Positions 1 to 64,000 of a stretch of 64,000 nucleotides of DNA are shown here, piece by piece. The stretch is from a virus (taxonomy: Duplodnaviria > Caudoviricetes): positions 2,227-66,226 of IMG/VR virus record IMGVR_UViG_2881418779_000002; one strand, written 5' to 3'. The position numbers and the translations under genes are program-made. The notes beneath the pieces were generated by a model. It saw nothing but the letters and a program-made list of their open reading frames with translations, ran no database searches and was not told where the DNA came from. Each line of letters opens with the position of its first letter. Positions within the stretch are counted from its first letter, which is position 1.

Positions 1-450
1 GCCAGCGATCCGCCCCGCCCAGCCAGAACTGAAAGATGCCCAACCCGTCAGCTTACGCATGAAATCCAGGCGCTCAGCATTGAGTCGCATGATCTGGTCG
101 GTCTCGGTCATTGATTTTGCAGCCGCTACGGTAATCGGCCCCCAATGTCCATCATCGGCAACGTTAAGAGCGCGTTGAAGATAGCGAATCGCCGTCTCTA
201 TGCCGCTATTCACAGCGAAGTCTAGGCACTGATATGCCACTCCGCCGAACAACTCGTCAGCGTGCACGCGACTCCAGAAGTCGCGTCGGTAAATGTCAAT
301 CGCTTGTGTCCTGGTCAAATTTTTGATGTCAACGTTCGGATAGCTGCGTTTGCTAATACCCCATTTCGTTTCACGACCCGGATCCGCAGGATTATTCACA
401 TAGCCATCCTCATGGCTAAGCACGCGCTCGATCGCCTGATCAAAATTCAT
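1..450 (-). CDS. Endolysin, glycoside hydrolase family 108 type (C-terminus runs off the window)
   Basis: Not in the ORF track. Manual translation from ATG at 450 gives MNFDQAIERVLSHEDGYVNNPADPGRETKWGISKRSYPNVDIKNLT...LQRALNVADDGHWGPIT, a GH108 N-terminus plus peptidoglycan-binding motif. ATGA overlap with the upstream gene. Confidence 0.9.
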   Translation of the reverse strand, partial: MNFDQAIERVLSHEDGYVNNPADPGRETKWGISKRSYPNVDIKNLTRTQAIDIYRRDFWSRVHADELFGGVAYQCLDFAVNSGIETAIRYLQRALNVADDGHWGPITVAAAKSMTETDQIMRLNAERLDFMRKLTGWASFSSGWAGRIAG

Positions 451-740
451 GATTGCCCTTTATCTTGTTTTCCATCCAACTTGTACTCAATGCGGTCTAA
501 TTTCTTATCCATAGACTGACTAAATGATTCGAGGGATTTGGCGATCCCCTCAACTGCTTTGCTCAGCACATTTTGTGTCACGTAACTCTCCGCAACATGC
601 AATTTGTATTCATCCAACGCCCTCTGTGTAGCTTCGTTTTTTGCTTTTTGATCCCGGTAAGAAAACCAGATAACCGTACTAAAAGCCGATAACAGGCCTT
701 CTATGGAAAACATTAGTAACCGCTGAAATTCAGCATCCAT
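447..740 (-). CDS. Putative holin or lysis-associated membrane protein
   Basis: One N-terminal hydrophobic segment, a coiled-coil and a charged C-terminus; directly upstream of the endolysin. Confidence 0.55.
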   Translation of the reverse strand: MDAEFQRLLMFSIEGLLSAFSTVIWFSYRDQKAKNEATQRALDEYKLHVAESYVTQNVLSKAVEGIAKSLESFSQSMDKKLDRIEYKLDGKQDKGQS

Positions 741-758
741 TTATTTGCCCCGGAAATG

Positions 759-779
759 AAAAAGCCACCGAAAGGTGGC
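759..779 (-). terminator. Intrinsic terminator between tail and lysis genes
   Basis: Minus strand GCCACC-TTTC-GGTGGC followed by a T run. Confidence 0.7.
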
Positions 780-790
780 GTAGTAGCTCT

Positions 791-855
791 TTACTTCTGT
801 TGTGCCGATTACTTCTGTTGTGCCGATTATTTCTGTTGTGCCGATTATTTCTGTT
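791..855. repeat. 18-bp tandem repeat, about 3.6 copies
   Basis: TTA(C/T)TTCTGTTGTGCCGA at 791, 809 and 827, partial copy at 845. Confidence 0.95.
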
Positions 856-906
856 ATCCCATTCCACGATGCAAAAAAGAACGAATGTGGCTATATCCCA
901 CACCCT

Positions 907-1638
907 TTACGGTGCAATACCCGCTGTGTAATGCGTCAACACGCGCGCTGCTGACAATGCCGTATCGTAAATGGCTACTTCGTCCAACGAACCAATCATT
1001 GCGCTAGTGTCATACCCCGGTGCATACGAACAGCCTACCGAAACCGGGTCCGTTGAAGAAAAAGGGGGGCCCGTAAAAGAACCCGTGGCATTAGGAGCGC
1101 CGTCAACATATGCCGTTACAAGACTCCCATTTTTTGTATAAACAATATGATGTATAGCGTTATCGTTAATCGCACTAGTCGCAATAAGTGCCGCTATTGA
1201 CCCGCCGTTGCTTGTACGAAGTTCCAACTTAATGCAGCCAGAAGAGTTGAGGCCAAGCTGCCACGAGGGATAATTCACCCCTCCCTGCTCCATAGATAAA
1301 ACGTTACCTGTCGTCGCACCTGTCTTTATCCAAAATTCCAAACTAAAGTCACCAGGTAACCGTAACGCCGCATCATTCGGCGCAGTTGCGACTGTTGCCG
1401 TGCCGGTAGTGCTTGTTTTGATAGATTTTCCCGCTGTAATAAGCGGTGGATTGCCGAGCGCGACAAGACCGCCGTATAACCCATTCCTGCCGTGTCCGCT
1501 TGAATCTGTCATTGCAGTACCAGACAATTCATCAAGTTTCCAATACGCGATCGGAAGGTCTGAAAGAACCTCGACCGCATAGGCATTGGTCGCAGCTGAT
1601 ACATGCGGTGATAACAGCACGGGGCCGCAAGCAAACAT
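907..1638 (-). CDS. LamG / concanavalin A-like lectin protein, putative receptor-binding tail component
   Basis: Motifs AYWKLDE, FSLEFWIK, HHIVYT..G..TAYVDG and GSLDEVAIYDTALSAA; last gene of the tail operon. Confidence 0.8.
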   Translation of the reverse strand: MFACGPVLLSPHVSAATNAYAVEVLSDLPIAYWKLDELSGTAMTDSSGHGRNGLYGGLVALGNPPLITAGKSIKTSTTGTATVATAPNDAALRLPGDFSLEFWIKTGATTGNVLSMEQGGVNYPSWQLGLNSSGCIKLELRTSNGGSIAALIATSAINDNAIHHIVYTKNGSLVTAYVDGAPNATGSFTGPPFSSTDPVSVGCSYAPGYDTSAMIGSLDEVAIYDTALSAARVLTHYTAGIAP

Positions 1639-2666
1639 TATGCGTACCCCTTCGACAGGTTGCAGGCCAGCGTGCCATCGGTACTATCGTAATAGCAGCT
1701 CATCAGGTCGACCGCATTGGCAGCAGTGGACAATATGGGCGGCGTGCCGCCGGGAAATTTAAAAGCGCTTCCATAGGCAAGCGTGCGATTGCCGGTAGCG
1801 TCCTGCTTGATACGGACGTTCAATACCATGCCGTCGGTCAAATTGGTAGGATTGGCGAGTGTCGCGTTTGCACCCAATACCAGTTTAAAGTTATTGGACA
1901 AGGATGCATCGACCGCAATTGAGGATCCAGAGGTGAGCAATGAAGGATCGACGCTCTGATTCCGCGTAAAGACATTGACTGCGCCAATCGTCGCGCCGGA
2001 GCCGCCACCGGGTGCTACTGCCCATGCAGGAACGCCTCCCACAATTGTCAACACTTGCCCGGTTGTACCAGCAGGTAGTCGCTCCGCCACCCCAGACGCG
2101 CCGCCGGATATCAAATCTCCAGCAGCAGTCATCGGGTTCGTCATCCAGGGCGCTGCGGACCATACGGGCAAGCCGCCCGCAAGCATCAATACCGTACCAT
2201 CCGTATCTTTTGCTAATCGTGTGGCAGCACCAGCTGCGCCACCATAAATAATGTCGCCCGATGCGCTCATTGGGTTAGCAAATCCAACGCCCGTTAAACT
2301 CTGTCCAAGCACGCGATTATCTGTGTAACTTGAAATGGTTGATATGCCGGCAACGACGATATACATCTGCCAATACCCCGCGGTAAATCCGACAGTATTA
2401 CTCGTCACCGCTCCGCTGCTCGGATTCGCCTGGATATAGCTGGTCGCATTTGCAGGGAGTGTTAGCGTGCCATTCGCAATCTGTGTCGTGGTACTACCTA
2501 GCATGATGGTACCGCCGTAATAACCCCACGACAGTCCGGAGGTGGTGGATTCCCGTCGCCCGTAAAGCGTTGCCGGACTGGCCGCGTCGAGCAATGCGTT
2601 GATCGTGATTTCTTTCGAGGACTGCGATTGGCTCAGTTGATCAATATTACTGCTGCTATTTGCCAA
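1638..2666 (-). CDS. Tail fibre protein
   Basis: Probable TTG start at 2666 with an AGGAG RBS. Gly/Ala-rich, two internal NPM(S/T)A(S/A)GD(I/L)I..GG repeats, and a C-terminal fibre-type domain (LANPTN...IKQDATGNRTL). Confidence 0.75.
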   Translation of the reverse strand: MANSSSNIDQLSQSQSSKEITINALLDAASPATLYGRRESTTSGLSWGYYGGTIMLGSTTTQIANGTLTLPANATSYIQANPSSGAVTSNTVGFTAGYWQMYIVVAGISTISSYTDNRVLGQSLTGVGFANPMSASGDIIYGGAAGAATRLAKDTDGTVLMLAGGLPVWSAAPWMTNPMTAAGDLISGGASGVAERLPAGTTGQVLTIVGGVPAWAVAPGGGSGATIGAVNVFTRNQSVDPSLLTSGSSIAVDASLSNNFKLVLGANATLANPTNLTDGMVLNVRIKQDATGNRTLAYGSAFKFPGGTPPILSTAANAVDLMSCYYDSTDGTLACNLSKGYA

Positions 2667-2725
2667 AGTAGGCTCCTGTAAACGCAAAAAACGCCCCGAA
2701 GGACGTTTAAGCTAGTCGAATATAT

Positions 2726-5518
2726 TTAACGCGTAATGCGGGTGATCAACGGGTATCCGCGTCCGGTTGTAGCGGATAACTGATAAATTTTTACATACAG
2801 CGTGACCTGATTACTGCCGAAGTCAGCAACCTGGTTGGCGCTGGAATACACGACGGTTGGCGCAGTTGCTGCCAGTGTACGCTTCACCGTCAGGTAAGTC
2901 CCATCCGTAAAAACATCGATCGAATACGCTTCACTCACCTCGCTTAACGGCGCATCCACCAGGTCACGCAACTCGCCGCCCTTGCGTGTGCGACGAATCC
3001 AGGTCAACGTCCAATCACGTGTCGTCGGATGACGATTTCCATTCAAGTATACGGGCGACAGACATTTCAAATTAACGCCTTGGTAGGTCATCGTACGATC
3101 ACTGTCCGAGTCCAACGTCTTCCCGGTCGTGATACCCCGATAACTACGGGCCATACCAATCACGTTAAGATTGCTGGCGATAAATTGCAAATTGGCGGTA
3201 TTAAGTAAAACCAAGTGGTCGTTCGCTGCATGCAAGCCTGTTGCCCACTCGCTACCAAAGCGTCCCCGAAGCAAATCGGTCAGGATGTAAGAACCGTCCG
3301 CCTGCAACACACAGTTTTGGGCTGCGATAATTTCCCACCTGCCATCCATCCCGCAGGCAAAATGATTCGCGCCATTCAGCATTTGTAGCTCAGTGACACT
3401 CGACAAGGGTTGATTAACAGTCACCGACAATACCGAGGCCTTGTCAATCGACAAACCGGAATGCGCACTAAGGCTATTGAAGACGTAACCCATTAATGAC
3501 CCCGGCCTGGAAAACCCTTGTATCTGGTTCCAGACCTGCCCATCATCATCCGAGCGCATCAAGATGCCGCCAGGCCATCCCGCCAGATAACCCGACATTG
3601 CCACTGGGAATCCCGCCGTGTCAAATACGTCATTCATCAATGGCGTATCCAATAACTCGTATTGCGTAGGACCGGGGATCGTCAGTGTCTGCTCGGGTGC
3701 TGTGCCCGTTCCGCCCACTGCCGACGAGGTGTACACCGCCGCGCTGTTGTATTTGGCCTGGCACTCCAATCGACCGTCGGGCGTGCAATTGATTTGCGTC
3801 AGACGTAACTCATAGGCTGCATCCGGTGCAGTGATGGTAGTGACGTCGGACGGCTCCAAGTAATTGTATTCAGGCGGCAAATGGAATGAAACATCATCCC
3901 GCTCTAACCAATACAGGTATAACAGGATTTCAGCCTTTTGCGCGGCCTCATCTGCGCTGAGCACCATGGCTAAATCGACCGCGCTAACGTTGATCGATTG
4001 CGTATTGAGCCGCTCGGCATACTGCTCATTAATATTGTATTCGCGGTCACTATCCAGATATTTCACAGCCACTTTGCTTGGCAGCACTGAATCCATTTCC
4101 CGCGCATTCGTTATCTGGACACCGGGCTGGCTACTCGCAGATCGCGCATCCAACTTGGCCGCTGGAATCGTGACGACCGATGACCCGCCCCGTGGTTTAA
4201 AGACAATTTTGTAACCAGATTGAATCACGTCGAACGGCCACGCCCCAATCAAGGGATCGAAGCCACTACGAATTGCCGCAACGGAGCTGATCGCATACCC
4301 GCGTACCATGCTTGTAAGTGCAGTCACATCTATGTCGGATGCTGTGAGCAACTTGCTTTGCAGGCATTCTGAGCTGACGACCGTCGAGAGCGGCACGCTA
4401 TACATCTCGATGATCGACGTGGCGGCCATCGTGATCTTGAAGATGAGTCCGGCCGGATTGCCCAGCGACGATGGCGGCAGGCTACTTTCCCAGATATTTG
4501 TGCATCGGAACGACAGCGTATTGACGCCGGAAATAACATATCGTGATAAGTCAAATGTCGCTACAGATGCCCAATCCGATGCGCTCCCCACCAAATTACC
4601 GTTAAAGTAGATATCAACCGTGTTATCACAGGCAACCTCAAGAGATACCGCTGCCCCTACTGGTGTAAATTGCTTGGTAAACGTCAAGTGCTTATCTGCG
4701 GTGCCATTGGTTTGTGCTGCCACATCCCAGATCCATGAGGCACCATAGATAGATGCCCATGTTGGTATCGTGTTTGCCAAGACGGTTACCCCGCTACTCG
4801 ACACAACACTGGTATCAGAGACAATCACTGTCGACGCAACGTCGCTCATCGTTGCAGATGATGCCAACTCTACCTTGACCTGCGCACCGATTAAACTATT
4901 TTGATAATCCTTTAACGGGAGATCATAAAACACGATATACGCCAAGCCGCGGTAGGCCGGTGTGTTCGCCACGCCGAGCGCGGCCTGCATGCGCGGATCT
5001 GGCAACTGCGTATCGTCGCCGTAGTAGATCTTGAAATTACCAGCCGCCTCCGCGCTGGCAATCATGGCGTGAATGTCGCTGGATCCGATATCGTAGATCA
5101 GATTCGCGCCTAGCCAGATACGCCGCACGCCGGCAATCGGACCATCCATCCGGCAGTCGGCCAGTCCCACCGCAAATGTCGCGCTATAGGTAAAGGTGGT
5201 GGTCTCCGAACCGCCGCCGCCCTTGCCTTGTTTTTGGGTATTTTCCGTTTCCTTAAGTTGGTTGTTTTCTAGCCAGAATACGTTACCGGTAACGGGAAAA
5301 GTACCTTTAATGCGGGGAATCGTGGCGCCATAAGTGCTGGTCTGCGTGGTCAGATCGGTTAACTTTGGGCCATAGATGTGCGGTCCTTTGGGTGGATCGA
5401 CCATGCCCCCGACGCCCATGCCGAGCTGCGCACCAACAAGCGCCCCTTGTGGGCCGCCACCTGCGAAGAACCCAACGACCGCACCAGCAATGCCGCCAAC
5501 TACCTGACCGACGCTCAT
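2726..5518 (-). CDS. Tail tip / central hub protein (GTA-like host-specificity protein)
   Basis: 931 codons from ATG 5518. Motifs TSTYGATIPRIKG and PAYRGLAYIVF; follows the NlpC/P60 gene, as in GTA-like tail modules. Confidence 0.85.
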   Translation of the reverse strand: MSVGQVVGGIAGAVVGFFAGGGPQGALVGAQLGMGVGGMVDPPKGPHIYGPKLTDLTTQTSTYGATIPRIKGTFPVTGNVFWLENNQLKETENTQKQGKGGGGSETTTFTYSATFAVGLADCRMDGPIAGVRRIWLGANLIYDIGSSDIHAMIASAEAAGNFKIYYGDDTQLPDPRMQAALGVANTPAYRGLAYIVFYDLPLKDYQNSLIGAQVKVELASSATMSDVASTVIVSDTSVVSSSGVTVLANTIPTWASIYGASWIWDVAAQTNGTADKHLTFTKQFTPVGAAVSLEVACDNTVDIYFNGNLVGSASDWASVATFDLSRYVISGVNTLSFRCTNIWESSLPPSSLGNPAGLIFKITMAATSIIEMYSVPLSTVVSSECLQSKLLTASDIDVTALTSMVRGYAISSVAAIRSGFDPLIGAWPFDVIQSGYKIVFKPRGGSSVVTIPAAKLDARSASSQPGVQITNAREMDSVLPSKVAVKYLDSDREYNINEQYAERLNTQSINVSAVDLAMVLSADEAAQKAEILLYLYWLERDDVSFHLPPEYNYLEPSDVTTITAPDAAYELRLTQINCTPDGRLECQAKYNSAAVYTSSAVGGTGTAPEQTLTIPGPTQYELLDTPLMNDVFDTAGFPVAMSGYLAGWPGGILMRSDDDGQVWNQIQGFSRPGSLMGYVFNSLSAHSGLSIDKASVLSVTVNQPLSSVTELQMLNGANHFACGMDGRWEIIAAQNCVLQADGSYILTDLLRGRFGSEWATGLHAANDHLVLLNTANLQFIASNLNVIGMARSYRGITTGKTLDSDSDRTMTYQGVNLKCLSPVYLNGNRHPTTRDWTLTWIRRTRKGGELRDLVDAPLSEVSEAYSIDVFTDGTYLTVKRTLAATAPTVVYSSANQVADFGSNQVTLYVKIYQLSATTGRGYPLITRITR

Positions 5519-5922
5519 GCGAGTCCTTTGAAACGATACACAGCAACGATCCTTGCGGCCCACATCGATGACAGACGATGCTCGCAGACCTTGCCGACAT
5601 TCAGATAACTATGGATCATCGTATCGCCCGCGCAGATCGCCAGGTGTTGCGGCTCACTGGCGAAGCGCATCAGCAGGATGTCACCGGCTTGGCGATCGAT
5701 CACGCGTTCGATGCCTTCATTACCATCAAGCGTGGCTTGCAATAGACCCTGGTGCGGAGAACGGCCATACGCTGGCACGTCGGTATAGGGTGCGCCGATA
5801 GAGCGTGCCACGTGCACGACCAGCCCTGCGCAATCCAATGCCAGACCAGCGATGCGCCCCTGATGTTGGAAAGGTGTGTCGAGTGCAGCGCGCGCTGCGG
5901 CGACGATGTCGTCGGCGGTCAT
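5515..5922 (-). CDS. NlpC/P60 tail-associated peptidase
   Basis: TPFQHQGR...LDCAGLV and HLAI motifs. Confidence 0.9.
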   Translation of the reverse strand: MTADDIVAAARAALDTPFQHQGRIAGLALDCAGLVVHVARSIGAPYTDVPAYGRSPHQGLLQATLDGNEGIERVIDRQAGDILLMRFASEPQHLAICAGDTMIHSYLNVGKVCEHRLSSMWAARIVAVYRFKGLA

Positions 5923-6755
5923 CCTGCTTGTCCAATCTGTGCATATTGTGAGCCGGTCGGAATATTCGCAAAGCCACCGTGATTGATGATGTTGTGCCAC
6001 TTATCACTACAATCGGCGCTACGTTTGCGACAACCGGGAATCATGGTGTACGTGTCACCCACAGCAGGCGTGTAATAGAACGCCTCATACGTCACGATCG
6101 CGCCGCCGGCATTGAATGACTTAATTTCCTGCCGCTTTAAGCCAGCGTTCTTTCCGCTCGTGAACTGAATCGTGCCAGCGCCGAAATAATCAATCGCTTC
6201 GCTGCGCCCAGCGTCGCCGAATTGCGTGTTGCTGGTGACGGACGTAATAGTGCCGGTCACGGTTAGTGGGCCTAGATCGATTTTGCAACCGGCGTATTCC
6301 TGCCCGCCAAACGTTTTTTGGCATGTCACTGTGTAGGTCCTCCCGACCGATTGATTTAGCGCATCGATGAGCGCCATTTCCTGAATCTGGTACTTATCAT
6401 CGGTCAAAGTCGTTTTGCCAAAAATCGACGCGACTATCGGCTCATAGTCCTCGATCGGGTTATCCCAATTTGTCGCGAACAAGTAGCAACGGGCGTTATC
6501 AAAGACGCCGGACGCAATCGCGGCTTTGCTGATGCCAGCGATACCTGCAATGCCCTGCACATCAATCATCGCTGGCGATGTGCCAGAAGCGGCGGTATAG
6601 CCGGTGAACTCATAGCCGGAATTGGTCAAATACACCGCGCCGTTACTCATTATGAGATTGCGCGGGTAATGTGTCAGGCATACGGCAGCTCCGACTACTG
6701 GCACGATGCGCAGGCATAACGTGCGGGTGGCGTAATTCGCTACTTGAGACTTCAT
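5919..6755 (-). CDS. DUF2163-type baseplate hub protein
   Basis: C-terminal PGCRK...C..KWHNIINHGGF motif and gene order. Confidence 0.85.
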   Translation of the reverse strand: MKSQVANYATRTLCLRIVPVVGAAVCLTHYPRNLIMSNGAVYLTNSGYEFTGYTAASGTSPAMIDVQGIAGIAGISKAAIASGVFDNARCYLFATNWDNPIEDYEPIVASIFGKTTLTDDKYQIQEMALIDALNQSVGRTYTVTCQKTFGGQEYAGCKIDLGPLTVTGTITSVTSNTQFGDAGRSEAIDYFGAGTIQFTSGKNAGLKRQEIKSFNAGGAIVTYEAFYYTPAVGDTYTMIPGCRKRSADCSDKWHNIINHGGFANIPTGSQYAQIGQAG

Positions 6756-7618
6756 AAGGCGAGGAGTTCCATAATATCGATGGTCGATGTGTCACGAATA
6801 TTCGGTGCCAGGTAATTGACATCGATGCGACTATTGAAGCGACATGGAATATCAAACTGACAACCGGCCGTGACAGGCTCCCCAATTTGCGGGCGGCTAT
6901 TGACCGCACCACCGCTTGCGTAAGCACCGAACAGGGTTGAATCGATCTGGACCGTAATTGTCGTGCTAGACACGCCCGTAACGAGACCCCGTAAAGTATT
7001 GATCTGCGACATCCCGACCACGTTACTAAAGTATGCCGAATCACCTACGACAAAGGCGTGCGCTCCAATGGTCGCGATGGCGGATGCCGCCTGAGTAATA
7101 CCAGTAATATTGGCCGTCTTGTTAGCAGCGAAGGTCACCAATCCAGTCGTTGTATCCGCAGTCCAGCCGCTGCCCAGCGCAACTCCACTAATACCGACCA
7201 CAACCGTGCCAGTAACCGGTTTAAAGATGGTCCTTACTGGCAAGCCGATCGGCAATGGCGTGCTGCCGCTGCCATATTGCTTCTGCAACTGGTAGACACC
7301 AGCTGACACCAAGGCTAAAGGTTGATCAGTCGCAGTAGGCGTACCGGTATTGCCGTTGGTCGAGAAATCATCAATGGTGCTTACTCTGAACCCGGAAAAC
7401 ATACCGTAAGAGCGGTGATATAAACCCAATACGCGGGTCCATAGATCCGCTTGCTCCAAGCGATAAGTGACACTGAAATGACGGGCTGGAAACGGATGCA
7501 CGATGCGTCGGTATTCCTGCCCACTGCTGGTTTGCGTGATCTCGACGTTGTACTCGTCAGCATAGAGCGCACCAATCAACGCATCGCCAGGCAGTCGCTC
7601 TTCCAGAAATGCATTCAT
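6752..7618 (-). CDS. DUF2460-type distal tail protein with an inserted domain
   Basis: FLEERLP...TSSGQEYR N-terminus and C-terminal AGCQFDIPCRF motif. Confidence 0.8.
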   Translation of the reverse strand: MNAFLEERLPGDALIGALYADEYNVEITQTSSGQEYRRIVHPFPARHFSVTYRLEQADLWTRVLGLYHRSYGMFSGFRVSTIDDFSTNGNTGTPTATDQPLALVSAGVYQLQKQYGSGSTPLPIGLPVRTIFKPVTGTVVVGISGVALGSGWTADTTTGLVTFAANKTANITGITQAASAIATIGAHAFVVGDSAYFSNVVGMSQINTLRGLVTGVSSTTITVQIDSTLFGAYASGGAVNSRPQIGEPVTAGCQFDIPCRFNSRIDVNYLAPNIRDTSTIDIMELLAL

Positions 7619-8115
7619 TAAGCAGCACTCCCAGAATTGAAAAACTCTCCGTGAGCGGCGCTAGCAAAGTTCGTGTAGGCGGCGGAAGCAGATTCGGCTG
7701 TTTCAAAATATCCTAGCCAGCAAACCTTGCCCAAGGCACGACAGCGTGCATAAAATTTCCCTTTTTCACGGCTCCAACTAACGCCTTTGTATCCGCTAGT
7801 GTTGCATGGCTTCATACCTGAATTATTGGCATTTTGAGACATTGTGCAGAGACGCAAGTTGCAAATACGATTGTCGGCTCGATCCCCATTTTTGTGATCA
7901 ATCATCACAACAGGAAACTCTCCGGTGATATAGAGCCACGCAAGCCTATGAGCGTAATAACGGACTCCCGCTATGATGATCGTCACGTACCCCTTTTTGT
8001 TAACGCTCCCAGCAACCAAATCTTTGCGACACCCGCGATGCTTTTTTAGCCACGAGAACACTCCTGTCGCCTCATTGTAAGTAAGGAGGCTTCTTATTTC
8101 TGCTTGAGTAATCAT
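7618..8115 (-). CDS. HNH endonuclease with AP2-like domain (homing type)
   Basis: From ATG 8115: YYAHRLAWLYITG...IDHKNGDRADNRICNLR and SGYKGVSW...LGYFETAESA. Confidence 0.9.
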   Translation of the reverse strand: MITQAEIRSLLTYNEATGVFSWLKKHRGCRKDLVAGSVNKKGYVTIIIAGVRYYAHRLAWLYITGEFPVVMIDHKNGDRADNRICNLRLCTMSQNANNSGMKPCNTSGYKGVSWSREKGKFYARCRALGKVCWLGYFETAESASAAYTNFASAAHGEFFNSGSAA

Positions 8116-8122
8116 TTGAACC

Positions 8123-10873
8123 CTAGGCGTAGCGCTGCGCGCCAGAAATTGCTTGCAATGCTTCGCGTGCGCCTTGTCCGGCCGCGCGACGTACATCCGG
8201 GGCATTGCTATTGCCATGAATATTGATGACGATATTGGCCGGCTGACTGGATTGATCCGATTTACTACCGCGCAGCTGATCATTCGGAATGATCGTCCCA
8301 GCACCGCGTGGAATGAAAAGTTCCGGCCCTTTTTCACCGACCATCGACGGCACGTTCAGCGGAGGCTCACCCCCTCCCGCAAAGCCTGCCATAAGACTAA
8401 AACCATTGACACCGTTCATGGCCGCCATGTCCGTTACGCCTTGAGAGAATCCACCAGCAAGATTAAATCCACCCGCACCATCCATCGCAGCCATGGCAGA
8501 GGCGCCTTGCGTTGCTCCACTTAAATCGACTCCTAATGCATTCAATGCGGTGCCAATCAGCCCCATCCCTGTACTACCACCTGATGAAGCCATGTCATAA
8601 AGTTTCGCTAGTTGCTTCTTGATAATCATGCGATCAAAATCAGCCAAAATGCTATTTGCCAGACTAGTAAATGATAACTTGCCTGTCATCATGAACTGCA
8701 CTGCGGCATCTTCGGCAGATTTGAATGCACCTGTCATCGTGCTTCCGATTTGCCCACCAACATTACTAGCCTCTTCGCCATACTTACGAACCGACTCGGC
8801 AGCGTTAAACCACGGGTCCTGAGATTTATCAAACTGCCTTTGAATCAGGTCTTGAGCTGCCAGTTTGGCGGTGTCAGCTTTCTCGCGGATGCTCGCAATT
8901 TCATCATCAGATATTTTCAATCCTTTTTTTCCGAGTTCCGCATTGGTTGCAAATATCATTGCCGACACTTCGCCATCGATCCGGCGTGCCTCGGTGAGTT
9001 TTGCAAGTTCAGTCTGTCCTTTGCCCATCCAATCAATGTCTTGCCGGCGAATGTCTAGTTGCTGCTGCTCCTTGTAGTCGAATGCATCAGTAGATTTATC
9101 AAATTTACGCAACACCTGCATTTGCCGCTCAAGCTCTAGGCCGTCCTGAACTAGCTTATTCTTCGCGATGTAATCAGACTTCTGCTGACTAGTTAGAGGG
9201 CTAAACCCCTCCGACGCACGCTGGCTATCCGAAAACTTACCCATCGTCACATCGAATTCCGCCATGGCGGCCTTCGACTCTCTAACCTTGCCCTCAAACT
9301 CGTCGAAGTGCTTAATAACATAATCGATACCTGCCTGCGTTGCATTCAGTCCGTCCATCGCTGTTTTGAAGGGGTCCTTTACTATGGCAGCTGGCTTATC
9401 TGGATCATCGGGCTTTGGCACATATGTCTTACCCTTTTTTCTGACAGTGTCGGCAGCCGAAGCACCGCGATCATCAAGCGCCCAGGCGGCACGCATCGCG
9501 TCCGCATTGTGCCGCGCTTGCGCGACGATGTTGTCGCCAATTAGTCCTAATCTGGCCTTGGCATCAGTCCACCCACTTACCAGCGCTTCTTTCGCACCCG
9601 AAAAGTCACCTTTAAGAACACTTGCGCCAGCAGTGGCAACGCCCTCCAAGCCCAGGCCGATCGCAGATATGCTGCCGACAATGGCTTCGGCGACCATGTA
9701 GACGACTGTCTTTAGCCCATAAAACAATGATGTGATGGTTGCCATCGAATAGCGAAACGCATTTACGGCCAATGGGAATCCATCTTTGAAGAACTCTGCG
9801 AAGTCCGTCAAAACTGGCATGATCTGATCGGCCCAGGCTCGCTTGAATCCCTGACTGGTCAAATCAGTTTCGCGGTTGAAGTCGCGCATTGCATCTTCGT
9901 AGCGCTTCACTGCCGCCTGAGATTCATCGCCGATCCCGAGGTTGTAGTCATTCAGTCGATCTGCTGCCTCAGCAATTCTTTCTTTTGTCACCGATGCTGC
10001 AGCTGCAACCTGCGCGGCAGTGCCGATGCCGATCTCGGTTGCTGCGCTATTCCTATCCCATCCAACAGTGTATTTATCTAACTCTTCATTAACATTCTTT
10101 ACCACCTCATACAGCGGAAGAAGATTGCCCTTCGCATCTTTGTATGTAATTCCAAGGCGGTCTAATGCATCCGTGTTGGCGCGGATCGTGGTTTCCGCAT
10201 TTTTGAAAACACTGATGTAATCGCCTTTATCGACACCGATAGCAGCGATAGCAGCATTGGTAGCAGCAGCCTGTTGCGCAGTCACGTACAGCGAATTTTG
10301 AATATCCTTGATCTGATTGTTTGCCTCAATCAGGGCATCGATACTCTCGCTCTTGTAGCTATCGCCAGTGATCAATCCAGCGATAAAGCCGATCGATCCT
10401 GAAATGATCTTATACGCCGTGTAGATCGCCCCGAGGCCGATCGCAGCAAATGCCGCCCCAATCACCAAGCCGGTGACAATGGCCTTTGCCTTGGTCCATT
10501 CCATGAATTTTTGCCATGCTGTCTGCGCACCAACAATTCCAACGCCAACACCTACGCCAATAGCTGTTGCGATTTTTTCTCCCGTTGACTTGAAGTCGGA
10601 ATCACCTGGCGTCTCAGCTAATTTCTTGATCGCCTCCTCAGATTGCGCACAACTTGCCAAGATCGCATCATTCGCAGCCTGCATGTCGCCGCCCATGGCC
10701 AGTGCAGCCTTCTGCATATCGAGGGATGATTGCAATAGGCTGCGGCGAAACTCATCCACCGAACTGGCGGACATTCCCATATTGGACTGTGCGGACTTAG
10801 CCACATCGTCCATCGAAGATGTGAAGCCACCTACGTCCGCACTAACTTTGACGGAGAGATTGCCGAGTGACAT
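8123..10873 (-). CDS. Tail tape measure protein
   Basis: 917 codons, Ala-rich and helical, MSLGNLSVKVSAD start, C-terminal FAGGG.P...PSMVGEKGPELF motif. Confidence 0.92.
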   Translation of the reverse strand: MSLGNLSVKVSADVGGFTSSMDDVAKSAQSNMGMSASSVDEFRRSLLQSSLDMQKAALAMGGDMQAANDAILASCAQSEEAIKKLAETPGDSDFKSTGEKIATAIGVGVGVGIVGAQTAWQKFMEWTKAKAIVTGLVIGAAFAAIGLGAIYTAYKIISGSIGFIAGLITGDSYKSESIDALIEANNQIKDIQNSLYVTAQQAAATNAAIAAIGVDKGDYISVFKNAETTIRANTDALDRLGITYKDAKGNLLPLYEVVKNVNEELDKYTVGWDRNSAATEIGIGTAAQVAAAASVTKERIAEAADRLNDYNLGIGDESQAAVKRYEDAMRDFNRETDLTSQGFKRAWADQIMPVLTDFAEFFKDGFPLAVNAFRYSMATITSLFYGLKTVVYMVAEAIVGSISAIGLGLEGVATAGASVLKGDFSGAKEALVSGWTDAKARLGLIGDNIVAQARHNADAMRAAWALDDRGASAADTVRKKGKTYVPKPDDPDKPAAIVKDPFKTAMDGLNATQAGIDYVIKHFDEFEGKVRESKAAMAEFDVTMGKFSDSQRASEGFSPLTSQQKSDYIAKNKLVQDGLELERQMQVLRKFDKSTDAFDYKEQQQLDIRRQDIDWMGKGQTELAKLTEARRIDGEVSAMIFATNAELGKKGLKISDDEIASIREKADTAKLAAQDLIQRQFDKSQDPWFNAAESVRKYGEEASNVGGQIGSTMTGAFKSAEDAAVQFMMTGKLSFTSLANSILADFDRMIIKKQLAKLYDMASSGGSTGMGLIGTALNALGVDLSGATQGASAMAAMDGAGGFNLAGGFSQGVTDMAAMNGVNGFSLMAGFAGGGEPPLNVPSMVGEKGPELFIPRGAGTIIPNDQLRGSKSDQSSQPANIVINIHGNSNAPDVRRAAGQGAREALQAISGAQRYA

Positions 10874-10887
10874 TGTATTTGCCCAAT

Positions 10888-10919
10888 AAAAAAGCACCCG
10901 AAGGTGCGAAGGTGCTTTG
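10888..10919 (-). terminator. Terminator-like hairpin downstream of the moron
   Basis: Minus strand AAGCACC-TTCGCACCTTCG-GGTGCTT followed by a T run. Confidence 0.6.
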
Positions 10920-10966
10920 TTTAAATTTAATTAATTACATCGAATTACAACGTCGATTTTCTCATC

Positions 10967-11422
10967 CTACTGAGGCACCAGTTTACATCTGCAATACCTG
11001 CAAATCTGAGCGTCTTTAAATATCAACTCCCGACAGTCCGGGCATTTTATGTGTGTTTCTGGCGTGGGAGCATATTGGGTTGGTGCTAAATCATTACGTT
11101 TATCGATGGAATTTTGAGTCTCTTGCGCCGCAGCATCCAACCCCGCGTACACTCTGTTCGATACGCTGACAAGTTTTCCGAGTCCAGAATTCCGCAATGT
11201 TGCATCAACGCGCTCATTTATAGGGTCGACAAAATGCTTGGTTCTCGCGCGCACTGGCTTGAATAGCAGCCATAGAAAAACAAAGAACCGCCAGGCCAGC
11301 CAGACGACAAAAAACAACATCAACAGCTTGATCAGTCCGGAGCCATTGCCGCCACTTGCCGCCGCTGCAACGGCAGCCGAGAGTGCCAATGCGCCCAAAA
11401 ACCACTTCATCCTTGTTTTCAT
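10967..11422 (-). CDS. Moron-like membrane protein with C-terminal zinc ribbon
   Basis: Two hydrophobic segments and CPDC...CRYC; sits between the chaperone and tape measure genes. Confidence 0.65.
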   Translation of the reverse strand: MKTRMKWFLGALALSAAVAAAASGGNGSGLIKLLMLFFVVWLAWRFFVFLWLLFKPVRARTKHFVDPINERVDATLRNSGLGKLVSVSNRVYAGLDAAAQETQNSIDKRNDLAPTQYAPTPETHIKCPDCRELIFKDAQICRYCRCKLVPQ

Positions 11423-11479
11423 CAATCCCCCTTGTTTTTTCTGACTATAGCGCAACAAAGGATATACCGTTGACTGCCA

Positions 11480-11820
11480 TTAATTTTTCTTACAAAAAAG
11501 CATCTTCTTGATGAGCTCTGACTGAGCGTCAGGATCATGCAGCAACGTCGGCTCATCAACCTTATCGCGACGGACAAACAGCAAAAATTCGTCTAGCGTG
11601 TAGGCATTTGGGCGTTTTTTCGTATCTCGATTCACATTAGCAACGATCGATGCGATGTGAGCTTGCGCATAATCATGAACCATTGAACCTACGGGCTCAA
11701 CCGCAAAATATTCCTGCCATCCAAGATATTCCTCGTAAGGCAATTGATCTACTTGACCCAGCGTGATGCCAAGGGCGAGCGCCAGGCGAAACCTAAAGAG
11801 GCGCTCGGGGTCATCCCTTA
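11480..11820 (-). CDS. Tail assembly chaperone, frameshift extension (lambda gpT-like part)
   Basis: The -1 frame opens at the slippery site: KLRDDPERLFRFRLALALGITLGQVDQLPYEEYLGWQEYFAVEP. Confidence 0.8.
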
Positions 11821-12147
11821 GTTTTTTTGGTCTGCCGGTTTTTTGAAACCACTCAGCTCCAGTGCAACCGTCACCAACTTCTCGACCTCAGCATTGCTCG
11901 ACGCTGCCAGTGCATCCAGATCGCCTTCAGTAAATACTTGCATTCCTTCATCATCAACAAAGGATAAAACCACCAGGCTCAAGCCGAAGGCATCGTCGGT
12001 GCCATTCGCCTGTTTCAGTTTGGTGCGAATCCCGCTAACCTCAGTTACCGACAATTGCTTTGCCGTGATCGATCCAAATCCGTCAATTTCGACGGCCTTT
12101 GTTTTCGGCTTGATTGCCGCAAATAACGCATTTTTGTCAAAGCTCAT
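11818..12147 (-). CDS. Tail assembly chaperone (lambda gpG-like)
   Basis: Position after the major tail gene; ends GAC CAA AAA AAC TAA, containing an A AAA AAC slippery heptamer. Confidence 0.85.
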   Translation of the reverse strand: MSFDKNALFAAIKPKTKAVEIDGFGSITAKQLSVTEVSGIRTKLKQANGTDDAFGLSLVVLSFVDDEGMQVFTEGDLDALAASSNAEVEKLVTVALELSGFKKPADQKN

Positions 12148-12175
12148 TGCTTTTTCCTGTCTTAAGAATAAAGAA

Positions 12176-12814
12176 TTACAGACCCGAAACTGGTCCAGAG
12201 ATGCGAATATCAACGGCTGTTTTTACCAGTGCATCGACGCCACCTGCCAGACTGAATTTCTTCACGAAGCCGGTAAAGGTAATGACACTAGTATTTGGCA
12301 GGGTGAGCTGGAAATTGGAGATAACCCCAGATCCCTGCTTCGAACGCAATGCAATGTGACCTGCGTTAGAGCCGTCATAGTCGATATTGATAGAAAACTG
12401 CCCTGGGTCAGTAATACCAAGCAAGAACTCTTTTGCTACGCTAGACATATTAGTTCGGTCAATCTCAGACGCGGAACCATCGAAGCCGGAGAAATCTTTT
12501 AGGTTGCCAATTGGCGTGAATGTTACTGGCGTAGCAGTACCTGCCGCAGTGATTGTCTTGCCTGTCGTATCAGCATCAATCGCGATGGTATTTGTTGTTT
12601 TGTTCTTGACAGTAAAATTCAACCCGTTCAACAGTGCGGCATCAGCACCAGCCAAACCCGCTAGTGTCTCAACATCGCCATTATTGAAGCCGTGCGCCGT
12701 GATGGTGAGAATGGTTGGATTGCCGAGCGCGATAGCGGTAATGTTTTTAGCGCCACCGGTGCCAGTACCAATGCTCAAGGTGCTACCTTGGGCCGAGATT
12801 GCAGAGCTTGTCAT
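12176..12814 (-). CDS. Major tail tube protein
   Basis: SAQGSTL.I start; SEIDRTNMSS..KEFLLGITDPG and FTGFVKKFS motifs. Confidence 0.88.
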   Translation of the reverse strand: MTSSAISAQGSTLSIGTGTGGAKNITAIALGNPTILTITAHGFNNGDVETLAGLAGADAALLNGLNFTVKNKTTNTIAIDADTTGKTITAAGTATPVTFTPIGNLKDFSGFDGSASEIDRTNMSSVAKEFLLGITDPGQFSINIDYDGSNAGHIALRSKQGSGVISNFQLTLPNTSVITFTGFVKKFSLAGGVDALVKTAVDIRISGPVSGL

Positions 12815-12829
12815 GCGCGAGCCTCTTTA

Positions 12830-12855
12830 AATAAAAAAACCCGCACATGGCGGGT
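12830..12855 (-). terminator. Terminator-like hairpin upstream of the tail tube gene
   Basis: Minus strand ACCCGC-CATGT-GCGGGT followed by a T run; near-identical copy at 26305-26330. Confidence 0.6.
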
Positions 12856-12876
12856 TGTTGATGAAATTATGTTTAC

Positions 12877-13227
12877 TTAATGCCAGATTGAATAATCGAC
12901 ACTCACTCGGAAAAGCTTGACGGCGTCTTCGTAAAAGTCCCGCGAAAGAAGTGAGACGTTTTGCACGATCCAACTGGACATCAGTGAGTCGACCTGAGCA
13001 GCCAAGGAGATTGCATCGAAATAAATCAATGCATACATATCGATTTGCATTCGCGTGTTGAATAGGTTCGTGCTACCGGATAGGACATTTTCCGAGTTGC
13101 TAAAAATGCGTTGATAGGTGATATAAGGCCTCACCACGCCATCGGGAGCAGTTAGCGGATAAATGCGTGCACCGGCCAACGTAGCGCCACCAGACAGTAG
13201 AGTAAATAGCTGGTTTTGAATACTCAT
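12877..13227 (-). CDS. Tail terminator protein (DUF3168-like)
   Basis: RIYPLTAP...PYITYQRI...RMQIDMYA motifs and gene order. Confidence 0.8.
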   Translation of the reverse strand: MSIQNQLFTLLSGGATLAGARIYPLTAPDGVVRPYITYQRIFSNSENVLSGSTNLFNTRMQIDMYALIYFDAISLAAQVDSLMSSWIVQNVSLLSRDFYEDAVKLFRVSVDYSIWH

Positions 13228-13622
13228 AAGCCATCAGCCTTATTCACACTATCTAGAATTTTTTGCTTCAATTGAGATTCAACTTGCTGCTTTCCCGCCT
13301 CTATACCAGGTCGAAAGAATGGCTTTGCCGGCTCTTTACTGGTTCCATATTCATCAAATATTGCGTAATGCTCAATGCCATTTTTGTCTGATTTTTCAAT
13401 CTGCACGATTGCGCTAGCATGATTCGCATCGTGGACACTGACCGCGTCAAGATTGCTAACGAGTGCTCCGGTTCGCACGGGGGCGCGACTGCGGATCTCT
13501 CGCTCAACGATCGCGGCAGCATCCATGACAATCTGCGGCAACTCACTAAGCAGGCGCGCATTCAGTTTTTCAATGTTGGCTTGCATTTCTTTCAGCCCTG
13601 CCACATTACTCAGATCAGCCAT
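13224..13622 (-). CDS. HK97 gp10-like tail component
   Basis: APVRTGAL and EYGTSKEPAKPFFRP motifs. Confidence 0.85.
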   Translation of the reverse strand: MADLSNVAGLKEMQANIEKLNARLLSELPQIVMDAAAIVEREIRSRAPVRTGALVSNLDAVSVHDANHASAIVQIEKSDKNGIEHYAIFDEYGTSKEPAKPFFRPGIEAGKQQVESQLKQKILDSVNKADGL

Positions 13623-13956
13623 TATTCAAGCCCTCACTGGCCAGCAATTCAATCGTCCGATTGCGCTCATCCAAATTGAGCGCCCCGCTAATATTGAAAT
13701 AACGCCCTTTGTATATGGCCCGCATTGCTGCTACTGAGATTGGATTAGCGAACTCGGCGCGGTAGCGAACGGTGATACGGTGATTTACTTCAGATTGCAC
13801 AGCTTGTGCTGCAAGCAACTCTCGAGCAGTCAGCGATTCGATATAAGCCCATATAGTGAATAGATCAGACCAGGTAGTCGCCTGCTGGCCAAGACTATCG
13901 GCTGCAGTGCTGCGCTGCTGCAGAGTAATCCGATGGAGGAGGTCGCCCGCACGCAT
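13615..13956 (-). CDS. Head closure / head-tail adaptor (SPP1 gp16-like)
   Basis: MRAGDLLHRITLQ and HRITVRYR motifs. Confidence 0.88.
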   Translation of the reverse strand: MRAGDLLHRITLQQRSTAADSLGQQATTWSDLFTIWAYIESLTARELLAAQAVQSEVNHRITVRYRAEFANPISVAAMRAIYKGRYFNISGALNLDERNRTIELLASEGLNNG

Positions 13957-14813
13957 CAGTAGGTACTCGCAATATACGGATCAAGCAGCCCATCAACAAA
14001 AGGCAACTCAAGGACGACAATGCGCTGACCGACGGCCACCTCCTCGCGGTTCTCATACAACGAGCCGATCCGCAACAACATCCAGCTGCGAATCCCATCT
14101 GGCACGACGCCGATAAAGCTCCGTCCCGTGCCATCAGACGTGAGTGCGATCGGGTTGCCATCAATATCCATCAGCGTGTAAGCGCCATTCGCGGCACTAG
14201 CGACCAGGTAGGCAGTATCGGCATCGAGCGGTGCTGGCAGTAGCCCCCCGGAGTTGTAGAAGTTCACTCGGGCACCGACTGTCCACGTGACCGGGCCGCT
14301 TACCTTGAATTGCGTTGGTTCGCTCGCGAATGCCGTAGTAATTGGTGAGGCGTACCCAGCATCATAGATCACTATGACTGAGCCGATTTGCGGCAGAGGA
14401 ATTGGCCACACTTTGCCGAACGCAGGTGTGATGATAGCTGGCATCAACGCGGAATTGACCACGTAATCGCTCTGCGGCATTGTTTGCAGCTCGCCGGACA
14501 TGTCGATGTACTGAATCGAGATAACGTCAACCACTGGCGAATGTGGCAACTGGATAGCATATGCAGGGATACTCACCGATGCACGAAATGGCGACATCGC
14601 ACCCCAGCCCGCCATGGGAAAGGTATCAAGCACCAGCTTCCAGCGAGCGTGTAGTAGTTGCTGGCGCGTCTTCGATTCGACAGCCTGGCGCGCCGCGGAG
14701 ATCAGTGACCGAATCTTCGCATCGTCGGCATCATCATCAACTCGACGGTCATTCTTTACTTCCGAAAGATGTAAAGGCTCTCCGGCAGGCTGAATCAGGC
14801 AAATTTCGGGCAT
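13956..14813 (-). CDS. Head-tail connector (gp6-like) with an ~80-aa insertion
   Basis: EPLHLSEVK...ISAARQAVE N-terminus and VPDGIRSWMLLRIGSLYENRE C-terminus; longer than typical. Confidence 0.85.
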   Translation of the reverse strand: MPEICLIQPAGEPLHLSEVKNDRRVDDDADDAKIRSLISAARQAVESKTRQQLLHARWKLVLDTFPMAGWGAMSPFRASVSIPAYAIQLPHSPVVDVISIQYIDMSGELQTMPQSDYVVNSALMPAIITPAFGKVWPIPLPQIGSVIVIYDAGYASPITTAFASEPTQFKVSGPVTWTVGARVNFYNSGGLLPAPLDADTAYLVASAANGAYTLMDIDGNPIALTSDGTGRSFIGVVPDGIRSWMLLRIGSLYENREEVAVGQRIVVLELPFVDGLLDPYIASTY

Positions 14814-14870
14814 ATGGAATCCGGTAAAGAATGACCCCGCGCGAGTGCGCGAGGCCCGCAGTGCTACTAA

Positions 14871-15317
14871 TTAAACGACTTGTACTACCGAGGTAGCATT
14901 GAGCGCCGACGCAGGGGCATAGCGAGCATTCGCGCCAAGTAACTGCGCGCCGACAATCGAGGCTGCCGCGCCGATCGTCAGCGACAAGGCGACGAATGCA
15001 AAGGCGTTGGCGACATCCAAATCTTCTGCGCGTAACTCAATACTGGCTTGGACATTACTGCCCGATGCAGCCAAGATTTGGGTAATCGCCTTGCCTGGTA
15101 CGTCTTTGGCGCCAGTGCCCGCAGCATCGGTTGCCTGGCGCAGCTTCGCATCAAGCGTCCCGGTTGCGGTCATTGCGCCAGTTTGGATCTGCGCGGAAAT
15201 CGAATGGAAGTTGGCGGCAGGCACCCATGCCGAAACAACGGTGCCTGCGTTGATGCTGGATGGATTGATCGCCGCAAGAATCGCAATCTTCTCGTTCAGT
15301 TTGATATTCGTGTTCAT
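14871..15317 (-). CDS. Putative capsid decoration / head protein
   Basis: Beta-rich 148-aa ORF directly after the capsid gene. Confidence 0.55.
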   Translation of the reverse strand: MNTNIKLNEKIAILAAINPSSINAGTVVSAWVPAANFHSISAQIQTGAMTATGTLDAKLRQATDAAGTGAKDVPGKAITQILAASGSNVQASIELRAEDLDVANAFAFVALSLTIGAAASIVGAQLLGANARYAPASALNATSVVQVV

Positions 15318-15374
15318 TGGAGGCCTTTTTGAATAATGGATGACAAAACAGGCGGCACGGGCCGCCCTGCACTA

Positions 15375-16688
15375 TTAACGTGCGCCGAGCTGTACGAACG
15401 GGGACAACTTGTTCGCGCCTTTGGCTGGCGAGATGGCGGCAGCGAGTTTACTTTGGCCGTCGATACGGAACGTGGTACGGAACGCTGTTGCATCAGCATC
15501 GAAATACAGATGCATCGATGTTGCCGTTTGCACACCACCCGCCTTAGTGATGGTCTGGTAGTAATTGAGATCGACCAGCATCACATCGCCCTGAGAGCTG
15601 AACGTGTTCGCATGTTGCGAAACGATGATCGGACGGCCCAGCAATGTCCCGTACGGATTGCCCTGAATGCCACCCAAGAGGCCACCAGACGGGATATAGA
15701 TTGGGTAGTTACCCAAGGTCAAAGTGAAGAGCGCTGGCAACACATCGTTATTGATGATCCAGACGGCATTTGGAAACGAGCCCTCCGGCAGGCGAGCGAT
15801 CATGTTCGCCAGATTCAGTGCCGTCAAAGTGTTGGTGGCTTGACCGGGATCCTTGGCGATTGTCACAACGGCACCACTGACCATGGCGCCTTGAGGCAAA
15901 CCAGCACCCGGGCCGAACAAGATCGCCTCGTTCGTCTTCCATTGGATTGACGCACCGATTTTCTTCGGCAGATATGATGCCAGTGCGGAACTATCATCCA
16001 GCATCTCATCTGATACCGGAACGAGTGCCATCAGCTTTTTCAAGCGCAGCGATGTTAAGCCGAGGACTGGCTTGGTTCCGGCTGGCGCCGAAGCCTCGCC
16101 CTGCCAGTACGCGCGCACGCCGTTGGTGCCCCAGGCGGTTGTTTCATCCTTTGGGAACGACATGCCATTGCCCGCGACATTGACCTCATCAGTCATGGGC
16201 AGAAGTGCATTGTCGGTCAACGACAACTGGAAAATTTCCTTGCCAAACTCTGGCGGGATCAAGAATCCGCCATCTGCGCCAGAGCCTTCATTAGCGTAAG
16301 TTCCTGCACCGGGCGCGGCCGCGCCGATCAGCAAACGCTTGTCCATGGCGACAGCACCACCGCTGCGTTGTGCTGCAGTTGCACTGTGTACGGCCTTCAT
16401 GAATTCGCCGACGAAGCTGAAACCACCCCTTGGATCATTGGCGACATTCTCACTCACGGTGATATGCGCACCCTCACGGATCGTCACACCCTCACTTACT
16501 TCGGCAGCGCTCATTTCTTCGGCGCGCTGGATACGAGCATCGAGGCTGCGCGACTCGGCCATGTGCGCCTCGTATTGGGTGGATTCCTCGGCGGTCAGAT
16601 CGCGGTTTTCGAGGGCCGAAGCATCATTCAATGCTTTGGCTCGGGCAATTGCAGCCGCTTTCTGTTGTTGCAGGAGACGTTTGTTCAT
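15375..16688 (-). CDS. Major capsid protein, HK97 fold
   Basis: ATG 16688; coiled-coil delta domain, GGFLIPPEF, EAILFGPG.G.PQG and TLLGRPIIVS motifs. Confidence 0.95.
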   Translation of the reverse strand: MNKRLLQQQKAAAIARAKALNDASALENRDLTAEESTQYEAHMAESRSLDARIQRAEEMSAAEVSEGVTIREGAHITVSENVANDPRGGFSFVGEFMKAVHSATAAQRSGGAVAMDKRLLIGAAAPGAGTYANEGSGADGGFLIPPEFGKEIFQLSLTDNALLPMTDEVNVAGNGMSFPKDETTAWGTNGVRAYWQGEASAPAGTKPVLGLTSLRLKKLMALVPVSDEMLDDSSALASYLPKKIGASIQWKTNEAILFGPGAGLPQGAMVSGAVVTIAKDPGQATNTLTALNLANMIARLPEGSFPNAVWIINNDVLPALFTLTLGNYPIYIPSGGLLGGIQGNPYGTLLGRPIIVSQHANTFSSQGDVMLVDLNYYQTITKAGGVQTATSMHLYFDADATAFRTTFRIDGQSKLAAAISPAKGANKLSPFVQLGAR

Positions 16689-16876
16689 ATTTTGCTTTCT
16701 CAGAAATGAAAAAGCCCACGTCTGAGGTGGGCATTGGATTGCTGCTGGGTTGCACAAATCGACCGATGGGCCGGGTCGGCGCCGACTCAAGGGAGCGGAA
16801 CCGGGCGGGCTTGCGCGTAGCCCAAAATTTAGACGCAAAAAAGCCGCTATAAGCGGCGTCGATAAATAATGTTGCT

Positions 16877-17938
16877 CTATGCGCTTGCGATTTCGAGTGC
16901 TCGGCGCCGGGCAGCGGTTCGAGCAGCATGATTCGATTGCACTAGATTAGCCACCACTGCTACGCCAGACTCGACAGCGACTGACGCAGCAATTACTTCG
17001 GCTTGCGGCGTTAAGTCGACCGCACTAGCCACAACCTCTATCACATCAACTACAGCTCGCGCACCAGTAACCCCTGATTTGATGGCCTTGGTCATCTTCG
17101 CCACCACATCATCGAAAGAGCAGATGCCGTCAACCATGCCTGCAGCAAGAGCGTCGGTAGCAAGAAGGCAGCGGCCTTGGCCCATGCCATCGCGTACCGA
17201 TCCAATCGGAGCGCCACGGCCTTTGGCGACGGCACCAGTGAACGATGCATAGTAGGCATCGACCTGGCTTTGCAGAAAAGCCTGTGCTTCTTCGTCTAAC
17301 GGCCCCATTGAGTTACCCTCGACCTTGTACTTGCCGGCCGATATGAAATTGCACTTGTAGCCCTCTATTTCCATGGCCGCCGATTCATCGACGTGTTGCA
17401 TGTAGACGCCAATCGAGCCAGCTTGGCCGCCCGGGGTCATGAAAAGCTGCGCGCACTGCGATCCAGTCCAGTAAGCCCCTGATGCGCAAAGGCTGTTCAC
17501 ATAACCGTAGATTGGCTTTTGTCCACGTGCATTGAAAATCTCCGTCGCGAGCTCGCCAGCACCGAACACTGACCCGCCTGGGCTGTCAATGTCAATAATG
17601 ACGCCGTCGATGGTATCGTCGGCCAGTGCGGAGCGTAACGCCGAGGTAAAGGCCTGCGTAGACGTGCCGCCGGCGCCGGAAATATCATCAACCATTGAGG
17701 CGCGTTGTGACATAACGCCATATAGGGGCAGTACGGCAATACCGCCTCCGACACTCCCCACTGATTTTGCGCGCGCGGCTCGCGCCGCCTGCGCAGCCTC
17801 AATGTTGACCATGACTTCCGGCGTGACCTGCTCGCCGGCGGACCAGCGGCGCAATACCGCAGAAAACGTGGCAAGGTGTTCTGGTGCCATCGCCCATGGT
17901 TGGGACGCGAAGGCGGCCAAGAGTAGTTGACGTTTCAT
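16877..17938 (-). CDS. Prohead protease, S49 (SppA/ClpP-like)
   Basis: IDSPGGSV, LCASGAYW and AGSIGV motifs. Confidence 0.92.
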   Translation of the reverse strand: MKRQLLLAAFASQPWAMAPEHLATFSAVLRRWSAGEQVTPEVMVNIEAAQAARAARAKSVGSVGGGIAVLPLYGVMSQRASMVDDISGAGGTSTQAFTSALRSALADDTIDGVIIDIDSPGGSVFGAGELATEIFNARGQKPIYGYVNSLCASGAYWTGSQCAQLFMTPGGQAGSIGVYMQHVDESAAMEIEGYKCNFISAGKYKVEGNSMGPLDEEAQAFLQSQVDAYYASFTGAVAKGRGAPIGSVRDGMGQGRCLLATDALAAGMVDGICSFDDVVAKMTKAIKSGVTGARAVVDVIEVVASAVDLTPQAEVIAASVAVESGVAVVANLVQSNHAARTAARRRALEIASA

Positions 17939-17940
17939 AG

Positions 17941-19497
17941 TTATCCTTGAATTGCAAGTCGTTCTAATTTGCAGCAGGCGATTTCCCCGAAGCGATCCAA
18001 TTCCATATTGTCCGCTTGCTGGGCAAGCTCGATCTGCTCGACGCAGTAAGCCTGCGCGGTCTCTGCACTGATTCCGATAGCGCCCGCGATGAACGGAGCG
18101 AGCTTTGAGTAAGCATCGATTAGTGATTCCCGGGAGCCCTTAAGTGCACGGGAGACCATTTCCACCTCTTTACGCGCCACGCGTTCAGCGGCGGCCGACG
18201 CTAGCGCAACTAGGCGAGCGTCTGATTTTCCTGGTGCGGGTGGCGCATCGGCTGGCGAATCATTTGGATTCGCATTAGCCGGGAGCGCCTCTCCACTTTC
18301 CACCTCATCATCCTCCTCATCTGCGGCGCCATCTGCGATCATGTTCAGTGGGCGCAATGGCTCATCGAGTCCTGGTAATGGATTGTACGATTCAGCAATT
18401 CTGGCTTCGTTACGGGTCAGCCAGCCACCCATAATGCCTTTGTTGTAATACAGTGATCGAGCTGCAGAATCGCCGCGCAACAGGGAAATGATCGGAAACT
18501 CAACCTGAAGGGTATCGTCATCCGGATCTAGAAAGTTGAACCGTATCGCCTCCTCCCAACATACGACCCATGGCATTAAGTCGTCATTCACCGAATCGAT
18601 TGACTGTTGCTCGATATTCGAGAACGTCGCCTTTTCTAGGTCGCCAATCTTGTGTGGGCGCACGCCAAATAGGCGCGCAATGTCCGACACACTGTATTTC
18701 CGCGACTCAATGAACTGAGCGTCACCATTGCTAATGGCGACACCAGAATGGTATTTCAGCCCATATTCAAGGACTGCCAACTTACCTTTATTCTTCCCGC
18801 CCTGCTGCTCCTGCCAAGATTCTCGCCACAGACGTCGCGCTTCGTTATCCTTGAAGTTGCTCGGATGCTCAATCCATCCACCAGAGGGCGCTGCATCATT
18901 CTCAAAAAATCGGGTGCCATAGTTCTGCGCGGCGATCGCACCCGCAATTGCACTACGCGCTAACTGAATCGGGCTGTAGCCCATGATGCCATCACCAGAC
19001 AGGCCCTTCAGATGGAACATGTCTATGCGATTGACTACCGTCGTCGTCCCGTCTGCATTCTTGATCCGGTAGCGCCAATTAGTATCCGTTAGCAACTCAA
19101 TCGCAACGCGGTCCGGATGAATCGGAATCAGGTCGGTAACCTCCCCTTTTCCATTGGAAAAAATGCGCGCAAAGGCATTTCCTCGTAATGACAGGTGACC
19201 CTGCATCATCGACCGAAATTCTGCCGGGTTCTGGAAGTCGTTTGGGCGACGTGCGAATATGCGATACAGCCAATGCTTCTTGATTTTTGTCTTCGTGCCA
19301 TCTGCACTCTCTTCATACAGGAGGAATGGCAGTGTCGACACTGAGTTCGACAGCACGCGTACACACGCATAGACGGCCGTCAACTGCAAGGACGCGTCAG
19401 CAGTAACAGCCGACCCATTGAACGGCACCGGGTTAAACCAAAAGCCTCCCCACGGCGAACGGTCACCGCTGTCGGCCCGTATCTTGGTCAGAAACAT
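17941..19497 (-). CDS. Portal protein, HK97 family
   Basis: AVYACVRVLS, GYSPIQLA, IARLFGV.PH.IG and TFSNIEQQ motifs. Confidence 0.95.
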   Translation of the reverse strand: MFLTKIRADSGDRSPWGGFWFNPVPFNGSAVTADASLQLTAVYACVRVLSNSVSTLPFLLYEESADGTKTKIKKHWLYRIFARRPNDFQNPAEFRSMMQGHLSLRGNAFARIFSNGKGEVTDLIPIHPDRVAIELLTDTNWRYRIKNADGTTTVVNRIDMFHLKGLSGDGIMGYSPIQLARSAIAGAIAAQNYGTRFFENDAAPSGGWIEHPSNFKDNEARRLWRESWQEQQGGKNKGKLAVLEYGLKYHSGVAISNGDAQFIESRKYSVSDIARLFGVRPHKIGDLEKATFSNIEQQSIDSVNDDLMPWVVCWEEAIRFNFLDPDDDTLQVEFPIISLLRGDSAARSLYYNKGIMGGWLTRNEARIAESYNPLPGLDEPLRPLNMIADGAADEEDDEVESGEALPANANPNDSPADAPPAPGKSDARLVALASAAAERVARKEVEMVSRALKGSRESLIDAYSKLAPFIAGAIGISAETAQAYCVEQIELAQQADNMELDRFGEIACCKLERLAIQG

Positions 19498-19653
19498 TTA
19501 ACCCTTCCGTGACAGGTTAGCAGCGGCCAGCGTTAGGCCGATAACCAGCGTTCCGACCACGACCAATGCGGCTGCCGCACTCCAGATTGCGATACCAGAG
19601 CCAATCATAGCCAGCCCCGCGAGCATAGAGGTGTTGTAAACAATCATATTCAT
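19498..19653 (-). CDS. Small membrane protein between terminase and portal
   Basis: About 50 aa, almost fully hydrophobic. Confidence 0.55.
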   Translation of the reverse strand: MNMIVYNTSMLAGLAMIGSGIAIWSAAAALVVVGTLVIGLTLAAANLSRKG

Positions 19654-19654
19654 T

Positions 19655-21376
19655 TCACACCACCATAAGTTCGTAATCATCCGGCATTGACCTAGCGTCG
19701 CTTTGCATAGCGCGGCCTATTGCCATTATGAGCGCGATCGCGCCATCAATTTTGTTATCGTCACCTTGTTTTATGGGGCGAACAACATCATCATTTCCAG
19801 GTAAAAATTTACCAATAACGTTCGATATGCACCAAGTCATGATCGGATTGCCGTCGTGGTGAAACCGACCTGATGCGATTGCCGATTCGAGCTCCTTCAT
19901 TGGGTCGGACATGTTTGTATAGTTCTGCGTGATAACCACTGGCGTCAATCCCTCGTCGTCGAGCTGGTGGGAAAGTCCTGTGGCACCGTGCGGATCAATC
20001 GGACATGTATCCACTGGGGAAACCTTATTTACCTCGACCGCCTCCGCCAAAATCTCACGATAATCAACCTCTGCGCCCGCAGTCTCGTATAGCAAATCAC
20101 TATTTACCCACGCCTGAAACCGTTCTGCCATACGCTTGTTATCGGTGTTTTTCACCGTCTCTTCCGGCACCCAAAATCGGGGTGTCACGCTATAGTAGTG
20201 TCGCTTACCATCAATATCACGAGTGAACAGCTTGGCCATGCTATTCATATCCAGTTTCCGAGCTAAATCGAAGCCCAATACACATGACTGCCCCTCGAAC
20301 TGCTCCGATGTAAGCGTTTTGTCTTCGCAGTCGCGCCACTTCGGCATGTTGTAAAATCCTGTCTTGACCGATGTCCAGACATTCAGATGCTTGGTTTTGA
20401 ACGTATTCGTAAAACGCGCGGTCCGAATCGCCTTTTGCTGCTGGCTTTCCAGATAGGCCCGAAACACCGACACCCCCATATTGGGGTTCGCTTTCGCCAA
20501 CACTTCAGGCTTAGTCCAATCATCCCCCTCGTCGATCGTGAAAATCCAACCGAACAGCTCATCATCCGGCACCGTACCATCGAGCATTTCAATAACCTGG
20601 CGTCGCTTGTCGTAGCAAGGCCCTTCAATGTTAGCTCCGGCTGTCGTGATGATCAGGACCAGCGGTTGGCGACGCGCACCCATCCCGGTCAACATGGTTT
20701 CGTATAGCGCAGCTGAGTTGTGCTCGTGATATTCGTCGATGATCGCGCATGATGGCGATGCGCCATCGCCTGGGTTGCCGATCAAGGGCTCAAAGCGGCT
20801 ACCATCCTCGGGCAAATTCATATTTGACGCATTGACCTCAATGCCAGCGGCCTCGATCAGCATTGGCGTTCGCTTGACCATTAGTCGCGCCGGTCGGAAT
20901 ACCTCCCAAGCTTGCTTTTCACTGGTCGCACCGGAATACACCTCTGCGCCAAACTCATTGTCCGCGATGAACATACTAATTGCCACACCAGCACCGATGA
21001 CCGACTTCCCATTCTTCCGACAGACCTCCCAGTAACTTTCTCGGAAGCGCCGAAAATTTGTTTTCTTGTTCTTCCAACCAAAGGTGCAGGCGAGGCCGAA
21101 CTTTTGCCACGGCTCTAGCGTTACCAACTGGCGCTTGAAGCCCCATTCGCCCTTTGTGTGTGGCAGCATTTCTATTAGCTGCAGCTTCTTTTCGGCCTCT
21201 GCTGCATCAAATTTATATTGATATGTGCGCTTACGGCTGACCGCTAAGTCATCCAAGTGGCGCTGACACGCTAACCTAACCCATCGACATGCAGGTAGGC
21301 GTCCAGCGACAATGTCACGCGCGTATTTGTTAGCCTGATCAACTCGGGGATATTTCTTTACCGCTTTACTAACCAT
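19655..21376 (-). CDS. terL: Terminase large subunit
   Basis: CRKNGKS Walker A, IIDEYHEH Walker B, GFDLA and KIDGAIA nuclease motifs. Confidence 0.97.
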
Positions 21377-21848
21377 TGATCAACTTACCGAAAGGGTTGT
21401 CGGCCTTCTTTTTGCCACCACCAATCAAACGCTGTCGACTTGTCGGATCCAGTCCGAGCAAGCCGCCGAATGTTGCCATCTGCCTTGATGCCTCGTTTTG
21501 CGCAGTCAGCGCAGGATTTTTAATTGGCCCGCCGGTCGCGCCCTCTACCACCACGCCGTTATTGGCAACATCGATGACCGATAGCCGCCATGTGTTGTAT
21601 GCCATGCAAAAAATCTCAACGTTATGCAGATCAGTTGTTTGCAATACTTTTTGCTGGCACAGCAACGGGACAATACGCAGCCACATGTCGCGACCGCACC
21701 CTAAAATCCATTCAGGTGGATCAATATCGGCGACCTCACCAAAATCGGGTTCACGAGCATTTAAAGCGCGCTTGCCCGGATTCCCGGCGGCAATTTTGCG
21801 CTGTGTTGGCTTTGCCTTCCGTCCGGACCGCCCTGCAACCCCAGGCAT
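21369..21848 (-). CDS. terS: Terminase small subunit, P27 family
   Basis: GNPGKR, KNPAL and [12 protein letters not shown] motifs. Confidence 0.93.
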
Positions 21849-21939
21849 TACCGCCCGCCGTGGCGAGCGCTGTACTCCCTGGCGACGCTAAGCAGCCTAT
21901 TCGATAGTTGCGTAAAAGACATTGTTATTTGCGCCGTTT

Positions 21940-22030
21940 TAAATTGATATTACGCGGGTGTAAAAAAAAGCTTGAACGGTCGGTCTTTAAAATGAAAACA
22001 ACCATGGATTTGATGGGCCCTACCCCTTTA
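21940..22030 (-). other. Probable cos packaging region
   Basis: Non-coding interval between HNH and terS: GGGGTAGGG..TCAAATCC...GACCGACCG...TTTTTTACACCCGCG, the layout typical of 3'-cos HK97/P27-like phages. Confidence 0.55.
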
Positions 22031-22152
22031 AATGAGGCCGCTACCGCTGTTGATAAGCCGTCAAATCAACCGTTGCAGCAACGGCATGGCACAACGCGCA
22101 GCGAGACAAACAACGTCTCTCAGCACGTTTAAATCAATCCTGTGGCATTCAA

Positions 22153-22584
22153 TTATTTATCCCGCTGAGCCATGGGCGCGCGCCCGAACCCACCATCTTC
22201 CAATACGGTTTTAGCATCATGATGTGGCTTGCATAGCGACTGCCAATTCTCGACGCTATCCCAGAACAGCGCTCGGGCTTTGGCGATAGCTTCGATGTTG
22301 CCACTATCTAATGCGTCCTTGAGTTTATGAGGAATGATGTGATCGACCACAGTAGCGGCAACCACATTACCGACGCCTTGGCAGCGCACACACAATGAAT
22401 GCTTGCGCAAGTAGAAGCTGCGCGCCTTCGACCATGCGCTTGTGTATCCACGCTCATGGGCCGTGCCACGCTGCACCGCATCCTCCTGCTGCCTATCCCT
22501 CTTATGCTTGATGCAGAAGCCAGGTGAATCAACCAATGCACCGCAGCTCGCTTGCCTGCAGATACTCTTTGCACGCTTAGGCAT
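22153..22584 (-). CDS. Terminase-associated HNH endonuclease
   Basis: GTAHERGY...CVRC...VVDHIIPH...NWQSLCKPHH.KT; upstream of cos/terS. Confidence 0.9.
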   Translation of the reverse strand: MPKRAKSICRQASCGALVDSPGFCIKHKRDRQQEDAVQRGTAHERGYTSAWSKARSFYLRKHSLCVRCQGVGNVVAATVVDHIIPHKLKDALDSGNIEAIAKARALFWDSVENWQSLCKPHHDAKTVLEDGGFGRAPMAQRDK

Positions 22585-22586
22585 GA

Positions 22587-22895
22587 CTATGGAACCACCA
22601 GCAGGGTGCCTTGATTCGGCTCTGGCAAAATGATCGTCTGACCAGTCGATGTTACGGCAGTGCAGATGGGTGAATAACGTACCCAACCAATCCCCCCTGT
22701 GAGCCTCTGACTAACTATCGATCCGCTGATACTAGCCACTCCTTGAATCATCGCACCAGGGGATGGATCCGCGCCTACCCTGACGTTATTCGTCCACGTA
22801 GCGCTCGTGATCGTCTCGCCGATACCAAGCAATGCAGCGTAATCGACACTAAATATTTCCGTCTCGCCTACGCGCTTTGGCGTGAAATCACTCAT
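22587..22895 (-). CDS. Putative fibre adaptor protein
   Basis: PKRVGETEIFSVDY...GETITSATW signature of small beta-sandwich fibre-adaptor proteins. Confidence 0.55.
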   Translation of the reverse strand: MSDFTPKRVGETEIFSVDYAALLGIGETITSATWTNNVRVGADPSPGAMIQGVASISGSIVSQRLTGGIGWVRYSPICTAVTSTGQTIILPEPNQGTLLVVP

Positions 22896-23638
22896 ATCAC
22901 TCTTATCCTGGATTCGCCCACTAAACTGCGACGCCTAGCACCAACCATCAGTCTGATTCGTGCTTGGCCGATGTATGTATGTAATGGGTTTGAGCGCAGT
23001 GGAGATGCCCCGATTGCGATGCCAGTACCAGATGCAGATGCAATGCCGGCGGCAATCGAAATGCTCACACCTGTAGCAACACTTGATCCTGCTGCAATTC
23101 CAATAGCGCTCGTTTTTGCAATGGCGGTCGCAGTGGACGTTCCTGCTGACGACCCAACCGATTCTGCCCTACTGCCTCCTGCCGCGATCGCGGAACTAAT
23201 TCCAGATGAACTAGCAATAGCTTCTACTAGCACGGCACCGACGCCAACCACTACGCCAAACCCACCGGCGGATCCTCCAGCGACCACCCTCGATGTGCCT
23301 ATTGCACCGACCACTCCCGCTCCAGCGCTATTAGCGGCAGCCGCAACAGCGGATGCGCCCACAGCAGCAGCGCCGCTGGTGCCGACTGCGCTTGCTGTTA
23401 ATGCTATGGCGCTAATTCCTACTGCAGTCGGAGTGCCAGTACCGTTTGCGCTACCTCGGGATGCCGCAGCGCTACCACCGGCTGCGCTTGCTACTCCAGC
23501 GCCGCTAGCGGTCGCTACCGCAGCAGATGAAGTGGCAAGCGTTTCCTCAATAAATGTCCCACCAGCCGATGATTGATTACTATCGACCTCGTTGACGTAG
23601 AGTGGGCCAATCGAACTGTAGAGCGCCGCCTGACTCAT
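22892..23638 (-). CDS. Ala/Gly/Ser-rich fibre-like protein
   Basis: Low-complexity repeats of small residues with a basic C-terminus. Confidence 0.55.
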   Translation of the reverse strand: MSQAALYSSIGPLYVNEVDSNQSSAGGTFIEETLATSSAAVATASGAGVASAAGGSAAASRGSANGTGTPTAVGISAIALTASAVGTSGAAAVGASAVAAAANSAGAGVVGAIGTSRVVAGGSAGGFGVVVGVGAVLVEAIASSSGISSAIAAGGSRAESVGSSAGTSTATAIAKTSAIGIAAGSSVATGVSISIAAGIASASGTGIAIGASPLRSNPLHTYIGQARIRLMVGARRRSLVGESRIRVI

Positions 23639-23640
23639 GA

Positions 23641-25401
23641 TTAGCTCAGCGTAACTTTAGGGCAGAGATAGTACGCGGTTGACGCTTTAGCTGCTTTTGG
23701 GTACGCATAAATATATCCAACTTGCGCGGGCTGCGGGCTTGTTAGGGCGACCGTCATCTGAAAGCGCATTGCTGCGCGGAACACTGCCGTACCGTCTGTC
23801 ACGGAACCACCGTCCACTGCGGAGGTGTAACCAGCTGGTTCAGATGCGGCCGATGTGCCGGCAGTCGTGCAGAAGAAGATGCGCCCCGGATTTGATGCGA
23901 GTTTGCGCACCATGCCAACCGTATAAGCTGTCGAGTTCGCACGAGCAGTAACAAGGCTATCCCATGCTTGTGTGCTAGCACTCCAAGCCGTGCCTGTTGC
24001 CAAGAGGTCAGACTTTGTCCCAGACTGGAATGATCCTTGCGGACTCGCTGCCGAACCCATGTACTCAACATCAAACCATACGTCGTCGTTATTCGGTAGC
24101 GCGGCCGCATTCAGCAGCCCTTGCACAGTTACGTTAACATTAGCGCCTGTAACGAGATTCTTGATAACGATCGGGAACGTTTCGAATGGTAGAACCCACT
24201 GTGAATTTACACTTGATGTTAAGTTCCAACTTAATCCAGTTACGCCATCATTTGCACCGCCAGTACGGATAATGGTTGTCTCGGCAAGCTGGGTACCTTC
24301 GAATCGGTATTTTTCATTCCGGTAATTTGTCCCGGAGCTATCCGAGCGCATCACCTGAATCTCTGCGCCACCAGGAGATGACTGGGTAGCAGCCATATTA
24401 ACTGCACTTCCCAACTTACAGTCTTTAAATTGAAAAATCGCCGGTGCCGTACATGCGGCTACCAATGTTTTACCGCTGCCAAGTGCGGAAAGATCAACCC
24501 CTTCAAACGTAATAAGATCAGGGGAAATGGATTTAAACAATGTAGTGGGGAATACACTCCCAGCAATAGCATTAGGTGTATTCTGCCAAACTAGACGGCA
24601 TTGTTGAATTTGGACAGTATCTGTAATTGAACCAAGCATAAGCGCTGTGTTTTTCAGTTTTATCCACGTCATTCCCCCAGTCCCGCTGGTGCCGAAATTT
24701 ATCGCGGCCGCAGCCCCATTTGTCCCCATCTTTGCAAGAAGGACGCTCTCTAAAACAACTCCGATGGATGAACTATTACCAAGCAGAATGCCAGCCGATA
24801 CCGCACCCGTTCCGCAATAGAAGCTAATCCCATTAAGATAGTAATATCCCCCGCCAAGCGTAATCGGTGAACTCCCAGTTGTCGTAACTGTTGCAGTTGT
24901 TCGCAAATCCGCAGAAACTGGGGGGAGGCTTCCTGTCGCGCTAACACAGAGTATTTTTGATAGGTTATTGGTCACGCCGGGAGGAGACCCTGTCCATGCC
25001 GATGGTTGCGTTTCTGCATGATTGGCACCAACATAAAGCGCATCACCTGCCGCCATCCAAGTACTTGCTATGGCATTAACTAGCCGCGCATGCGGTGCTT
25101 TCCAATTACCAGCAACCTGATCTGCCTCCTGTCCAGTGCACTCTGTCCATGTCGGGCCAGCAGTTTCTGCCGTTACGCCATTTTTGGTGATGGACCAAGT
25201 CGGTTCGGCAGCAAGAGATGTCCCTGCGGATGTGCAGCGGAATACGCGCTCAGAGTTTAGCGCCGGTGTGGTGCGTTGGCGCACATAGTCGCCCCGCCCA
25301 CCATTCGACGAGGCAGAATAAGCAGTTGCGGCAGTCCACATCGGCACCGCGAAGTAGCCTGTCGTGGACCCATCTCCATAATTGCAGTAAATATTTGCCA
25401 C
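23641..25401 (-). CDS. Putative spike or adhesin with two related terminal modules and a beta-helix-like core
   Basis: 586 aa. N-terminal WTAATAY...VFRCTSAGTSLAAEP and C-terminal ANSTAYTVG...IFFCTTAGTSAASEP modules. Confidence 0.55.
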   Translation of the reverse strand: MANIYCNYGDGSTTGYFAVPMWTAATAYSASSNGGRGDYVRQRTTPALNSERVFRCTSAGTSLAAEPTWSITKNGVTAETAGPTWTECTGQEADQVAGNWKAPHARLVNAIASTWMAAGDALYVGANHAETQPSAWTGSPPGVTNNLSKILCVSATGSLPPVSADLRTTATVTTTGSSPITLGGGYYYLNGISFYCGTGAVSAGILLGNSSSIGVVLESVLLAKMGTNGAAAAINFGTSGTGGMTWIKLKNTALMLGSITDTVQIQQCRLVWQNTPNAIAGSVFPTTLFKSISPDLITFEGVDLSALGSGKTLVAACTAPAIFQFKDCKLGSAVNMAATQSSPGGAEIQVMRSDSSGTNYRNEKYRFEGTQLAETTIIRTGGANDGVTGLSWNLTSSVNSQWVLPFETFPIVIKNLVTGANVNVTVQGLLNAAALPNNDDVWFDVEYMGSAASPQGSFQSGTKSDLLATGTAWSASTQAWDSLVTARANSTAYTVGMVRKLASNPGRIFFCTTAGTSAASEPAGYTSAVDGGSVTDGTAVFRAAMRFQMTVALTSPQPAQVGYIYAYPKAAKASTAYYLCPKVTLS

Positions 25402-25850
25402 TATGCCGCCCCGATGACTGCTACACGATCAGGGGTCAATAGGCCTTTTGCAGACAGATAACTCAGTCCGTTTTGCACATCAGAATTGAGTGGATAAACG
25501 ACATCAGCATGGCTCAATAGCACCATGAAGTCCTCGATGATGGGGTCACTCTTAGTTGCCGCCCGGATCCCAATCCGCTCTTGCGGCGTCATTCGACTAA
25601 GAAAGCCATACACGCTCAGCGGTAGAGTCGTGCCGAATACAATGGACTGTGCCACCGCCAACGATGCCAACTGCACGTTGAGTAGGGTGGCCCGTTCAGT
25701 CAGCACTAGATTGATATCAGTTGAATTATCGGCTAGGTAGGAGTAGTCGTACACACTACCGTCATCAGCCGTGTGGTGCTCGGTTATGTACTGACGACCA
25801 TCAGCCTGTGCATTGCCTGCCTCGTAGGTAGATGAGACGATGGTAGTCAC
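25401..25850 (-). CDS. Hypothetical fibre-assembly / chaperone-like protein
   Basis: Translationally coupled to the spike gene; C-terminal FLSRMTPQERIGIRAA...GLSYL motif. Confidence 0.5.
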   Translation of the reverse strand: MTTIVSSTYEAGNAQADGRQYITEHHTADDGSVYDYSYLADNSTDINLVLTERATLLNVQLASLAVAQSIVFGTTLPLSVYGFLSRMTPQERIGIRAATKSDPIIEDFMVLLSHADVVYPLNSDVQNGLSYLSAKGLLTPDRVAVIGAA

Positions 25851-25855
25851 AGCTA

Positions 25856-26293
25856 TTAATCCTCGGTGATCGTCGATGCTGTGGTCAAAACTGGTGTAAT
25901 CCCATTACCGGTTACGATATTCGGCGAGATTGCGCCGCTATACAACAGCTTTCCTGCGCCCGATGCGGCTGTGCCGATCCCGAAAAACGTCGCGGTACCA
26001 GTGCCGCCCGTACCAGCCGGAAAACTAATATTTGCAGCAGGGCTGATCGTACCGCTCGCGCCAGCACCCAATGTCCACCCGCCAGATGTGCGTGCCACTG
26101 CCACTCGGGCATAACTGGTATAAGCGACTTCGCTGGTCGCCTGCGTACCTGATTCGCCAGGGTCGGCGGTGTGCAGGCTCACGTACAGATTGGTCAGCGG
26201 AGCACCCGCAGCGTTGTCGGCCATATTGGCAATGGCAGTGGCATTGAAAATCAATCCCAGTAAATCTTTTTCAAATACGTCGGATTTCGACAT
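25856..26293 (-). CDS. Conserved phage fibre/structural protein
   Basis: MSKSDVFEKDLL.LIFN...LYVSLHTADPGE...YARVAVAR...ISFP motif. Confidence 0.65.
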   Translation of the reverse strand: MSKSDVFEKDLLGLIFNATAIANMADNAAGAPLTNLYVSLHTADPGESGTQATSEVAYTSYARVAVARTSGGWTLGAGASGTISPAANISFPAGTGGTGTATFFGIGTAASGAGKLLYSGAISPNIVTGNGITPVLTTASTITED

Positions 26294-26495
26294 TGCAGAC
26301 CTCGAATAAAAAAACCCGCACAGGGCGGGTAAGTTCCATCCTTGCGGGATAGAAGGAGACTCTTGAATTTGTGCGGCCATTTAGTGCGCTGGCCGTTTGC
26401 GATACTTGATATCGGTATTAACTCCCCACATCCTCAACTACGAACTAATCCTCTGCAATGCTGAGTTTCAATGGGCCACTTATGCCGCATGCGGC

Positions 26496-26828
26496 TCATT
26501 TGCAATTACCGCAGAAAAGTCTTGCGTCCATTTGCGATAATTCAGAATGCCTACGCACCATTGCGTCGTGCGCTGCATTGGCGTGAGCATGCATCCAAGC
26601 ATCAAACCCAATAGCATCTATCGGCAAACCCTTGCGTTGGACCAGCTCATATTCCACCAGTGCAGCGATAATAGTACGAGCATCACCCTCTAGATAATAT
26701 TCACACTTAACTGTGACGATCTCGTCCACAGCGCAGCGTAATTCAAATGATCTTGTGTGGCGGGGCAAACCGAGCGCGTTGATTAGGTCGGGACCTATTT
26801 CGCACCCTAAGATCGGCATGGCATTCAT
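26496..26828 (-). CDS. Hypothetical protein
   Basis: TAATG coupling to the Acb2-like gene. Confidence 0.5.
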   Translation of the reverse strand: MNAMPILGCEIGPDLINALGLPRHTRSFELRCAVDEIVTVKCEYYLEGDARTIIAALVEYELVQRKGLPIDAIGFDAWMHAHANAAHDAMVRRHSELSQMDARLFCGNCK

Positions 26829-27055
26829 TAAAACGTAGTTGGCTGCGCAACGCCGCGAATCGCCCACATGAATCCTTGCTGCAGATTCGTTTTGGCTATC
26901 GATACTGCGCGCTGATCGAGCGTGGCACCCTGAGCTTGTAGTTCATCAATCCATGCACCAACCAATGCAGCAAGCTCTTTGCCCTTGTTCATTGCATTGA
27001 TCTCGGCTTGCGAAAGATCGCGATAGCCTTTTATCTGTTTATGCTGATTATCCAT
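26828..27055 (-). CDS. acb2: Acb2/Tad1-family cyclic-oligonucleotide sponge (anti-CBASS)
   Basis: MDNQHKQIKGYRDLSQAEI..MN..KEL...AIAKT.LQQGFMWAIRGVAQPTTF closely matches the remembered Acb2 signature (MDNQHKKIKGYRDLSQEEI...IAQPDSF). Confidence 0.88.
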   Translation of the reverse strand: MDNQHKQIKGYRDLSQAEINAMNKGKELAALVGAWIDELQAQGATLDQRAVSIAKTNLQQGFMWAIRGVAQPTTF

Positions 27056-27186
27056 TGCATGCCTTAGAATAAAGAAAGCCGCTGCCGCAATTCAATGCGG
27101 GTCAGCGGCGAAGGTGCAATGGTGGCTGCACAAGGGAACTGTAATTATCGTGGAGATGATCACCTCCTTTCGACATTTAGTAATCG

Positions 27187-27450
27187 TTAATCAGGCGCCG
27201 CAGTGAAATCAACGTAGTATTTCTCGCCGACCTTGAACTGGCCGAACAGTGCTGGATTAGCGATGTTGATGGAAAGGTTTGCGCCTGGGGAGAACTTCGC
27301 GAACGTATTGTCCTCATCACTACCATCCTCCGGATACTTTGAAGCGGCAACAGCGTGCATAGTCAGGGTTTCTTGTGACTTGCTCTTTTCAGGACCCCAG
27401 AAGTGCTCCTGAATGAAACCTACCTGCATTTTTGCGCGCATCTTACTCAT
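27187..27450 (-). CDS. Conserved hypothetical phage protein
   Basis: GGAGA RBS; MRAKMQV...FAKFSP...INIANPALFGQFKVGEKYYVDFT. Confidence 0.7.
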   Translation of the reverse strand: MSKMRAKMQVGFIQEHFWGPEKSKSQETLTMHAVAASKYPEDGSDEDNTFAKFSPGANLSINIANPALFGQFKVGEKYYVDFTAAPD

Positions 27451-27536
27451 TGTATTTCTCCTTTGGGGTGTTCCGCGCAAGCAGTCGCAGCACTGTGCGC
27501 TCTTAGCCAGCCTCGCCGGCACTCTCTCGGAACAAA

Positions 27537-27569
27537 GCAAAAAGCCCCACCGTTGAAGGCGAGGCTTTG
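27537..27569 (-). terminator. Terminator hairpin, copy 2
   Basis: Minus strand AAAGCCTCGCC-TTCAAC-GGTGGGGCTTTTT. Confidence 0.7.
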
Positions 27570-27810
27570 AATAGTTGCCGGTTACAGCGTCCGGCGACAT
27601 TAAGCTTTATGTCTGTAGGTTGCTCCATGCTCGGCGTATCTTGCTGGCTTCTTCGTCGCGGCCTAGGCTATGTCCGCTCGCCAGCTGTTGGCATGTCTTG
27701 TTGCTTCCGTGGTTTATAGGCTAATTGACCCGATTAAGACCTCGCCAGTGTCAAGCTACTCGCTGCCCTATGGCCCCATCCGCGATAAGCCCGACCTTCA
27801 GATGTAAAAC

Positions 27811-27886
27811 TGGTTGCAAAGGCTGGACTCGAACCAGCGACCTCCAGGTTATGAGCCTGGCGAGATGACCACCTCTCTACCCTGCG
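27811..27886 (-). tRNA. tRNA-Met(CAT), initiator-like with atypical stems
   Basis: 76 nt with encoded CCA. C1:A72 mismatch, anticodon arm CCAGG-CTCATAA-CCTGG, T-loop GGTTCGAGTCC. Confidence 0.9.
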
Positions 27887-27900
27887 ATTGAAACCTAAAT

Positions 27901-27933
27901 GCAAAAAGCCTCACCGATTAAGGCAAGGCTTTG
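27901..27933 (-). terminator. Late leader terminator (tR'-like), copy 1
   Basis: Minus strand AAAGCCTTGCC-TTAATC-GGTGAGGCTTTTT, about 140 nt downstream of the PR'-like promoter. Confidence 0.7.
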
Positions 27934-28063
27934 GATCACTCAGACATATCTTGTAAGTAGCAATCTCATTCTTCAGGGCGAGCAACGGCTTTCTCTGGTT
28001 GTTGGTTTTTCCCTGACCCTTCTGAGCGGTGCCGCTTTCGCGATCATTACGCGGGGAAAGGTG

Positions 28064-28104
28064 AATGTAGCACTCATAATACGCCGGAATTTATTGGTTT
28101 ACAA
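28064..28104 (-). promoter_or_regulatory. Late promoter PR' with sigma-dependent pause element
   Basis: TTGTAA (28104-28099), 17-bp spacer, TATTAT (28081-28076), then a -10-like TACATT at about +1 to +6; directly downstream of Q. Confidence 0.75.
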
Positions 28105-28122
28105 CTAGCCGCAGTAAATTTT

Positions 28123-28665
28123 TTAATTCCGCAACATCGCCGCCGCACGGCCGCCGTGGGCCTGATATAACCCCTCCAACTCGCCAACCATGTCTGCAAT
28201 CTTCTCGCTTTCTAATCGACCACCTACAATCTGCGCCCTTTTTGTTCCCTTGCATGATGGGCAGGCATGCTGTGTAACTTGTATGCCAGTGCCATTACAA
28301 GTATTGCACCGCCCGTCCATCCAGTGCGCCAGCGATGCCTCGGCTACACGTCGATAGAGTCCATATGCCGCATCCATGTCCCAAGCCGTACGAGGGGTAG
28401 GAACCCATTTGCGTGCCTGCGCCTTCTCCGTCACGGCCACTACCCAGATACGCAAGAGTGCCGCAAGATTGTTGGTGCCGGACTCAAAAAGCTTGTGCAC
28501 CGTCCCATCAGCATATTTAACGCGGTAAAGAAGTGATCCAAGTCCAACTCCACCTGTTTCATCTGCTATTGCGGAGGCCGCTAATGCGTCAGTTGCGTGG
28601 TGCCGATCATCGTCACGAAGATCACTGGAATTTACTGATGACACATAGCGCTCGGCAAACGACAT
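28123..28665 (-). CDS. Late antiterminator Q-like protein
   Basis: CNTCNGTG...CPSCKGT zinc knuckle; position upstream of PR'. Confidence 0.75.
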   Translation of the reverse strand: MSFAERYVSSVNSSDLRDDDRHHATDALAASAIADETGGVGLGSLLYRVKYADGTVHKLFESGTNNLAALLRIWVVAVTEKAQARKWVPTPRTAWDMDAAYGLYRRVAEASLAHWMDGRCNTCNGTGIQVTQHACPSCKGTKRAQIVGGRLESEKIADMVGELEGLYQAHGGRAAAMLRN

Positions 28666-28735
28666 TGGATTCTCCTTTTTAGCAACCCGCCGATGCTATC
28701 ACACTACACCAAATAATTTCTATAGCGGAACTGGA

Positions 28736-28999
28736 TTATTTTGTGCCTACCTCCCTGAAATCAGAGCACCGAGTGCCATATAGGCGCTTTGAACCGTCCT
28801 TGTTTTTCTTCATACACACACCGATGCCAATATCCTTGCCAGCAATGATGATGCGCTCGTATTTACAGCCGCCACATCGCTCTTTCGCAAACCGAACATG
28901 CTGAGCCGGATCGCGGTAAAACTCGTCCGGAAGCGCCTTTGATTGATCCTTATCCTCGCGGACCAGATGTAGTTGAAGGAGGTTAATTTCTTCGGTCAT
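28736..28999 (-). CDS. Hypothetical Cys-containing protein
   Basis: Coupled ORF in the nin-like operon; CGGC...C...C. Confidence 0.5.
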   Translation of the reverse strand: MTEEINLLQLHLVREDKDQSKALPDEFYRDPAQHVRFAKERCGGCKYERIIIAGKDIGIGVCMKKNKDGSKRLYGTRCSDFREVGTK

Positions 29000-29217
29000 T
29001 TTTTCCTCGGCTGCGGCGGAGGCGCTGGCGCCATCGGTTTCTGATAATTGGGTGGTGGATTGACTTCGCAGCATCCTCGCAACCCAAAGGTTCGCTCTTG
29101 CCAATCAACTGGCCGACGCCACCACTCTATTGCACGTCGAGCACAACCCCGTGCATACCATCCGATAGCAAACCCACATACCACCAGCGCCAGCCAATCG
29201 AGCTCAAAAGTAATCAC
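28996..29217 (-). CDS. Small membrane protein
   Basis: N-terminal hydrophobic segment; ATGA overlaps on both sides. Confidence 0.5.
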   Translation of the reverse strand: MITFELDWLALVVCGFAIGWYARGCARRAIEWWRRPVDWQERTFGLRGCCEVNPPPNYQKPMAPAPPPQPRKK

Positions 29218-29705
29218 GCCGGCATTCCCTCATATAGCTTCGCAACGTCACACATTCCGCCACCGCGGTGCATATCTTTTACTCTTCGAACTGCGCGGCT
29301 GTACTCGGCCTGGCTGCAAAGAGATACTTGAATGCGGTACATTTCCAGTGCCTCAGTGATGTCTGCTAATTCGACTGCCCAGAGGGTGGAGTGCCCGGTT
29401 TTCTGCATGCGCAACGCCACAGCTTCCAGAGAGCGCTCCCCTGCTGCGATCGCCGGAACCAGGTTGGGCCCGATCTGCAAACCCGCGAGGGCTTCTGCAA
29501 GATTCAACGCGTTCGATAGCTGATTCCAGTCGTCGCGCTTGGCTACGCCCTGACGCAGCAGAGCCAAGGCATCCGCCAATGGTTCGCGCAGCTCGGCCTG
29601 GAGTTTTAGTGGAATTTTGTGAGATCCAGCAATTGCCCAGCTCACCGGATCTAATTGAACGCGACGGGGTTTGTAAGATTTGTTGCGCTTCTTTGTGCCG
29701 GTCAT
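29214..29705 (-). CDS. Conserved hypothetical phage protein
   Basis: KKRNKSYKPR...DDWNQLSNALNLAEAL; coupled to neighbours. Confidence 0.6.
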   Translation of the reverse strand: MTGTKKRNKSYKPRRVQLDPVSWAIAGSHKIPLKLQAELREPLADALALLRQGVAKRDDWNQLSNALNLAEALAGLQIGPNLVPAIAAGERSLEAVALRMQKTGHSTLWAVELADITEALEMYRIQVSLCSQAEYSRAVRRVKDMHRGGGMCDVAKLYEGMPA

Positions 29706-30025
29706 CGCCGCCCCGCTTCGCAATTCGCAGCTATCTTGCGCATCATTGCGTCATAGCCCTTCAGTGCCACTACTGGCGCGACGCATCGCACCTGATTCGC
29801 CGCATCGATCTCGGCTTGAGAAGAAATGAAATACATCCTAGTGGTGGATGGCACGCACGATTTAATCAATCCGCGCACCTCCAGTTCATTGCAAAGCCGC
29901 GTGACCTCTTGCGCCTTCGCGTGGAAATGCCGCGCAATGCTACTGCTGGTATAGCGCGCCCCAGGGTATGCACTGATGTACTGGCGCACATTTTCTAAGG
30001 TCACAACCCTTGGTTTTCCTGCCAT
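29702..30025 (-). CDS. Winged-helix-like hypothetical protein
   Basis: SSIARHF...VTRLCNELEVRGLI helix-turn-helix-like pattern. Confidence 0.5.
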   Translation of the reverse strand: MAGKPRVVTLENVRQYISAYPGARYTSSSIARHFHAKAQEVTRLCNELEVRGLIKSCVPSTTRMYFISSQAEIDAANQVRCVAPVVALKGYDAMMRKIAANCEAGRR

Positions 30026-30375
30026 TATTTTGTCTCCAGTATGTCGATGCCATAAATGGACTTCATCAAATGGCGCTTCATCTTGTAGACGGCCGTGAGT
30101 GTCCCCTTGACGTCTTCCACGACCTGCTTACCGGTGGCGACATCCAGATAGCCGAAGTCTGCGCGATAAATAAGCGATCGCTTCGCAATTCCGTGGATCA
30201 AGACCTTCGGCGCCAACACGAATGTCACCTGACGCGTTAAATTCTGGATGTGCCCAGATTTCTCCAGTAGCGCCAGCCACTTGTAACGGCGATGCTCTGC
30301 GGCGGAATCGAATTTCTGATCGCCGTCGACCACCTTGATGTTCTTGTATTTTGACCTCCTGCTGGGTTTTATCAT
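30025..30375 (-). CDS. DUF1064-family nuclease
   Basis: SKYKNIK..DG.KFDSAAE..RY...Y.ADF.Y...VVEDVKG. Confidence 0.88.
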   Translation of the reverse strand: MIKPSRRSKYKNIKVVDGDQKFDSAAEHRRYKWLALLEKSGHIQNLTRQVTFVLAPKVLIHGIAKRSLIYRADFGYLDVATGKQVVEDVKGTLTAVYKMKRHLMKSIYGIDILETK

Positions 30376-30614
30376 TTGGCTTCTTTCTTACCCTGCTCCA
30401 TTTCGATCAATAGATCGATGAAGTGCTTTGCTTTGCGCAGATCCTCGATACCCCCCTTGGAGCGCCAGCGGGTCAGATATTTAATGGCACTCCCCTCACA
30501 GAAGCCGATTCCATTTTTATGGATGTACTCAACCGGCTGGATGACCAGGTTCTTGTAGTGGTCACCGCCCTCTTGTACATCCAATGCACGTACAGCCATA
30601 TTTGCTCCCATCAC
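30372..30614 (-). CDS. DUF3310-family protein
   Basis: QEGGDHY...FCEGSAIKYLTRW..KGGIEDLRKA.HFI. Confidence 0.9.
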   Translation of the reverse strand: MMGANMAVRALDVQEGGDHYKNLVIQPVEYIHKNGIGFCEGSAIKYLTRWRSKGGIEDLRKAKHFIDLLIEMEQGKKEAK

Positions 30615-30628
30615 TCAAACCCCTTAAG

Positions 30629-30823
30629 TTATTTCTGAGAAGCCCAATCGGTGCGCTTCTTCGCTACTGCGTCGGTTACTGGTTCTAAGGTCTTGCAAAC
30701 CCGTTCAAATCGAAAACTCACGTATCGCCATGCCTCTTTGTCCAACTTGCATTTACCAAACCCGAGGCGCGCCATCTTGTCATTTGATTTCAGATCAAGG
30801 TGCTTGCAAGTCAGGCATTTCAT
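30629..30823 (-). CDS. Small Cys-rich hypothetical protein
   Basis: MKCLTCKH...GKC...C. Confidence 0.55.
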   Translation of the reverse strand: MKCLTCKHLDLKSNDKMARLGFGKCKLDKEAWRYVSFRFERVCKTLEPVTDAVAKKRTDWASQK

Positions 30824-31977
30824 GCGACACGCTTAAGCTTGCTACTGGCCTCGCGCATAGCAGCTAATCCCGCCCCGACGGCCTCAGGAGAGCGCTGCTC
30901 AACAACCTCTTCCGACGCTGAATTCGGTGCAACTGCTGGTGGTGCCGGGGGTTTCCCGTCATTGGCAATCGCTGCCTCGATCCGCGCTTTGAGTGCAGGC
31001 ATAAGTTCGCCTGGACGGGTTTGGATGTTCATCTCGGCTGCCTTTGCCAAAATCAATTCGGTTGACGACCACCACGGCGATACGGTCTTGCGCTCACCGC
31101 TTCGTGTCTGGCAAACGGCTTTCAAAAATGAAGCCGGATCCGCAGGCTGTTCAACCACCGCAGTGCGCACGGCATCCAAGACAATTTCAGTGCTGTAGTC
31201 GCTCACCAACTTTCCGACAAACGATCCGCACTGGGCCTCCGGCATGCCGCCTTGAGCAAGGAGGGATTTTGCCGCGCGCCAAATCTCCTGCTTCGTTTTT
31301 TCCTCGGGGCTTTTGCCTTTAGGTTCGAGGTTTTCATGACCTGGGGACGGCGGCGGGCCGCCCGATCCTTTAGGATCGGAATGCTTTTCTTTTCCCTCTC
31401 CCTGTCCCTTTCTCTCTCCCTCTCTCTTTCTCTTGGCTTCTGTGACAGAGTCTGTGACAGACTTATTTATTGTTTCAAATTCGCTCTGTGACAAATACTG
31501 TGACAACTCATTCAACACAGTCTGTACGCTTGTTTCGACAGAGGCGAAATCTAGGATGTCACTAGGCTGTGACAGACGTTTTAACATCGCCTGAAGACGT
31601 GCTTTAGCGGTGCGTCCACGTTGCGTTTTCTTCCCGGCTAATGCCTCCGCAGCCTTTTCAGCCACGACGGGGTGATACAACCGACCATCGGCGCACTTAA
31701 TCCATCCATGTAGCGCAGACGCCTTTATCTTCTTCCACGTCTTCGTATCGCGGCCCAATTCCGCTAAGCGGGCCAGTTGGATATCGTCGTCAGGAATAGA
31801 TCCGGCAGGCACCTGATGAAATGACTTCAACCACAGCGTTACCCCGGCGCGCCATTCTGTATCATTGGATCGCGCGTGAAACTCAGAATTGAACAGGCGA
31901 GAAATATCAACCGGCAAGAACGGGAAATCGCGCAGATCGCAGTCAGCTGGGCTTAGGGGTGCTGGTAGTTCATTCAT
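30820..31977 (-). CDS. Replication initiation protein, DUF1376/YdaU-like
   Basis: DLRDFPFLP.D...LWLKSFHQVPAGSIPDDD..LARLA...GRLYHPVV motif. Confidence 0.85.
   Translation of the reverse strand: MNELPAPLSPADCDLRDFPFLPVDISRLFNSEFHARSNDTEWRAGVTLWLKSFHQVPAGSIPDDDIQLARLAELGRDTKTWKKIKASALHGWIKCADGRLYHPVVAEKAAEALAGKKTQRGRTAKARLQAMLKRLSQPSDILDFASVETSVQTVLNELSQYLSQSEFETINKSVTDSVTEAKRKREGERKGQGEGKEKHSDPKGSGGPPPSPGHENLEPKGKSPEEKTKQEIWRAAKSLLAQGGMPEAQCGSFVGKLVSDYSTEIVLDAVRTAVVEQPADPASFLKAVCQTRSGERKTVSPWWSSTELILAKAAEMNIQTRPGELMPALKARIEAAIANDGKPPAPPAVAPNSASEEVVEQRSPEAVGAGLAAMREASSKLKRVA
31440..31574. repeat. Probable replication origin iterons inside the initiator gene
   Basis: CTGTGACA at 31440, 31452, 31486, 31498 and 31567, beside an AT-rich spacer and a pyrimidine tract (31381-31439). 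Confidence 0.65.
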
Positions 31978-31979
31978 TC

Positions 31980-32405
31980 TTAAATCCCTAGTTTTCTTTT
32001 CGTATCGGCTATATAGCCATCGGTACGCGCATCGGCCTCTTCGCGGGTCATATCGATGCATTGGTCATGTTTGTAATGACAGCCAACAATTCCGGGGCGG
32101 TCACAGCACAACGGGAATGTGGCGAGGTAGTCCGCTTTCAAACGCGCACCCTTACCGTCTTGGTAGCGGTTGCTGTGCGCCGCCTGGGAGAACGTTTCAA
32201 TGCCGCAGCGTGCACATGGCAATGCCGCTACGCGCTTGTAATGTGCTTTCTCGGCGGCTGGAATTGCTTTCATCCGCGACTTCATTCGCTTAGCTGGTTT
32301 CTTAGAAAACTGAAACGATGCAGAAGACAGCAGTCCAGTGAGACCGCGTGACATAGGTGTGCGCTTCATTGGTTTGGTGCCGGGCTTTATAGGAGTGCGC
32401 TTCAT
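31980..32405 (-). CDS. HNH-like / DUF968-type nuclease
   Basis: LPCARCG...AAHSN...FPLC...CHYKHD. Confidence 0.7.
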   Translation of the reverse strand: MKRTPIKPGTKPMKRTPMSRGLTGLLSSASFQFSKKPAKRMKSRMKAIPAAEKAHYKRVAALPCARCGIETFSQAAHSNRYQDGKGARLKADYLATFPLCCDRPGIVGCHYKHDQCIDMTREEADARTDGYIADTKRKLGI

Positions 32406-33277
32406 GCGAACATCCTTTTTTGTAATTCCTCAGCAGCAGGAGTTGTTTTGTCGGTTAGCGCCTCTGCGCATGCTGGATTAAGCCAAACGACTTCTGTACG
32501 CAAACCCGTCCCGCGATTAGCCGATATGCGGGCGGTAATTTGATGTTGGGTCCAGCCAGACAGCCGCTCGCTATAAAGGTCGGTTGCGTAGCCGGAAACC
32601 ACCACAAAACCTTCTAGCTCGAGCAAGCAATCCAGCAGGTGGACATGATCAGCATCGGTCATTTCATGGCGGTAATAGCCGCGCCCACTCGCTTGCAAGG
32701 CTCTGGTTGCCAACACATAAGGTGGATCAACGAAATGCAATGTCGTTGGTGCATCGTGTTGGCGCATGATGCTAATGGCCGGACGGTTTTCCACTAACAC
32801 ACCAGTCAGGCGTTGTCCTGCTGCAGCGATCGCAGCAGGATATTGGGCCCAAAGATGTTGTGCTGTGCCGTACTCGCGTTTAGTGTCTATGCGAAATCCG
32901 GTGTTGCCCTTTGTGGCGCCAGCAGAACCGAAACCCATTTGTGCGCGAATAGCCATCCGGCGCGCTTCCTCGATCGCATCGTCGGTCGGTTCCCAGGCTT
33001 GATTAAACTGCTCACGCGAATATTCTGTGAAAATCAGTTTTTCAATCAATGCCGATCGGGAAACGGGATCACGAAGCACGTTAAAGAAATTCGCGACCGA
33101 TCGGTCAAGGTCGTTATAGACCTCGGCATAGACGCGCTCTTTCTGCAATAGGACGCCAGCTGCGCCGCCAAATGGTTCGACGTAACAAGTGTGTTCTGGG
33201 AAAAATGACATTACCCACGACGCAAGACGGAATTTCCCGCCGTGATAGCGCAGGACTGGCGAGGTAACGGCACTCAT
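32402..33277 (-). CDS. Orphan DNA adenine methyltransferase (D12 / Dam-like)
   Basis: YHGGK, YVEPFGGAAGV, EVYNDLD and FVDPPY motifs. Confidence 0.93.
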   Translation of the reverse strand: MSAVTSPVLRYHGGKFRLASWVMSFFPEHTCYVEPFGGAAGVLLQKERVYAEVYNDLDRSVANFFNVLRDPVSRSALIEKLIFTEYSREQFNQAWEPTDDAIEEARRMAIRAQMGFGSAGATKGNTGFRIDTKREYGTAQHLWAQYPAAIAAAGQRLTGVLVENRPAISIMRQHDAPTTLHFVDPPYVLATRALQASGRGYYRHEMTDADHVHLLDCLLELEGFVVVSGYATDLYSERLSGWTQHQITARISANRGTGLRTEVVWLNPACAEALTDKTTPAAEELQKRMFA

Positions 33278-33447
33278 CTATCAACCTTCTGGCTGAGGCA
33301 TTTATCGCATCGGCCGTACTGAATTAACTGCTTGGCTGTCACGCGCTTACCACATAGGCAGCGCTTTCGAACCAGTGAGACAGGCGCTTTGTGGCGATGC
33401 GTGGTTTCGCGGAACTTGATGATTGCCCCGGGTTGCGCGTAGTTCAT
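33274..33447 (-). CDS. Small zinc-finger protein, 57 aa (not in ORF track)
   Basis: Manual translation MNYAQPGAII...RCLCGK...CDKC; ATGA overlaps at both ends. Confidence 0.55.
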   Translation of the reverse strand: MNYAQPGAIIKFRETTHRHKAPVSLVRKRCLCGKRVTAKQLIQYGRCDKCLSQKVDR

Positions 33448-34133
33448 GCCGGTACCGCCGCTTCTAGCGCGTAATGCTTGGCAAGCCAGACTTGGCCGCG
33501 CCCGGTCACCATCGTGGTAAAGGATGGATGTTCGTTACCGCTCGAATCCGTCCACGGCTTCTTTTCAATCACACGGAAATAGCCGCGGTCGATGAATTTC
33601 TGGAATGGCAGATTGTTCTGCATCAGCACCTCGTCGGTGCGCAGGCGATCGATAAAGCGGTTCGGGCCCCATCCAATCGTTTTGGCGAATTGGCCCATTT
33701 TGCAAACCCCATCCGTATTGCAGATAGTTTCTGCGAATTCGACTTTAGGGGCGTCGGTAGCAATGCGCAGCGCCTGCTGTTCTATTTGCTCTTGCTGTTC
33801 GGCGGCCAGACGCAATGCGGCTGCGAAAGATGATGGCAACGCCACCTTAGATTGCGCTTCGAGCTCCTGCCAGCGATCCACTAGGCGAGCGGTGAATGCC
33901 GGCGACAATTGAGCGACGATTACGTAGGTATCGCGCTTGCTGATGACGTACAACTTTTCAACTACGCCGTTCCCAGCTCGGGTCCCATCCCTCAGTGCGG
34001 GTTGGGATATTGCCCCACTCGAAACTAGGCGATCTATGGACGTTTTTACGTGGTCATGCCGAGATTCGACCAAATCCGCTATTTCGCGGCTGGTCATGAC
34101 GAGGGTGCCATTGGAATTAATTAGCTCATTCAT
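33444..34133 (-). CDS. Rha-family / KilA-C antirepressor-like protein
   Basis: MTSREIADLVESRHDHV N-terminus; APKVEFAE...P.QKFIDRGYF...VTGRGQVWL C-terminus. Confidence 0.88.
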   Translation of the reverse strand: MNELINSNGTLVMTSREIADLVESRHDHVKTSIDRLVSSGAISQPALRDGTRAGNGVVEKLYVISKRDTYVIVAQLSPAFTARLVDRWQELEAQSKVALPSSFAAALRLAAEQQEQIEQQALRIATDAPKVEFAETICNTDGVCKMGQFAKTIGWGPNRFIDRLRTDEVLMQNNLPFQKFIDRGYFRVIEKKPWTDSSGNEHPSFTTMVTGRGQVWLAKHYALEAAVPA

Positions 34134-34222
34134 GCCATCTCCCCCGATAGCCAGATGGCAATCATCGTCAATTCAAGCGACCAATACGGCATACCAGCAA
34201 TTAAAACTTGGGTAAATGTCAT
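34130..34222 (-). CDS. 30-aa hydrophobic peptide
   Basis: MTFTQVLIAGMPYWSLELTMIAIWLSGEMA; ATGA-coupled on both sides. Confidence 0.4.
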   Translation of the reverse strand: MTFTQVLIAGMPYWSLELTMIAIWLSGEMA

Positions 34223-34410
34223 GCAGCCTCCACCAATAAATTCCATGCGCTCACCAGGCGCTCTGCATCAGCGATGCGCCTCATTGTTTCTTCTGGCGTG
34301 ATGTCCGCCGCGGAAATGACAATAGGAATTCGGAACGACAGCCCTGTAATCGCCATAAAAGAGGGATAAGGACCAGTCACAAGTTCGATTTTTGATTTCG
34401 TGTGAATCAT
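34219..34410 (-). CDS. Hypothetical protein
   Basis: ATGA-coupled ORF in the PR operon. Confidence 0.45.
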   Translation of the reverse strand: MIHTKSKIELVTGPYPSFMAITGLSFRIPIVISAADITPEETMRRIADAERLVSAWNLLVEAA

Positions 34411-34589
34411 GCCGCGGACTCGGCACATGTTGATTCGCGCTCGAGCTCCGCTATGCGTTGACGATACGTTTCGGTCCAAACAACGATGCGGGGATCGGTC
34501 GGACTTTTACATCCATGTGCTGTGATAGGGTGCCCGGCTTCAGCAGCGACGCGCGCGGCCTCTTCAATAGGTTTTCTGAGAAAAATCAT
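34407..34589 (-). CDS. Hypothetical protein
   Basis: ATGA-coupled ORF in the PR operon. Confidence 0.45.
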   Translation of the reverse strand: MIFLRKPIEEAARVAAEAGHPITAHGCKSPTDPRIVVWTETYRQRIAELERESTCAESAA

Positions 34590-34681
34590 TTGCCGCCCTG
34601 CGAGATACCCCAACTGACGACAAGCAGCACGAGGCCAATAACGCTAGTGCCGACAATCAAAATTACATCGTTCTCACTCAT
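34586..34681 (-). CDS. 31-aa hydrophobic peptide
   Basis: MSENDVILIVGTSVIGLVLLVVSWGISQGGK. Confidence 0.4.
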   Translation of the reverse strand: MSENDVILIVGTSVIGLVLLVVSWGISQGGK

Positions 34682-34699
34682 CTCATATTCCTTTTTTGG

Positions 34700-35005
34700 C
34701 TATTCGTTGGCTAAGTCGGCTTCCAGGTATTTGTGCGCAATAACCTTGAAGCTGCGCAGTTCTTCCTTTGTGACCATCATTGACCCAATGGGCGCGACTC
34801 GCATACCAAGGGCAGCGAGAAGTTTCGATACGCTGGCAATCTCGTCTGTCATACGACTAACAGTGCTGCCACTCACGCCCATGCAAGCGGCTGCACGCAC
34901 CTGAGTGACCGATGCAAGGCGCTGCAAAATCAACGCCTCAATCGTTGCGCCATCTTTGCGGGTGTTTTCAATCAACTCGGGTGACACTGGAATTTCTGTA
35001 GTCAT
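34700..35005 (-). CDS. CII-like transcription activator
   Basis: ILQRLASVTQVRAAACMGVSGSTVSRM...LLAALG lambda CII-like pattern. Confidence 0.8.
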   Translation of the reverse strand: MTTEIPVSPELIENTRKDGATIEALILQRLASVTQVRAAACMGVSGSTVSRMTDEIASVSKLLAALGMRVAPIGSMMVTKEELRSFKVIAHKYLEADLANE

Positions 35006-35146
35006 GGCAATTTCTCTTGGCGAAAATTTAATAACGGATTGAGATGAAAAATATCAATATGGTGGAACTGATAATTAGGGCGCGCACCCCACTCGTGGCA
35101 AAATCAAGAACTCTCACCTTCTTAACCACCCTTGAAAGGGGCGCGC

Positions 35147-35419
35147 ATGACTATTACTTCGAACGACCTTGTTTTAAAAGACCTCGAATACAAAATCGAT
35201 ATGAGCTCAGGAAATGGCGTCTGGCTCGATCGATCGTTCTCCTTCAAATCTGGCGACTCGATCTCATTTCATATCAAAGTCAACGCTCGCCCGGAGATGT
35301 CGTTGCTGGACCTTCACCGCGAGTCGCTGGAGTTGGCAATTCGGATGCTCCAGGCGCGCTTAGATCCAAAACCTGTCCAAGAGCCAGCGAACGGAAGTGC
35401 GGCGAGTCGTCTTGCCTGA
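35147..35419 (+). CDS. Hypothetical protein antisense to the PR operon
   Basis: 90 aa with a purine-rich upstream region; overlaps a minus-strand ORF. Confidence 0.55.
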   Translation: MTITSNDLVLKDLEYKIDMSSGNGVWLDRSFSFKSGDSISFHIKVNARPEMSLLDLHRESLELAIRMLQARLDPKPVQEPANGSAASRLA

Positions 35420-35540
35420 TTTGCGCCTTCGTGACCCGGACAATGTCCCGGGTCATGACCGGCCCGTGCTCGTCCAGCGCAGGCCGTATCAACCACAGCA
35501 CAAAACGCGCATATAACTTTTTTGAAATATTCCCATTCAT
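35280..35540 (-). CDS. Hypothetical protein downstream of cro
   Basis: ATGA-coupled to cro; LYARFVLWLIRPAL motif. Confidence 0.5.
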   Translation of the reverse strand: MNGNISKKLYARFVLWLIRPALDEHGPVMTRDIVRVTKAQIRQDDSPHFRSLALGQVLDLSAPGASELPTPATRGEGPATTSPGER

Positions 35541-35881
35541 TCAACCACCTTCTTCGGATCAGCTGGCTGGCGATAACCAAGATCGGCTTCGCGACGGTTT
35601 TCTTCGTTGGTTTCTTCTTCGATCCCTTTGGTCGCCATCGGGTCCAGATTGGACTTAACTGCCGTACTGCGCAGGTATTCCCAATCAACATCCGGGCGAA
35701 GGTCCTCGCAGACAATTGCTCGATTGGATTCGCGCTCAAGATTGATGCAGAGATCCAAGCCAATCTGCTGGCTGATGCTAATAGCCTTTCGCAAGTAACC
35801 CTCGCTGGTACCGCACGCCCTCACGAACTGTGTGCGATCCCCCTTCGATAGACCATTAAGGTATTTAAGTAATTTATCCAT
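35537..35881 (-). CDS. cro: Cro / YdaS-like repressor
   Basis: FVRACGTSEGYLRK...CEDLRPDVDW.YLR; divergent from cI. Confidence 0.88.
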   Translation of the reverse strand: MDKLLKYLNGLSKGDRTQFVRACGTSEGYLRKAISISQQIGLDLCINLERESNRAIVCEDLRPDVDWEYLRSTAVKSNLDPMATKGIEEETNEENRREADLGYRQPADPKKVVE

Positions 35882-35887
35882 CAATAC

Positions 35888-35958
35888 ATATTACTAAACG
35901 GTAATGAACAAGTCAACACCGTTTGGTTATTTACTAATTGGTAATTGCCAAGGACAAT
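35888..35958. promoter_or_regulatory. OR operator region with PR and PRM
   Basis: Operators ATTACTAAACGGTAAT (35890), AACACCGTTTGGTTAT (35915) and TTTACTAATTGGTAAT (35930). PR on minus strand TTGACT-17-TAATAT; PRM on plus strand TTTACT-17-GACAAT. Confidence 0.8.
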
Positions 35959-35964
35959 TCACAT

Positions 35965-36654
35965 ATGGATATTCAAGAAATTCGGCGAGTTAGACTGGCC
36001 CAACTTATAGATGCCGAGTACGGCGGGTCGCAAGCGGCCTTCGTCGAGGCAACTGGCGAAAACCAAGGAGAGGTCTCCGGACTTTTGAAGACGAAGTCAT
36101 TCGGAGAGAAGAAGGCTCGGAAACTTGAATTAAAGTGCGAACTCCCCATCGGGTGGCTAGACTCGTTTGAGTCGATCGAGACTAGTTTCAGACCACTAGA
36201 AAGCCTGGGTTCAGATGATATCGAAATCCCGCAATTCGCCACTGGCGGGGCAATGGGTCACGGGCTAGCCCTAACAGAACAGCCGGGAGTCATCAAAAGC
36301 TGGCGTGTGGACCATGAATGGCTGCGCCTAAATGTCAAACGGCATACCGGTGCGAAAAATCTCTGCATCGTGACCGGTTTCGGCCCATCAATGAGGCCCC
36401 TATTTAATCCCGGAGATCCTTTGCTCGTGGATCGTGGCGTTACATCATTTGATGATGAGGACGCCGTCTATTTTTTTAGAGTAGGGGATCACGGCTTTAT
36501 TAAGACTGTTCAGCGTATCCCGAGGGCTGAAGGGGGCATAATTTACCGCGCAAAATCAAAAAATCCAGACTTCGACTCGTTTGATATAACCGCCGGAATG
36601 GACTTCGAGGTGTTTGGCAAAGTTTTGACGGTATGGAAGAGTGAGCAACTTTGA
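35965..36654 (+). CDS. cI: CI-like repressor (HTH + S24 domain)
   Basis: IRRVRLAQLI HTH; GPSMRP..NPGD.LLVD and FIKTVQ S24 motifs. Confidence 0.92.
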   Translation: MDIQEIRRVRLAQLIDAEYGGSQAAFVEATGENQGEVSGLLKTKSFGEKKARKLELKCELPIGWLDSFESIETSFRPLESLGSDDIEIPQFATGGAMGHGLALTEQPGVIKSWRVDHEWLRLNVKRHTGAKNLCIVTGFGPSMRPLFNPGDPLLVDRGVTSFDDEDAVYFFRVGDHGFIKTVQRIPRAEGGIIYRAKSKNPDFDSFDITAGMDFEVFGKVLTVWKSEQL

Positions 36655-36701
36655 TAAAGACATAACAGCACGCCACAATTCTGAAAAAAGAGGGGATTTT
36701 T

Positions 36702-37622
36702 ATGTCTTGGATCAATGAGGATGCTCGTGCATTGATGAAAATCACCAATCTCCATGAGGTGGATTTTCTTGCTCTCGATGTAGAAACGGCCAACGCTAGC
36801 CTTGCTAGTATTTGCCAAATCGGCATTGCCATATTTAGAAATGGTGAGCTAACGGAGTCGTGGTCCACCCTGGTGAATCCAGGGGATTATTTTGACGAGA
36901 TGAACATTTCCATCCATGGCATCACGGATAATGATGTTAAAAAATCACCGTTGTGGAATGATATTTATCAATACATTCAACCCCTTCTAACCGGAAAAAT
37001 CGTTGTAAGTCACACTGCATTTGATCGCGGTGCCATTGGACAAGCATGCAGAAAATATGAATTACCCATCGTCGCCTGCACCTGGCTCGATACCGCCAGG
37101 ATTGTACGCCGGGCATGGCCAGACCTAGCTCACAGCGGCTACGGGCTCAAAAATGTTGCCAAACATCTGAGTATTAAATTCAACCACCACGATGCCCGTG
37201 AGGATGCTCAGACCGCCGGAAGAATACTTAATCACGCCATCCACGCAACAGGAATGACGGTCGCTGATTGGTTGGTGCGCGTTGCAAAACCTCTTGACCT
37301 TACTATCCCCACAATTCGCCGCGAAGGCGATCTAGATGGAATTCTGCATGGGGAGTTGGTCGTATTTACCGGCGCGCTAACCATTTCTCGCAGAGAAGCA
37401 GCGGATCTTGCTGCTCGGCTTGGCTGTGATGTAGGCATTGGGGTTACTAAACACACCACGATTTTGATTTGCGGAGATCAAGACATTCGTGCTCTGAATG
37501 GGCATGAAAAAAGCAGCAAACATCTAAAGGCTGAGCTGCTGATCGAGAAAGGTCAGAATATTCGCATACTTAGTGAAAATGACTTCATTAGCCTAGCAAG
37601 AGCATACGACCTGCAACAATAA
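36702..37622 (+). CDS. DEDDh 3'-5' exonuclease fused to a BRCT domain
   Basis: ALDVETAN, VSHTAFD, HHDAREDA; C-terminal VVFTGAL.ISR.EA...V.KHTTILICG BRCT. Confidence 0.9.
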   Translation: MSWINEDARALMKITNLHEVDFLALDVETANASLASICQIGIAIFRNGELTESWSTLVNPGDYFDEMNISIHGITDNDVKKSPLWNDIYQYIQPLLTGKIVVSHTAFDRGAIGQACRKYELPIVACTWLDTARIVRRAWPDLAHSGYGLKNVAKHLSIKFNHHDAREDAQTAGRILNHAIHATGMTVADWLVRVAKPLDLTIPTIRREGDLDGILHGELVVFTGALTISRREAADLAARLGCDVGIGVTKHTTILICGDQDIRALNGHEKSSKHLKAELLIEKGQNIRILSENDFISLARAYDLQQ

Positions 37623-37726
37623 GATTGTCCCCTGAAAAAAAGGGGGAGGTGAGGCGCGATCGTATTGGGGGCTCAAATTTGAATTTAGGCGCAACGGCAC
37701 ACTAATTTTCCGATCAGAAAGATTTC

Positions 37727-38374
37727 ATGAATAGATTAATCGTTCTACTCTGTTTTATTCTCAACGCCTGTGCAAGTACTACGCAATTCCAAAGTTATCC
37801 TGATCTTGATCCAAGCACCCCAACGGCAACAATTCACGTCGTTCGCTCAAACAGTGCATTTGGTGCCGCGATCACTGCTCCAGTTTATGTTGATCGATAC
37901 CTTATTGGTCGTATTGGTCCAGGTGGATATCTCAAAACGCTCGTTCCGATCGGGCGCATTCACGTCACATCAACCACAGGAGACTCGATAATTCAGACTG
38001 AAAAAAATTCCGAATATTTCTTTGAGGTTTCTATGCCAGGTCAAGTCTGGCTCTATGCACCCGATTTCAATATCTTTCCAATTAATAAGAATCGAGCTCA
38101 AGAAATCCTCTCATATGATCCATCGACAGCACAAGCCCCTGTCGCCTATGTCGAACGCCAGTCGGTTGCACCGGCCAGCAACACCCCAAGCAAACCCTAC
38201 GGGGAGATGTCAGCATCGGTGGAGCGGCTAGCGCGCCAGTCGGGTTGCGATCCCACAGAGAGCGCGACACTTATCGGCAAGACGACCGGCATCGAAACCT
38301 ACCAGGCAAGCTGCAAGAACGGCCAGCAGGTACTTTTTAAATGCGAGATGCGCCAGTGTCGGATGATGAATTAA
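37727..38374 (+). CDS. Lipoprotein, DUF2846-like
   Basis: Lipobox LNAC; ATIHVVRS...VYVD..LIGRIGPGGY; Cys-rich C-terminal domain. Confidence 0.75.
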   Translation: MNRLIVLLCFILNACASTTQFQSYPDLDPSTPTATIHVVRSNSAFGAAITAPVYVDRYLIGRIGPGGYLKTLVPIGRIHVTSTTGDSIIQTEKNSEYFFEVSMPGQVWLYAPDFNIFPINKNRAQEILSYDPSTAQAPVAYVERQSVAPASNTPSKPYGEMSASVERLARQSGCDPTESATLIGKTTGIETYQASCKNGQQVLFKCEMRQCRMMN

Positions 38375-38765
38375 TTCGCGGCAACTTTGGTCACTTTACC
38401 TAGTAAACTCATCCTTATAGCCCGCTCTGCCCCGGCATACGCCCTGTTATGGTCAGTTACTGCATTTCTTTTTCTTGATGAAGATGCGGCTATGTTAGCG
38501 TTTTGTTAGATCAACCTTGAGATAGGGGCATGATTATTAGTGATATGAGAGAGTACGAAATCAGCATGCACAATAAGTCCTCAATCTCGATCACTCCAAA
38601 ACAAAATGAATCCGACGTGAGAAGATATTTCGGCTTGAGGTGTGAGAAAATTGTTAATGATCGATGAAAATTTGCTCCGATGAAAAACAACAAATATCAA
38701 AGAGATATATTTAAGTTGGCCCCTCAAAACTATGGGAGACTCCCCAATATACCTTTCGAGGTATA

Positions 38766-39230
38766 ATGCTTAAATTAGTCATTGAGAAGGCCGCAGTAAA
38801 AGACTTGACTGACATGGTCGGAAGTGGCGGCGATGAGAAGTCTTACGCACAAAAAATTGTGGTTACTCTTCAAGAAATAAAGGACTCTCAGTCGTTATTA
38901 CAAGACCTCACAACCGAAAAATTCAGCACCGATGATTACGACGTTGGAAAATATCTTGAATTCTGGAATGATGGCATTGATCTCTGGAAGATTAAGATTT
39001 ATGACTTTAATTCGTTAAGCAAAAAGTGGTGGACTGTGCCGTATCGGGTGTTATATGCATACGATATATCTTGCCAAACGTTCCGAGTATTGGGCATAGT
39101 GCCCCGGAAATTTAACTACGATCCAAATCATGAACTCACAAAGAGAATTCGTCGCGCCTACGATGACTTGGGGTTACCAAAACACAAGATTTTCCGCCCC
39201 TCGTCCTCTAGCGGCTACAAACCACACTAA
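38766..39230 (+). CDS. RelE/ParE-superfamily toxin-like protein
   Basis: L.IEKAAVKDL N-terminus, LWKIKI, YRVLYAYD...FRVLGIVPR. Confidence 0.65.
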   Translation: MLKLVIEKAAVKDLTDMVGSGGDEKSYAQKIVVTLQEIKDSQSLLQDLTTEKFSTDDYDVGKYLEFWNDGIDLWKIKIYDFNSLSKKWWTVPYRVLYAYDISCQTFRVLGIVPRKFNYDPNHELTKRIRRAYDDLGLPKHKIFRPSSSSGYKPH

Positions 39231-39585
39231 AGCAATAGTTATTGAAGAACCTCGTCTAAAAAAAGACGATGCCATGGAGATTGACGACTTGGTTGCGATG
39301 TTTGAGCAAGCTCCGGGCGGCAAAGAGGAGATGTCTTCTGCTAGACAATGGTTAAGTAGTAGCTTGGACGAGTGCGATCAAGGAACACTAAAATCACTTC
39401 GTCTTAAGGCGGGGCTTTCTCAGAGCATCCTTGCTCAAAAAATTGGCTTGCAACAACCTAATATTTGCGCGTTTGAAACAGGAAAAAGGAAGCCTGAGTA
39501 CAAAACGGCCCAAAAACTTGCACAGTCGCTTAATGTAACTGTGGATGGGATCTACAAAGCATTTGATAAAAACAAGGCACGATGA
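39130..39585 (+). CDS. XRE-HTH antitoxin-like protein (HigA-type); alternative start at 39274
   Basis: LKSLRLKAGLSQSILAQKIGLQQPNICAFETGKRKP. Confidence 0.8.
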   Translation: MNSQREFVAPTMTWGYQNTRFSAPRPLAATNHTKAIVIEEPRLKKDDAMEIDDLVAMFEQAPGGKEEMSSARQWLSSSLDECDQGTLKSLRLKAGLSQSILAQKIGLQQPNICAFETGKRKPEYKTAQKLAQSLNVTVDGIYKAFDKNKAR

Positions 39586-40043
39586 TGAAAAGTAAATCTA
39601 TCCGAGCAATTTATTGTGACGATATACGGTTAGAGATTGGCGGCAAGCAATCGTATATGGGTGTATACAATACTGATCTGCTTGCACATGCATTCCCGCT
39701 ACAGATGCCTAAATTTTGTGCTCAAGTAATGTTAACATTGCCTACTTTAGAGGCACCAAAAAACCTTCGAGTTTTACTCTTATATAACGATCAGACGCTA
39801 AGTGAAATCACGCTAGACGAGGCAACGCTGGGGAGTCAGTTAATACCAGAGCCGGATCCAGAAACTCTCCCTGAAGATCAGCGCTTAGGTATAAACTTTT
39901 CCTTTGTTTTTGCACCACTATTAATCGAAACCGCTTCCCGGATTAAACTTCGTGCCTACATCGACGGAGAGGAGATAAAAGGAAACACCTTAATCATCCG
40001 AAGCCCAACAAATGAAGAACGAATAGCGCTCAACATGCCATAG
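39582..40043 (+). CDS. DUF6941-like beta-sandwich protein
   Basis: YCDDIRLE.GGK.SYMGVY motif; ATGA-coupled to the HTH gene. Confidence 0.7.
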   Translation: MMKSKSIRAIYCDDIRLEIGGKQSYMGVYNTDLLAHAFPLQMPKFCAQVMLTLPTLEAPKNLRVLLLYNDQTLSEITLDEATLGSQLIPEPDPETLPEDQRLGINFSFVFAPLLIETASRIKLRAYIDGEEIKGNTLIIRSPTNEERIALNMP

Positions 40044-40055
40044 TACCTATATCAA

Positions 40056-40080
40056 CCCACCCTTCGCGGTGGGTTTTTTA
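40056..40080 (+). terminator. Terminator after the three-gene operon
   Basis: ACCCACC-CTTCGC-GGTGGGT followed by a T run. Confidence 0.8.
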
Positions 40081-40144
40081 ACGCCCTACCGCGCTATCAA
40101 CTCTGAGCAATCCCTTGTTCTCAATGAGGGTGGCCTTAGGGGGT

Positions 40145-40366
40145 TTAGCGCTGGAAGCCGCCGTTAGTATAGCCTCCGTTATTGCCGCCTCCGCCCTGCC
40201 CATCGCGTCCCTGCCCGCCTCGGTCTCCATGGTCGCCTCCACCTCTATCGTGGTCATGATGCCCAAACCCATCTCCTCCACCGTACAGATCATCGCCACG
40301 CGGAGGTCCAATTACGCACCCGCTGAGTGACACCGCCAACGCCAACAAAAGAGTGGGGTATTTCAT
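40145..40366 (-). CDS. Small Gly-rich lipoprotein
   Basis: MKYPTLLLALAVSLSGC lipobox followed by a Gly/Asp/His/Arg low-complexity tail. Confidence 0.75.
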   Translation of the reverse strand: MKYPTLLLALAVSLSGCVIGPPRGDDLYGGGDGFGHHDHDRGGGDHGDRGGQGRDGQGGGGNNGGYTNGGFQR

Positions 40367-40742
40367 GGCATTCCTTCGATTTGTCGAAAGAATTTCGACG
40401 CCAAAATCTGCTCATGGTTCAAATTAGCACCCCTTACTCTGTTGACGGCTGCCCTGCCAGGCTCTTGCGCTAGTCATTGAGATAGCCAAAGCTTGGCGCC
40501 GGTGTCGGCCCAGAAAACCAGAAGTCGGCAAAGAAAAATAAAAGGGCGTTCGTTTAAATGCCGCCCTTTCAATTCGGGAATCCGAATGCCCATTTTTAAC
40601 GTGCCATTTGGCACATCTTCACTCCGGCATTGACACGATAGCCTGACATAACTCAATAAGCAGTCGCCCGCCCTCCATTAACCAAGGTGGTCGGGGTATT
40701 TTTTCACCTGGGATTTGGCGGCGGGAGTTATTTTACATTTTT

Positions 40743-40785
40743 ATTACCATTTGGTATTGACATGTAAATTACCATTTAGTAATAT
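40743..40785 (+). promoter_or_regulatory. PL promoter with OL operators
   Basis: TTGACA (40757), 17-bp spacer, TAATAT (40780). Operators ATTACCATTTGGTATT (40743) and ATTACCATTTAGTAAT (40768) match the OR consensus. Confidence 0.88.
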
Positions 40786-40820
40786 GAGTCCAACGAATCA
40801 GCAAACCCACGGAGCAACAA

Positions 40821-41189
40821 ATGAGCAAGCAGCAATGGATCAAAGAAAACCTAAAGCCGGGCGAGGCCTATGCAGGGATCCTGCTTGGCGTAGACGGCGA
40901 GAAAGACCAGCACATCATTTTGCTGCCAGGCCAAGCAACTGGTGTCACTTGGATGGATGCCATTGCCTTCGCCGTAAGGGCTGGTGGTGAATTACCTACT
41001 CGACGTGAGCAATCGCTTCTCTTTGCGAATCTGAAACGTGAGTTTGAGCAGCGTTATTACTGGTCCAGTGAGCAGCACTCGGCCCTTTCAGATTTTGCGT
41101 GGGGCCAGAGTTTTTCCAATGGCGACCAGAGCATCGGCCACAAGGGCGATGTGTTCCGCGCCCGGGCCGTCCGCAGATTGCCAATTTAA
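40821..41189 (+). CDS. DUF1566-like (C-type lectin fold) protein
   Basis: ELPTRREQSLLFANLK..F...YYWSSEQ...AW.Q.F.NG.Q...K....RARAVRR. Confidence 0.85.
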   Translation: MSKQQWIKENLKPGEAYAGILLGVDGEKDQHIILLPGQATGVTWMDAIAFAVRAGGELPTRREQSLLFANLKREFEQRYYWSSEQHSALSDFAWGQSFSNGDQSIGHKGDVFRARAVRRLPI

Positions 41190-41240
41190 TCCTTTAGTAA
41201 TTTTATTGAATTTTATAGCACTGTCCACGTGGAGCGGGAA

Positions 41241-41657
41241 ATGAATAGTCGAGAAGCATATGAAGAGGCGCGCGCTGCCGGTCTACTTAGCGCGAATGTT
41301 GGCACCACCAAATGGGAAGATGCGATTTCTAAGTTGTGCAATTCCGTTTGGGATAAAGCTGTGCGGGCAGGGTGCTGCGGCTGCAAACCCATTTCGACTG
41401 ATTCGATCAGTGACGATCTGGCCCAAATCGCCACTTACCTGAGAACGCCAGATGGTGGTCCGTTGCCAGATTCGATCCGCTTAAATTGGCTTGAGGCGAA
41501 CCCTAGCGTCATGATTCGCCATTTGCCTACCTATACCCCCGCCCTGCGCTTTCAGATTGATGGCAACGAAGGGCAACTGCTTGGCGTTGGCGTTGATCTT
41601 CGCTCTGCTCTTGATGCAGCGATGCGCAATTCCGCTAGCGGAGTTTGCAATGCGTAA
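41241..41657 (+). CDS. Hypothetical protein
   Basis: GGAG RBS; coupled in the PL operon. Confidence 0.5.
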   Translation: MNSREAYEEARAAGLLSANVGTTKWEDAISKLCNSVWDKAVRAGCCGCKPISTDSISDDLAQIATYLRTPDGGPLPDSIRLNWLEANPSVMIRHLPTYTPALRFQIDGNEGQLLGVGVDLRSALDAAMRNSASGVCNA

Positions 41658-42081
41658 CGCCTCCCAACAATTGACCGAGTTGAAAAAACTGGTCGTGGTG
41701 TTGCGCGCCTGTACGCACATGTCGATTAAAACAGCGCCAGCCCACATTCAGGCGCATCCGCTCTTCCCTTTTAAGCATCCACGTGGAAGTTCTGAGAAAG
41801 CGGGATTTAGCCGTGTGCCGCTATGGGACGCCATTGATGCGCTGCTGGCCGCGCCTGTTGCGCTGGATGTGGACGTGCGCTCTGCACCGGCCACCCTCGG
41901 CAATAACGAAAGCAGCGAGTTGATCGCCGCCCGCCTGGATACTGCCCTCGCCTTTCTTTCAGGTAAAGGGGTTCAGCAAGCGCTTATGGACATGCTTGAT
42001 TCCGGCCGTGTTCCGCCTCGGGAGTGGTGGATTGCAAAGTTCGATCGCGATATTCAAAACAACATAGGGAGGCAAGGATGA
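41650..42081 (+). CDS. Hypothetical protein
   Basis: Coupled ORF in the PL operon. Confidence 0.45.
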   Translation: MRNASQQLTELKKLVVVLRACTHMSIKTAPAHIQAHPLFPFKHPRGSSEKAGFSRVPLWDAIDALLAAPVALDVDVRSAPATLGNNESSELIAARLDTALAFLSGKGVQQALMDMLDSGRVPPREWWIAKFDRDIQNNIGRQG

Positions 42082-42377
42082 AGTACGCCGTGACAGTGTC
42101 CGTTGATACCGATTCGCTTAGTGGTTTTACCGATTCATATATTGCGTCTTTGTGGCATGTAGGGCAGGCCAATCCAGCACCTCATGACGATCCCGATGCA
42201 GGTGCGTTTGCGGAGAAAATTGGGCGCGAGATTATCGCTAGATTTCTGCGCAATATGCCTGCAGAGCTTTATGCCCATCAAGGTCATCACCATTACTTTT
42301 CCAACTTGATCAAGCATGGAAAGATGGTTGATGGTGAGTGGGTGCCCAATGCGGCAGAACAAGCAGGTGCCGAATGA
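42078..42377 (+). CDS. Conserved hypothetical phage protein
   Basis: GGAGG RBS; LWHVGQANPAPHDD...AEKIGREIIARFL. Confidence 0.6.
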   Translation: MKYAVTVSVDTDSLSGFTDSYIASLWHVGQANPAPHDDPDAGAFAEKIGREIIARFLRNMPAELYAHQGHHHYFSNLIKHGKMVDGEWVPNAAEQAGAE

Positions 42378-42511
42378 GCTACCTCATCACAATCAAAACA
42401 CAACCTGATAGCGACGGCGAAACCTATACCGCGATCGGCAATCTTGACGCATTGATCGATGCTGCTTACGACGCTGGTGCACTGGGCGTAACCGTGATGG
42501 TGCAGCTATGA
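42374..42511 (+). CDS. 45-aa hypothetical protein (not in ORF track)
   Basis: MSYLITIKTQ...AIGNLDALIDAAYDAGALGVTVMVQL; ATGA overlaps. Confidence 0.55.
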   Translation: MSYLITIKTQPDSDGETYTAIGNLDALIDAAYDAGALGVTVMVQL

Positions 42512-42726
42512 ATACGCGCTTCGTAGTTGGGCTTATCAGCCTTGTCGCGGTGGCGTTACTTTTCTTTGCCTATGCCATGACCACGAATGCAAACCAGCTA
42601 CCCGATCTGACGCCTGCAGAGGTCGAAGCAGATAAGCACGCGCAGCTGGCACAGCTTTGCAAGTTGGAGTGGCCCGACGTCAAGGGCGGTATCGAGGCGC
42701 GTCGCATCGCCTGCAAGCACACCTAA
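42508..42726 (+). CDS. Small membrane-anchored protein
   Basis: N-terminal hydrophobic segment. Confidence 0.5.
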   Translation: MNTRFVVGLISLVAVALLFFAYAMTTNANQLPDLTPAEVEADKHAQLAQLCKLEWPDVKGGIEARRIACKHT

Positions 42727-42730
42727 TTTT

Positions 42731-42952
42731 ATGCCGCAGATCACCGTAACGATGACGGTCGGCGAAGAGTTATTCGAGTTTTCTAGTTTTGATAATTGGC
42801 TTCTCACCGTCCGCGACAAGTTCGTTGCGCATCGTGTGAATAGGGATCGTGTTGTCTGCGTTGATGCAAGCGGCCGTATTTGCGCCAACGCCCAAGATTT
42901 TTCTATTGCTGATTATCCGGTCAAGGTCTATCGCAAACCCATAGGAGCATAA
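42731..42952 (+). CDS. Hypothetical protein
   Basis: FSSFDNWL...VCVDASGRIC...F..ADYPVKVY conserved-looking motif. Confidence 0.55.
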   Translation: MPQITVTMTVGEELFEFSSFDNWLLTVRDKFVAHRVNRDRVVCVDASGRICANAQDFSIADYPVKVYRKPIGA

Positions 42953-42954
42953 GC

Positions 42955-43329
42955 ATGAGCGCATTTTGTGTATTCGGCGTCAGTCGCCTTGATTGCAAGA
43001 AAGCTGCAGAGAAGAAGGTGCGGACGGTTGATCCGGCCACCAAGAAACGGCTATCGCACGATGAATGGCGCGCCGAAGTTGAAGTTCTTTCGGTCTCCAT
43101 ATTCGAGGAAAAAAAGACTTTGCGCCAGATTTCACCAGCGTTTGACGCTCCGCAGTTTTGCTACGACTGGATTCGTATTGCGTCTGGGGGGGGGCAAATC
43201 AGGCTGCCCCGCCTGATGGTTCGCGGACCTAAAGTCGACAAAAAAGGCGTTCAGATAAAGCGCGACGGCAAGGTGCTTATCACCTGGTTGCCTTACCAAA
43301 AATCAGAACAAGCAGCGGTCGCTGCCTAA
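42955..43329 (+). CDS. Hypothetical protein
   Basis: GGAG RBS; QISPAFDAPQFC.DWI motif. Confidence 0.55.
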   Translation: MSAFCVFGVSRLDCKKAAEKKVRTVDPATKKRLSHDEWRAEVEVLSVSIFEEKKTLRQISPAFDAPQFCYDWIRIASGGGQIRLPRLMVRGPKVDKKGVQIKRDGKVLITWLPYQKSEQAAVAA

Positions 43330-43353
43330 ACATCACTTCACTGGAGTTGCATC

Positions 43354-44253
43354 ATGTGGTTTCACAATCTTCAAATTTATCGTATTCCCGCGCCTTGGGC
43401 GATCAGCGCTGAGCAGCTGGAAGCATTTTTGGCGAAGCGGGTTTTCGCACCGTGCAGCAGTCTGGAAATGCAAACCCAAGGTTGGACTTCACCGCGCGAT
43501 AGCGGACAGCTGGTGCATATCGTTGATCGCCAGATGCTTATCGCGTTGCGTACTGAAAAGAAATTGCTTCCGGCCTCGGTTATTAATCAGGTCACCAAAG
43601 ATCGCGCCGCCGAAATCGAATCTGAGCAAGGTTTTGCGCCGGGCCGCAAGCAACTAAAGGATTTGAAAGAGCAAGTCACCGACGAATTGCTGCCACGCGC
43701 CTTTAGTCAACTCCGGACGACGCACGTATGGATTGATCCGGTCAATGGCTGGCTGATCGTAGATGTGTCCAGTCCATCACGTGCAGAGGACGCTCTGAAG
43801 CTGCTGCTTGCATCGGTTGATAAGTTGGAAGCGTCAGGATTGCGCACGGTGCATTCGCCACTGACATCCATGACCGACTGGCTTGTGGCCGATGAAGCGC
43901 CGAGTGGCTTTACGGTCGATCAGGATACGGAATTGCGCGCCAATGGCGAAGGCAAGGCAACCGTTCGCTATATCCGCCACACCCTGGAAGTGGACGATAC
44001 TCGCCGCCACATCGCCGCAGGGAAGCAGTGCACCCGCTTGGCGATGACCTGGAATGATCGCATCTCGTTCGTGCTGACCGAGGGACTAGCGATCAAGCGC
44101 ATTGCTCCCCTCGATGTCATCAAAGAAGAAAGCGATCCGACCAATCGCAATGATAGCGAACGCTTTGATGGTGACTTCTTGCTGATGACCGGCGAGTTAA
44201 ACAAAATGCTAAACGATCTTGTATTTGCCTTAGGTGGGGAGCCAGCAGTATGA
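43354..44253 (+). CDS. rdgC: Recombination-associated protein RdgC
   Basis: [46 protein letters not shown] and FDGDF.LM motifs. Confidence 0.95.
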
Positions 44254-45422
44254 GCAATGGCGCCCCGCGATTCACCGAACACGACACGTCGCTGAATCTT
44301 TGGCTCGATGATCCCAAGGATCCAGCTGTCAAGGCAACCCGCGACCAGTTGGTCGACCACCTCAGTGCCCGTGGCTTTCACATTGAAAACGACCAGAGCG
44401 TCGACGCGCTCATCCGCGATGACTATCACACCGGTAACAAAGGCGCCCTTGAGTTCAATCTGAACCTCTGCGGCCGACACCTGGAAATTATTTTTTTCCA
44501 GAACGTAGTCCGCGAGAATCGGGCGGGTGGCGAGTATGACTTCGACAAGCGAGAGAAAATGCCATTCCTGATCGGCATGCAGTACGAGCTCGAGCGCGCA
44601 AAGATCGCAACGTTAATGGCTGGCCTTGGCTACGCACTCCAAGTCAAGGTCAAGCGCCAAGGCATGGCAGAGATCACCCATCGTCGTGACGAGCTGGCCG
44701 AGCAGCACCGCGGCATATACGACAAGCAGCCGGAGTCGCGCAACTCGACCACGGCGACCAAGGACACAGTCCGCGATGGAGATGCGATCTACTTCCGCAA
44801 TCATGATAAACGCTGGTTTTCGGGCACCGCGTATTACCACATCAACAATATGTGGTGGGTCTTGTTGCCCTGCGGGGAGGTGATGAACATCGCCAGTTTT
44901 GAATTGCGCCACACAGCACCGGAAGCAGGACTGAAAGGTCAGCACTTCAACGATGACGATCGGAAGAAAAAACAGATGGCCGCGATCCATCAAGCTGTAG
45001 CACGCAAAAATATGAGGAAGATCGAGGTATTGCGCGCCAGCCTGACGCCGGAAAACAGCTACTACGTCCTAAGTCTGAAGCACACCAACCGAACCGATGC
45101 CCACATCACCCTATGGGGCCAGAGCGGCTGCGGGTACCGATATAGCATCGCCGCAGCCGGCAAGTACAGCCGTGACGAAATTATGGCGCATCTGGGCCAC
45201 TACAACGGCGGAGACAACATCGCCGTCGACGCGGAGACAGTCGAGCGCCTGGTGACGATGTGCGACAAGACAGACCGCGATCTAGAGCGCCAGGCGCCAA
45301 CCCTGCGCAACACACCAAGCAACTGGCACAAGCTGATCGCCTCAGCTATCGCAACGCCTAAGCACGACGTCATCCCCGAAGTTTTCAGAACCAAGTCGGG
45401 AAAGAAAAGGAAGGCAGCATGA
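44250..45422 (+). CDS. Multidomain hypothetical protein
   Basis: 390 aa; GRHLEI.FFQNV..EN..GG.YDFDK and [13 protein letters not shown] motifs. Confidence 0.6.
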
Positions 45423-45465
45423 AGCCGGACCTCTATAGCCTCTGTCAAATTTAACGGTTTGACGC

Positions 45466-46713
45466 ATGGCGAACTACTACAACGAAATCGACCCATACGC
45501 TGCTAAATGGCTGCGCAACCTCATCGCCGCTGGACACATTGCGCCCGGCGACGTAGATGAACGGAGTATTGAAGATGTTAGACCAGATGACTTACGAGGA
45601 TATATCCAATGCCACTTTTTCGCTGGAATTGGAGTTTGGTCCCATGCTTTACGTCGCGCAGGATGGGCAGATTCGCGACCAGTCTGGACGGGTAGTTGTC
45701 CGTGCCAGCCTTTCAGCGCGGCAGGTAAAGGAATTGGATTTGCTGACGAGCGGCACCTTTGGCCTGCTTGGAACCACCTCATCAGCGAGTGCGATCCTCC
45801 AATCGTCTTTGGAGAGCAAGTTGCGAGTAAAGATGCAGACGCTTGGGTCGACCTTGTACACACTGACATGGAAGCCTTGGGTTACGCCTTCGGGGCGGTC
45901 CCGTTTCCGTCTGCGGGCATCGGTGCCCCGCACATCAGAGACAGGAACTATTGGGTGGCCCACGCCAACATGCAACGTCAACAATCAGCCAGAAACAGAA
46001 AGAGGTCTGCAAACGTTGGCGGGGCAAGCAAGTCTTTCGGGCTGGATCACTCCAACGGTACGGGATTGGAAAGATACGCCGGGGATGATAGCGCAGAGGG
46101 ACGGCAAGGATCGCGTGGATCAGTTGCCGAGACAAGCATATTTGGCGGGCTGGCCGACATGCACGGTAACCGATTCCTCGAGGGGAGTAAAAGACGCGAG
46201 ACCCTGGGATACGGGCAAGCCGCTGAATCAGATCGTGGCGCTGGCCGGTTGGCCGACGCCATCGAAAGCCAACGGGGACGGCGGCCAAACGATGACGCAT
46301 TGCAGTCCATCGGGGCGGAGGTTGGACGGAACAAAATCACAGGTGACACTGAACGGAATAGTCAACTTAGCGGGATGGCCGACGCCAATGGCCGGAACAC
46401 CAGCACAGAAGGGGTACAACGCGTCAGCCAGCACGGATGGGGGCAGAAAAACGGCAGCACTTTGCGGGGCGAACTTAGCGGGATCGGGAGTGACAACATC
46501 ACCCGAATGGAGCGGCCCGGCCCGACTAACGGTTTCTGGCGAGATGTTGACTGGCTTGGATGCAGGGATGGAAAGTGGCGGCCAGTTGAACCCGGCACAT
46601 TCCCGCTGGCTCATGGGGCTGCCTCAAGAGTGGGACGACTGCGCGCCTACGGAAACGCTATCAATGCTGAAGCGGCAAAAACTTTTATCGACACCGTAAT
46701 GGAGTGGTTATGA
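45466..46713 (+). CDS. C5 cytosine DNA methyltransferase, alpha chain
   Basis: FFAGIG (I), [10 protein letters not shown] (IV), FGEQV (VI), GAPHIRDR (VIII) and RLRAYGNAI (X); no motif IX in this frame. Confidence 0.9.
45557..46699 (+). CDS. Nested +1-frame ORF, putative methyltransferase beta chain (GWxT modules + motif IX)
   Basis: 380 codons open entirely within the alpha gene; five GWxT modules and [18 protein letters not shown]. Confidence 0.75.
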
Positions 46714-46762
46714 AATCGAATTTTTCTCATGAGCGTCAGATTGCGAGGGTGGCATGATCAAT

Positions 46763-47302
46763 TTAGTGAGTATCGTCCAGATCAACCCATACCAGCTCCG
46801 AAATATTTTTCTTAATCATGACGGAGGACGATTGTTCAGCGATTCTCATCATAACCCTTCGCATCTCCAAGAGCCAATGCTTATCGGATTGGCCGGCATC
46901 CTCCGTGACCCACACCTCACGACCATGAAACCGCTGGAAAACGTGCGCAAGTATATCCTTAAGTCTAAAAAGACATGTAAGCAGAGTCGGGTCCAGGCAT
47001 CTGAGAGGAATTTTTCCGAGCGAGCTTCGCATCTCGTTGAATGCTGCCACATCAAAAATGACCGGGGATCCTGGCGCGCTCTCGATTTGATCGTTCAAAT
47101 TAATAGCAAATTGCATCGCTTCATGGTTCAGGAGATGCAGGGTCAAAACCGCATTGTCCTCGTCTCGTTGCCGGACAATATTTTGCTGGTGTCTAGAAAT
47201 CCAAATTGCAGCGCCAATAGCTGCGATAGACCCAACCGCCTGAACCCAAGCAGCCCAATCCTGACTACTCATCGGAGGGTACAGCACAAACGTTACCACC
47301 AA
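46763..47302 (-). CDS. Antisense membrane protein (moron); a possible upstream start at 47347 is cut by TGA
   Basis: WAAWVQAVGSIAAIGAAIWIS transmembrane motif. Confidence 0.65.
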   Translation of the reverse strand: MVVTFVLYPPMSSQDWAAWVQAVGSIAAIGAAIWISRHQQNIVRQRDEDNAVLTLHLLNHEAMQFAINLNDQIESAPGSPVIFDVAAFNEMRSSLGKIPLRCLDPTLLTCLFRLKDILAHVFQRFHGREVWVTEDAGQSDKHWLLEMRRVMMRIAEQSSSVMIKKNISELVWVDLDDTH

Positions 47303-47336
47303 AAAGGCACTGGCAAATCCAATTGTAATTTTTCAT

Positions 47337-47621
47337 CTAAGCAACATCACTTTCTCCCATATTTTGGGGGAATCCTAACATGACCCAAACCCGCAAAGGT
47401 ATCGATAAGGCGTTTACGATTGATTTACTCGCGCCACAGTCGTGCAGAGGGCCAATCAAGATCCGGCTGCATAAGGATGAGGAACCACCCTCATCGCGCA
47501 CGCCAATCAATTCGTTTCGGTGATCACAGGTTGGGCAAATAAAGTAAGACCCTACCTCATCGACTTCTGGCGTAAGGAGTGCAAAGTCCCACTCAGTTTT
47601 GCATTTTCGACATATCCACAT
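47337..47621 (-). CDS. Small zinc-ribbon protein
   Basis: CRKC...CPTCDHRN in the first 40 aa; the C-terminal half looks non-conserved. Confidence 0.4.
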   Translation of the reverse strand: MWICRKCKTEWDFALLTPEVDEVGSYFICPTCDHRNELIGVRDEGGSSSLCSRILIGPLHDCGASKSIVNALSIPLRVWVMLGFPQNMGESDVA

Positions 47622-47653
47622 GGAAGCCTCCGAGCAGATTCAGGAATCCTATC

Positions 47654-48001
47654 ATGACAAAAGAACAGACGCAGGAAATTAAAGCGCGACTACGTTCGCC
47701 GGAAACCGCTATTCCCCCAATGACCGACCCGCTTGGTAAGCACTGGAGGCAACCGCGCCGTGAAACGATATCGCTCGATGACACGCATGCACTGATGGAT
47801 GCCAGCTCGTTTGCGCAATTAGCGGACTACTCATCAACGCACCCCAGTGGCGTCTATCCCGGAAAGATGTGGAAGCGCCACGATGGACTGTTCGATCGGC
47901 GCTGCAAGACGGAAGATCGCGTCTGGTTGCTCTGTTGGTTTGGTGAATGTGATGACCCAACCAAATGCTCAAACAATTATCGTCAAATTCTAGTGGCATA
48001 A
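47654..48001 (+). CDS. Conserved hypothetical phage protein
   Basis: IPPMTDPLGKHWRQP...YSSTHPSGVYPGKMWK. Confidence 0.65.
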   Translation: MTKEQTQEIKARLRSPETAIPPMTDPLGKHWRQPRRETISLDDTHALMDASSFAQLADYSSTHPSGVYPGKMWKRHDGLFDRRCKTEDRVWLLCWFGECDDPTKCSNNYRQILVA

Positions 48002-48011
48002 AGGATAAATC

Positions 48012-49079
48012 ATGGAATTGAATATCGAGCAGGCAACGGCATTTGCCGATAAGTTTGCTGTGACGGTTGAAAATGCCTTCATAGCCCATACGGGCGAACA
48101 CATGGATCACGACGCTGCTTATGCCATTGCAGAAGCCTTGGCAGGTGCAGCACTAAGCCAGCAGGAGCCTGACAGCTATAGAGTCATCACGTCGGACGGT
48201 GTTTCTGCATTGTTTGATGCGCCGATTAACGTGACGTTCTGGCGCGAAAAAATGGGTCATACAGTTTTGCCGCTATTCGCCGCCTCACCAATGCCAGTAA
48301 ACATCGCCCAATCGATCCACTATCCTGACTGTTGGGATGCGGCCACATATCCGACAGTTGAATCAGCGCTAGCCGAAATAGGTGCGTTCAAATGCTCGGA
48401 ATGCACCGCGCCAGCACAGCTGCAGCATAGCGATGATGTCGCGGTAGATCGGTTCGCTGTTGCTATGAAAGAAAAGATGACTGTATCACGCGCCAATGGT
48501 AGGAGTGGATGGGACGATCATGGTCGCTGCACAAATCAAAGCCTTAGTGACATGCTCATAGCCCACGTCACCAAGGGAGATCCTATCGATGTTGCAAACT
48601 TTGCGATGATGATTCACCAGCGCGGGGAGCGTATAGCAGCGTCAGCAAAACACAAAAGCAGTTTAGCAACTGAATTGCGCGAGTACGCATCTAATTCAGG
48701 CTATAGCCATAACGACTATGCAGACGTGCTACGCGCTGGCGCTGATGCGATTGAACGGTTAGAAGCGCTGAAATACTCGGAAGCGCCAACACAGACAGTA
48801 GGCGAAAGCACTACTGGCGATAAGTATCGAGCTGAGTTGTACGATGAGGTTTGGGTGCTTGCCAGAAAGTATGGATTCGCTAACGTGACTATGGCTATAG
48901 ATGCGGCAGTGAAGACAAAGTTGGTGCCATTGAGTGATGACCAGATAAAGAGCATAGCCCACGACCAGAAACACTGGGGAGCCGCCCACGGAAGCGAGGA
49001 CTTAGATGGAGGTCCAGACTTAGTAATTGATCCCGTGAAATTCGCCCGCGCCATCCTCGCTACTCAGGAGGCGAAATGA
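48012..49079 (+). CDS. Mosaic accessory protein (Ea22/EaA-like region)
   Basis: Internal DDVAVDRFAVAMKEK...GRSGW...HVTKGDPIDVANFAMM module. Confidence 0.6.
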   Translation: MELNIEQATAFADKFAVTVENAFIAHTGEHMDHDAAYAIAEALAGAALSQQEPDSYRVITSDGVSALFDAPINVTFWREKMGHTVLPLFAASPMPVNIAQSIHYPDCWDAATYPTVESALAEIGAFKCSECTAPAQLQHSDDVAVDRFAVAMKEKMTVSRANGRSGWDDHGRCTNQSLSDMLIAHVTKGDPIDVANFAMMIHQRGERIAASAKHKSSLATELREYASNSGYSHNDYADVLRAGADAIERLEALKYSEAPTQTVGESTTGDKYRAELYDEVWVLARKYGFANVTMAIDAAVKTKLVPLSDDQIKSIAHDQKHWGAAHGSEDLDGGPDLVIDPVKFARAILATQEAK

Positions 49080-49237
49080 CAGTCTCAGAACTCATTACCG
49101 AGCTGCAAAAGCACCCTGGATACTATCCTGTTTGGCTAATCACCTATACCGATGGTCCGTCGGCAATCGACGACGTCTCCTGCGAGTCGGGAATCGGTAA
49201 CGCTGGATGCATTCTCAACATTACAGGCGAATCATGA
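49076..49237 (+). CDS. 53-aa hypothetical protein (not in ORF track)
   Basis: MTVSELITELQKHP...; ATGA overlaps at both ends. Confidence 0.5.
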   Translation: MTVSELITELQKHPGYYPVWLITYTDGPSAIDDVSCESGIGNAGCILNITGES

Positions 49238-49485
49238 TCAATCGCATAGTTACCCCATCAAGACAGCGGCGGGCCGCGAAGCCAAAGCAATCGCCTTTAC
49301 CCGCCACCCTGGCAAACTCGAAGCCACTGAGCGCTGAGCGAATCGCATTCGCTGCCTGGGCATATGGTGTTGAGGCCGCTCCATGCGAAGCAAATAAGCT
49401 GGCGCACGAACGCATTGAAAAGATGGTTCGCGCCATTGTAGAAGAGGTTTGCAGGGTCTTGGTCACTAAGGAGCTAACAGCATGA
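49234..49485 (+). CDS. Hypothetical protein
   Basis: ATGA-coupled on both sides. Confidence 0.45.
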   Translation: MINRIVTPSRQRRAAKPKQSPLPATLANSKPLSAERIAFAAWAYGVEAAPCEANKLAHERIEKMVRAIVEEVCRVLVTKELTA

Positions 49486-50543
49486 GCGATAAATTACGCG
49501 AGGCATTAGAGATTGGTCTTCGGTGGGCCAACTATGGGTATTACATGAAGGACCACAGCCCCCAATCAAGTGCAAATGCGGACGCCGATGCCCGCAAGAT
49601 CGAAGCCGCCCTCTTGGATTTTGCGCAGGATAACGCGACGCAAAAACATAGCGGTGACGTCAACGATATGACCATTATCGGTTTTTTTGCTGAGACATCT
49701 TTGCTAGAGGGCATTGCTCCATCGCCTAAAATCTACAATGCGGCAGTCGCCACAGTTAAGTATTTTTTGAGCACCTCAAATACTTCGAGTAGTTCGGTAG
49801 CATCTGTGCCGCACAACGAAAGCGCCGAGCACTGGAAAGCCAATCACAACAATCTGGTCAGACGTCTCGCGCTGCTGTTAGAGCGTCCCGATCTTCCGGT
49901 TGACAGAATTTCAGCCTATCAGGAGTTAGTGCAGTTGCAAGAGCGGCTAAAGCGCCACGAACTACAGTCTAAAAGTAAACATCCGGCACCGTGCGCCCGA
50001 TATTGCGAGGCGAAGGCGTTTGAGATCGAGATTCGCAATTTGAGCGCTGAATTGGCGAAGGCGCAAATAGTAGTGGGCGACTTATCCGTTCTAGTTCGCC
50101 AATTAGTCCGCGCACTCAGTGGAGCCGCGCCAGACCACAGGTTGTTAGTGAGGGTGATGGACTACTTACAGCGCAAGGGCTTGCAAGGTAGTCCATTGCG
50201 AAGCGATGCCGGAATTCCGGTATCGGACGGCTGGATTGGCGTTAATGAGCGGATGCCGGAAGTGAAAACTACCGATCGCAAGGATTTCTTCATCGCTTGC
50301 AGGCGTGCGCACAACCAGAAAACTCACACGCTCAATGCGACATATTTAAATGGATTTCATCTATATGCAGATGAGGGGGCGACCGCGTCATTTACGGGAT
50401 GGTACAAAAAGATGTTGAATGCGGAATTTGAGGACTATTACGAACCCATTGAAACGGAAGGCGATGTTGTTACGCACTGGATGGAGTTACCGCCTGCCCC
50501 AACGCAAGATAAGGCCACCGGATCAAAAGGAGTTGATTTATGA
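49482..50543 (+). CDS. Mosaic accessory protein with C-terminal DUF551-like domain
   Basis: GWIGVNERMPE...VTHWMELPPAP. Confidence 0.65.
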   Translation: MSDKLREALEIGLRWANYGYYMKDHSPQSSANADADARKIEAALLDFAQDNATQKHSGDVNDMTIIGFFAETSLLEGIAPSPKIYNAAVATVKYFLSTSNTSSSSVASVPHNESAEHWKANHNNLVRRLALLLERPDLPVDRISAYQELVQLQERLKRHELQSKSKHPAPCARYCEAKAFEIEIRNLSAELAKAQIVVGDLSVLVRQLVRALSGAAPDHRLLVRVMDYLQRKGLQGSPLRSDAGIPVSDGWIGVNERMPEVKTTDRKDFFIACRRAHNQKTHTLNATYLNGFHLYADEGATASFTGWYKKMLNAEFEDYYEPIETEGDVVTHWMELPPAPTQDKATGSKGVDL

Positions 50544-50746
50544 ACCACGCAATGACTTGGGTTAAGCTTACAAAATACGTTGACATAACAGGCGACACCG
50601 CAGATGCGGTCCGGTCACGCAGAAAAATGGGTAAATGGCTGGACGGCACCCAGTGCAAGATTGTCGACGGATTTTTGTGGGTAAATTTGGCTGAGGCAGA
50701 AAAATGGGTGGAGCAATGGGGAACCAAGCAAGCACTCGCGGCATAG
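50540..50746 (+). CDS. xis: Excisionase
   Basis: WVKLTKY..ITG...V..RRKMGKWLDG...DG.LWVNL; overlaps int. Confidence 0.8.
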   Translation: MNHAMTWVKLTKYVDITGDTADAVRSRRKMGKWLDGTQCKIVDGFLWVNLAEAEKWVEQWGTKQALAA

Positions 50747-51918
50747 AACTGCGAAAAGGAACGGAATCCGAGTCCATTCGAATCCGGTTCATGTACAAGG
50801 GAATGGAGTGCCGAGAGTCACTAAAACTTGCGCACACCAAGCAGAACATCAACTACGCGATCCGCCTTCGCGGGGAAATCCTCAATGCTATTGAGCGCGG
50901 GAATTTCAATTACGCGGAATATTTTCCCGACTCAACTACGGCTAGCAAATTCGGCCCAGCTCCCGTGAAGGAGACTATCGGCGAGTTACTGCGCGAACAA
51001 TTGGATATTGCAAAGAAAACACTATCAGCCAGCACACATCGTGGGTATAAGCAGGTTTGTGACTCGCATCTATTCGATCAGTGGGATAAAACCCTATTGC
51101 GCGATTTGACGGCACCGGCGATTAGGGCATGGATTGCTGGACTGGATTGCAAAATCAAGACTGTCCGCAACATTCTTACCCCATTGCGGAATGCCTTGGA
51201 GCAGGCGGTTAATGACGACCTTATCGAATTTAATCCATTGGAGCGAGTCAAACTATCAAAGATCATGCCACGAGAAGCGCGCAAAACTGACTTTGAAGTT
51301 GATCCGTTCGATATGAAGGAAATTAGCGCAATCCTGGCGGCGTGCGTCGGTCAAGAGCGAAACGTGTGGCAGCACGCGTTTGCAACGGGAATGCGAACAT
51401 CGGAGTTTATCGCACTGGAGTGGCAATCGATTGACTGGGTGAGTTCAAAAATTAGTGTTGATCGCGTCAAAACTCAAGGCATCACCAAGACGGATGCCAA
51501 AACCGCAGCGGGTAATCGGAAGATAGATATGCTACGCGGCGCATACGACGCCCTGGTTGCGCAAAAGGAATTCACTCAACTAAAAGGAGGATTGGTATTT
51601 GAGGATCCTCGTTATAACGAAGGGTGGGCTGATGACCATGCGCTAGCCAAGCGCTGGCGACGAATCTTAACAAAGGCAGGAGTCAGGTATCGCAATCCGT
51701 ACCAGACGCGTCATACCTTCGCTAGTACGTTGCTATCCGCAGGAGCAAACCCTTTATACGTCGCAAAGATGATGGGACACCGCGACACCGAGATGATTAC
51801 CCGAAATTATGGTCGTTGGATTGAGCAGGGAACCGAATCGGAAACGCGGAAACAGCTTTTGGAGTTTTTCGCCCAAATGTCGCCCAAATCAAATGGGATA
51901 ATCGGCAAAGCGTTATAG
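50716..51918 (+). CDS. int: Prophage tyrosine integrase
   Basis: Arm-binding N-terminus (IRIRFMYKGMECRE); TGMRTSE, RNPYQTRHTFAS and MGHRD...Y catalytic motifs. Confidence 0.95.
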   Translation: MGNQASTRGIELRKGTESESIRIRFMYKGMECRESLKLAHTKQNINYAIRLRGEILNAIERGNFNYAEYFPDSTTASKFGPAPVKETIGELLREQLDIAKKTLSASTHRGYKQVCDSHLFDQWDKTLLRDLTAPAIRAWIAGLDCKIKTVRNILTPLRNALEQAVNDDLIEFNPLERVKLSKIMPREARKTDFEVDPFDMKEISAILAACVGQERNVWQHAFATGMRTSEFIALEWQSIDWVSSKISVDRVKTQGITKTDAKTAAGNRKIDMLRGAYDALVAQKEFTQLKGGLVFEDPRYNEGWADDHALAKRWRRILTKAGVRYRNPYQTRHTFASTLLSAGANPLYVAKMMGHRDTEMITRNYGRWIEQGTESETRKQLLEFFAQMSPKSNGIIGKAL

Positions 51919-51940
51919 GAACAGGCTCGGCGGTGACCGT

Positions 51941-51971
51941 GACGCGGGTTCGATTCCCGCCGCCTCCACCA
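51941..51971 (+). repeat. tmRNA (ssrA) 3'-end fragment: prophage att site and left junction of the second island
   Basis: GACGCGGGTTCGATTCCCGCCGCCTCCACCA: T-arm plus acceptor strand with U70 and CCA; no matching 5' acceptor strand just upstream. Confidence 0.8.
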
Positions 51972-52003
51972 ATTACGCGTATCACAAAGTCCCAAACTGT
52001 TCC

Positions 52004-52038
52004 AAAGGCCGCTCCCCTCATAGGGAAGCGGCCTTTTT
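52004..52038 (+). terminator. Terminator-like hairpin after the ssrA fragment
   Basis: AAGGCCGCTCCCC-TCATA-GGGAAGCGGCCTT followed by a T run. Confidence 0.7.
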
Positions 52039-52133
52039 ATTGTCTCGTGAGGTATCATAAAGTATCGCCACATCCCGTGATTTCAGACGGTATGTCTGAC
52101 GGTATCCCACCACCTTACAAGAGACATACCGTC

Positions 52134-53348
52134 ATGCCCCTTACAGACATTGAAATCCGTAATGCTAAAGCAAAGGATAAAGACTACAAGCTTTCTGATG
52201 AACGAGGTCTTTATCTTCTTATCAATAAAGCAGGAAAATATTGGCGTTATGACTATCGTTTTTCAGGAAAACGCAAAACGTTTGCGATAGGGGTTTATCC
52301 AGACATAACCCTTGCCGTTGCCAGAGTAAAACTTAACGAAGCACGTACCTTAGTCGCAAACGAGATCGATCCTGCGGTAAATAAGCAGGTGCAAAAGGCG
52401 GCAACCGTAGCTAGAGCGGCCAACAGTTTTGAAGTGGTGGCCCGCGAATGGTTTGCAAAATTCTCCAAAGAATGGGCGGAGAGTCACAGCAGCAAAATTC
52501 TCCGCCGCTTAGAGCGAGACATTTTCCCTTGGATTGGTGGCCGCCCAATTGCGGACATTACACCGCCCGAACTTTTAGCCGTGCTGCGCAGAATTGAAAA
52601 CCGTGGCGCACTAGAGACAGCGCATCGAGCACATCAAAACTGCAGTCAGGTATTCCGTTACGCAGTAGCGAGCGGACATATGCAACGCGACTTCTCGCCG
52701 GACTTACGCGGAGCGATTCCGCCAGCGAAAGAAACTCACCACCCATCAATTACTGACCTCAAGGGGATAGGTGAACTAATGCGGGTCATTCAAAGCTACG
52801 GTGGCTCATTTGTTACCCAGTGTGCGCTACGGCTCCTTCCTCTCGTTTTTGTTCGTTCGGCAGAACTACGGAAAGCCGAATGGGTAGAGTTTGATATAGA
52901 TCGGGCGGAGTGGCGCGTTCCTGCTGAGCGCATGAAAATGAAGGAACAGCATATCGTTCCCCTCTCCTTCCAGGCTGTCGTAATCCTGCGGGAGCTTCAC
53001 CCACTGACGGGTCACGGGAAATATGTTTTCCCGGGCGCAAGGACAAACGGACGTCCAATGAGTGAGAATACCGTCAACGGTGCGTTACGCCGCTTGGGGT
53101 ATAGCAAAGAAGAAATGACCGGCCACGGTTTTCGGAGCATGGCATCTACGCATTTAAATGAACAGGGCTGGAATCCAGACGCCATCGAACGCCAACTGGC
53201 GCATGGTGAGCGCGATCCCGTGCGCGGGGCTTATAACTTTGCTGAATATTTGGGAGAGAGGCGCAATATGATGCAGTCTTGGGCCGATTTTCTTGACAAA
53301 CTGGCCAGCGGGGATAAAGTCATGCCAATAGACAACAAAGTTGCTTAG
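52134..53348 (+). CDS. P4-family tyrosine integrase of the second island
   Basis: MPLTDIEIRNAK..DKDYKLSDERGLYL; VRSAELR, HGFRSMAST, IERQLAH and AYN motifs. Confidence 0.95.
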   Translation: MPLTDIEIRNAKAKDKDYKLSDERGLYLLINKAGKYWRYDYRFSGKRKTFAIGVYPDITLAVARVKLNEARTLVANEIDPAVNKQVQKAATVARAANSFEVVAREWFAKFSKEWAESHSSKILRRLERDIFPWIGGRPIADITPPELLAVLRRIENRGALETAHRAHQNCSQVFRYAVASGHMQRDFSPDLRGAIPPAKETHHPSITDLKGIGELMRVIQSYGGSFVTQCALRLLPLVFVRSAELRKAEWVEFDIDRAEWRVPAERMKMKEQHIVPLSFQAVVILRELHPLTGHGKYVFPGARTNGRPMSENTVNGALRRLGYSKEEMTGHGFRSMASTHLNEQGWNPDAIERQLAHGERDPVRGAYNFAEYLGERRNMMQSWADFLDKLASGDKVMPIDNKVA

Positions 53349-53860
53349 TAAATTGCCCGAGATTATTTTAACGGAATGGGGCGGAGTGTTCAAATCACCA
53401 CGTCCCAACCAATGAAATCAAAGACTTAGGCCGATCCGACGATCGGCCTTTTCTATTTTAATTATTCTGTACCTTAGTTGCGGCAAGTTTTTTCTCCACA
53501 ATTATTGACTTTTTTCGTAGTCAGTACGCTACGCTGATCCGCAATTATCCTAACAAACTGTTCATGTCCAGCAGCAACCCCTGCATTCATATCCCTTAAA
53601 TGCAGAAACGGCCGAATAATTCGAGCAATTTTCCGCGTGACACCGAACAAAATAAGACCAGATATTTTCCTCGTTTATGTTTACTGGTATCAATGTTTCC
53701 ACACCGAAGGTAGTATTCAAGCGCATGCCGTTTGTACAACTATTGGAAAATATGCGTCGCCTCATGCATCTTTATCTCTAACTCACCAAAGCACCATTGT
53801 TATATGTAGGTTCCGCAGCTCAAATTTAATGTGGTTTGACGATAACAACGAGGGATTAAG

Positions 53861-55294
53861 ATGCGAATTTCGCAATATTTTAAGCTCAATAAAGAACAGC
53901 CTTATTTAGATTTCGTGGATATTCGATTAGATACGGACCTTGCGGTTTTCGTAGATCCTGGCCGATTAAGAAGTCTCCAAAGTACATGGGCGACAGAGTG
54001 TCTTTCCCTCATTCAAGATTATTTCGACACCGTACTTAAAAAAATCAACAATGGGGATGATGAAGGTGCAATCAATCTTCTTAGTTGCCTAAAAGAAAGT
54101 AATGACTTCCATTTTGGCTTTTCGAAAGGAAAATCGCGAGGCAATGGAATGGGTGACGGATCGGCTCATGACGTATGGGGAGCTTTGACCAAGAGTAAAG
54201 CGAGTATCACGGGCCTTCTCCAAGACCTTGAAGACACATGTTTGCTAATTGATGGAATAGGCCCAGATAGAATTTCAGATGCCGTCTGCAACATTCTGCG
54301 TGGCCCCCTAATTCAATACACCCAGGAGGTCTGTAATTATTATGGAATTGAATTAACTCCAGACGTTGCATCTGGTCCTGTTTGGAATCCAGATAAAGAG
54401 CTGTGGGAAGAGCGCTTAATTGCCCTGCCTATGACGGAGTATGGACGCGTGATTCTCGTTCCGAAAATAATCGTTCGGCATCAGATCTGGTATGACTCAC
54501 AGGAATATTACCGCTATTACCTACTCCCGCACATGCAGAGCGAGGAAAAACGCCTTCATACTGCATTAGTCGAGACGCTTAAAGACGGCCGGACACGGGT
54601 AACAAAAAAAAGCTTGATGCATAAATACGGCGCCGACAAACTAGCGGTTGTCGAACAGACCCTTAAGCACCCATCAGTCTTAGATAACTACAGAGAGGCG
54701 AAGAAAAAACGCTTTCCAAAGCCAATGGATCATGAAACATTGGCAGACATAGAGACTACACCCCCACCCGACTTTGCTTTAAAGCTTAAAAAGCTTTCTG
54801 CTGTCCCACCAGGCAGGGATCATGCGACAGTTTATGAAAATTTGATCGAAGAAATCCTGTCCGCCCTCTTTTACCCATGCTTAACTTCGCCAACAAAACA
54901 ACATAACATCCATGAGGGTAGAAAACGGATTGACCTTACATATGTAAATAGTGCTTCGTCCGGCTTTTTCGCTTGGCTTGCGATGCATTACCCAAGTGGG
55001 CATATTTTCATCGAATGCAAAAATTTCAGCTCCGACATTAGTAATCCAGAACTAGACCAGCTTTCAGGGCGGTTCTCTCCTAGCCGTGGTCGAGTTGGGT
55101 TATTGCTGTATAGAGAAATCGACAATCGAGAAAAATTTATTCAACGGTGCATTGATACAGCGAAAGATGACCGTGGTTTCATAATCCCGCTAGGAGACAC
55201 CGATCTAGCAGAATTAATCGGAAATTATCTTGAAAACCCAAAAAGCCAAGCGTTCTCCCATCTCAAGTCTCTTTTTAACCGATTGATAATGTAA
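53861..55294 (+). CDS. Stand-alone putative restriction-type nuclease (C-terminal PD-(D/E)xK domain)
   Basis: RIDLTY...IFIECKN...PELDQL; central GIGPDRISD motif; lower GC than the flanking DNA. Confidence 0.7.
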   Translation: MRISQYFKLNKEQPYLDFVDIRLDTDLAVFVDPGRLRSLQSTWATECLSLIQDYFDTVLKKINNGDDEGAINLLSCLKESNDFHFGFSKGKSRGNGMGDGSAHDVWGALTKSKASITGLLQDLEDTCLLIDGIGPDRISDAVCNILRGPLIQYTQEVCNYYGIELTPDVASGPVWNPDKELWEERLIALPMTEYGRVILVPKIIVRHQIWYDSQEYYRYYLLPHMQSEEKRLHTALVETLKDGRTRVTKKSLMHKYGADKLAVVEQTLKHPSVLDNYREAKKKRFPKPMDHETLADIETTPPPDFALKLKKLSAVPPGRDHATVYENLIEEILSALFYPCLTSPTKQHNIHEGRKRIDLTYVNSASSGFFAWLAMHYPSGHIFIECKNFSSDISNPELDQLSGRFSPSRGRVGLLLYREIDNREKFIQRCIDTAKDDRGFIIPLGDTDLAELIGNYLENPKSQAFSHLKSLFNRLIM

Positions 55295-55696
55295 TTGAGT
55301 TAATGAAGCCCTCTACTCTCGTTGCGGAGGCAAGGCGCTTTGTTGTACGTAAGGCTATGCCTATACGTACAGAACAAGAAATTTGATCTTATGCGCCCGT
55401 TAGGGCCATTTATCAATTACGTACAGGTAAAATACGGACTGCACTTTAACGGACAATAAGGGTGCCCGCCAAACGATGTATCGGATACTGGCGAACCCAG
55501 CTGAAGCGGTAGCCAAAGCTACGGTGTGGTTTCAATAGTGTATCGCACCAGAATTCCCCGATTTCTGGGTTGCAACAAAATTTACGATGGCCATACACCC
55601 CCGACTCGTAATTCAGTCGGGTATTCTCGTTGTGTTTCCTTGTTTCCCACGCAACTGAAGAGTATGGTTGCACTTGGATAATGTTGCTAAAATAAA

Positions 55697-58240
55697 ATGA
55701 CTATTAAAGAAGCCACTGCCCGCATCAAGATTAACAAACTGCTCGAAGTTGCTGGTTGGCGTTTCTTCACCGATGGCAAATTACCTGCAAACATCCAGCT
55801 TGAGCCCAGTGTCACGATCAAAACACAGGACCTTGACGCTCTCGGCGAAGACTTCGAGAAATCATCAAAAGGATTTATTGATTTTCTTCTTCTCAACGAG
55901 AAAGGCTTTCCCTTTATAGTCCTGGAGGCAAAGGCTGAATACAAAAGTCCGCTCGTTGGGAAGGAGCAAGCCCGCAAATACGCTCGTTCGCAGAACTGCC
56001 GTTTTATCATCCTTTCTAACGGCAACCTGCATTACTTCTGGGATCTGGAGCGCGGCAATCCCTACGTCATCACAACATTCCCGACGCCCACGTCAGTGAT
56101 CGGCTATCAGAAAACCGTCCCCGATCCTAAGCGTCTTGTTGAAGAGGTGGTTGACGACGACTATGTTGTTCTCACACAGCGACCCAGCTATGCTGCCGAG
56201 GCCTCTTGGAAGAATAAGGCCGAACGCCCTGAATTCATCGACGCGAACAGTCTGCGTTTCCTCCGCCCCTATCAAAAGAAAGCCATATACGCCCTGCAAA
56301 GTGCCGTCAAAGATGGCAAAGACCGCTTCCTATTCGAGATGGCCACCGGTACCGGCAAGACACTCACGTCTGCCGCCGTAGTCAAACTTTTTTTGCGCAC
56401 GGGTAATGCTAGGCGCGTGCTTTTTCTGGTGGATCGTTTAGAACTTGAAGACCAAGCTAAAAAAGCTTTCAGCAAGGTGCTCGCCAACGATTACAAAACC
56501 GTCATCTACAAAGAAAACCGTGATGATTGGCGACGCGCTGAAATTGTTGTCACCACCGTCCAGTCACTACTTTTTAACAACAAGTACCAGCAGCTCTTCT
56601 CGCCTACCGACTTCGACCTCGTCATCTCAGACGAGGCCCACCGCTCCATTGGCGGCAATGCCCGCGCCGTTTTCGACTACTTTATCGGGTACAAACTCGG
56701 CCTTACCGCCACACCGAGCGACTACCTCAAAAAGTTTGAGAAAGCGAAACCTACCACCAAGGACCCACGCGAATTCGAACGCCGTTTGTTGCTCGACACT
56801 TACCGCACCTTCGGCTGCGATGATGGCCAGCCCACATTCCGTTATTCCCTGCTCGATGGCGTGAAAGATGGCTTCCTTATCAATCCTACCGTAGTAGATG
56901 CCCGCAGCGAGATCACCACACAGCTTCTCTCGGAAAATGGGTTTATCGTTGAATTCAAAGACGATCAGGGCGAAGATCAGAAAGAGACTTTCAAGCAGCG
57001 CGAATTCGAGAAACGCTTCTTTTCCGACGCCACCAACCAGCTTTTCTGTAAAACATTTCTGGCGCATGCGCACCGCGACCCCATCAGCGGCGAGATTGGT
57101 AAATCCATCATCTTTGCCGTTAGTCAAAATCACGCCGCCAAACTTGCGCAGATTCTGAACCTGATGGCGGACATGATGTTCCCAGGCAAATACCAGTCTG
57201 ATTTTGCCGTGCAAGTCACCTCGCAGATTACCGACGCCCAGCAGTTCACCATCAACTTCACCAATAACAACCTGCTCGGATCAGCCAATTTTCTGCCAAG
57301 CTACAAAACCAGCAAAGCTCGCATCTGCATTACCGTCGGCATGATGACGACGGGCTACGATTGCCCCGACCTGCTCAACCTTGGCCTGTTCCGGCCGATC
57401 TTTTCGCCCACCGATTTCATCCAGATCAAAGGGCGCGGCACCCGCAAACACAATTTCCTCGAACAGCTATTCGATAACGACCTCAAGGAAATTGTCAAGA
57501 AACCGTGCAAAACCTCTTACAAACTGTTCGATTTTTTTGCCAATTGCGAATTCTTCGAAGAAGAGTTCAACTACGACGAGATTCTCAAACTACCTAAACC
57601 AAAAGGGCAAGGCAGCGAAGATGCGGGGGGTGGCGCGGGACCAGTGGCCTATGGTGAAAGCTACGAGCACTTAGGCGCAGATTTTATCTCATCCATTCAA
57701 CAAGAGACCATCGGCTATGAGGGCATGAAGATCGACCGCATGTTCTACGAGAAATTCGAGGACACCATGCGCGAGAATGCGACCATCGTTGAGGCCGTCG
57801 AGGCAGGCCAGTGGGACCGTGTTATTGATTACGTCAACCGCGAAGTGTTTGACAAGCCTAACGAATTCTATACCCTCGATAAGCTCCGTAAAGCCGCTGC
57901 CGTGGATCGTCGCCTCGGCCTGCGCGAAATTCTCGAAAAAATCTTCGGCCTGATCCCGCGCTTCAAATCCAAGGATGAACTGCTTGAAGAAGAATTCTCG
58001 AAATTCGTCGCCGACTACAAACCGGAAGAAGCTGAGGCTATTCCGGCGCTCAAGAATTACTTCAAGGCCTACGTCACCAGCGACCAGATTCGCCACATCA
58101 TCGAGACTAAACAATACACCGATCTCGCCACCAATCCGATCTTCTCGACCCGTGACCTCAGGGCCGTGCCAGAGCAATACCGCACACTCATACCCAATTA
58201 CATCAAGGACTACGTATCCTTGAACCAATTTGCTGCATAA
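55697..58240 (+). CDS. hsdR: Type I restriction subunit (EcoAI/EcoKI-like HsdR)
   Basis: D...LEAK nuclease, ATGTGKT Walker A, DEAH, LTAT, MMTTGYD and QIKGRGTR motifs. Confidence 0.92.
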   Translation: MTIKEATARIKINKLLEVAGWRFFTDGKLPANIQLEPSVTIKTQDLDALGEDFEKSSKGFIDFLLLNEKGFPFIVLEAKAEYKSPLVGKEQARKYARSQNCRFIILSNGNLHYFWDLERGNPYVITTFPTPTSVIGYQKTVPDPKRLVEEVVDDDYVVLTQRPSYAAEASWKNKAERPEFIDANSLRFLRPYQKKAIYALQSAVKDGKDRFLFEMATGTGKTLTSAAVVKLFLRTGNARRVLFLVDRLELEDQAKKAFSKVLANDYKTVIYKENRDDWRRAEIVVTTVQSLLFNNKYQQLFSPTDFDLVISDEAHRSIGGNARAVFDYFIGYKLGLTATPSDYLKKFEKAKPTTKDPREFERRLLLDTYRTFGCDDGQPTFRYSLLDGVKDGFLINPTVVDARSEITTQLLSENGFIVEFKDDQGEDQKETFKQREFEKRFFSDATNQLFCKTFLAHAHRDPISGEIGKSIIFAVSQNHAAKLAQILNLMADMMFPGKYQSDFAVQVTSQITDAQQFTINFTNNNLLGSANFLPSYKTSKARICITVGMMTTGYDCPDLLNLGLFRPIFSPTDFIQIKGRGTRKHNFLEQLFDNDLKEIVKKPCKTSYKLFDFFANCEFFEEEFNYDEILKLPKPKGQGSEDAGGGAGPVAYGESYEHLGADFISSIQQETIGYEGMKIDRMFYEKFEDTMRENATIVEAVEAGQWDRVIDYVNREVFDKPNEFYTLDKLRKAAAVDRRLGLREILEKIFGLIPRFKSKDELLEEEFSKFVADYKPEEAEAIPALKNYFKAYVTSDQIRHIIETKQYTDLATNPIFSTRDLRAVPEQYRTLIPNYIKDYVSLNQFAA

Positions 58241-58249
58241 AGGATTTTC

Positions 58250-60766
58250 ATGCTGGACTCCGTTACCAAACGCCGTATCGACACCGCCCGCGACATCCTC
58301 GTCGGTAAGGTCCCTGACCCAAAATCCCAAGTCGAGCAAATCACCATCGCCCTCATCTACAAATTCATGGATGATATGGACGCCGAAGCCGAAGAGCTGG
58401 GCGGCAAGCGTAAATTCTTCACCGGCGACTTTACCCGCTACGGCTGGGCCAAGCTGATGAGCGCAGGCATTGGCGGCCACGAATTGATCGGCCTCTACGG
58501 TGAAGGCATCACCACCATGCCGCAGAACCCCGGTATCCCCCTGCTGTTTCGCGATATTTTCAAAAACGCTTATCTACCGTATCGCGACCCCGAGACGCTC
58601 AAGAGTTTTCTTAAAATTATCGATGAATTTAGCTACGACCACTCCGAGCGACTCGGCGACGCCTTCGAATACTTGCTATCCGTCCTCGGCTCGCAAGGCG
58701 ATGCGGGTCAGTTCCGCACCCCGCGCCACATCATTGATTTCATCGTTGAGGTGATGGCACCAAAAAAAGGCGAGATGATTCTTGACCCCGCTTGTGGCAC
58801 GGCGGGTTTCCTCATCTCCGCTTACAAATACATTTTGCGTACGAATATCGACGCCAAAAATACCAGCACGCTCACCCCTGACGAAAAAGGCCGCATCGCC
58901 AAAAACTTTCAGGGCTACGACATCTCGCCCGACATGGTACGCCTATCGCTGGTGAACCTTTACTTGCACGGGTTCTCAGATCCGCACATCGTCGAATACG
59001 ACACACTCACATCCGAAGAACGCTGGAACGAATCCGCTGACGTCATTCTTGCGAATCCGCCCTTCATGTCGCCGAAAGGCGGCATCAAGCCGCATAAACG
59101 CTTTTCCATTCAGGCCAAGCGCAGTGAAGTGCTGTTTGTGGATTACATCGCCGAGCACCTCACGCCTACTGGTCGTGCTGGCATCATTGTTCCCGAAGGC
59201 ATCATCTTTCAGAGCCAGAACGCTTACAAAGAACTGCGGAAAATGCTGGTCGAAAATTCGCTCGTCGCCGTAGTTTCGCTCCCAGCGGGCGTGTTTCAGC
59301 CTTACTCTGGCGTCAAAACTTCCATCCTAATCCTCGATAAATCCCTCGCCAAACAAAGCCACAGCGTTGCCTTTTTCAAAATCGAAAACGACGGCTTCGG
59401 TCTTGGTGCACAACGCCGCGCGAATGGAGGAGAACAACTTACGCAGGTAAAAATTGAACTGGCCGAATACCTGCAAGCGCTCCGCAGGCAACAAGCCACC
59501 GACAAGCTTCAGCCCACGCTCGGACTGATTGTGGCGAAGGAAAAAATCGCCGCGAACGGCGACTACAACCTCAGCGGGGAGCGGTATCGGGAGATTGGGG
59601 TAAGCTCATCCAAATTTCCCAAACTACGCTTAGGCGACGTCTGCACATTGAATCCACTCAAGAGCGAACTTAGGGACTTGGGCGGTGAAACTTCCGTCTC
59701 CTTTGTGCCCATGGCAGACTTGAACGAGCATAGAATTTCATTCCGGCCCAGTGAAGAGAAAAGGCTGTCGGAAGTTTCGAACAGCTACACCTACTTCAAA
59801 GACAATGACGTGTTGCTGGCAAAAGTGACGCCCTGCTTCGAGAACGGCAAAGCGGGTATCGCGCGAAATCTCGTCAATGGAATCGGGTTCGGTTCAAGCG
59901 AGTATTACGTACTGCGGACCGAAGGGCTTGCACTCCCTGAATGGATCTACTTTTGTGTTACCCATCCAATCTTCCGAGATAGCGCGATTGCCCAGATGAC
60001 TGGCACCGGAGGTTTACAACGCGTACCGCGTAGCTATGTGGAGAACTTCGAAATCCCTCTCCCGCCGCTGGAGGTGCAGAAGGAGATCGTGGCGGAGATC
60101 GAGGGCTACCAGAAAGTCATCAATGGCGCCCGCACCGTCCTCGACCACTACCGCCCCCACATCCCCATCCACCTTGACTGGCCGGTCTTCGAACTCAGCG
60201 AAGTGTCGACCAAAATCACCGACGGCGCGCATTTCACCCCAACTTACACTGAGTCTGGCGTTCCGTTTCTGCGTGTTACCGACATCACTGGAAGCAACAC
60301 GTCGAAAAAGTTTATTCCGCAGGACGAGCATAACGAACTCATCAAGCGCTGCCGTCCAGAGAAGGGAGATGTTCTTTACTCAAAGAACGGCACCATCGGC
60401 ATTGCAAAGCTCATCGATTGGGATTGGGAGTTCAGCATATTCGTGAGCCTCGCTCTAATTAAGCCCAAGAGAGAGTTGCTGGACCCGCATTATTTGGCGT
60501 GCTTTTTGAATTCCGACACGGCATATGCTCAGGCGACTGCCCGCTCCAAGTCAGGCACGGTTACGAACCTCCATCTCGTCGATATTAAAACGATCAAAAT
60601 CCCCCTCCCACCCCTCGCCACGCAGCAAGCCATCGTCGCCGAGATCGAAGCCGAGCAAGCGCTGGTCGCCGCCAACCGCGAACTGATGATCCGCTTCGAG
60701 AAAAAAGTCCAGGCCACCATCGCCCGCGCCTGGGGTGAAGAAGATCTACCTGAAGTGGAGGTCTAG
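58250..60766 (+). CDS. HsdM-HsdS fusion (N6-adenine MTase + two TRDs)
   Basis: GQFRTP, DPACGTAGFL and NPPF; two TRDs each followed by a PLPPL..Q..IV.EIE conserved repeat. Confidence 0.92.
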   Translation: MLDSVTKRRIDTARDILVGKVPDPKSQVEQITIALIYKFMDDMDAEAEELGGKRKFFTGDFTRYGWAKLMSAGIGGHELIGLYGEGITTMPQNPGIPLLFRDIFKNAYLPYRDPETLKSFLKIIDEFSYDHSERLGDAFEYLLSVLGSQGDAGQFRTPRHIIDFIVEVMAPKKGEMILDPACGTAGFLISAYKYILRTNIDAKNTSTLTPDEKGRIAKNFQGYDISPDMVRLSLVNLYLHGFSDPHIVEYDTLTSEERWNESADVILANPPFMSPKGGIKPHKRFSIQAKRSEVLFVDYIAEHLTPTGRAGIIVPEGIIFQSQNAYKELRKMLVENSLVAVVSLPAGVFQPYSGVKTSILILDKSLAKQSHSVAFFKIENDGFGLGAQRRANGGEQLTQVKIELAEYLQALRRQQATDKLQPTLGLIVAKEKIAANGDYNLSGERYREIGVSSSKFPKLRLGDVCTLNPLKSELRDLGGETSVSFVPMADLNEHRISFRPSEEKRLSEVSNSYTYFKDNDVLLAKVTPCFENGKAGIARNLVNGIGFGSSEYYVLRTEGLALPEWIYFCVTHPIFRDSAIAQMTGTGGLQRVPRSYVENFEIPLPPLEVQKEIVAEIEGYQKVINGARTVLDHYRPHIPIHLDWPVFELSEVSTKITDGAHFTPTYTESGVPFLRVTDITGSNTSKKFIPQDEHNELIKRCRPEKGDVLYSKNGTIGIAKLIDWDWEFSIFVSLALIKPKRELLDPHYLACFLNSDTAYAQATARSKSGTVTNLHLVDIKTIKIPLPPLATQQAIVAEIEAEQALVAANRELMIRFEKKVQATIARAWGEEDLPEVEV

Positions 60767-60769
60767 GCT

Positions 60770-61507
60770 ATGGACGAGGCACTCGAATTAGCAGACTATC
60801 TCCCCGTGTCGTACAAGACGCAATCCGAGGGCAAGTATATTACTTTTCTCTGGGATGCCTTTCAGAGCAACTACGCGACGGGGAAATACGAATTCTCCAG
60901 CCTCGCCTTTCACCTGCTATATATGAGCTTCGTCAGTTTTTCGATCTGGCAAATCCGGTTGGTTCGCGAACAAGATTTCAAGAATGCGCTCGTCGGCTTT
61001 CAAAGCGAGTCTGAGAATACGCTCCTCGACGCTGACACGCCGTTCAAATTTTACGAAAAACTGAAGGAATCGCAGATCTTCCGTTTCCTAAAACTAATAG
61101 GTTGCGGAAACGAGCAAGTCGGTGAATTCGCGAAATTTGTAAAGCGTCGCAACAAGATCGCACATCCCAGTGGCACTGTCTTCTTCAACGACCAAAAATC
61201 GATTGACACCGAAATCAAGGAGATGATGCTAGAAGTGGCCAACATTCAGCGATGTATGCGTCCGATTATTCAAGAAGTGTACGGCCGTTTTTTGATCGGA
61301 GGTTCAGACCAAGAAGAACGCGAGTATGCAACCCCAGATCAAGAGATAGAAGCTAACCTGTTCCATCGAAATTACATCTCGCTAAAAGACATCGAAATCT
61401 GCATCGACTTTGACATCACCAGTTTACCTACGCATGAACACTCTGAAGCAATACAAGAATTGCACAACACTTTGATCTCAAAATATGAAAACTGTGACTA
61501 CCAATGA
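60770..61507 (+). CDS. HEPN-like protein co-transcribed with the R-M genes
   Basis: Rx4H motif RNKIAH; starts 3 bp after hsdMS. Confidence 0.55.
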   Translation: MDEALELADYLPVSYKTQSEGKYITFLWDAFQSNYATGKYEFSSLAFHLLYMSFVSFSIWQIRLVREQDFKNALVGFQSESENTLLDADTPFKFYEKLKESQIFRFLKLIGCGNEQVGEFAKFVKRRNKIAHPSGTVFFNDQKSIDTEIKEMMLEVANIQRCMRPIIQEVYGRFLIGGSDQEEREYATPDQEIEANLFHRNYISLKDIEICIDFDITSLPTHEHSEAIQELHNTLISKYENCDYQ

Positions 61508-61552
61508 GTATGACGACAAATCACTCAACACGGACATGCTGCGGCACATTGG

Positions 61553-62104
61553 TTAAGCGTTTATTTGTATATGTGGACGCCTCTTTAGCAAAGCTTCAAC
61601 AACTTCCTTGAACTGGGCTGGATTAGGAGTCCGCATAATTTGCAAGGGCAAGCCAAGCATTGTGGCAACCCTATTGGCATGGGCGGCCTCAGCTATCGCA
61701 AAGGACGCTAAGTCCGCAACGTTCCACGAATGATCGCCCCGTTCTGACAACCGCACCGAGATGACCTCAACATCACACTCAAGCAATAGAACAGCGTCAA
61801 TTCGCAAACAACGGAATACCTTTTCCGCAATCGGTATATGCACGCCATGTTCGCCACGAAGAACAAAATGCCCATCAAGCAGTAGCGATGGATCACTTTC
61901 TTTCAATCTTGAGACTGCTGAAATTAGAGCAGTCTGGTTATCGTCCACTTCGCTAACTTGTTTATCTTTACCCCACGATTGCCCCCCACGCTCTTCTCTT
62001 ATCAACTGACTCGCTGTCGCATGCCTGATTCCGAGTTGTTTAGCTATGGGGGCGGCAAGATAGGTCTTCCCGACACCATGAATGCCAGCAACGAAAATAA
62101 TCAC
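61553..62104 (-). CDS. P-loop nucleotide kinase-like protein
   Basis: GIHGVGKT, ASQLI and LLLDGH motifs. Confidence 0.85.
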   Translation of the reverse strand: MIIFVAGIHGVGKTYLAAPIAKQLGIRHATASQLIREERGGQSWGKDKQVSEVDDNQTALISAVSRLKESDPSLLLDGHFVLRGEHGVHIPIAEKVFRCLRIDAVLLLECDVEVISVRLSERGDHSWNVADLASFAIAEAAHANRVATMLGLPLQIMRTPNPAQFKEVVEALLKRRPHIQINA

Positions 62105-62571
62105 TGTTTAGCCTTCCTTATTCGCACTTTCTGTTCGAGTTTTCGTATTTCAGCTGCCGACAAGTAGCGAAACGATTGCGGTGCCGAAAAATTCTCAATG
62201 ACAGCCTGCGGCTCAATCATTTTCTCGAATTTAACAACGTCATCCAAGAGCACGGCATACCCAGCATCTTTACCGCTGAAATAGTCAAAAAGCTCACGCC
62301 TAGTCAGTCCTCCGCCGCGTTGAACACTGTGTTTCCATAGAGTGGACGGTGCCGCTCTCACGACGTCTTGCACATTCACGCGTCCCACAAGGCGGCAAAC
62401 TGGAGAACTGGCGTAGATAACAATCATTCCCACCTGCTCGGCAGCCCACATACGACGCAATTCGACTGTTTTCGTACCAGCAAGAATTAGCTCAGCGTAT
62501 TTAGGCTTAATTGAAAGAACTATGGCTCTTCCACCCTGCGGCAGTAAGCACTTTTGAGAATTGGTCATCAT
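62101..62571 (-). CDS. ASCH-domain protein
   Basis: LSIKPKYAELILAGTKTVELRR, IYASSPV and APQSFRYL motifs. Confidence 0.9.
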   Translation of the reverse strand: MMTNSQKCLLPQGGRAIVLSIKPKYAELILAGTKTVELRRMWAAEQVGMIVIYASSPVCRLVGRVNVQDVVRAAPSTLWKHSVQRGGGLTRRELFDYFSGKDAGYAVLLDDVVKFEKMIEPQAVIENFSAPQSFRYLSAAEIRKLEQKVRIRKAKQ

Positions 62572-64000
62572 GAATGTGTCGAATTGATTGAATTGGTCCT
62601 GCTACACCGCATTCCCGCTGAAGTTGAGCATAGCTAACTGGTCGAGATAGATGCTCGACCGAACGGAAGAGAATAACTTTCGTCTGTTTTTTCGCCATTG
62701 TTTCTATTTCTTCTTGACTGTAGACCGTCCGGCGGCTGACGAGGCTGGCTATTTCGGCAGGGTCTTGTAGCACCTTAAACTTATCCACGATACCAATTGT
62801 GGTTACAGACATCTCGTCATGTGTACGGTAGAACAGTAAGACATCACCAGCGCCGATAGCAGTTGTCTTCGCATGACACAAATAGGCCAGCTTGATCGCG
62901 TTGCCTACGCTGTTCGACGGGTTGAACAAGCGGCCTTGATGCGGACTGTAATCAGGAAAAAGCGTTTCGTGATACTCCGGCAAGATGGGAACGATGAATT
63001 TCTGTACGTCCGCATCATATCTAAAATGTGGAAAATATCGACGAGCATAGTCGAGCGGCGGCAATCCAGCTGGCTCAGGAGCTGATAGCGGATGAGTCTT
63101 CACCATCACTAGATCACCTGAATACGTCCCGCGTTCCTCAAAACCAAAATCTTCTAGTAAACGCAAAAGGTAATCGTGGCGCTCGGCATCGGCATGAATG
63201 AACAGATGTTCGCATGCGTTATTGGTGGCATAGCGGAATGCGGCCTTGAGAAATAGCTCTCCGATTTTCCGTCCGCGAACCTTTTCACCAACCTTGAAGG
63301 TGCAAAGTTTGAGCGCATCTCCAGTAAGGCACTCTTTCGCATCATTGAGAACCTCACCATTTTGTACGGTATAAATACAAAGTGCCGACAAATTTCCATG
63401 TTCGTCCCTGTACACCCACGCTCGCCGGTCGTCGCGCGCCGTACGACGAAACCATTCATCAAACCCGGCGTACCCTTCACGCAAGCTATCAAAGAAATCC
63501 GTAGCTAGACTTGGTGTCAGGCTATGCAGCGGTACATCCTCAATATTGGGAAGAACCTCCTGCTTCGGCTCGTGCAGCCCACGGAGCCAGTATTGCGCCA
63601 TTTGGATCGTATAAACACGATCACTCAATCCTCTTGTTCGCGCCTTACCGTGAATACCCCTGTCCTCAGTAACTAATGCATGCACCGCATCGCATTCAAG
63701 GGCATAGAGAATTTCGTTATCGCATGCCTCGTTGGCCGTAGTTTCCGGCGTATTCCAAGGGCATCGTGCAGGGTTATCAAGCTGTGAGTATTGCGCAAGA
63801 CGATGAAGATTCATTTCGCGCCGCTGCTCATCGGTATCTCGCCGAAAATCCGCAATGGTCGCGGGATGGTAGAGCAACTGATGCCCACCGACTCCGGCTA
63901 ATCGAACGAAGTCAGTCAGATTCGGCTCAAGAACCTGATAAGAGTCCTGAAGTGGAATTAGAATGTTTGTGTCGAGCAGAAATCGAAGTCGCAGCGCCAA
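62507..64000 (-). CDS. PIN-GNAT-ASCH/PUA-like fusion protein (start at or just beyond the window edge)
   Basis: LLDTNILI and D..I...LVTED (PIN); LCTFKV...RGRKIGELFL (GNAT motif A); AYLCHA...GDVLLFYRT (PUA/ASCH-like). Confidence 0.82.
   Translation of the reverse strand: MALRLRFLLDTNILIPLQDSYQVLEPNLTDFVRLAGVGGHQLLYHPATIADFRRDTDEQRREMNLHRLAQYSQLDNPARCPWNTPETTANEACDNEILYALECDAVHALVTEDRGIHGKARTRGLSDRVYTIQMAQYWLRGLHEPKQEVLPNIEDVPLHSLTPSLATDFFDSLREGYAGFDEWFRRTARDDRRAWVYRDEHGNLSALCIYTVQNGEVLNDAKECLTGDALKLCTFKVGEKVRGRKIGELFLKAAFRYATNNACEHLFIHADAERHDYLLRLLEDFGFEERGTYSGDLVMVKTHPLSAPEPAGLPPLDYARRYFPHFRYDADVQKFIVPILPEYHETLFPDYSPHQGRLFNPSNSVGNAIKLAYLCHAKTTAIGAGDVLLFYRTHDEMSVTTIGIVDKFKVLQDPAEIASLVSRRTVYSQEEIETMAKKQTKVILFRSVEHLSRPVSYAQLQRECGVAGPIQSIRHIHDDQFSKVLTAAGWKSHSSFN

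Follow-up and report, generated by a model that had tools for sequence, protein, structure and literature searches.

In a 64,000-nucleotide stretch of a Caudoviricetes genome (IMG/VR record IMGVR_UViG_2881418779_000002, positions 2,227 to 66,226; hereafter the window), a C5-cytosine methyltransferase gene carries a second, selected protein-coding frame along most of its length, and the two products, alpha and beta, probably form one two-chain enzyme. We put the probability of this whole explanation, a two-chain enzyme from two frames, at about 0.6. The alpha coding sequence (45466..46713; this and all features below are on the + strand) specifies 415 aa comprising the large (catalytic) domain of a C5-cytosine methyltransferase, a long linker, and a motif X helix. 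Nested in its +1 frame lies a beta ORF with a maximal open extent of 45557..46699 (380 aa from ATG 45557), within which the beta coding sequence, taken from a conserved ATG, would span 45575..46699 (374 aa). The ORF listing bears out what an earlier note had read from the letters of the window, two same-strand frames that both stay open over 1143 nt, an overlap that covers about 90% of alpha.

The upstream neighbours of the locus are a recombination exonuclease and a gene of no assigned role (phage early genes), and two integrase-family genes lie approximately 4–5 kb downstream; because of these neighbours, we place the locus in the early region of a prophage. Among the scanned flanking ORFs, none was recognised as a restriction gene. 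The region is G+C-rich with a strong purine skew, and several antisense ORFs of 100–130 aa are likewise open.

Both reading frames are kept open across homologues

We examined the openness of each frame in 95 homologous loci, using synonymous shuffles of 85 genes in which the alpha protein and its codon usage were kept. The +1 frame is uninterrupted in all 95 loci, opening at about alpha codon 40–60 and closing about 10–50 codons before the alpha end, and the beta-frame stops in homologues that the earlier note had named as counter-evidence are found in none of them. Over the 85 homologues, 0 stops were observed in the +1 frame versus 258 expected, whereas the +2 frame, serving as control, contained 1079 versus 946 expected (9–31 stops per gene). 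For the window copy alone, the shuffles gave 4.96 expected stops, and 0 of 100 shuffled alpha sequences left the +1 frame stop-free. The effect is local: +1 stops are not depleted across alpha codons 4–36 (142 observed, 101 expected), are depleted across codons 37–64 (13 observed, 48 expected), and are missing altogether across codons 93–165 (0 observed, 125 expected).

The alpha frame is intact in 91 of the 95 loci and open through its whole middle in 94. Among the exceptions, one locus has a stop in mid-linker (L091) and another a stop inside the PCQ motif (L086), and two carry alpha frameshifts (Pseudomonas phage PMG1, L001; and L014). In the reverse test, with beta shuffled synonymously, we observed 0 stops in the middle of the alpha frame versus 225 expected, in a set of 84 genes preselected as alpha-intact. 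A broken beta beside an intact alpha was not found among the 95 loci, and the pairing of alpha and beta is never separated in them.

The constrained frame switches along the gene

Both frames are under purifying selection, and the frame that is constrained switches along the gene. Diversity at alpha wobble positions falls from 0.57–0.58 outside the overlap to 0.37–0.41 in its core and 0.25 in its C-terminal part, and in the middle region the most variable codon position is the third position of beta. Changes that fall before codon 37 or past the beta stop are silent in alpha. The same genome holds a second copy of the locus on a separate contig (L112, the same sequence as IMG/VR locus L004), which differs from the window copy at 56 nt. 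Before codon 37, 10 of the 14 differences are silent in alpha and alter the +1 frame, and two create stops in that frame; of the 22 differences in the middle, 17 are silent in beta while altering alpha. Seventeen independent close pairs show the same substitution pattern, and for the four independent pairs with colinear middles we counted 80 substitutions silent in beta only versus 5 silent in alpha only (binomial p = 2e-18).

The middle of alpha corresponds to the linker (45970..46509, aa 169–348), which is disordered and unconserved (pairwise identity 0.13–0.24), with only its openness kept. Beyond it, over 46510..46699 (alpha aa 349–411 and the beta C terminus), both frames are strongly conserved: identity is 0.58–0.79 for alpha and 0.67–0.78 for beta, diversities at the three codon positions are 0.27, 0.18, and 0.25, so that the wobble signature is gone, and substitutions are balanced between those silent in alpha and replacing in beta (47) and those replacing in alpha and silent in beta (56). 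The featureless part of alpha, which the earlier note had put at about 230 aa, accordingly shrinks to about 180 aa (residues 169–348), with residues 349–393 being well conserved.

The patterns of substitutions, stops, and diversity therefore indicate that the two ends of alpha are selected as protein and its middle only to stay open, and that beta is under selection as a protein between about alpha codon 37 and its own stop. Frame-specific conservation in homologues, one of the checks proposed at the outset, is thus seen both as stop depletion and as frame-specific classes of substitution, and we regard dual coding as very probable.

Alpha is a catalytic chain without target-recognition domain and motif IX

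Alpha matches PF00145 over residues 75–173 only (45.9 bits) and scores 31.6 bits with TIGR00675, whose cut-off is 100.65. All five motifs that had been assigned to it from the sequence are located, by columns invariant in 79 sequences and by alignment to canonical enzymes: motif I, FxGxG (45616–45633, residues 51–56; F51, F52, G54, and G56 invariant); motif IV with its PCQ and the catalytic cysteine (45700–45714, residues 79–83), in an invariant S-C-P-C-Q-P-F-S run that aligns to canonical enzymes with high confidence; motif VI, canonically ENV, in the variant form GEQV (45811–45822; G116, E117, and Q118 invariant); motif VIII, canonically QxRxR, as the variant HIRDR (45931–45945; R158 and R160 invariant); and motif X, GNAI (46651–46662, residues 396–399, invariant), where the C-terminal helix starts, an assignment that also draws on the AF2 model.

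AF2 modelling from the 79 sequences gave a confident alpha/beta domain for residues 1–170 (pLDDT 85–96) and a C-terminal helix at residues 401–414 (pLDDT 90+), joined by a linker at pLDDT 35–50 with no secondary structure (about residues 185–360). Foldseek matched alpha to M.HhaI, M.HaeIII, DNMT2, and others (E 1e-7, about 170–190 columns). When compared by hhalign with 33 canonical single-chain C5 enzymes of related genomes (probability 98%, E 2e-14), alpha aligned at motifs I–VIII and at X, with canonical motif IX falling opposite a gap, consistent with the original reading that alpha has no motif IX. The region that canonical enzymes hold between VIII and X, the target-recognition domain together with motif IX, is absent from the alpha chain.

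Beta has conserved ends and an exchanged middle

The most conserved in-frame start of beta is the equivalent of ATG 45575, present in 62 of 85 homologues and preceded in 46 of those 62 by a motif resembling a Shine-Dalgarno sequence; in the window this is GGAG (45563..45566), 8 nt upstream of the ATG. Among public gene calls in the beta frame, 98 of 120 start at this methionine. ATG 45575 is likely to be the beta start, and TTG 45740, which stands behind AAGGA, may be an alternative in lineages without the ATG. The 380-codon ORF first described is thus present, with a likely product of about 374 aa. Across homologues beta measures 300–380 aa.

Alignment of 79 sequences divides beta into three parts: a nearly invariant N-terminal element, variable modules, and a nearly invariant C-terminal block. 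The N-terminal element (45779..45922), predicted to form a helix and a beta-hairpin, overprints the catalytic core of alpha. It is followed in the window by five tandem GWxT(P/C) modules (45956..46387, starting at 45956, 46043, 46151, 46250, and 46376), each preceded by a short hydrophobic stretch. Matches to W-x-T-x number 0–6 per homologue and 6 in the window, a count that takes in one site in the N-terminal element. The C-terminal block contains a 17-residue segment resembling motif IX (46586..46636), nearly invariant in the 79 sequences. Close relatives exchange the module region as a cassette. Of 17 close pairs, at least 10 combine cores of 91–99% identity with middles of 37–66% identity, and the swapped middles often differ in length and module count. 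Such exchange is the behaviour expected of a specificity determinant.

Modelled alone by AF2, beta reached a mean pLDDT of 55, with only the helix and hairpin (model residues 69–116) at about 80, a model too poor to show either a new fold or the absence of one. A wide VIA-align search returned no outstanding fold match (Z at most 4.4, on a helix-hairpin).

Beta as a candidate for the missing target-recognition chain

At the nucleotide level, the beta modules begin where alpha motif VIII ends, and the conserved C-terminal block with its IX-like segment ends 14 nt before alpha motif X; the two chains therefore jointly follow the canonical order. On such indirect grounds, to which the vacant stretch of alpha and the cassette behaviour of the modules also belong, beta is probably the DNA-recognition part that alpha is missing, and we favour its being the specificity subunit of the enzyme.

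Direct similarity searches speak against this reading. The window beta protein is unmatched in Pfam, none of 79 family members matches PF00145, no methyltransferase match was found in NCBIfam, PADLOC, or a PDB sequence profile search, and the named clusters of the ESM Atlas yielded nothing usable. Against canonical enzymes, first 5 and then 33, hmmsearch gave nothing significant; hhalign placed beta in the expected register opposite motif IX at E 0.11–0.23, which is not significant, and this register is the sole local alignment between beta and the canonical enzymes that it returned. A BLOSUM-averaged motif IX profile ranked the beta site 10th, 3rd, or 34th of about 128,000 six-frame window positions, depending on profile width, which corresponds to roughly p = 0.01–0.1 for a match anywhere in beta. 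The segment keeps just the hydrophobic and G-P core of the motif, and in a log-odds matrix of canonical motif IX it scores below zero for want of the canonical R, E, and R. Of the initial proposal that beta supplies motif IX, then, the IX-like 17-mer stands at 46586–46636, and the likeness itself is statistically weak. A search for fused "Rosetta-stone" forms recovered only long module arrays or beta read-through into varying neighbours (N6/N4 methylase, SNF2 helicase, DNA polymerase A, and PD-(D/E)XK), and hence no independent functional link.

We propose that one mRNA stretch of the prophage early region encodes both proteins. Alpha would be translated from ATG 45466 to give the AdoMet-binding and catalytic large domain (motifs I–VIII), with the motif X helix closing it from the C-terminal end and the disordered linker of about 180 residues tying the two parts together; the sequence of this linker would be irrelevant so long as it stays stop-free. 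Beta would be initiated internally in the +1 frame, with ATG 45575 and its upstream GGAG as the most likely start, and its module array would be encoded by the same nucleotides as the alpha linker. We infer that beta binds alpha as the missing small domain, contributing target recognition and motif IX in a heterodimer like M.EcoHK31I, and exchange of the module cassette would then change sequence specificity.

The serious rival that remains is a beta that is real and selected and has an unrelated function, acting not to complete the methyltransferase but as an accessory protein such as a DNA-binding or anti-defence factor. We think this less probable than the two-chain enzyme: alpha has no structured or conserved segment at the place of target recognition and motif IX, so a partner is needed; the parts of beta are colinear with the canonical order, and its best local hhalign register is the expected one; the module region swaps as specificity determinants do; and the pairing stays unseparated through 95 loci. 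It draws its strength from the profile, family, and fold searches, which tie beta to no methyltransferase, from the weak likeness to motif IX, and from the fact that overprinted viral genes are often accessory proteins.

A single enzyme could also be made through two programmed frameshifts, from alpha into beta after motif VIII and back before motif X, leaving the open frames incidental, and the resulting trans-frame product would indeed have the canonical order of I–VIII, variable region, IX-like segment, and X. We rejected this reading as very improbable. Selection holds the beta frame open over some 130 codons ahead of the first junction and hence of motif VIII (the 0 versus 125 stops noted above), and in 94 of 95 loci the alpha frame is uninterrupted through the middle; frameshifting would require neither. 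Beta also has a conserved ATG of its own, preceded by an SD-like site. A screen confined to homopolymer runs found none conserved at junction 2, where 79 of 80 distinct sequences lack one, and none in 14 junction-1 sequences. That the second frame is open merely through base composition or codon bias and is untranslated, as the G+C-rich, purine-skewed setting and the open antisense ORFs of 100–130 aa might suggest, was rejected as the least probable reading of all in view of the composition- and codon-preserving shuffles (258 stops expected, 0 found, and 1079 in the +2 frame), the 80 to 5 excess of beta-silent over alpha-silent substitutions in the middle, and the many nearly invariant beta residues over 79 sequences.

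Within the two-chain reading, a further and more tentative suggestion is that beta is a modular, expandable DNA-recognition subunit whose GWxT modules act as exchangeable target readers. If this is true, cassette swaps and changes in copy number would give a shared catalytic chain new specificities, or render it multispecific, and the disordered alpha linker would extend to accommodate the array. On this view the family would be a widespread system for shuffling specificity, unannotated and written in two frames, by which phages evade restriction.

Comparison with known two-chain and modular enzymes

The closest known case is M.EcoHK31I, compared here by its published description; the phage locus is the same in kind and differs in layout. 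As the earlier note had correctly stated, M.EcoHK31I (E. coli HK31, YGGCCR) is a two-polypeptide C5 methyltransferase, described by Lee, Kam and Shaw in 1995, in which the coding sequence of beta lies entirely inside the alpha gene, in another frame of the same strand (PMC2836561, PMC3404938). Its alpha chain holds motifs I–VIII and X with a predicted target-recognition domain and its beta chain motif IX; beta arises by internal initiation, and activity needs both chains (PMC2836561, PMC3404938). The phage locus shares with it a beta nested in another frame of alpha, which would likewise start internally, and an alpha without motif IX. In contrast to M.EcoHK31I, in which alpha is said to hold the predicted target-recognition domain, the stretch between VIII and X is here a disordered, freely evolving linker; and where the beta of M.EcoHK31I is said to hold only motif IX, beta here comprises 300–380 aa with an N-terminal element and a module array. 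The phage overlap, unlike that of M.EcoHK31I, takes up about 90% of alpha, and the gene sits in a prophage early region with no restriction gene recognised in the scanned flanks. To call the locus a phage version of M.EcoHK31I is hence apt as regards dual coding and near-total overlap, but its beta is no small motif-IX peptide and appears to contain the variable region in full.

M.AquI has one subunit with the I–VIII part and another with the IX–X part, and no nested overlap is mentioned for it (PMC3404938). The phage enzyme would resemble it as a C5 enzyme of two polypeptides split within the variable region, and differs in that motif X remains part of the catalytic chain, with the two genes overlapping in different frames. 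The multispecific C5 methyltransferases of Bacillus phages SPR and phi3T carry tandem target-recognising modules in the variable region that can be added or exchanged; these enzymes are single chains read in one frame. The likeness drawn here to the GWxT modules of beta is one of tandem-module layout.

If both chains are made, the overlap, at about 1.1 kb and 90% of the gene, would be among the longest conserved same-strand overlaps known in bacterial viruses, and thousands of phages and prophages across many Proteobacteria would share the layout. The arrangement would show that a "don't-care" linker, constrained only to stay open, can take the place of a domain, with the other frame carrying the information. 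It would account for the seemingly incomplete form of a common phage methylase and for the varying names under which annotation pipelines call either frame, and it points to a modular specificity element that phages may use to escape restriction. As a natural heterodimer, it may also offer a C5 methyltransferase scaffold for targeted-methylation tools, a use for which M.EcoHK31I has been chosen (PMC2836561).

Family size and existing annotation

At the DNA level, 227 phage records match the locus, including Salmonella phage epsilon15, Burkholderia phage BcepC6B, and Pseudomonas phage PMG1, and the beta translation matches 230 records. Relatives are encoded on at least 592 IMG/VR stretches, and beta-frame proteins form at least 7704 clusters in public collections; the best 120 listed of these have no Pfam domain and bear at most the name "hypothetical protein". 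Alpha matches phrog_363 (DNA methyltransferase) from end to end (E 9e-88), and beta matches phrog_31772 (E 4e-48) and phrog_1008 (E 3e-35), two families that were evidently built from beta-frame gene calls of other phages.

The "DNA cytosine methyltransferase" of epsilon15-type phages (phrog_363; epsilon15 NP_848249, BcepC6B gp33) belongs to the same family as alpha. In the three such records inspected, a single gene is annotated, in one frame or the other, and the two-protein reading is absent. That standard annotation would miss the overlap was rightly foreseen, and what it gives instead is inconsistent: the epsilon15 record annotates alpha and not the beta frame, and other names are attached to the beta frame in the records of PMG1 ("DNA methyltransferase") and phiBtTUL1a ("DNA repair protein"). 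We found no description of the two-frame layout of this phage family in the literature within our coverage, which left out most subscription journals. The ShiLan/HNH papers concern a different out-of-frame insertion, in actinophage methylases. Public data also include beta forms of 684–763 aa with several repeated profile matches.

Integrity of the two frames among homologues

Four homologues carry a broken alpha frame, which encodes the catalytic chain, together with an intact beta frame, the nested +1 frame; sequencing error is possible in these cases. A stop replaces the Q of the catalytic PCQ motif in L086 (1201-2343), a stop interrupts the linker between motifs VIII and X in L091 (1198-2358), and one-base frameshifts break alpha in both L014 (1501-2375) and Pseudomonas phage PMG1 (L001, 1481-2402). 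The reverse arrangement, a broken beta frame with alpha intact, was found at 0 of the 95 loci examined. In the record of phage phiBtTUL1a (L002), the beta frame (1770-2678, plus strand) is labelled 'DNA repair protein', alpha is without annotation, and a 'hypothetical protein' (1442-1783, minus strand) is called across the DNA coding alpha's N-terminus.

The window's own genome (G000) holds a second copy of the two-frame methyltransferase gene in another prophage (region of contig C1:1542248-1542544, minus strand; locus L112:1279-2529), and this copy served as the paralogue for comparison with the window. Its sequence matches IMG/VR locus L004 exactly, whereas 56 nt differences and one 3-nt indel separate it from the window copy.

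Variation in beta-frame proteins

Among public beta-frame proteins, P0122, P0127, P0128 and P0134 (684-763 aa) each show 2-4 matches to the section of the beta profile that covers the modules, suggesting that the tandem module array of beta is able to grow well past the five copies present in the window. In another set of public proteins (P0121, P0123-P0126, P0129-P0131 and P0133), the beta frame runs on beyond the position where it normally ends and into the next gene downstream, the partners being an N6/N4 methylase, an SNF2 helicase, a DNA polymerase A or a PD-(D/E)XK protein. Because the partners differ from protein to protein, the fusions probably reflect either read-through between adjacent genes or merged gene calls.

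Related genomes also encode ORFs of 269-298 aa (L102 and L111 on contigs C12 and C29 of G001, and L137 on contig C1 of G059) with strong PF00145 scores confined to the N-terminal half of the profile (positions 1 to ~163-180), and these may represent other split or two-chain C5 methyltransferases.

Genomic neighbourhood

Upstream of the methyltransferase lie, on the plus strand, a recombination-associated exonuclease gene (43354-44253; phrog_724) and a gene for a 390-aa protein without assigned function (44250-45422; phrog_7674). Since these two genes overlap by 4 nt, they probably form one early operon with the methyltransferase. Directly downstream, two candidate ORFs occupy the same DNA on opposite strands: one of 209 aa (46754-47383, plus strand) with no PHROG match and one of 179 aa (46763-47302, minus strand) with a weak match to phrog_33632. 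Two adjacent integrase-family genes follow ~4-5 kb downstream of the methyltransferase (50704-51918 and 51933-53348, both plus strand; phrog_1, E 3e-54 and 1e-67, respectively), a pair that may mark a prophage end or be a sign of two nested or adjacent elements.

What the first reader, a model, noticed from the sequence alone, without database searches (positions are those of the whole stretch)
61553..64000. PIN-GNAT-ASCH + ASCH + P-loop kinase operon: candidate nucleotide-acetylation conflict system
Seen: three overlapping minus-strand genes with intact-looking PIN acidic residues, GNAT acetyl-CoA motif, two PUA/ASCH-like domains and a nucleotide kinase, converging on an R-M locus in an integrase island. 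Established: PIN domains are RNases, GNAT toxins acetylate aminoacyl-tRNA, and the E. coli ASCH protein YqfB hydrolyses N4-acetylcytidine. Inference: a writer/reader/eraser system for an acetylated nucleotide or nucleic acid, with the kinase making or recycling the substrate or signal and PIN as the abortive effector. I know of no experimental description of this trio.
Basis: partly seen in the sequence, partly recalled or inferred. Interest (0 to 1): 0.75.

Follow-up and report, generated by a model that had tools for sequence, protein, structure and literature searches.

The report
Known PIN-GNAT-EVE / ASCH / kinase cassette
The three overlapping genes are real and intact, but they are one more copy of a widespread mobile gene cassette that comparative genomics has described several times and that is already listed as an untested candidate anti-phage or toxin-antitoxin system, so what remains open is its mechanism, not its existence.

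Summary
Observation confirmed. Window 61553-64000 (minus strand) holds three translationally coupled genes. A is a 497-aa PIN / GNAT / EVE-ASCH-like protein, and it is complete: its TTG start is the last codon of the window. B is a 156-aa ASCH protein. C is a 183-aa P-loop kinase with a nucleoside-monophosphate-kinase fold.

A and B match PADLOC candidate PDC-M11 (E 3.5e-140 and 2e-51). The trio is the "(PIN)-GNAT-EVE + ASCH + AAA_17" operon of Iyer 2013 (as cited), Matelska 2017 and Bell/Wolf/Koonin 2020. The literature I could search holds no experimental test. This scan has already met the cassette at least 19 times on other DNA.

In 77 non-redundant related loci:
- B sits next to A in 76.
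- C is present in 52 of 60 loci with enough flank.
- Four loci carry in-frame ASCH-kinase fusions.
- Type I R-M genes lie within 8 kb in 10 of 24 well-flanked loci, often directly upstream on the same strand.

Lambdoid phages carry PIN-less homologues annotated "GevT toxin / GevA antitoxin".

My best reading is a toxin-antitoxin-like conflict module with A as effector, B as antidote and C as B's partner. Interest is low to moderate.

The parts
62507..64000 (-). Gene A: 497-aa PIN / GNAT / EVE-ASCH-like three-domain protein (PADLOC PDC-M11A). It is complete, with its TTG start at window base 64000.
   Evidence: ORF. PDC-M11A E 3.5e-140 over residues 6-491. Start confirmed in the genome. AF2 model pLDDT 93.7, pTM 0.87. 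1604 cluster representatives at E<=1e-3.
63566..64000 (-). PIN-like domain of A (residues about 1-145), with invariant D10-T11-N12, D94 and D113.
   Evidence: Alignment A1. Pfam PIN_3, PIN_4, PIN_12 and PIN hits in relatives. Weak PDB hits to PIN proteins 3ix7 and 1o4w. Corresponds by architecture to the PIN_15/PIN_17 families of Matelska 2017.
63083..63550 (-). GNAT-fold domain of A (residues 151-306). Motif A is R242-G-R-K-I-G247, non-canonical at position 4. Invariant residues: W183, K231, G243, G286, F287.
   Evidence: Pfam PF00583 E 1.5e-5. VIA Z 15.9 to NAA60 and Z about 15 to NatD and RimI. Foldseek hits to GNATs, including 7byy 'bacterial toxin'. Motif read.
62525..63010 (-). C-terminal PUA-like (EVE/ASCH) domain of A (residues 331-492). 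Conserved aromatic and histidine residues: H344, F348, Y373, F390, Y391, F445.
   Evidence: Foldseek 5GUQ E 4.5e-8, TMt 0.76-0.82. VIA Z 13.9. Pfam EVE in 15 of 47 relatives. Alignment.
62101..62571 (-). Gene B: 156-aa stand-alone ASCH protein (PADLOC PDC-M11B), ZmASCH-like, pI about 10. It overlaps A's 3' end by 65 nt.
   Evidence: Pfam ASCH E 2.7e-7. PDC-M11B E 2e-51. PDB 5GUQ/5GUS E 2e-13, with ZmASCH Tyr47 and Ser128 conserved as Y53 and S133. Invariant G32, K34, E37, R39, Y53, P57, W79, Y97, P131, Q132, S133. pI.
61553..62104 (-). Gene C: 183-aa P-loop kinase with a nucleoside-monophosphate-kinase fold (Pfam AAA_17). Its GTG start overlaps B's stop (GTGA).
   Evidence: AAA_17 E 1.3e-16. 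Weak hits to UMP/CMP, adenylate and AK6/Fap7 kinases. Invariant G7, G12, K13, D77, H79, R118, R122, with 'LLDGHFVLR'. The kinase half of a fused homologue folds like archaeal adenylate kinases, TMt 0.68-0.77.
55697..61507 (+). Recurrent neighbours, not shown to be functional parts: type I R-M (HsdR 55697-58240; fused HsdM-S 58250-60766) and a HEPN-like gene 60770-61507. They converge on gene C.
   Evidence: Pfam on HsdR. Weak HEPN_RiboL-PSP E 0.0018. Homologous R-M and HEPN genes lie directly upstream of, or around, A-B-C on the same strand in L012, L025, L026, L027, L028 and L031.

Best explanation
This is an intact copy of the mobile '(PIN)-GNAT-EVE + ASCH + AAA_17 kinase' cassette (PADLOC candidate PDC-M11 plus its frequent third gene). 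It is carried as cargo on an integrase/relaxase island beside a type I R-M system.

Most likely working model (inferred, not shown): a toxin-antitoxin-like conflict module.
- Protein A is the effector. Its C-terminal EVE/ASCH-like barrel docks on a nucleic-acid ligand, most likely RNA or a modified base. Its PIN nuclease, and possibly its GNAT domain, then damage that target and stop growth or phage replication.
- Protein B, a basic ZmASCH-like protein with an enzyme-like set of invariant residues, counteracts A. It would either act on the same ligand (undoing or competing) or bind A, as the label 'GevA antitoxin' implies for phage homologues.
- Protein C, a kinase with a nucleoside-monophosphate-kinase fold, works physically with B, since the two are fused in some relatives. 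It is an accessory that I saw only with PIN-bearing forms.

Shown here: gene structure, domain folds, conserved catalytic-type residues, strict A-B linkage, frequent C linkage, B-C fusions, R-M association, mobility.

Inferred: toxicity, who neutralises whom, the substrate, any acetylation, any anti-phage effect.
For: Identity:
- PADLOC PDC-M11A and PDC-M11B hits at E 3.5e-140 and 2e-51.
- The published description of the same operon.

Linkage:
- B is adjacent to A and co-directional in 76 of 77 non-redundant loci. The exception has only 11 bp of flank.
- The link holds even at 27-35% identity and with permuted gene order: B-A-C, C-A-B and A-B-C.
- C is present in 52 of 60 loci with enough flank.
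- In-frame ASCH-kinase fusions occur in L093, L098, L102 and L104. A fused form folds confidently, pLDDT 93.3.
- C was found in 0 of 5 PIN-less loci and is absent from the phage GevT/GevA and psiM100 loci.

Effector-type features of A:
- Invariant PIN acidic residues.
- GNAT fold at Z 15.9.
- PUA-like barrel matching ZmASCH.

B:
- Homologous to ZmASCH at E 2e-13, with two of the three residues that its authors found important conserved.
- pI about 10.

Toxin-antitoxin reading:
- Lambdoid phages carry GNAT-EVE and ASCH homologues annotated 'GevT toxin' and 'GevA antitoxin', between the cI and kil genes as annotated.
- GevT is 28% identical to A residues 169-485 (E 2e-27). GevA is 34% identical to B (E 9e-29).
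- Alpha-proteobacterial plasmid copies have helix-turn-helix proteins under or beside the match, as both papers describe for HTH-ASCH fusions.

Conflict context and mobility:
- Type I R-M genes lie within 8 kb in 10 of 24 well-flanked loci, often abutting A on the same strand.
- The cassette sits on an integrase / TrwC / coupling-protein island.
- Distribution is sporadic: 7 of 401 genomes of the class, 0 of 4 other species of the genus, 2 of 24 other genomes of the family.
Against: - No experiment on any member was found in the searchable literature. Bell et al. say explicitly that none of the modules has been characterised.
- The GevT/GevA labels are a depositor's annotation without a paper I could read.
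- B's invariant K/E/R/Y/W/Q/S set looks more like an enzyme or a specific ligand pocket than a simple protein antidote.
- GNAT motif A is non-canonical, and Matelska et al. consider the domain inactive. If so, the 'GNAT toxin' analogy fails.
- The loci sampled are mostly one clade (55-81% identity to A) and are related to one another, so the counts overstate independence.
Confidence: 0.5

Rival explanations
1. Nucleic-acid (or nucleotide) acetylation system with writer, reader and eraser. This is the first reader's idea, and Bell 2020 and Matelska 2017 attribute the same idea to Iyer et al. 2013. The GNAT domain of A would acetylate a base in DNA, RNA or a nucleotide selected by the EVE-like domain. 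B (ASCH) would read or remove the mark, as YqfB does for N4-acetylcytidine. The kinase would process the nucleotide. PIN would cut marked or unmarked nucleic acid. It could complement the neighbouring type I R-M, for example against phages with modified DNA.
For: - A strong GNAT fold with invariant residues in and around the cofactor loop: K231, G243, G247, E248.
- Two PUA-like domains of a superfamily known to bind modified bases.
- B has an enzyme-like conserved pocket.
- B is fused to a kinase with a nucleoside-monophosphate-kinase fold in four loci, which fits a mononucleotide-level step.
- Recurrent embedding in type I R-M loci.
- An unrelated ASCH-like enzyme (BapA) has recently been reported to modify 5hmC in phage DNA as part of a defence.
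Against: - Motif A departs from Q/R-x-x-G-x-G/A.
- The position four residues before G286, where I recall a catalytic Tyr in GNAT toxins such as TacT (from memory, not checked here), holds Leu.
- Matelska et al. judge the domain degenerate.
- B is not detectably similar in sequence to YqfB: no such hit at E<=1 against PDB sequences. Its characterised relative ZmASCH is reported as an RNase, not an amidohydrolase.
- No acetylated base is known to act as a self-mark in bacteria (my own knowledge).
Confidence: 0.2
2. A is essentially a PIN nuclease with two ligand-sensing or regulatory domains: a catalytically dead GNAT-like domain and a PUA-like barrel. Nothing is acetylated. B and C modulate nuclease activation.
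For: - Matelska et al. argue that motif A is lost.
- The window's motif is RGRKIG.
- The Pfam GNAT score is barely above threshold, 25.7 against 20.7 bits.
- The PIN acidic residues are invariant.
Against: - PIN-less GNAT-EVE plus ASCH pairs are common (Collinsella loci L005-L011, the lambdoid phage GevT, L017) and keep the GNAT-EVE core. The conserved core of the family is therefore GNAT-EVE, not PIN.
- The GNAT domain carries several invariant residues, which argues for a maintained function.
Confidence: 0.15
3. Pure addiction or stabilisation module of the mobile island, with no anti-phage role. A and B act as a post-segregational killing pair that keeps the integrase/relaxase element and its R-M cargo in the host.
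For: - Location on an integrative mobilisable element, on plasmids (33 plasmid records) and on prophages.
- Toxin/antitoxin labels on the phage homologues.
Against: - Repeated tight embedding in type I R-M operons and defence islands is the signal that put the pair into PADLOC.
- The lambdoid-phage copy lies between cI and kil. From my own knowledge this is where lambda carries its rexAB exclusion genes, which would suggest phage exclusion.
- The two roles are not mutually exclusive.
Confidence: 0.1
4. Housekeeping RNA or ribosome maturation activity. PIN, an AK6/Fap7-like kinase, GNAT and PUA recall Nob1, Fap7, Kre33 and PUA proteins of small-subunit biogenesis.
For: - Weak kinase hits to AK6/Fap7-type proteins (NCBIfam PRK03839 E 6e-8; PDB 4cvn, 3iij).
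- An ASCH hit to an L22 fusion protein (NCBIfam E 9e-7).
Against: - Sporadic, mobile distribution: 7 of 401 genomes of the class and none of 4 congeners.
- Presence on plasmids and phages.
- Decayed copies exist: L024 (B split), and G408 and G421 (stops inside the match to A).
Confidence: 0.03

Closest known systems
(PIN)-GNAT-EVE operons with ASCH and AAA_17 genes (Bell, Wolf and Koonin 2020, PMC7641849, who cite Iyer et al. 2013). The same operon appears as the PIN_15/PIN_17 'PIN-GNAT-PUA' systems of Matelska et al. 2017 (PMC5499597).
   Same: - Same three-domain protein.
- Same adjacent ASCH gene.
- Same optional AAA_17 gene.
- Same association with type I R-M.
- Same sporadic, mobile distribution.
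   Different: Nothing essential. Here the cassette is inverted relative to the R-M/HEPN unit (convergent), whereas close relatives (L025, L026, L028) have it appended on the same strand. The B protein here has no HTH domain, unlike the alpha-proteobacterial forms.
PADLOC phage defence candidate PDC-M11, components A and B. The PDC set comes from Payne et al. 2024, bioRxiv 10.1101/2024.01.29.577857.
   Same: A and B match the PDC-M11A and PDC-M11B profiles over nearly their full length (E 3.5e-140 and 2e-51) and are adjacent.
   Different: PDC-M11 is defined as two genes. The kinase C has no PDC-M11 model (best PADLOC hit VakA, E 1e-4), although it accompanies 52 of 60 sampled loci. PDC systems are predictions, not tested systems.
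GevT toxin / GevA antitoxin of lambdoid E. coli phages (GenBank PV340567.1 annotation).
   Same: - GevT is a GNAT-EVE protein, 28% identical to A residues 169-485 (E 2e-27).
- GevA is an ASCH protein, 34% identical to B (E 9e-29).
- Same gene order and overlap.
   Different: - GevT has no PIN domain.
- There is no kinase gene.
- The pair is carried by a phage, not by an R-M island.
- I found no paper behind the names.
ZmASCH (ZMO0922) of Zymomonas mobilis, PDB 5GUQ/5GUS (Kim et al. 2017, PMC5615036).
   Same: - B aligns over 131 residues at E 2e-13. Tyr47 and Ser128 are conserved, as Y53 and S133.
- The ASCH half of a fused B-C homologue superposes at TMt 0.86, rmsd 1.9 A.
- A's C-terminal domain also matches it best.
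   Different: - ZmASCH Lys53 corresponds to Cys59 in B, followed by Arg60.
- The reported activity (Mg-dependent ssRNA cleavage and 5'-nucleotide removal) has not been tested for B.
- I could not establish whether ZMO0922 sits in a GNAT-EVE operon.
[quoted passage not shown]
   Same: GNAT fold. One such structure (7byy, 'bacterial toxin') is among the Foldseek hits. The module has toxin-antitoxin-like logic.
   Different: - Only remote similarity.
- Non-canonical motif A.
- Extra PIN and PUA-like domains.
- The partner is an ASCH protein, not an RHH/HTH antitoxin.

Membership tests
PADLOC PDC-M11 (candidate defence system) | A protein matching a PDC-M11A profile | tested here: met
   PDLC04422 E 3.5e-140, residues 6-491 on profile positions 2-495 of 501.
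PADLOC PDC-M11 (candidate defence system) | An adjacent protein matching a PDC-M11B profile | tested here: met
   PDLC04424 E 2e-51. The genes overlap by 65 nt.
PADLOC PDC-M11 (candidate defence system) | Protection against phage | not testable with these tools
   PDC systems are predictions by 'guilt by embedding'. No test was found in the searchable literature.
(PIN)-GNAT-EVE + ASCH (+AAA_17) operon (Bell et al. 2020) | N-terminal PIN domain with conserved acidic residues | tested here: met
   D10, D94 and D113 are invariant in 47 sequences. PIN_3 hits in 7 of 47 and 9 of 22 relatives. The window protein alone gives no Pfam PIN hit, so this is met at family level.
(PIN)-GNAT-EVE + ASCH (+AAA_17) operon (Bell et al. 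2020) | Central GNAT-fold domain | tested here: met
   PF00583 E 1.5e-5. Z 15.9, rmsd 2.8 A, 149 residues aligned to NAA60.
(PIN)-GNAT-EVE + ASCH (+AAA_17) operon (Bell et al. 2020) | C-terminal EVE / PUA-like domain | tested here: met
   Pfam EVE in 15 of 47 relatives. ZmASCH Z 13.9 over residues 331-492 and Foldseek E 4.5e-8.
(PIN)-GNAT-EVE + ASCH (+AAA_17) operon (Bell et al. 2020) | Separate ASCH gene in the operon | tested here: met
   B: Pfam ASCH E 2.7e-7. Adjacent to A in 76 of 77 related loci.
(PIN)-GNAT-EVE + ASCH (+AAA_17) operon (Bell et al. 2020) | Frequent AAA_17 gene and frequent type I R-M neighbourhood | tested here: met
   C: AAA_17 E 1.3e-16. HsdR and HsdM-S lie at 55697-60766. 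C is present in 52 of 60 loci, and R-M genes in 10 of 24 well-flanked loci.
GevT/GevA toxin-antitoxin pair (phage annotation) | Homology of both partners | tested here: met
   A residues 169-485 against GevT: 28% identity, E 2e-27. B against GevA: 34% identity, E 9e-29.
GevT/GevA toxin-antitoxin pair (phage annotation) | Toxicity of the GNAT-EVE protein and neutralisation by the ASCH protein | not testable with these tools
   Only a GenBank label. No paper found.
Canonical active GNAT acetyltransferases | Motif A Q/R-x-x-G-x-G/A for acetyl-CoA pyrophosphate binding | tested here: inconclusive
   The window has R242-G-R-K-I-G247. Positions 1 and 6 fit, and position 4 is Lys, conserved as K in most relatives. 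Matelska et al. read this as degenerate. From my own knowledge, some active GNATs also deviate from the motif.
YqfB-type ASCH N4-acetylcytidine amidohydrolases | Detectable similarity to YqfB and its catalytic residues | tested here: inconclusive
   phmmer of B against all PDB sequences at E<=1 returned only ZmASCH entries plus chance hits. The signature G-x-K-x-x-E-x-R is present in B. The comparison with YqfB residues rests on memory only.
Nucleoside monophosphate kinases (adenylate / UMP-CMP kinase fold) | Walker A G-x-x-G-x-G-K-T, NMP-site 'LLDG' motif, lid arginines, NMP-kinase fold | tested here: met
   G7, G12, K13, D77, H79, R118 and R122 are invariant. The kinase half of fused homologue L093 matches archaeal adenylate kinases at TMt 0.68-0.77. 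Sequence scores are far below the curated family cut-offs, so the fold is met but the substrate is unknown.

The most novel reading that the evidence does not exclude
The recurrent in-frame fusion of the ASCH protein to a kinase with a nucleoside-monophosphate-kinase fold, together with an enzyme-like invariant pocket in ASCH, would mean that B and C act on a mononucleotide and not on a polymer. The cassette would then be a nucleotide-level writer/eraser circuit. The GNAT-EVE protein would acylate a (possibly phage-specific, modified) nucleotide or base. ASCH would reverse or trim the product, much as the enzymatic antitoxin DarG reverses DarT. The kinase would return the product to, or withhold it from, the nucleotide pool. 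PIN would be a back-up nuclease found only in the kinase-bearing forms. This would be a new biochemical principle for bacterial immunity and possibly the first acetylated-nucleotide pathway in conflict systems.
Probability: 0.12. Interest if true: 0.75.

Novelty: new member of a known kind. Interest (0 to 1): 0.3.

Why it matters
The family is large: 1604 cluster representatives at 50% identity. It is mobile, sits inside R-M and defence islands across bacteria, archaea, plasmids and phages, and combines three enzyme-type domains with two modified-base-reader-type domains. Yet I found no published biochemistry or phenotype for it. Working it out could reveal a new effector chemistry, such as nucleic-acid or nucleotide acylation or an enzymatic antitoxin.

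This particular copy adds little beyond being a clean, intact, three-gene example next to a complete type I R-M system. That makes it a reasonable construct to clone. The points worth carrying forward are:
- the ASCH-kinase fusions, which indicate a physical link between B and C;
- the restriction of the kinase to PIN-bearing forms in the sample;
- the repeated appending of the cassette to type I R-M operons on the same strand.

Tried and rejected
Binding between A and B is therefore untested.
- The search for related loci with the wide alignment A1 failed for lack of a conserved stretch. I repeated it with the narrower A2, so the 80 metagenome loci are biased towards one clade.
- The genome-contig scan with the single protein gave only 9 distant loci.
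- BLASTP of B against A's C-terminal domain shows no similarity (E 14), although both match ZmASCH structurally. They are not recent paralogues.
- VIA-align on the whole A model was filled by GNAT hits, so it did not test the PIN fold. A profile of the PIN part against PDB sequences gave only weak PIN hits (E 0.16 and 0.61).
- A search for island att repeats found one 19-nt pair at 84% identity, both copies inside genes. I rejected it as an att site.
- The promoter and terminator scan around the cassette found no more than chance.
- No match in 5,426 E. coli genomes at megablast level.
- Literature searches for PDC-M11, GNAT-EVE, GevT/GevA, ASCH plus anti-phage and ASCH plus antitoxin found no experimental study of this system.
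- Iyer et al. 2013 is not held in the library. I cite it only through the two papers that describe it.
- I could not establish the genomic context of ZmASCH (ZMO0922): the papers do not give it, and I did not type its sequence into a search.

Full report
**1. What is there**

The last 2.45 kb of the window carries three minus-strand ORFs:
- A, 62507-64000, 497 aa.
- B, 62101-62571, 156 aa.
- C, 61553-62104, 183 aa.

A's last 65 nt overlap B's start in another frame. B's stop and C's GTG start share GTGA. This is a translationally coupled operon.

It is not. In the genome (window = G000:C2:453818-517817) an in-frame TGA lies two codons upstream of the TTG that occupies window bases 63998-64000. 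A GGGGA lies about 10 nt upstream. Relatives begin at the same residues.

Upstream of A, beyond the window, lie a TrwC relaxase-helicase and a TrwB-type coupling protein. Within the window, two tyrosine integrases (50704-51918 and 51933-53348) sit at the other side of the cargo region. The cargo region holds:
- a PDC-M36A-like gene (53861-55294);
- HsdR (55697-58240);
- a fused HsdM-S (58250-60766);
- a HEPN-like gene (60770-61507).

**2. Domains**

*Protein A.* Pfam finds only GNAT, at E 1.5e-5 and just above threshold. A family alignment of 47 sequences (30-81% identity) and an AlphaFold2 model (pLDDT 93.7, pTM 0.87) resolve three domains.
- Residues 151-306 have the GNAT fold: Z 15.9 to NAA60 and Z about 15 to NatD and RimI.
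- Residues 331-492 are a PUA-like barrel. Its best match is the ASCH protein of Zymomonas mobilis: Foldseek E 4.5e-8, TMt 0.76-0.82 and Z 13.9. 15 of 47 relatives hit Pfam EVE.
- The N-terminal 145 residues carry the PIN signature. D10-T-N, D94 and D113 are invariant. PIN_3, PIN_4, PIN_12 or PIN hit some relatives, though not the window protein itself.

GNAT motif A reads R242-G-R-K-I-G247. That is one position off the canonical Q/R-x-x-G-x-G/A. This is the basis on which Matelska et al. called the domain degenerate. G243 is invariant and G247 and E248 are nearly so, which leaves the activity question open.

*Protein B.* It is an ASCH protein (Pfam E 2.7e-7) and is homologous to ZmASCH (PDB 5GUQ/5GUS, E 2e-13). 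Of the three residues that Kim et al. found important for RNA binding and cleavage, Tyr47 and Ser128 are conserved (Y53, S133) and Lys53 is Cys59 followed by Arg60. Across 33 homologues, G32, K34, E37, R39, Y53, P57, W79, Y97 and P131-Q-S133 are invariant. That looks like a pocket or an active site. B is basic, with pI about 10.

*Protein C.* It hits AAA_17 at E 1.3e-16 and gives weak hits to UMP/CMP, adenylate and AK6/Fap7 kinases. It has an invariant Walker A (G7, G12, K13), an 'LLDGH' motif recalling the adenylate-kinase 'LLDGFPR' (recalled from my own knowledge), and two lid-type arginines, R118 and R122. The kinase half of a fused homologue folds like archaeal adenylate kinases, TMt 0.68-0.77.

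**3. Is it a unit?**

I fetched about 100 related loci from genomes and metagenomes and scored them with iterated profile searches. After collapsing A proteins at 90% identity, 77 clusters remained.
- B is adjacent to A and co-directional in 76. The exception has 11 bp of flank.
- The link survives at 27-35% identity and with permuted orders: B-A-C in L003, L013 and L014; C-A-B in L016; A-B-C in the close clade.
- C is present in 52 of 60 clusters with enough flank.
- In L093, L098, L102 and L104, B and C form one in-frame ORF of 322-331 aa. This is Rosetta-stone evidence that the ASCH protein and the kinase work together physically.
- C was never seen with PIN-less A proteins (0 of 5 clusters). 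It is also absent from the lambdoid phage and psiM100 loci. These loci are related to one another and few, so this is an observation, not a statistic.

Type I R-M genes lie within 8 kb in 10 of 24 clusters with at least 5 kb on both sides.
- In L025, L026 and L028 the cassette starts 3-4 nt after the HsdM-S or HEPN open frame, on the same strand.
- In L012 it sits between HsdM-S and the HEPN-like gene.
- In the window, the same kind of R-M/HEPN unit is present (HsdR 68% identical to that of L026), but the cassette is inverted and convergent.

The cassette is sporadic. It occurs in 7 of 401 sampled genomes of the class, none of 4 other species of the genus and 2 of 24 other genomes of the family. 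It is found on 33 plasmid records, including archaeal ones, and in 16 phage records. Decayed copies exist: L024 (B split) and G408 and G421 (stops inside the match to A).

**4. What is already known**

PADLOC's database holds the pair as candidate system PDC-M11. A matches at E 3.5e-140 and B at E 2e-51. Those candidates were derived from genes embedded in type I R-M, BREX and DISARM loci and are explicitly untested (Payne et al. 2024).
- Matelska et al. 2017 describe PIN_15/PIN_17 proteins fused to a GNAT-like and a PUA-like domain, with a second PUA/ASCH gene and sometimes an ATPase gene.
- Bell, Wolf and Koonin 2020 describe '(PIN)-GNAT-EVE' operons with ASCH and AAA_17 genes and their association with type I R-M. 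They credit Iyer et al. 2013 with the proposal that these proteins acetylate a base in DNA. They state that none of the modules has been characterised.
- I found nothing later. 'GNAT-EVE' occurs only in that paper and its preprint. 'PDC-M11' occurs only in three papers, none with the term in its title or abstract, and I did not open them.

One new lead is an annotation. Lambdoid E. coli phages carry a PIN-less homologue pair labelled 'GevT toxin' and 'GevA antitoxin', between the cI and kil genes as annotated in PV340567.1.
- GevT is 28% identical to A residues 169-485 (E 2e-27).
- GevA is 34% identical to B (E 9e-29).
- No paper using these names is in the library.

This scan has already reported the cassette at least 19 times in at least 15 other genomes, with the same conclusion.

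**5. How it most likely works**

The conserved core of the family is GNAT-EVE plus ASCH. PIN and the kinase are additions that, in my sample, go together.

The phage labels, the HTH-ASCH fusions reported in alpha-proteobacteria, the plasmid matches with HTH-annotated genes under or beside them, and the mobile, R-M-embedded context all fit a toxin-antitoxin-like conflict module:
- A is the effector. Its PUA-like barrel selects a nucleic-acid ligand. PIN, and perhaps GNAT, act on it.
- B is the antidote.
- C is B's partner.

I put about 0.9 on the family assignment and about 0.4-0.5 on this functional outline.

The writer/eraser acetylation model (about 0.2) is compatible with it. B would then be an enzymatic antitoxin in the manner of DarG. 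It is supported by B's enzyme-like conservation and by the fusion of B to a kinase of mononucleotide-kinase fold. It is weakened by the non-canonical GNAT motif and by B's kinship to an RNase and not to YqfB.

A third reading (about 0.15) is a PIN nuclease with a dead GNAT. It is weakened by the abundance of PIN-less GNAT-EVE pairs. The other two rivals, a pure addiction role (about 0.1) and a housekeeping RNA-maturation role (about 0.03), rank lower.

**6. Verdict**

The interpretation as a conflict system is reasonable. The claim of an undescribed trio is wrong: this is a typical, intact member of a catalogued but uncharacterised family. Interest is low to moderate. It lies in the family's unknown chemistry, not in this locus.

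Noticed in passing
L093:8475-9449, L098:8463-9434, L102:5174-6136, L104:8469-9434: In-frame fusions of the ASCH protein (B) and the kinase (C) into one ORF of 322-331 aa, in four metagenome loci whose A proteins are about 55% identical to the window's. A fused form folds with pLDDT 93.3.
   Followed up: yes
window 60770-61507 (+): A HEPN-like gene (weak RiboL-PSP HEPN hit, E 0.0018, with an RNKIAH motif) starts 3 nt after hsdMS. Homologues sit directly beside the A-B-C cassette in L012 (after C) and in L026, L027 and L031 (before A). It therefore travels with both the R-M unit and the cassette.
   Followed up: partly
window 53861-55294 (+): A 477-aa protein with no Pfam domain matches PADLOC candidate PDC-M36A (E 1.8e-44). 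I did not look for a PDC-M36 partner gene.
   Followed up: partly
window 50704-51918 and 51933-53348 (+); L002 934-3393 and 3390-5213 (-): Two tandem tyrosine integrases lie on one side, and a TrwC relaxase plus a TrwB-type coupling protein on the other. The defence cargo therefore sits on an integrative mobilisable or conjugative element, probably inserted next to the prophage that fills the middle of the window. No convincing att repeats were found.
   Followed up: partly
window 55697-64000 compared with L026:12-9421 and L012: Relative to close relatives, where R-M, HEPN and A-B-C are all on one strand with gaps of 3-4 nt, the cassette in this genome is inverted and converges on the HEPN-like gene with a 45-bp gap.
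   Followed up: partly
L082:3432-3842, L084:5167-5562, L091:636-1040: A second, shorter ASCH paralogue (132-137 aa, closer to the Collinsella / GevA type) lies 1-2 kb from the main cassette in three loci. This may be a second, PIN-less system nearby.
   Followed up: no
L106 (Methanothermobacter prophage psiM100) 3001-4479 and 4457-4846: ORFD is a PIN-GNAT-EVE protein (29% identity over residues 5-431) that starts inside the annotated 'inserted fragment IFa' and runs past its end. The overlapping ORF5 is an ASCH homologue of B (profile E 3e-46). There is no kinase. The cassette thus also rides on an archaeal virus.
   Followed up: partly
L024:6328-6881; G408:C10:136937-138411; G421:C1:70282-71781: Decayed copies. 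The B gene is split in two frames in L024 (Diaphorobacter). The match to A in two genomes of the same family is split or interrupted by stop codons.
   Followed up: no
L005-L011 (Collinsella genomes): PIN-less GNAT-EVE (357 aa) plus ASCH pairs, without a kinase, are conserved across several gut Collinsella genomes.
   Followed up: no
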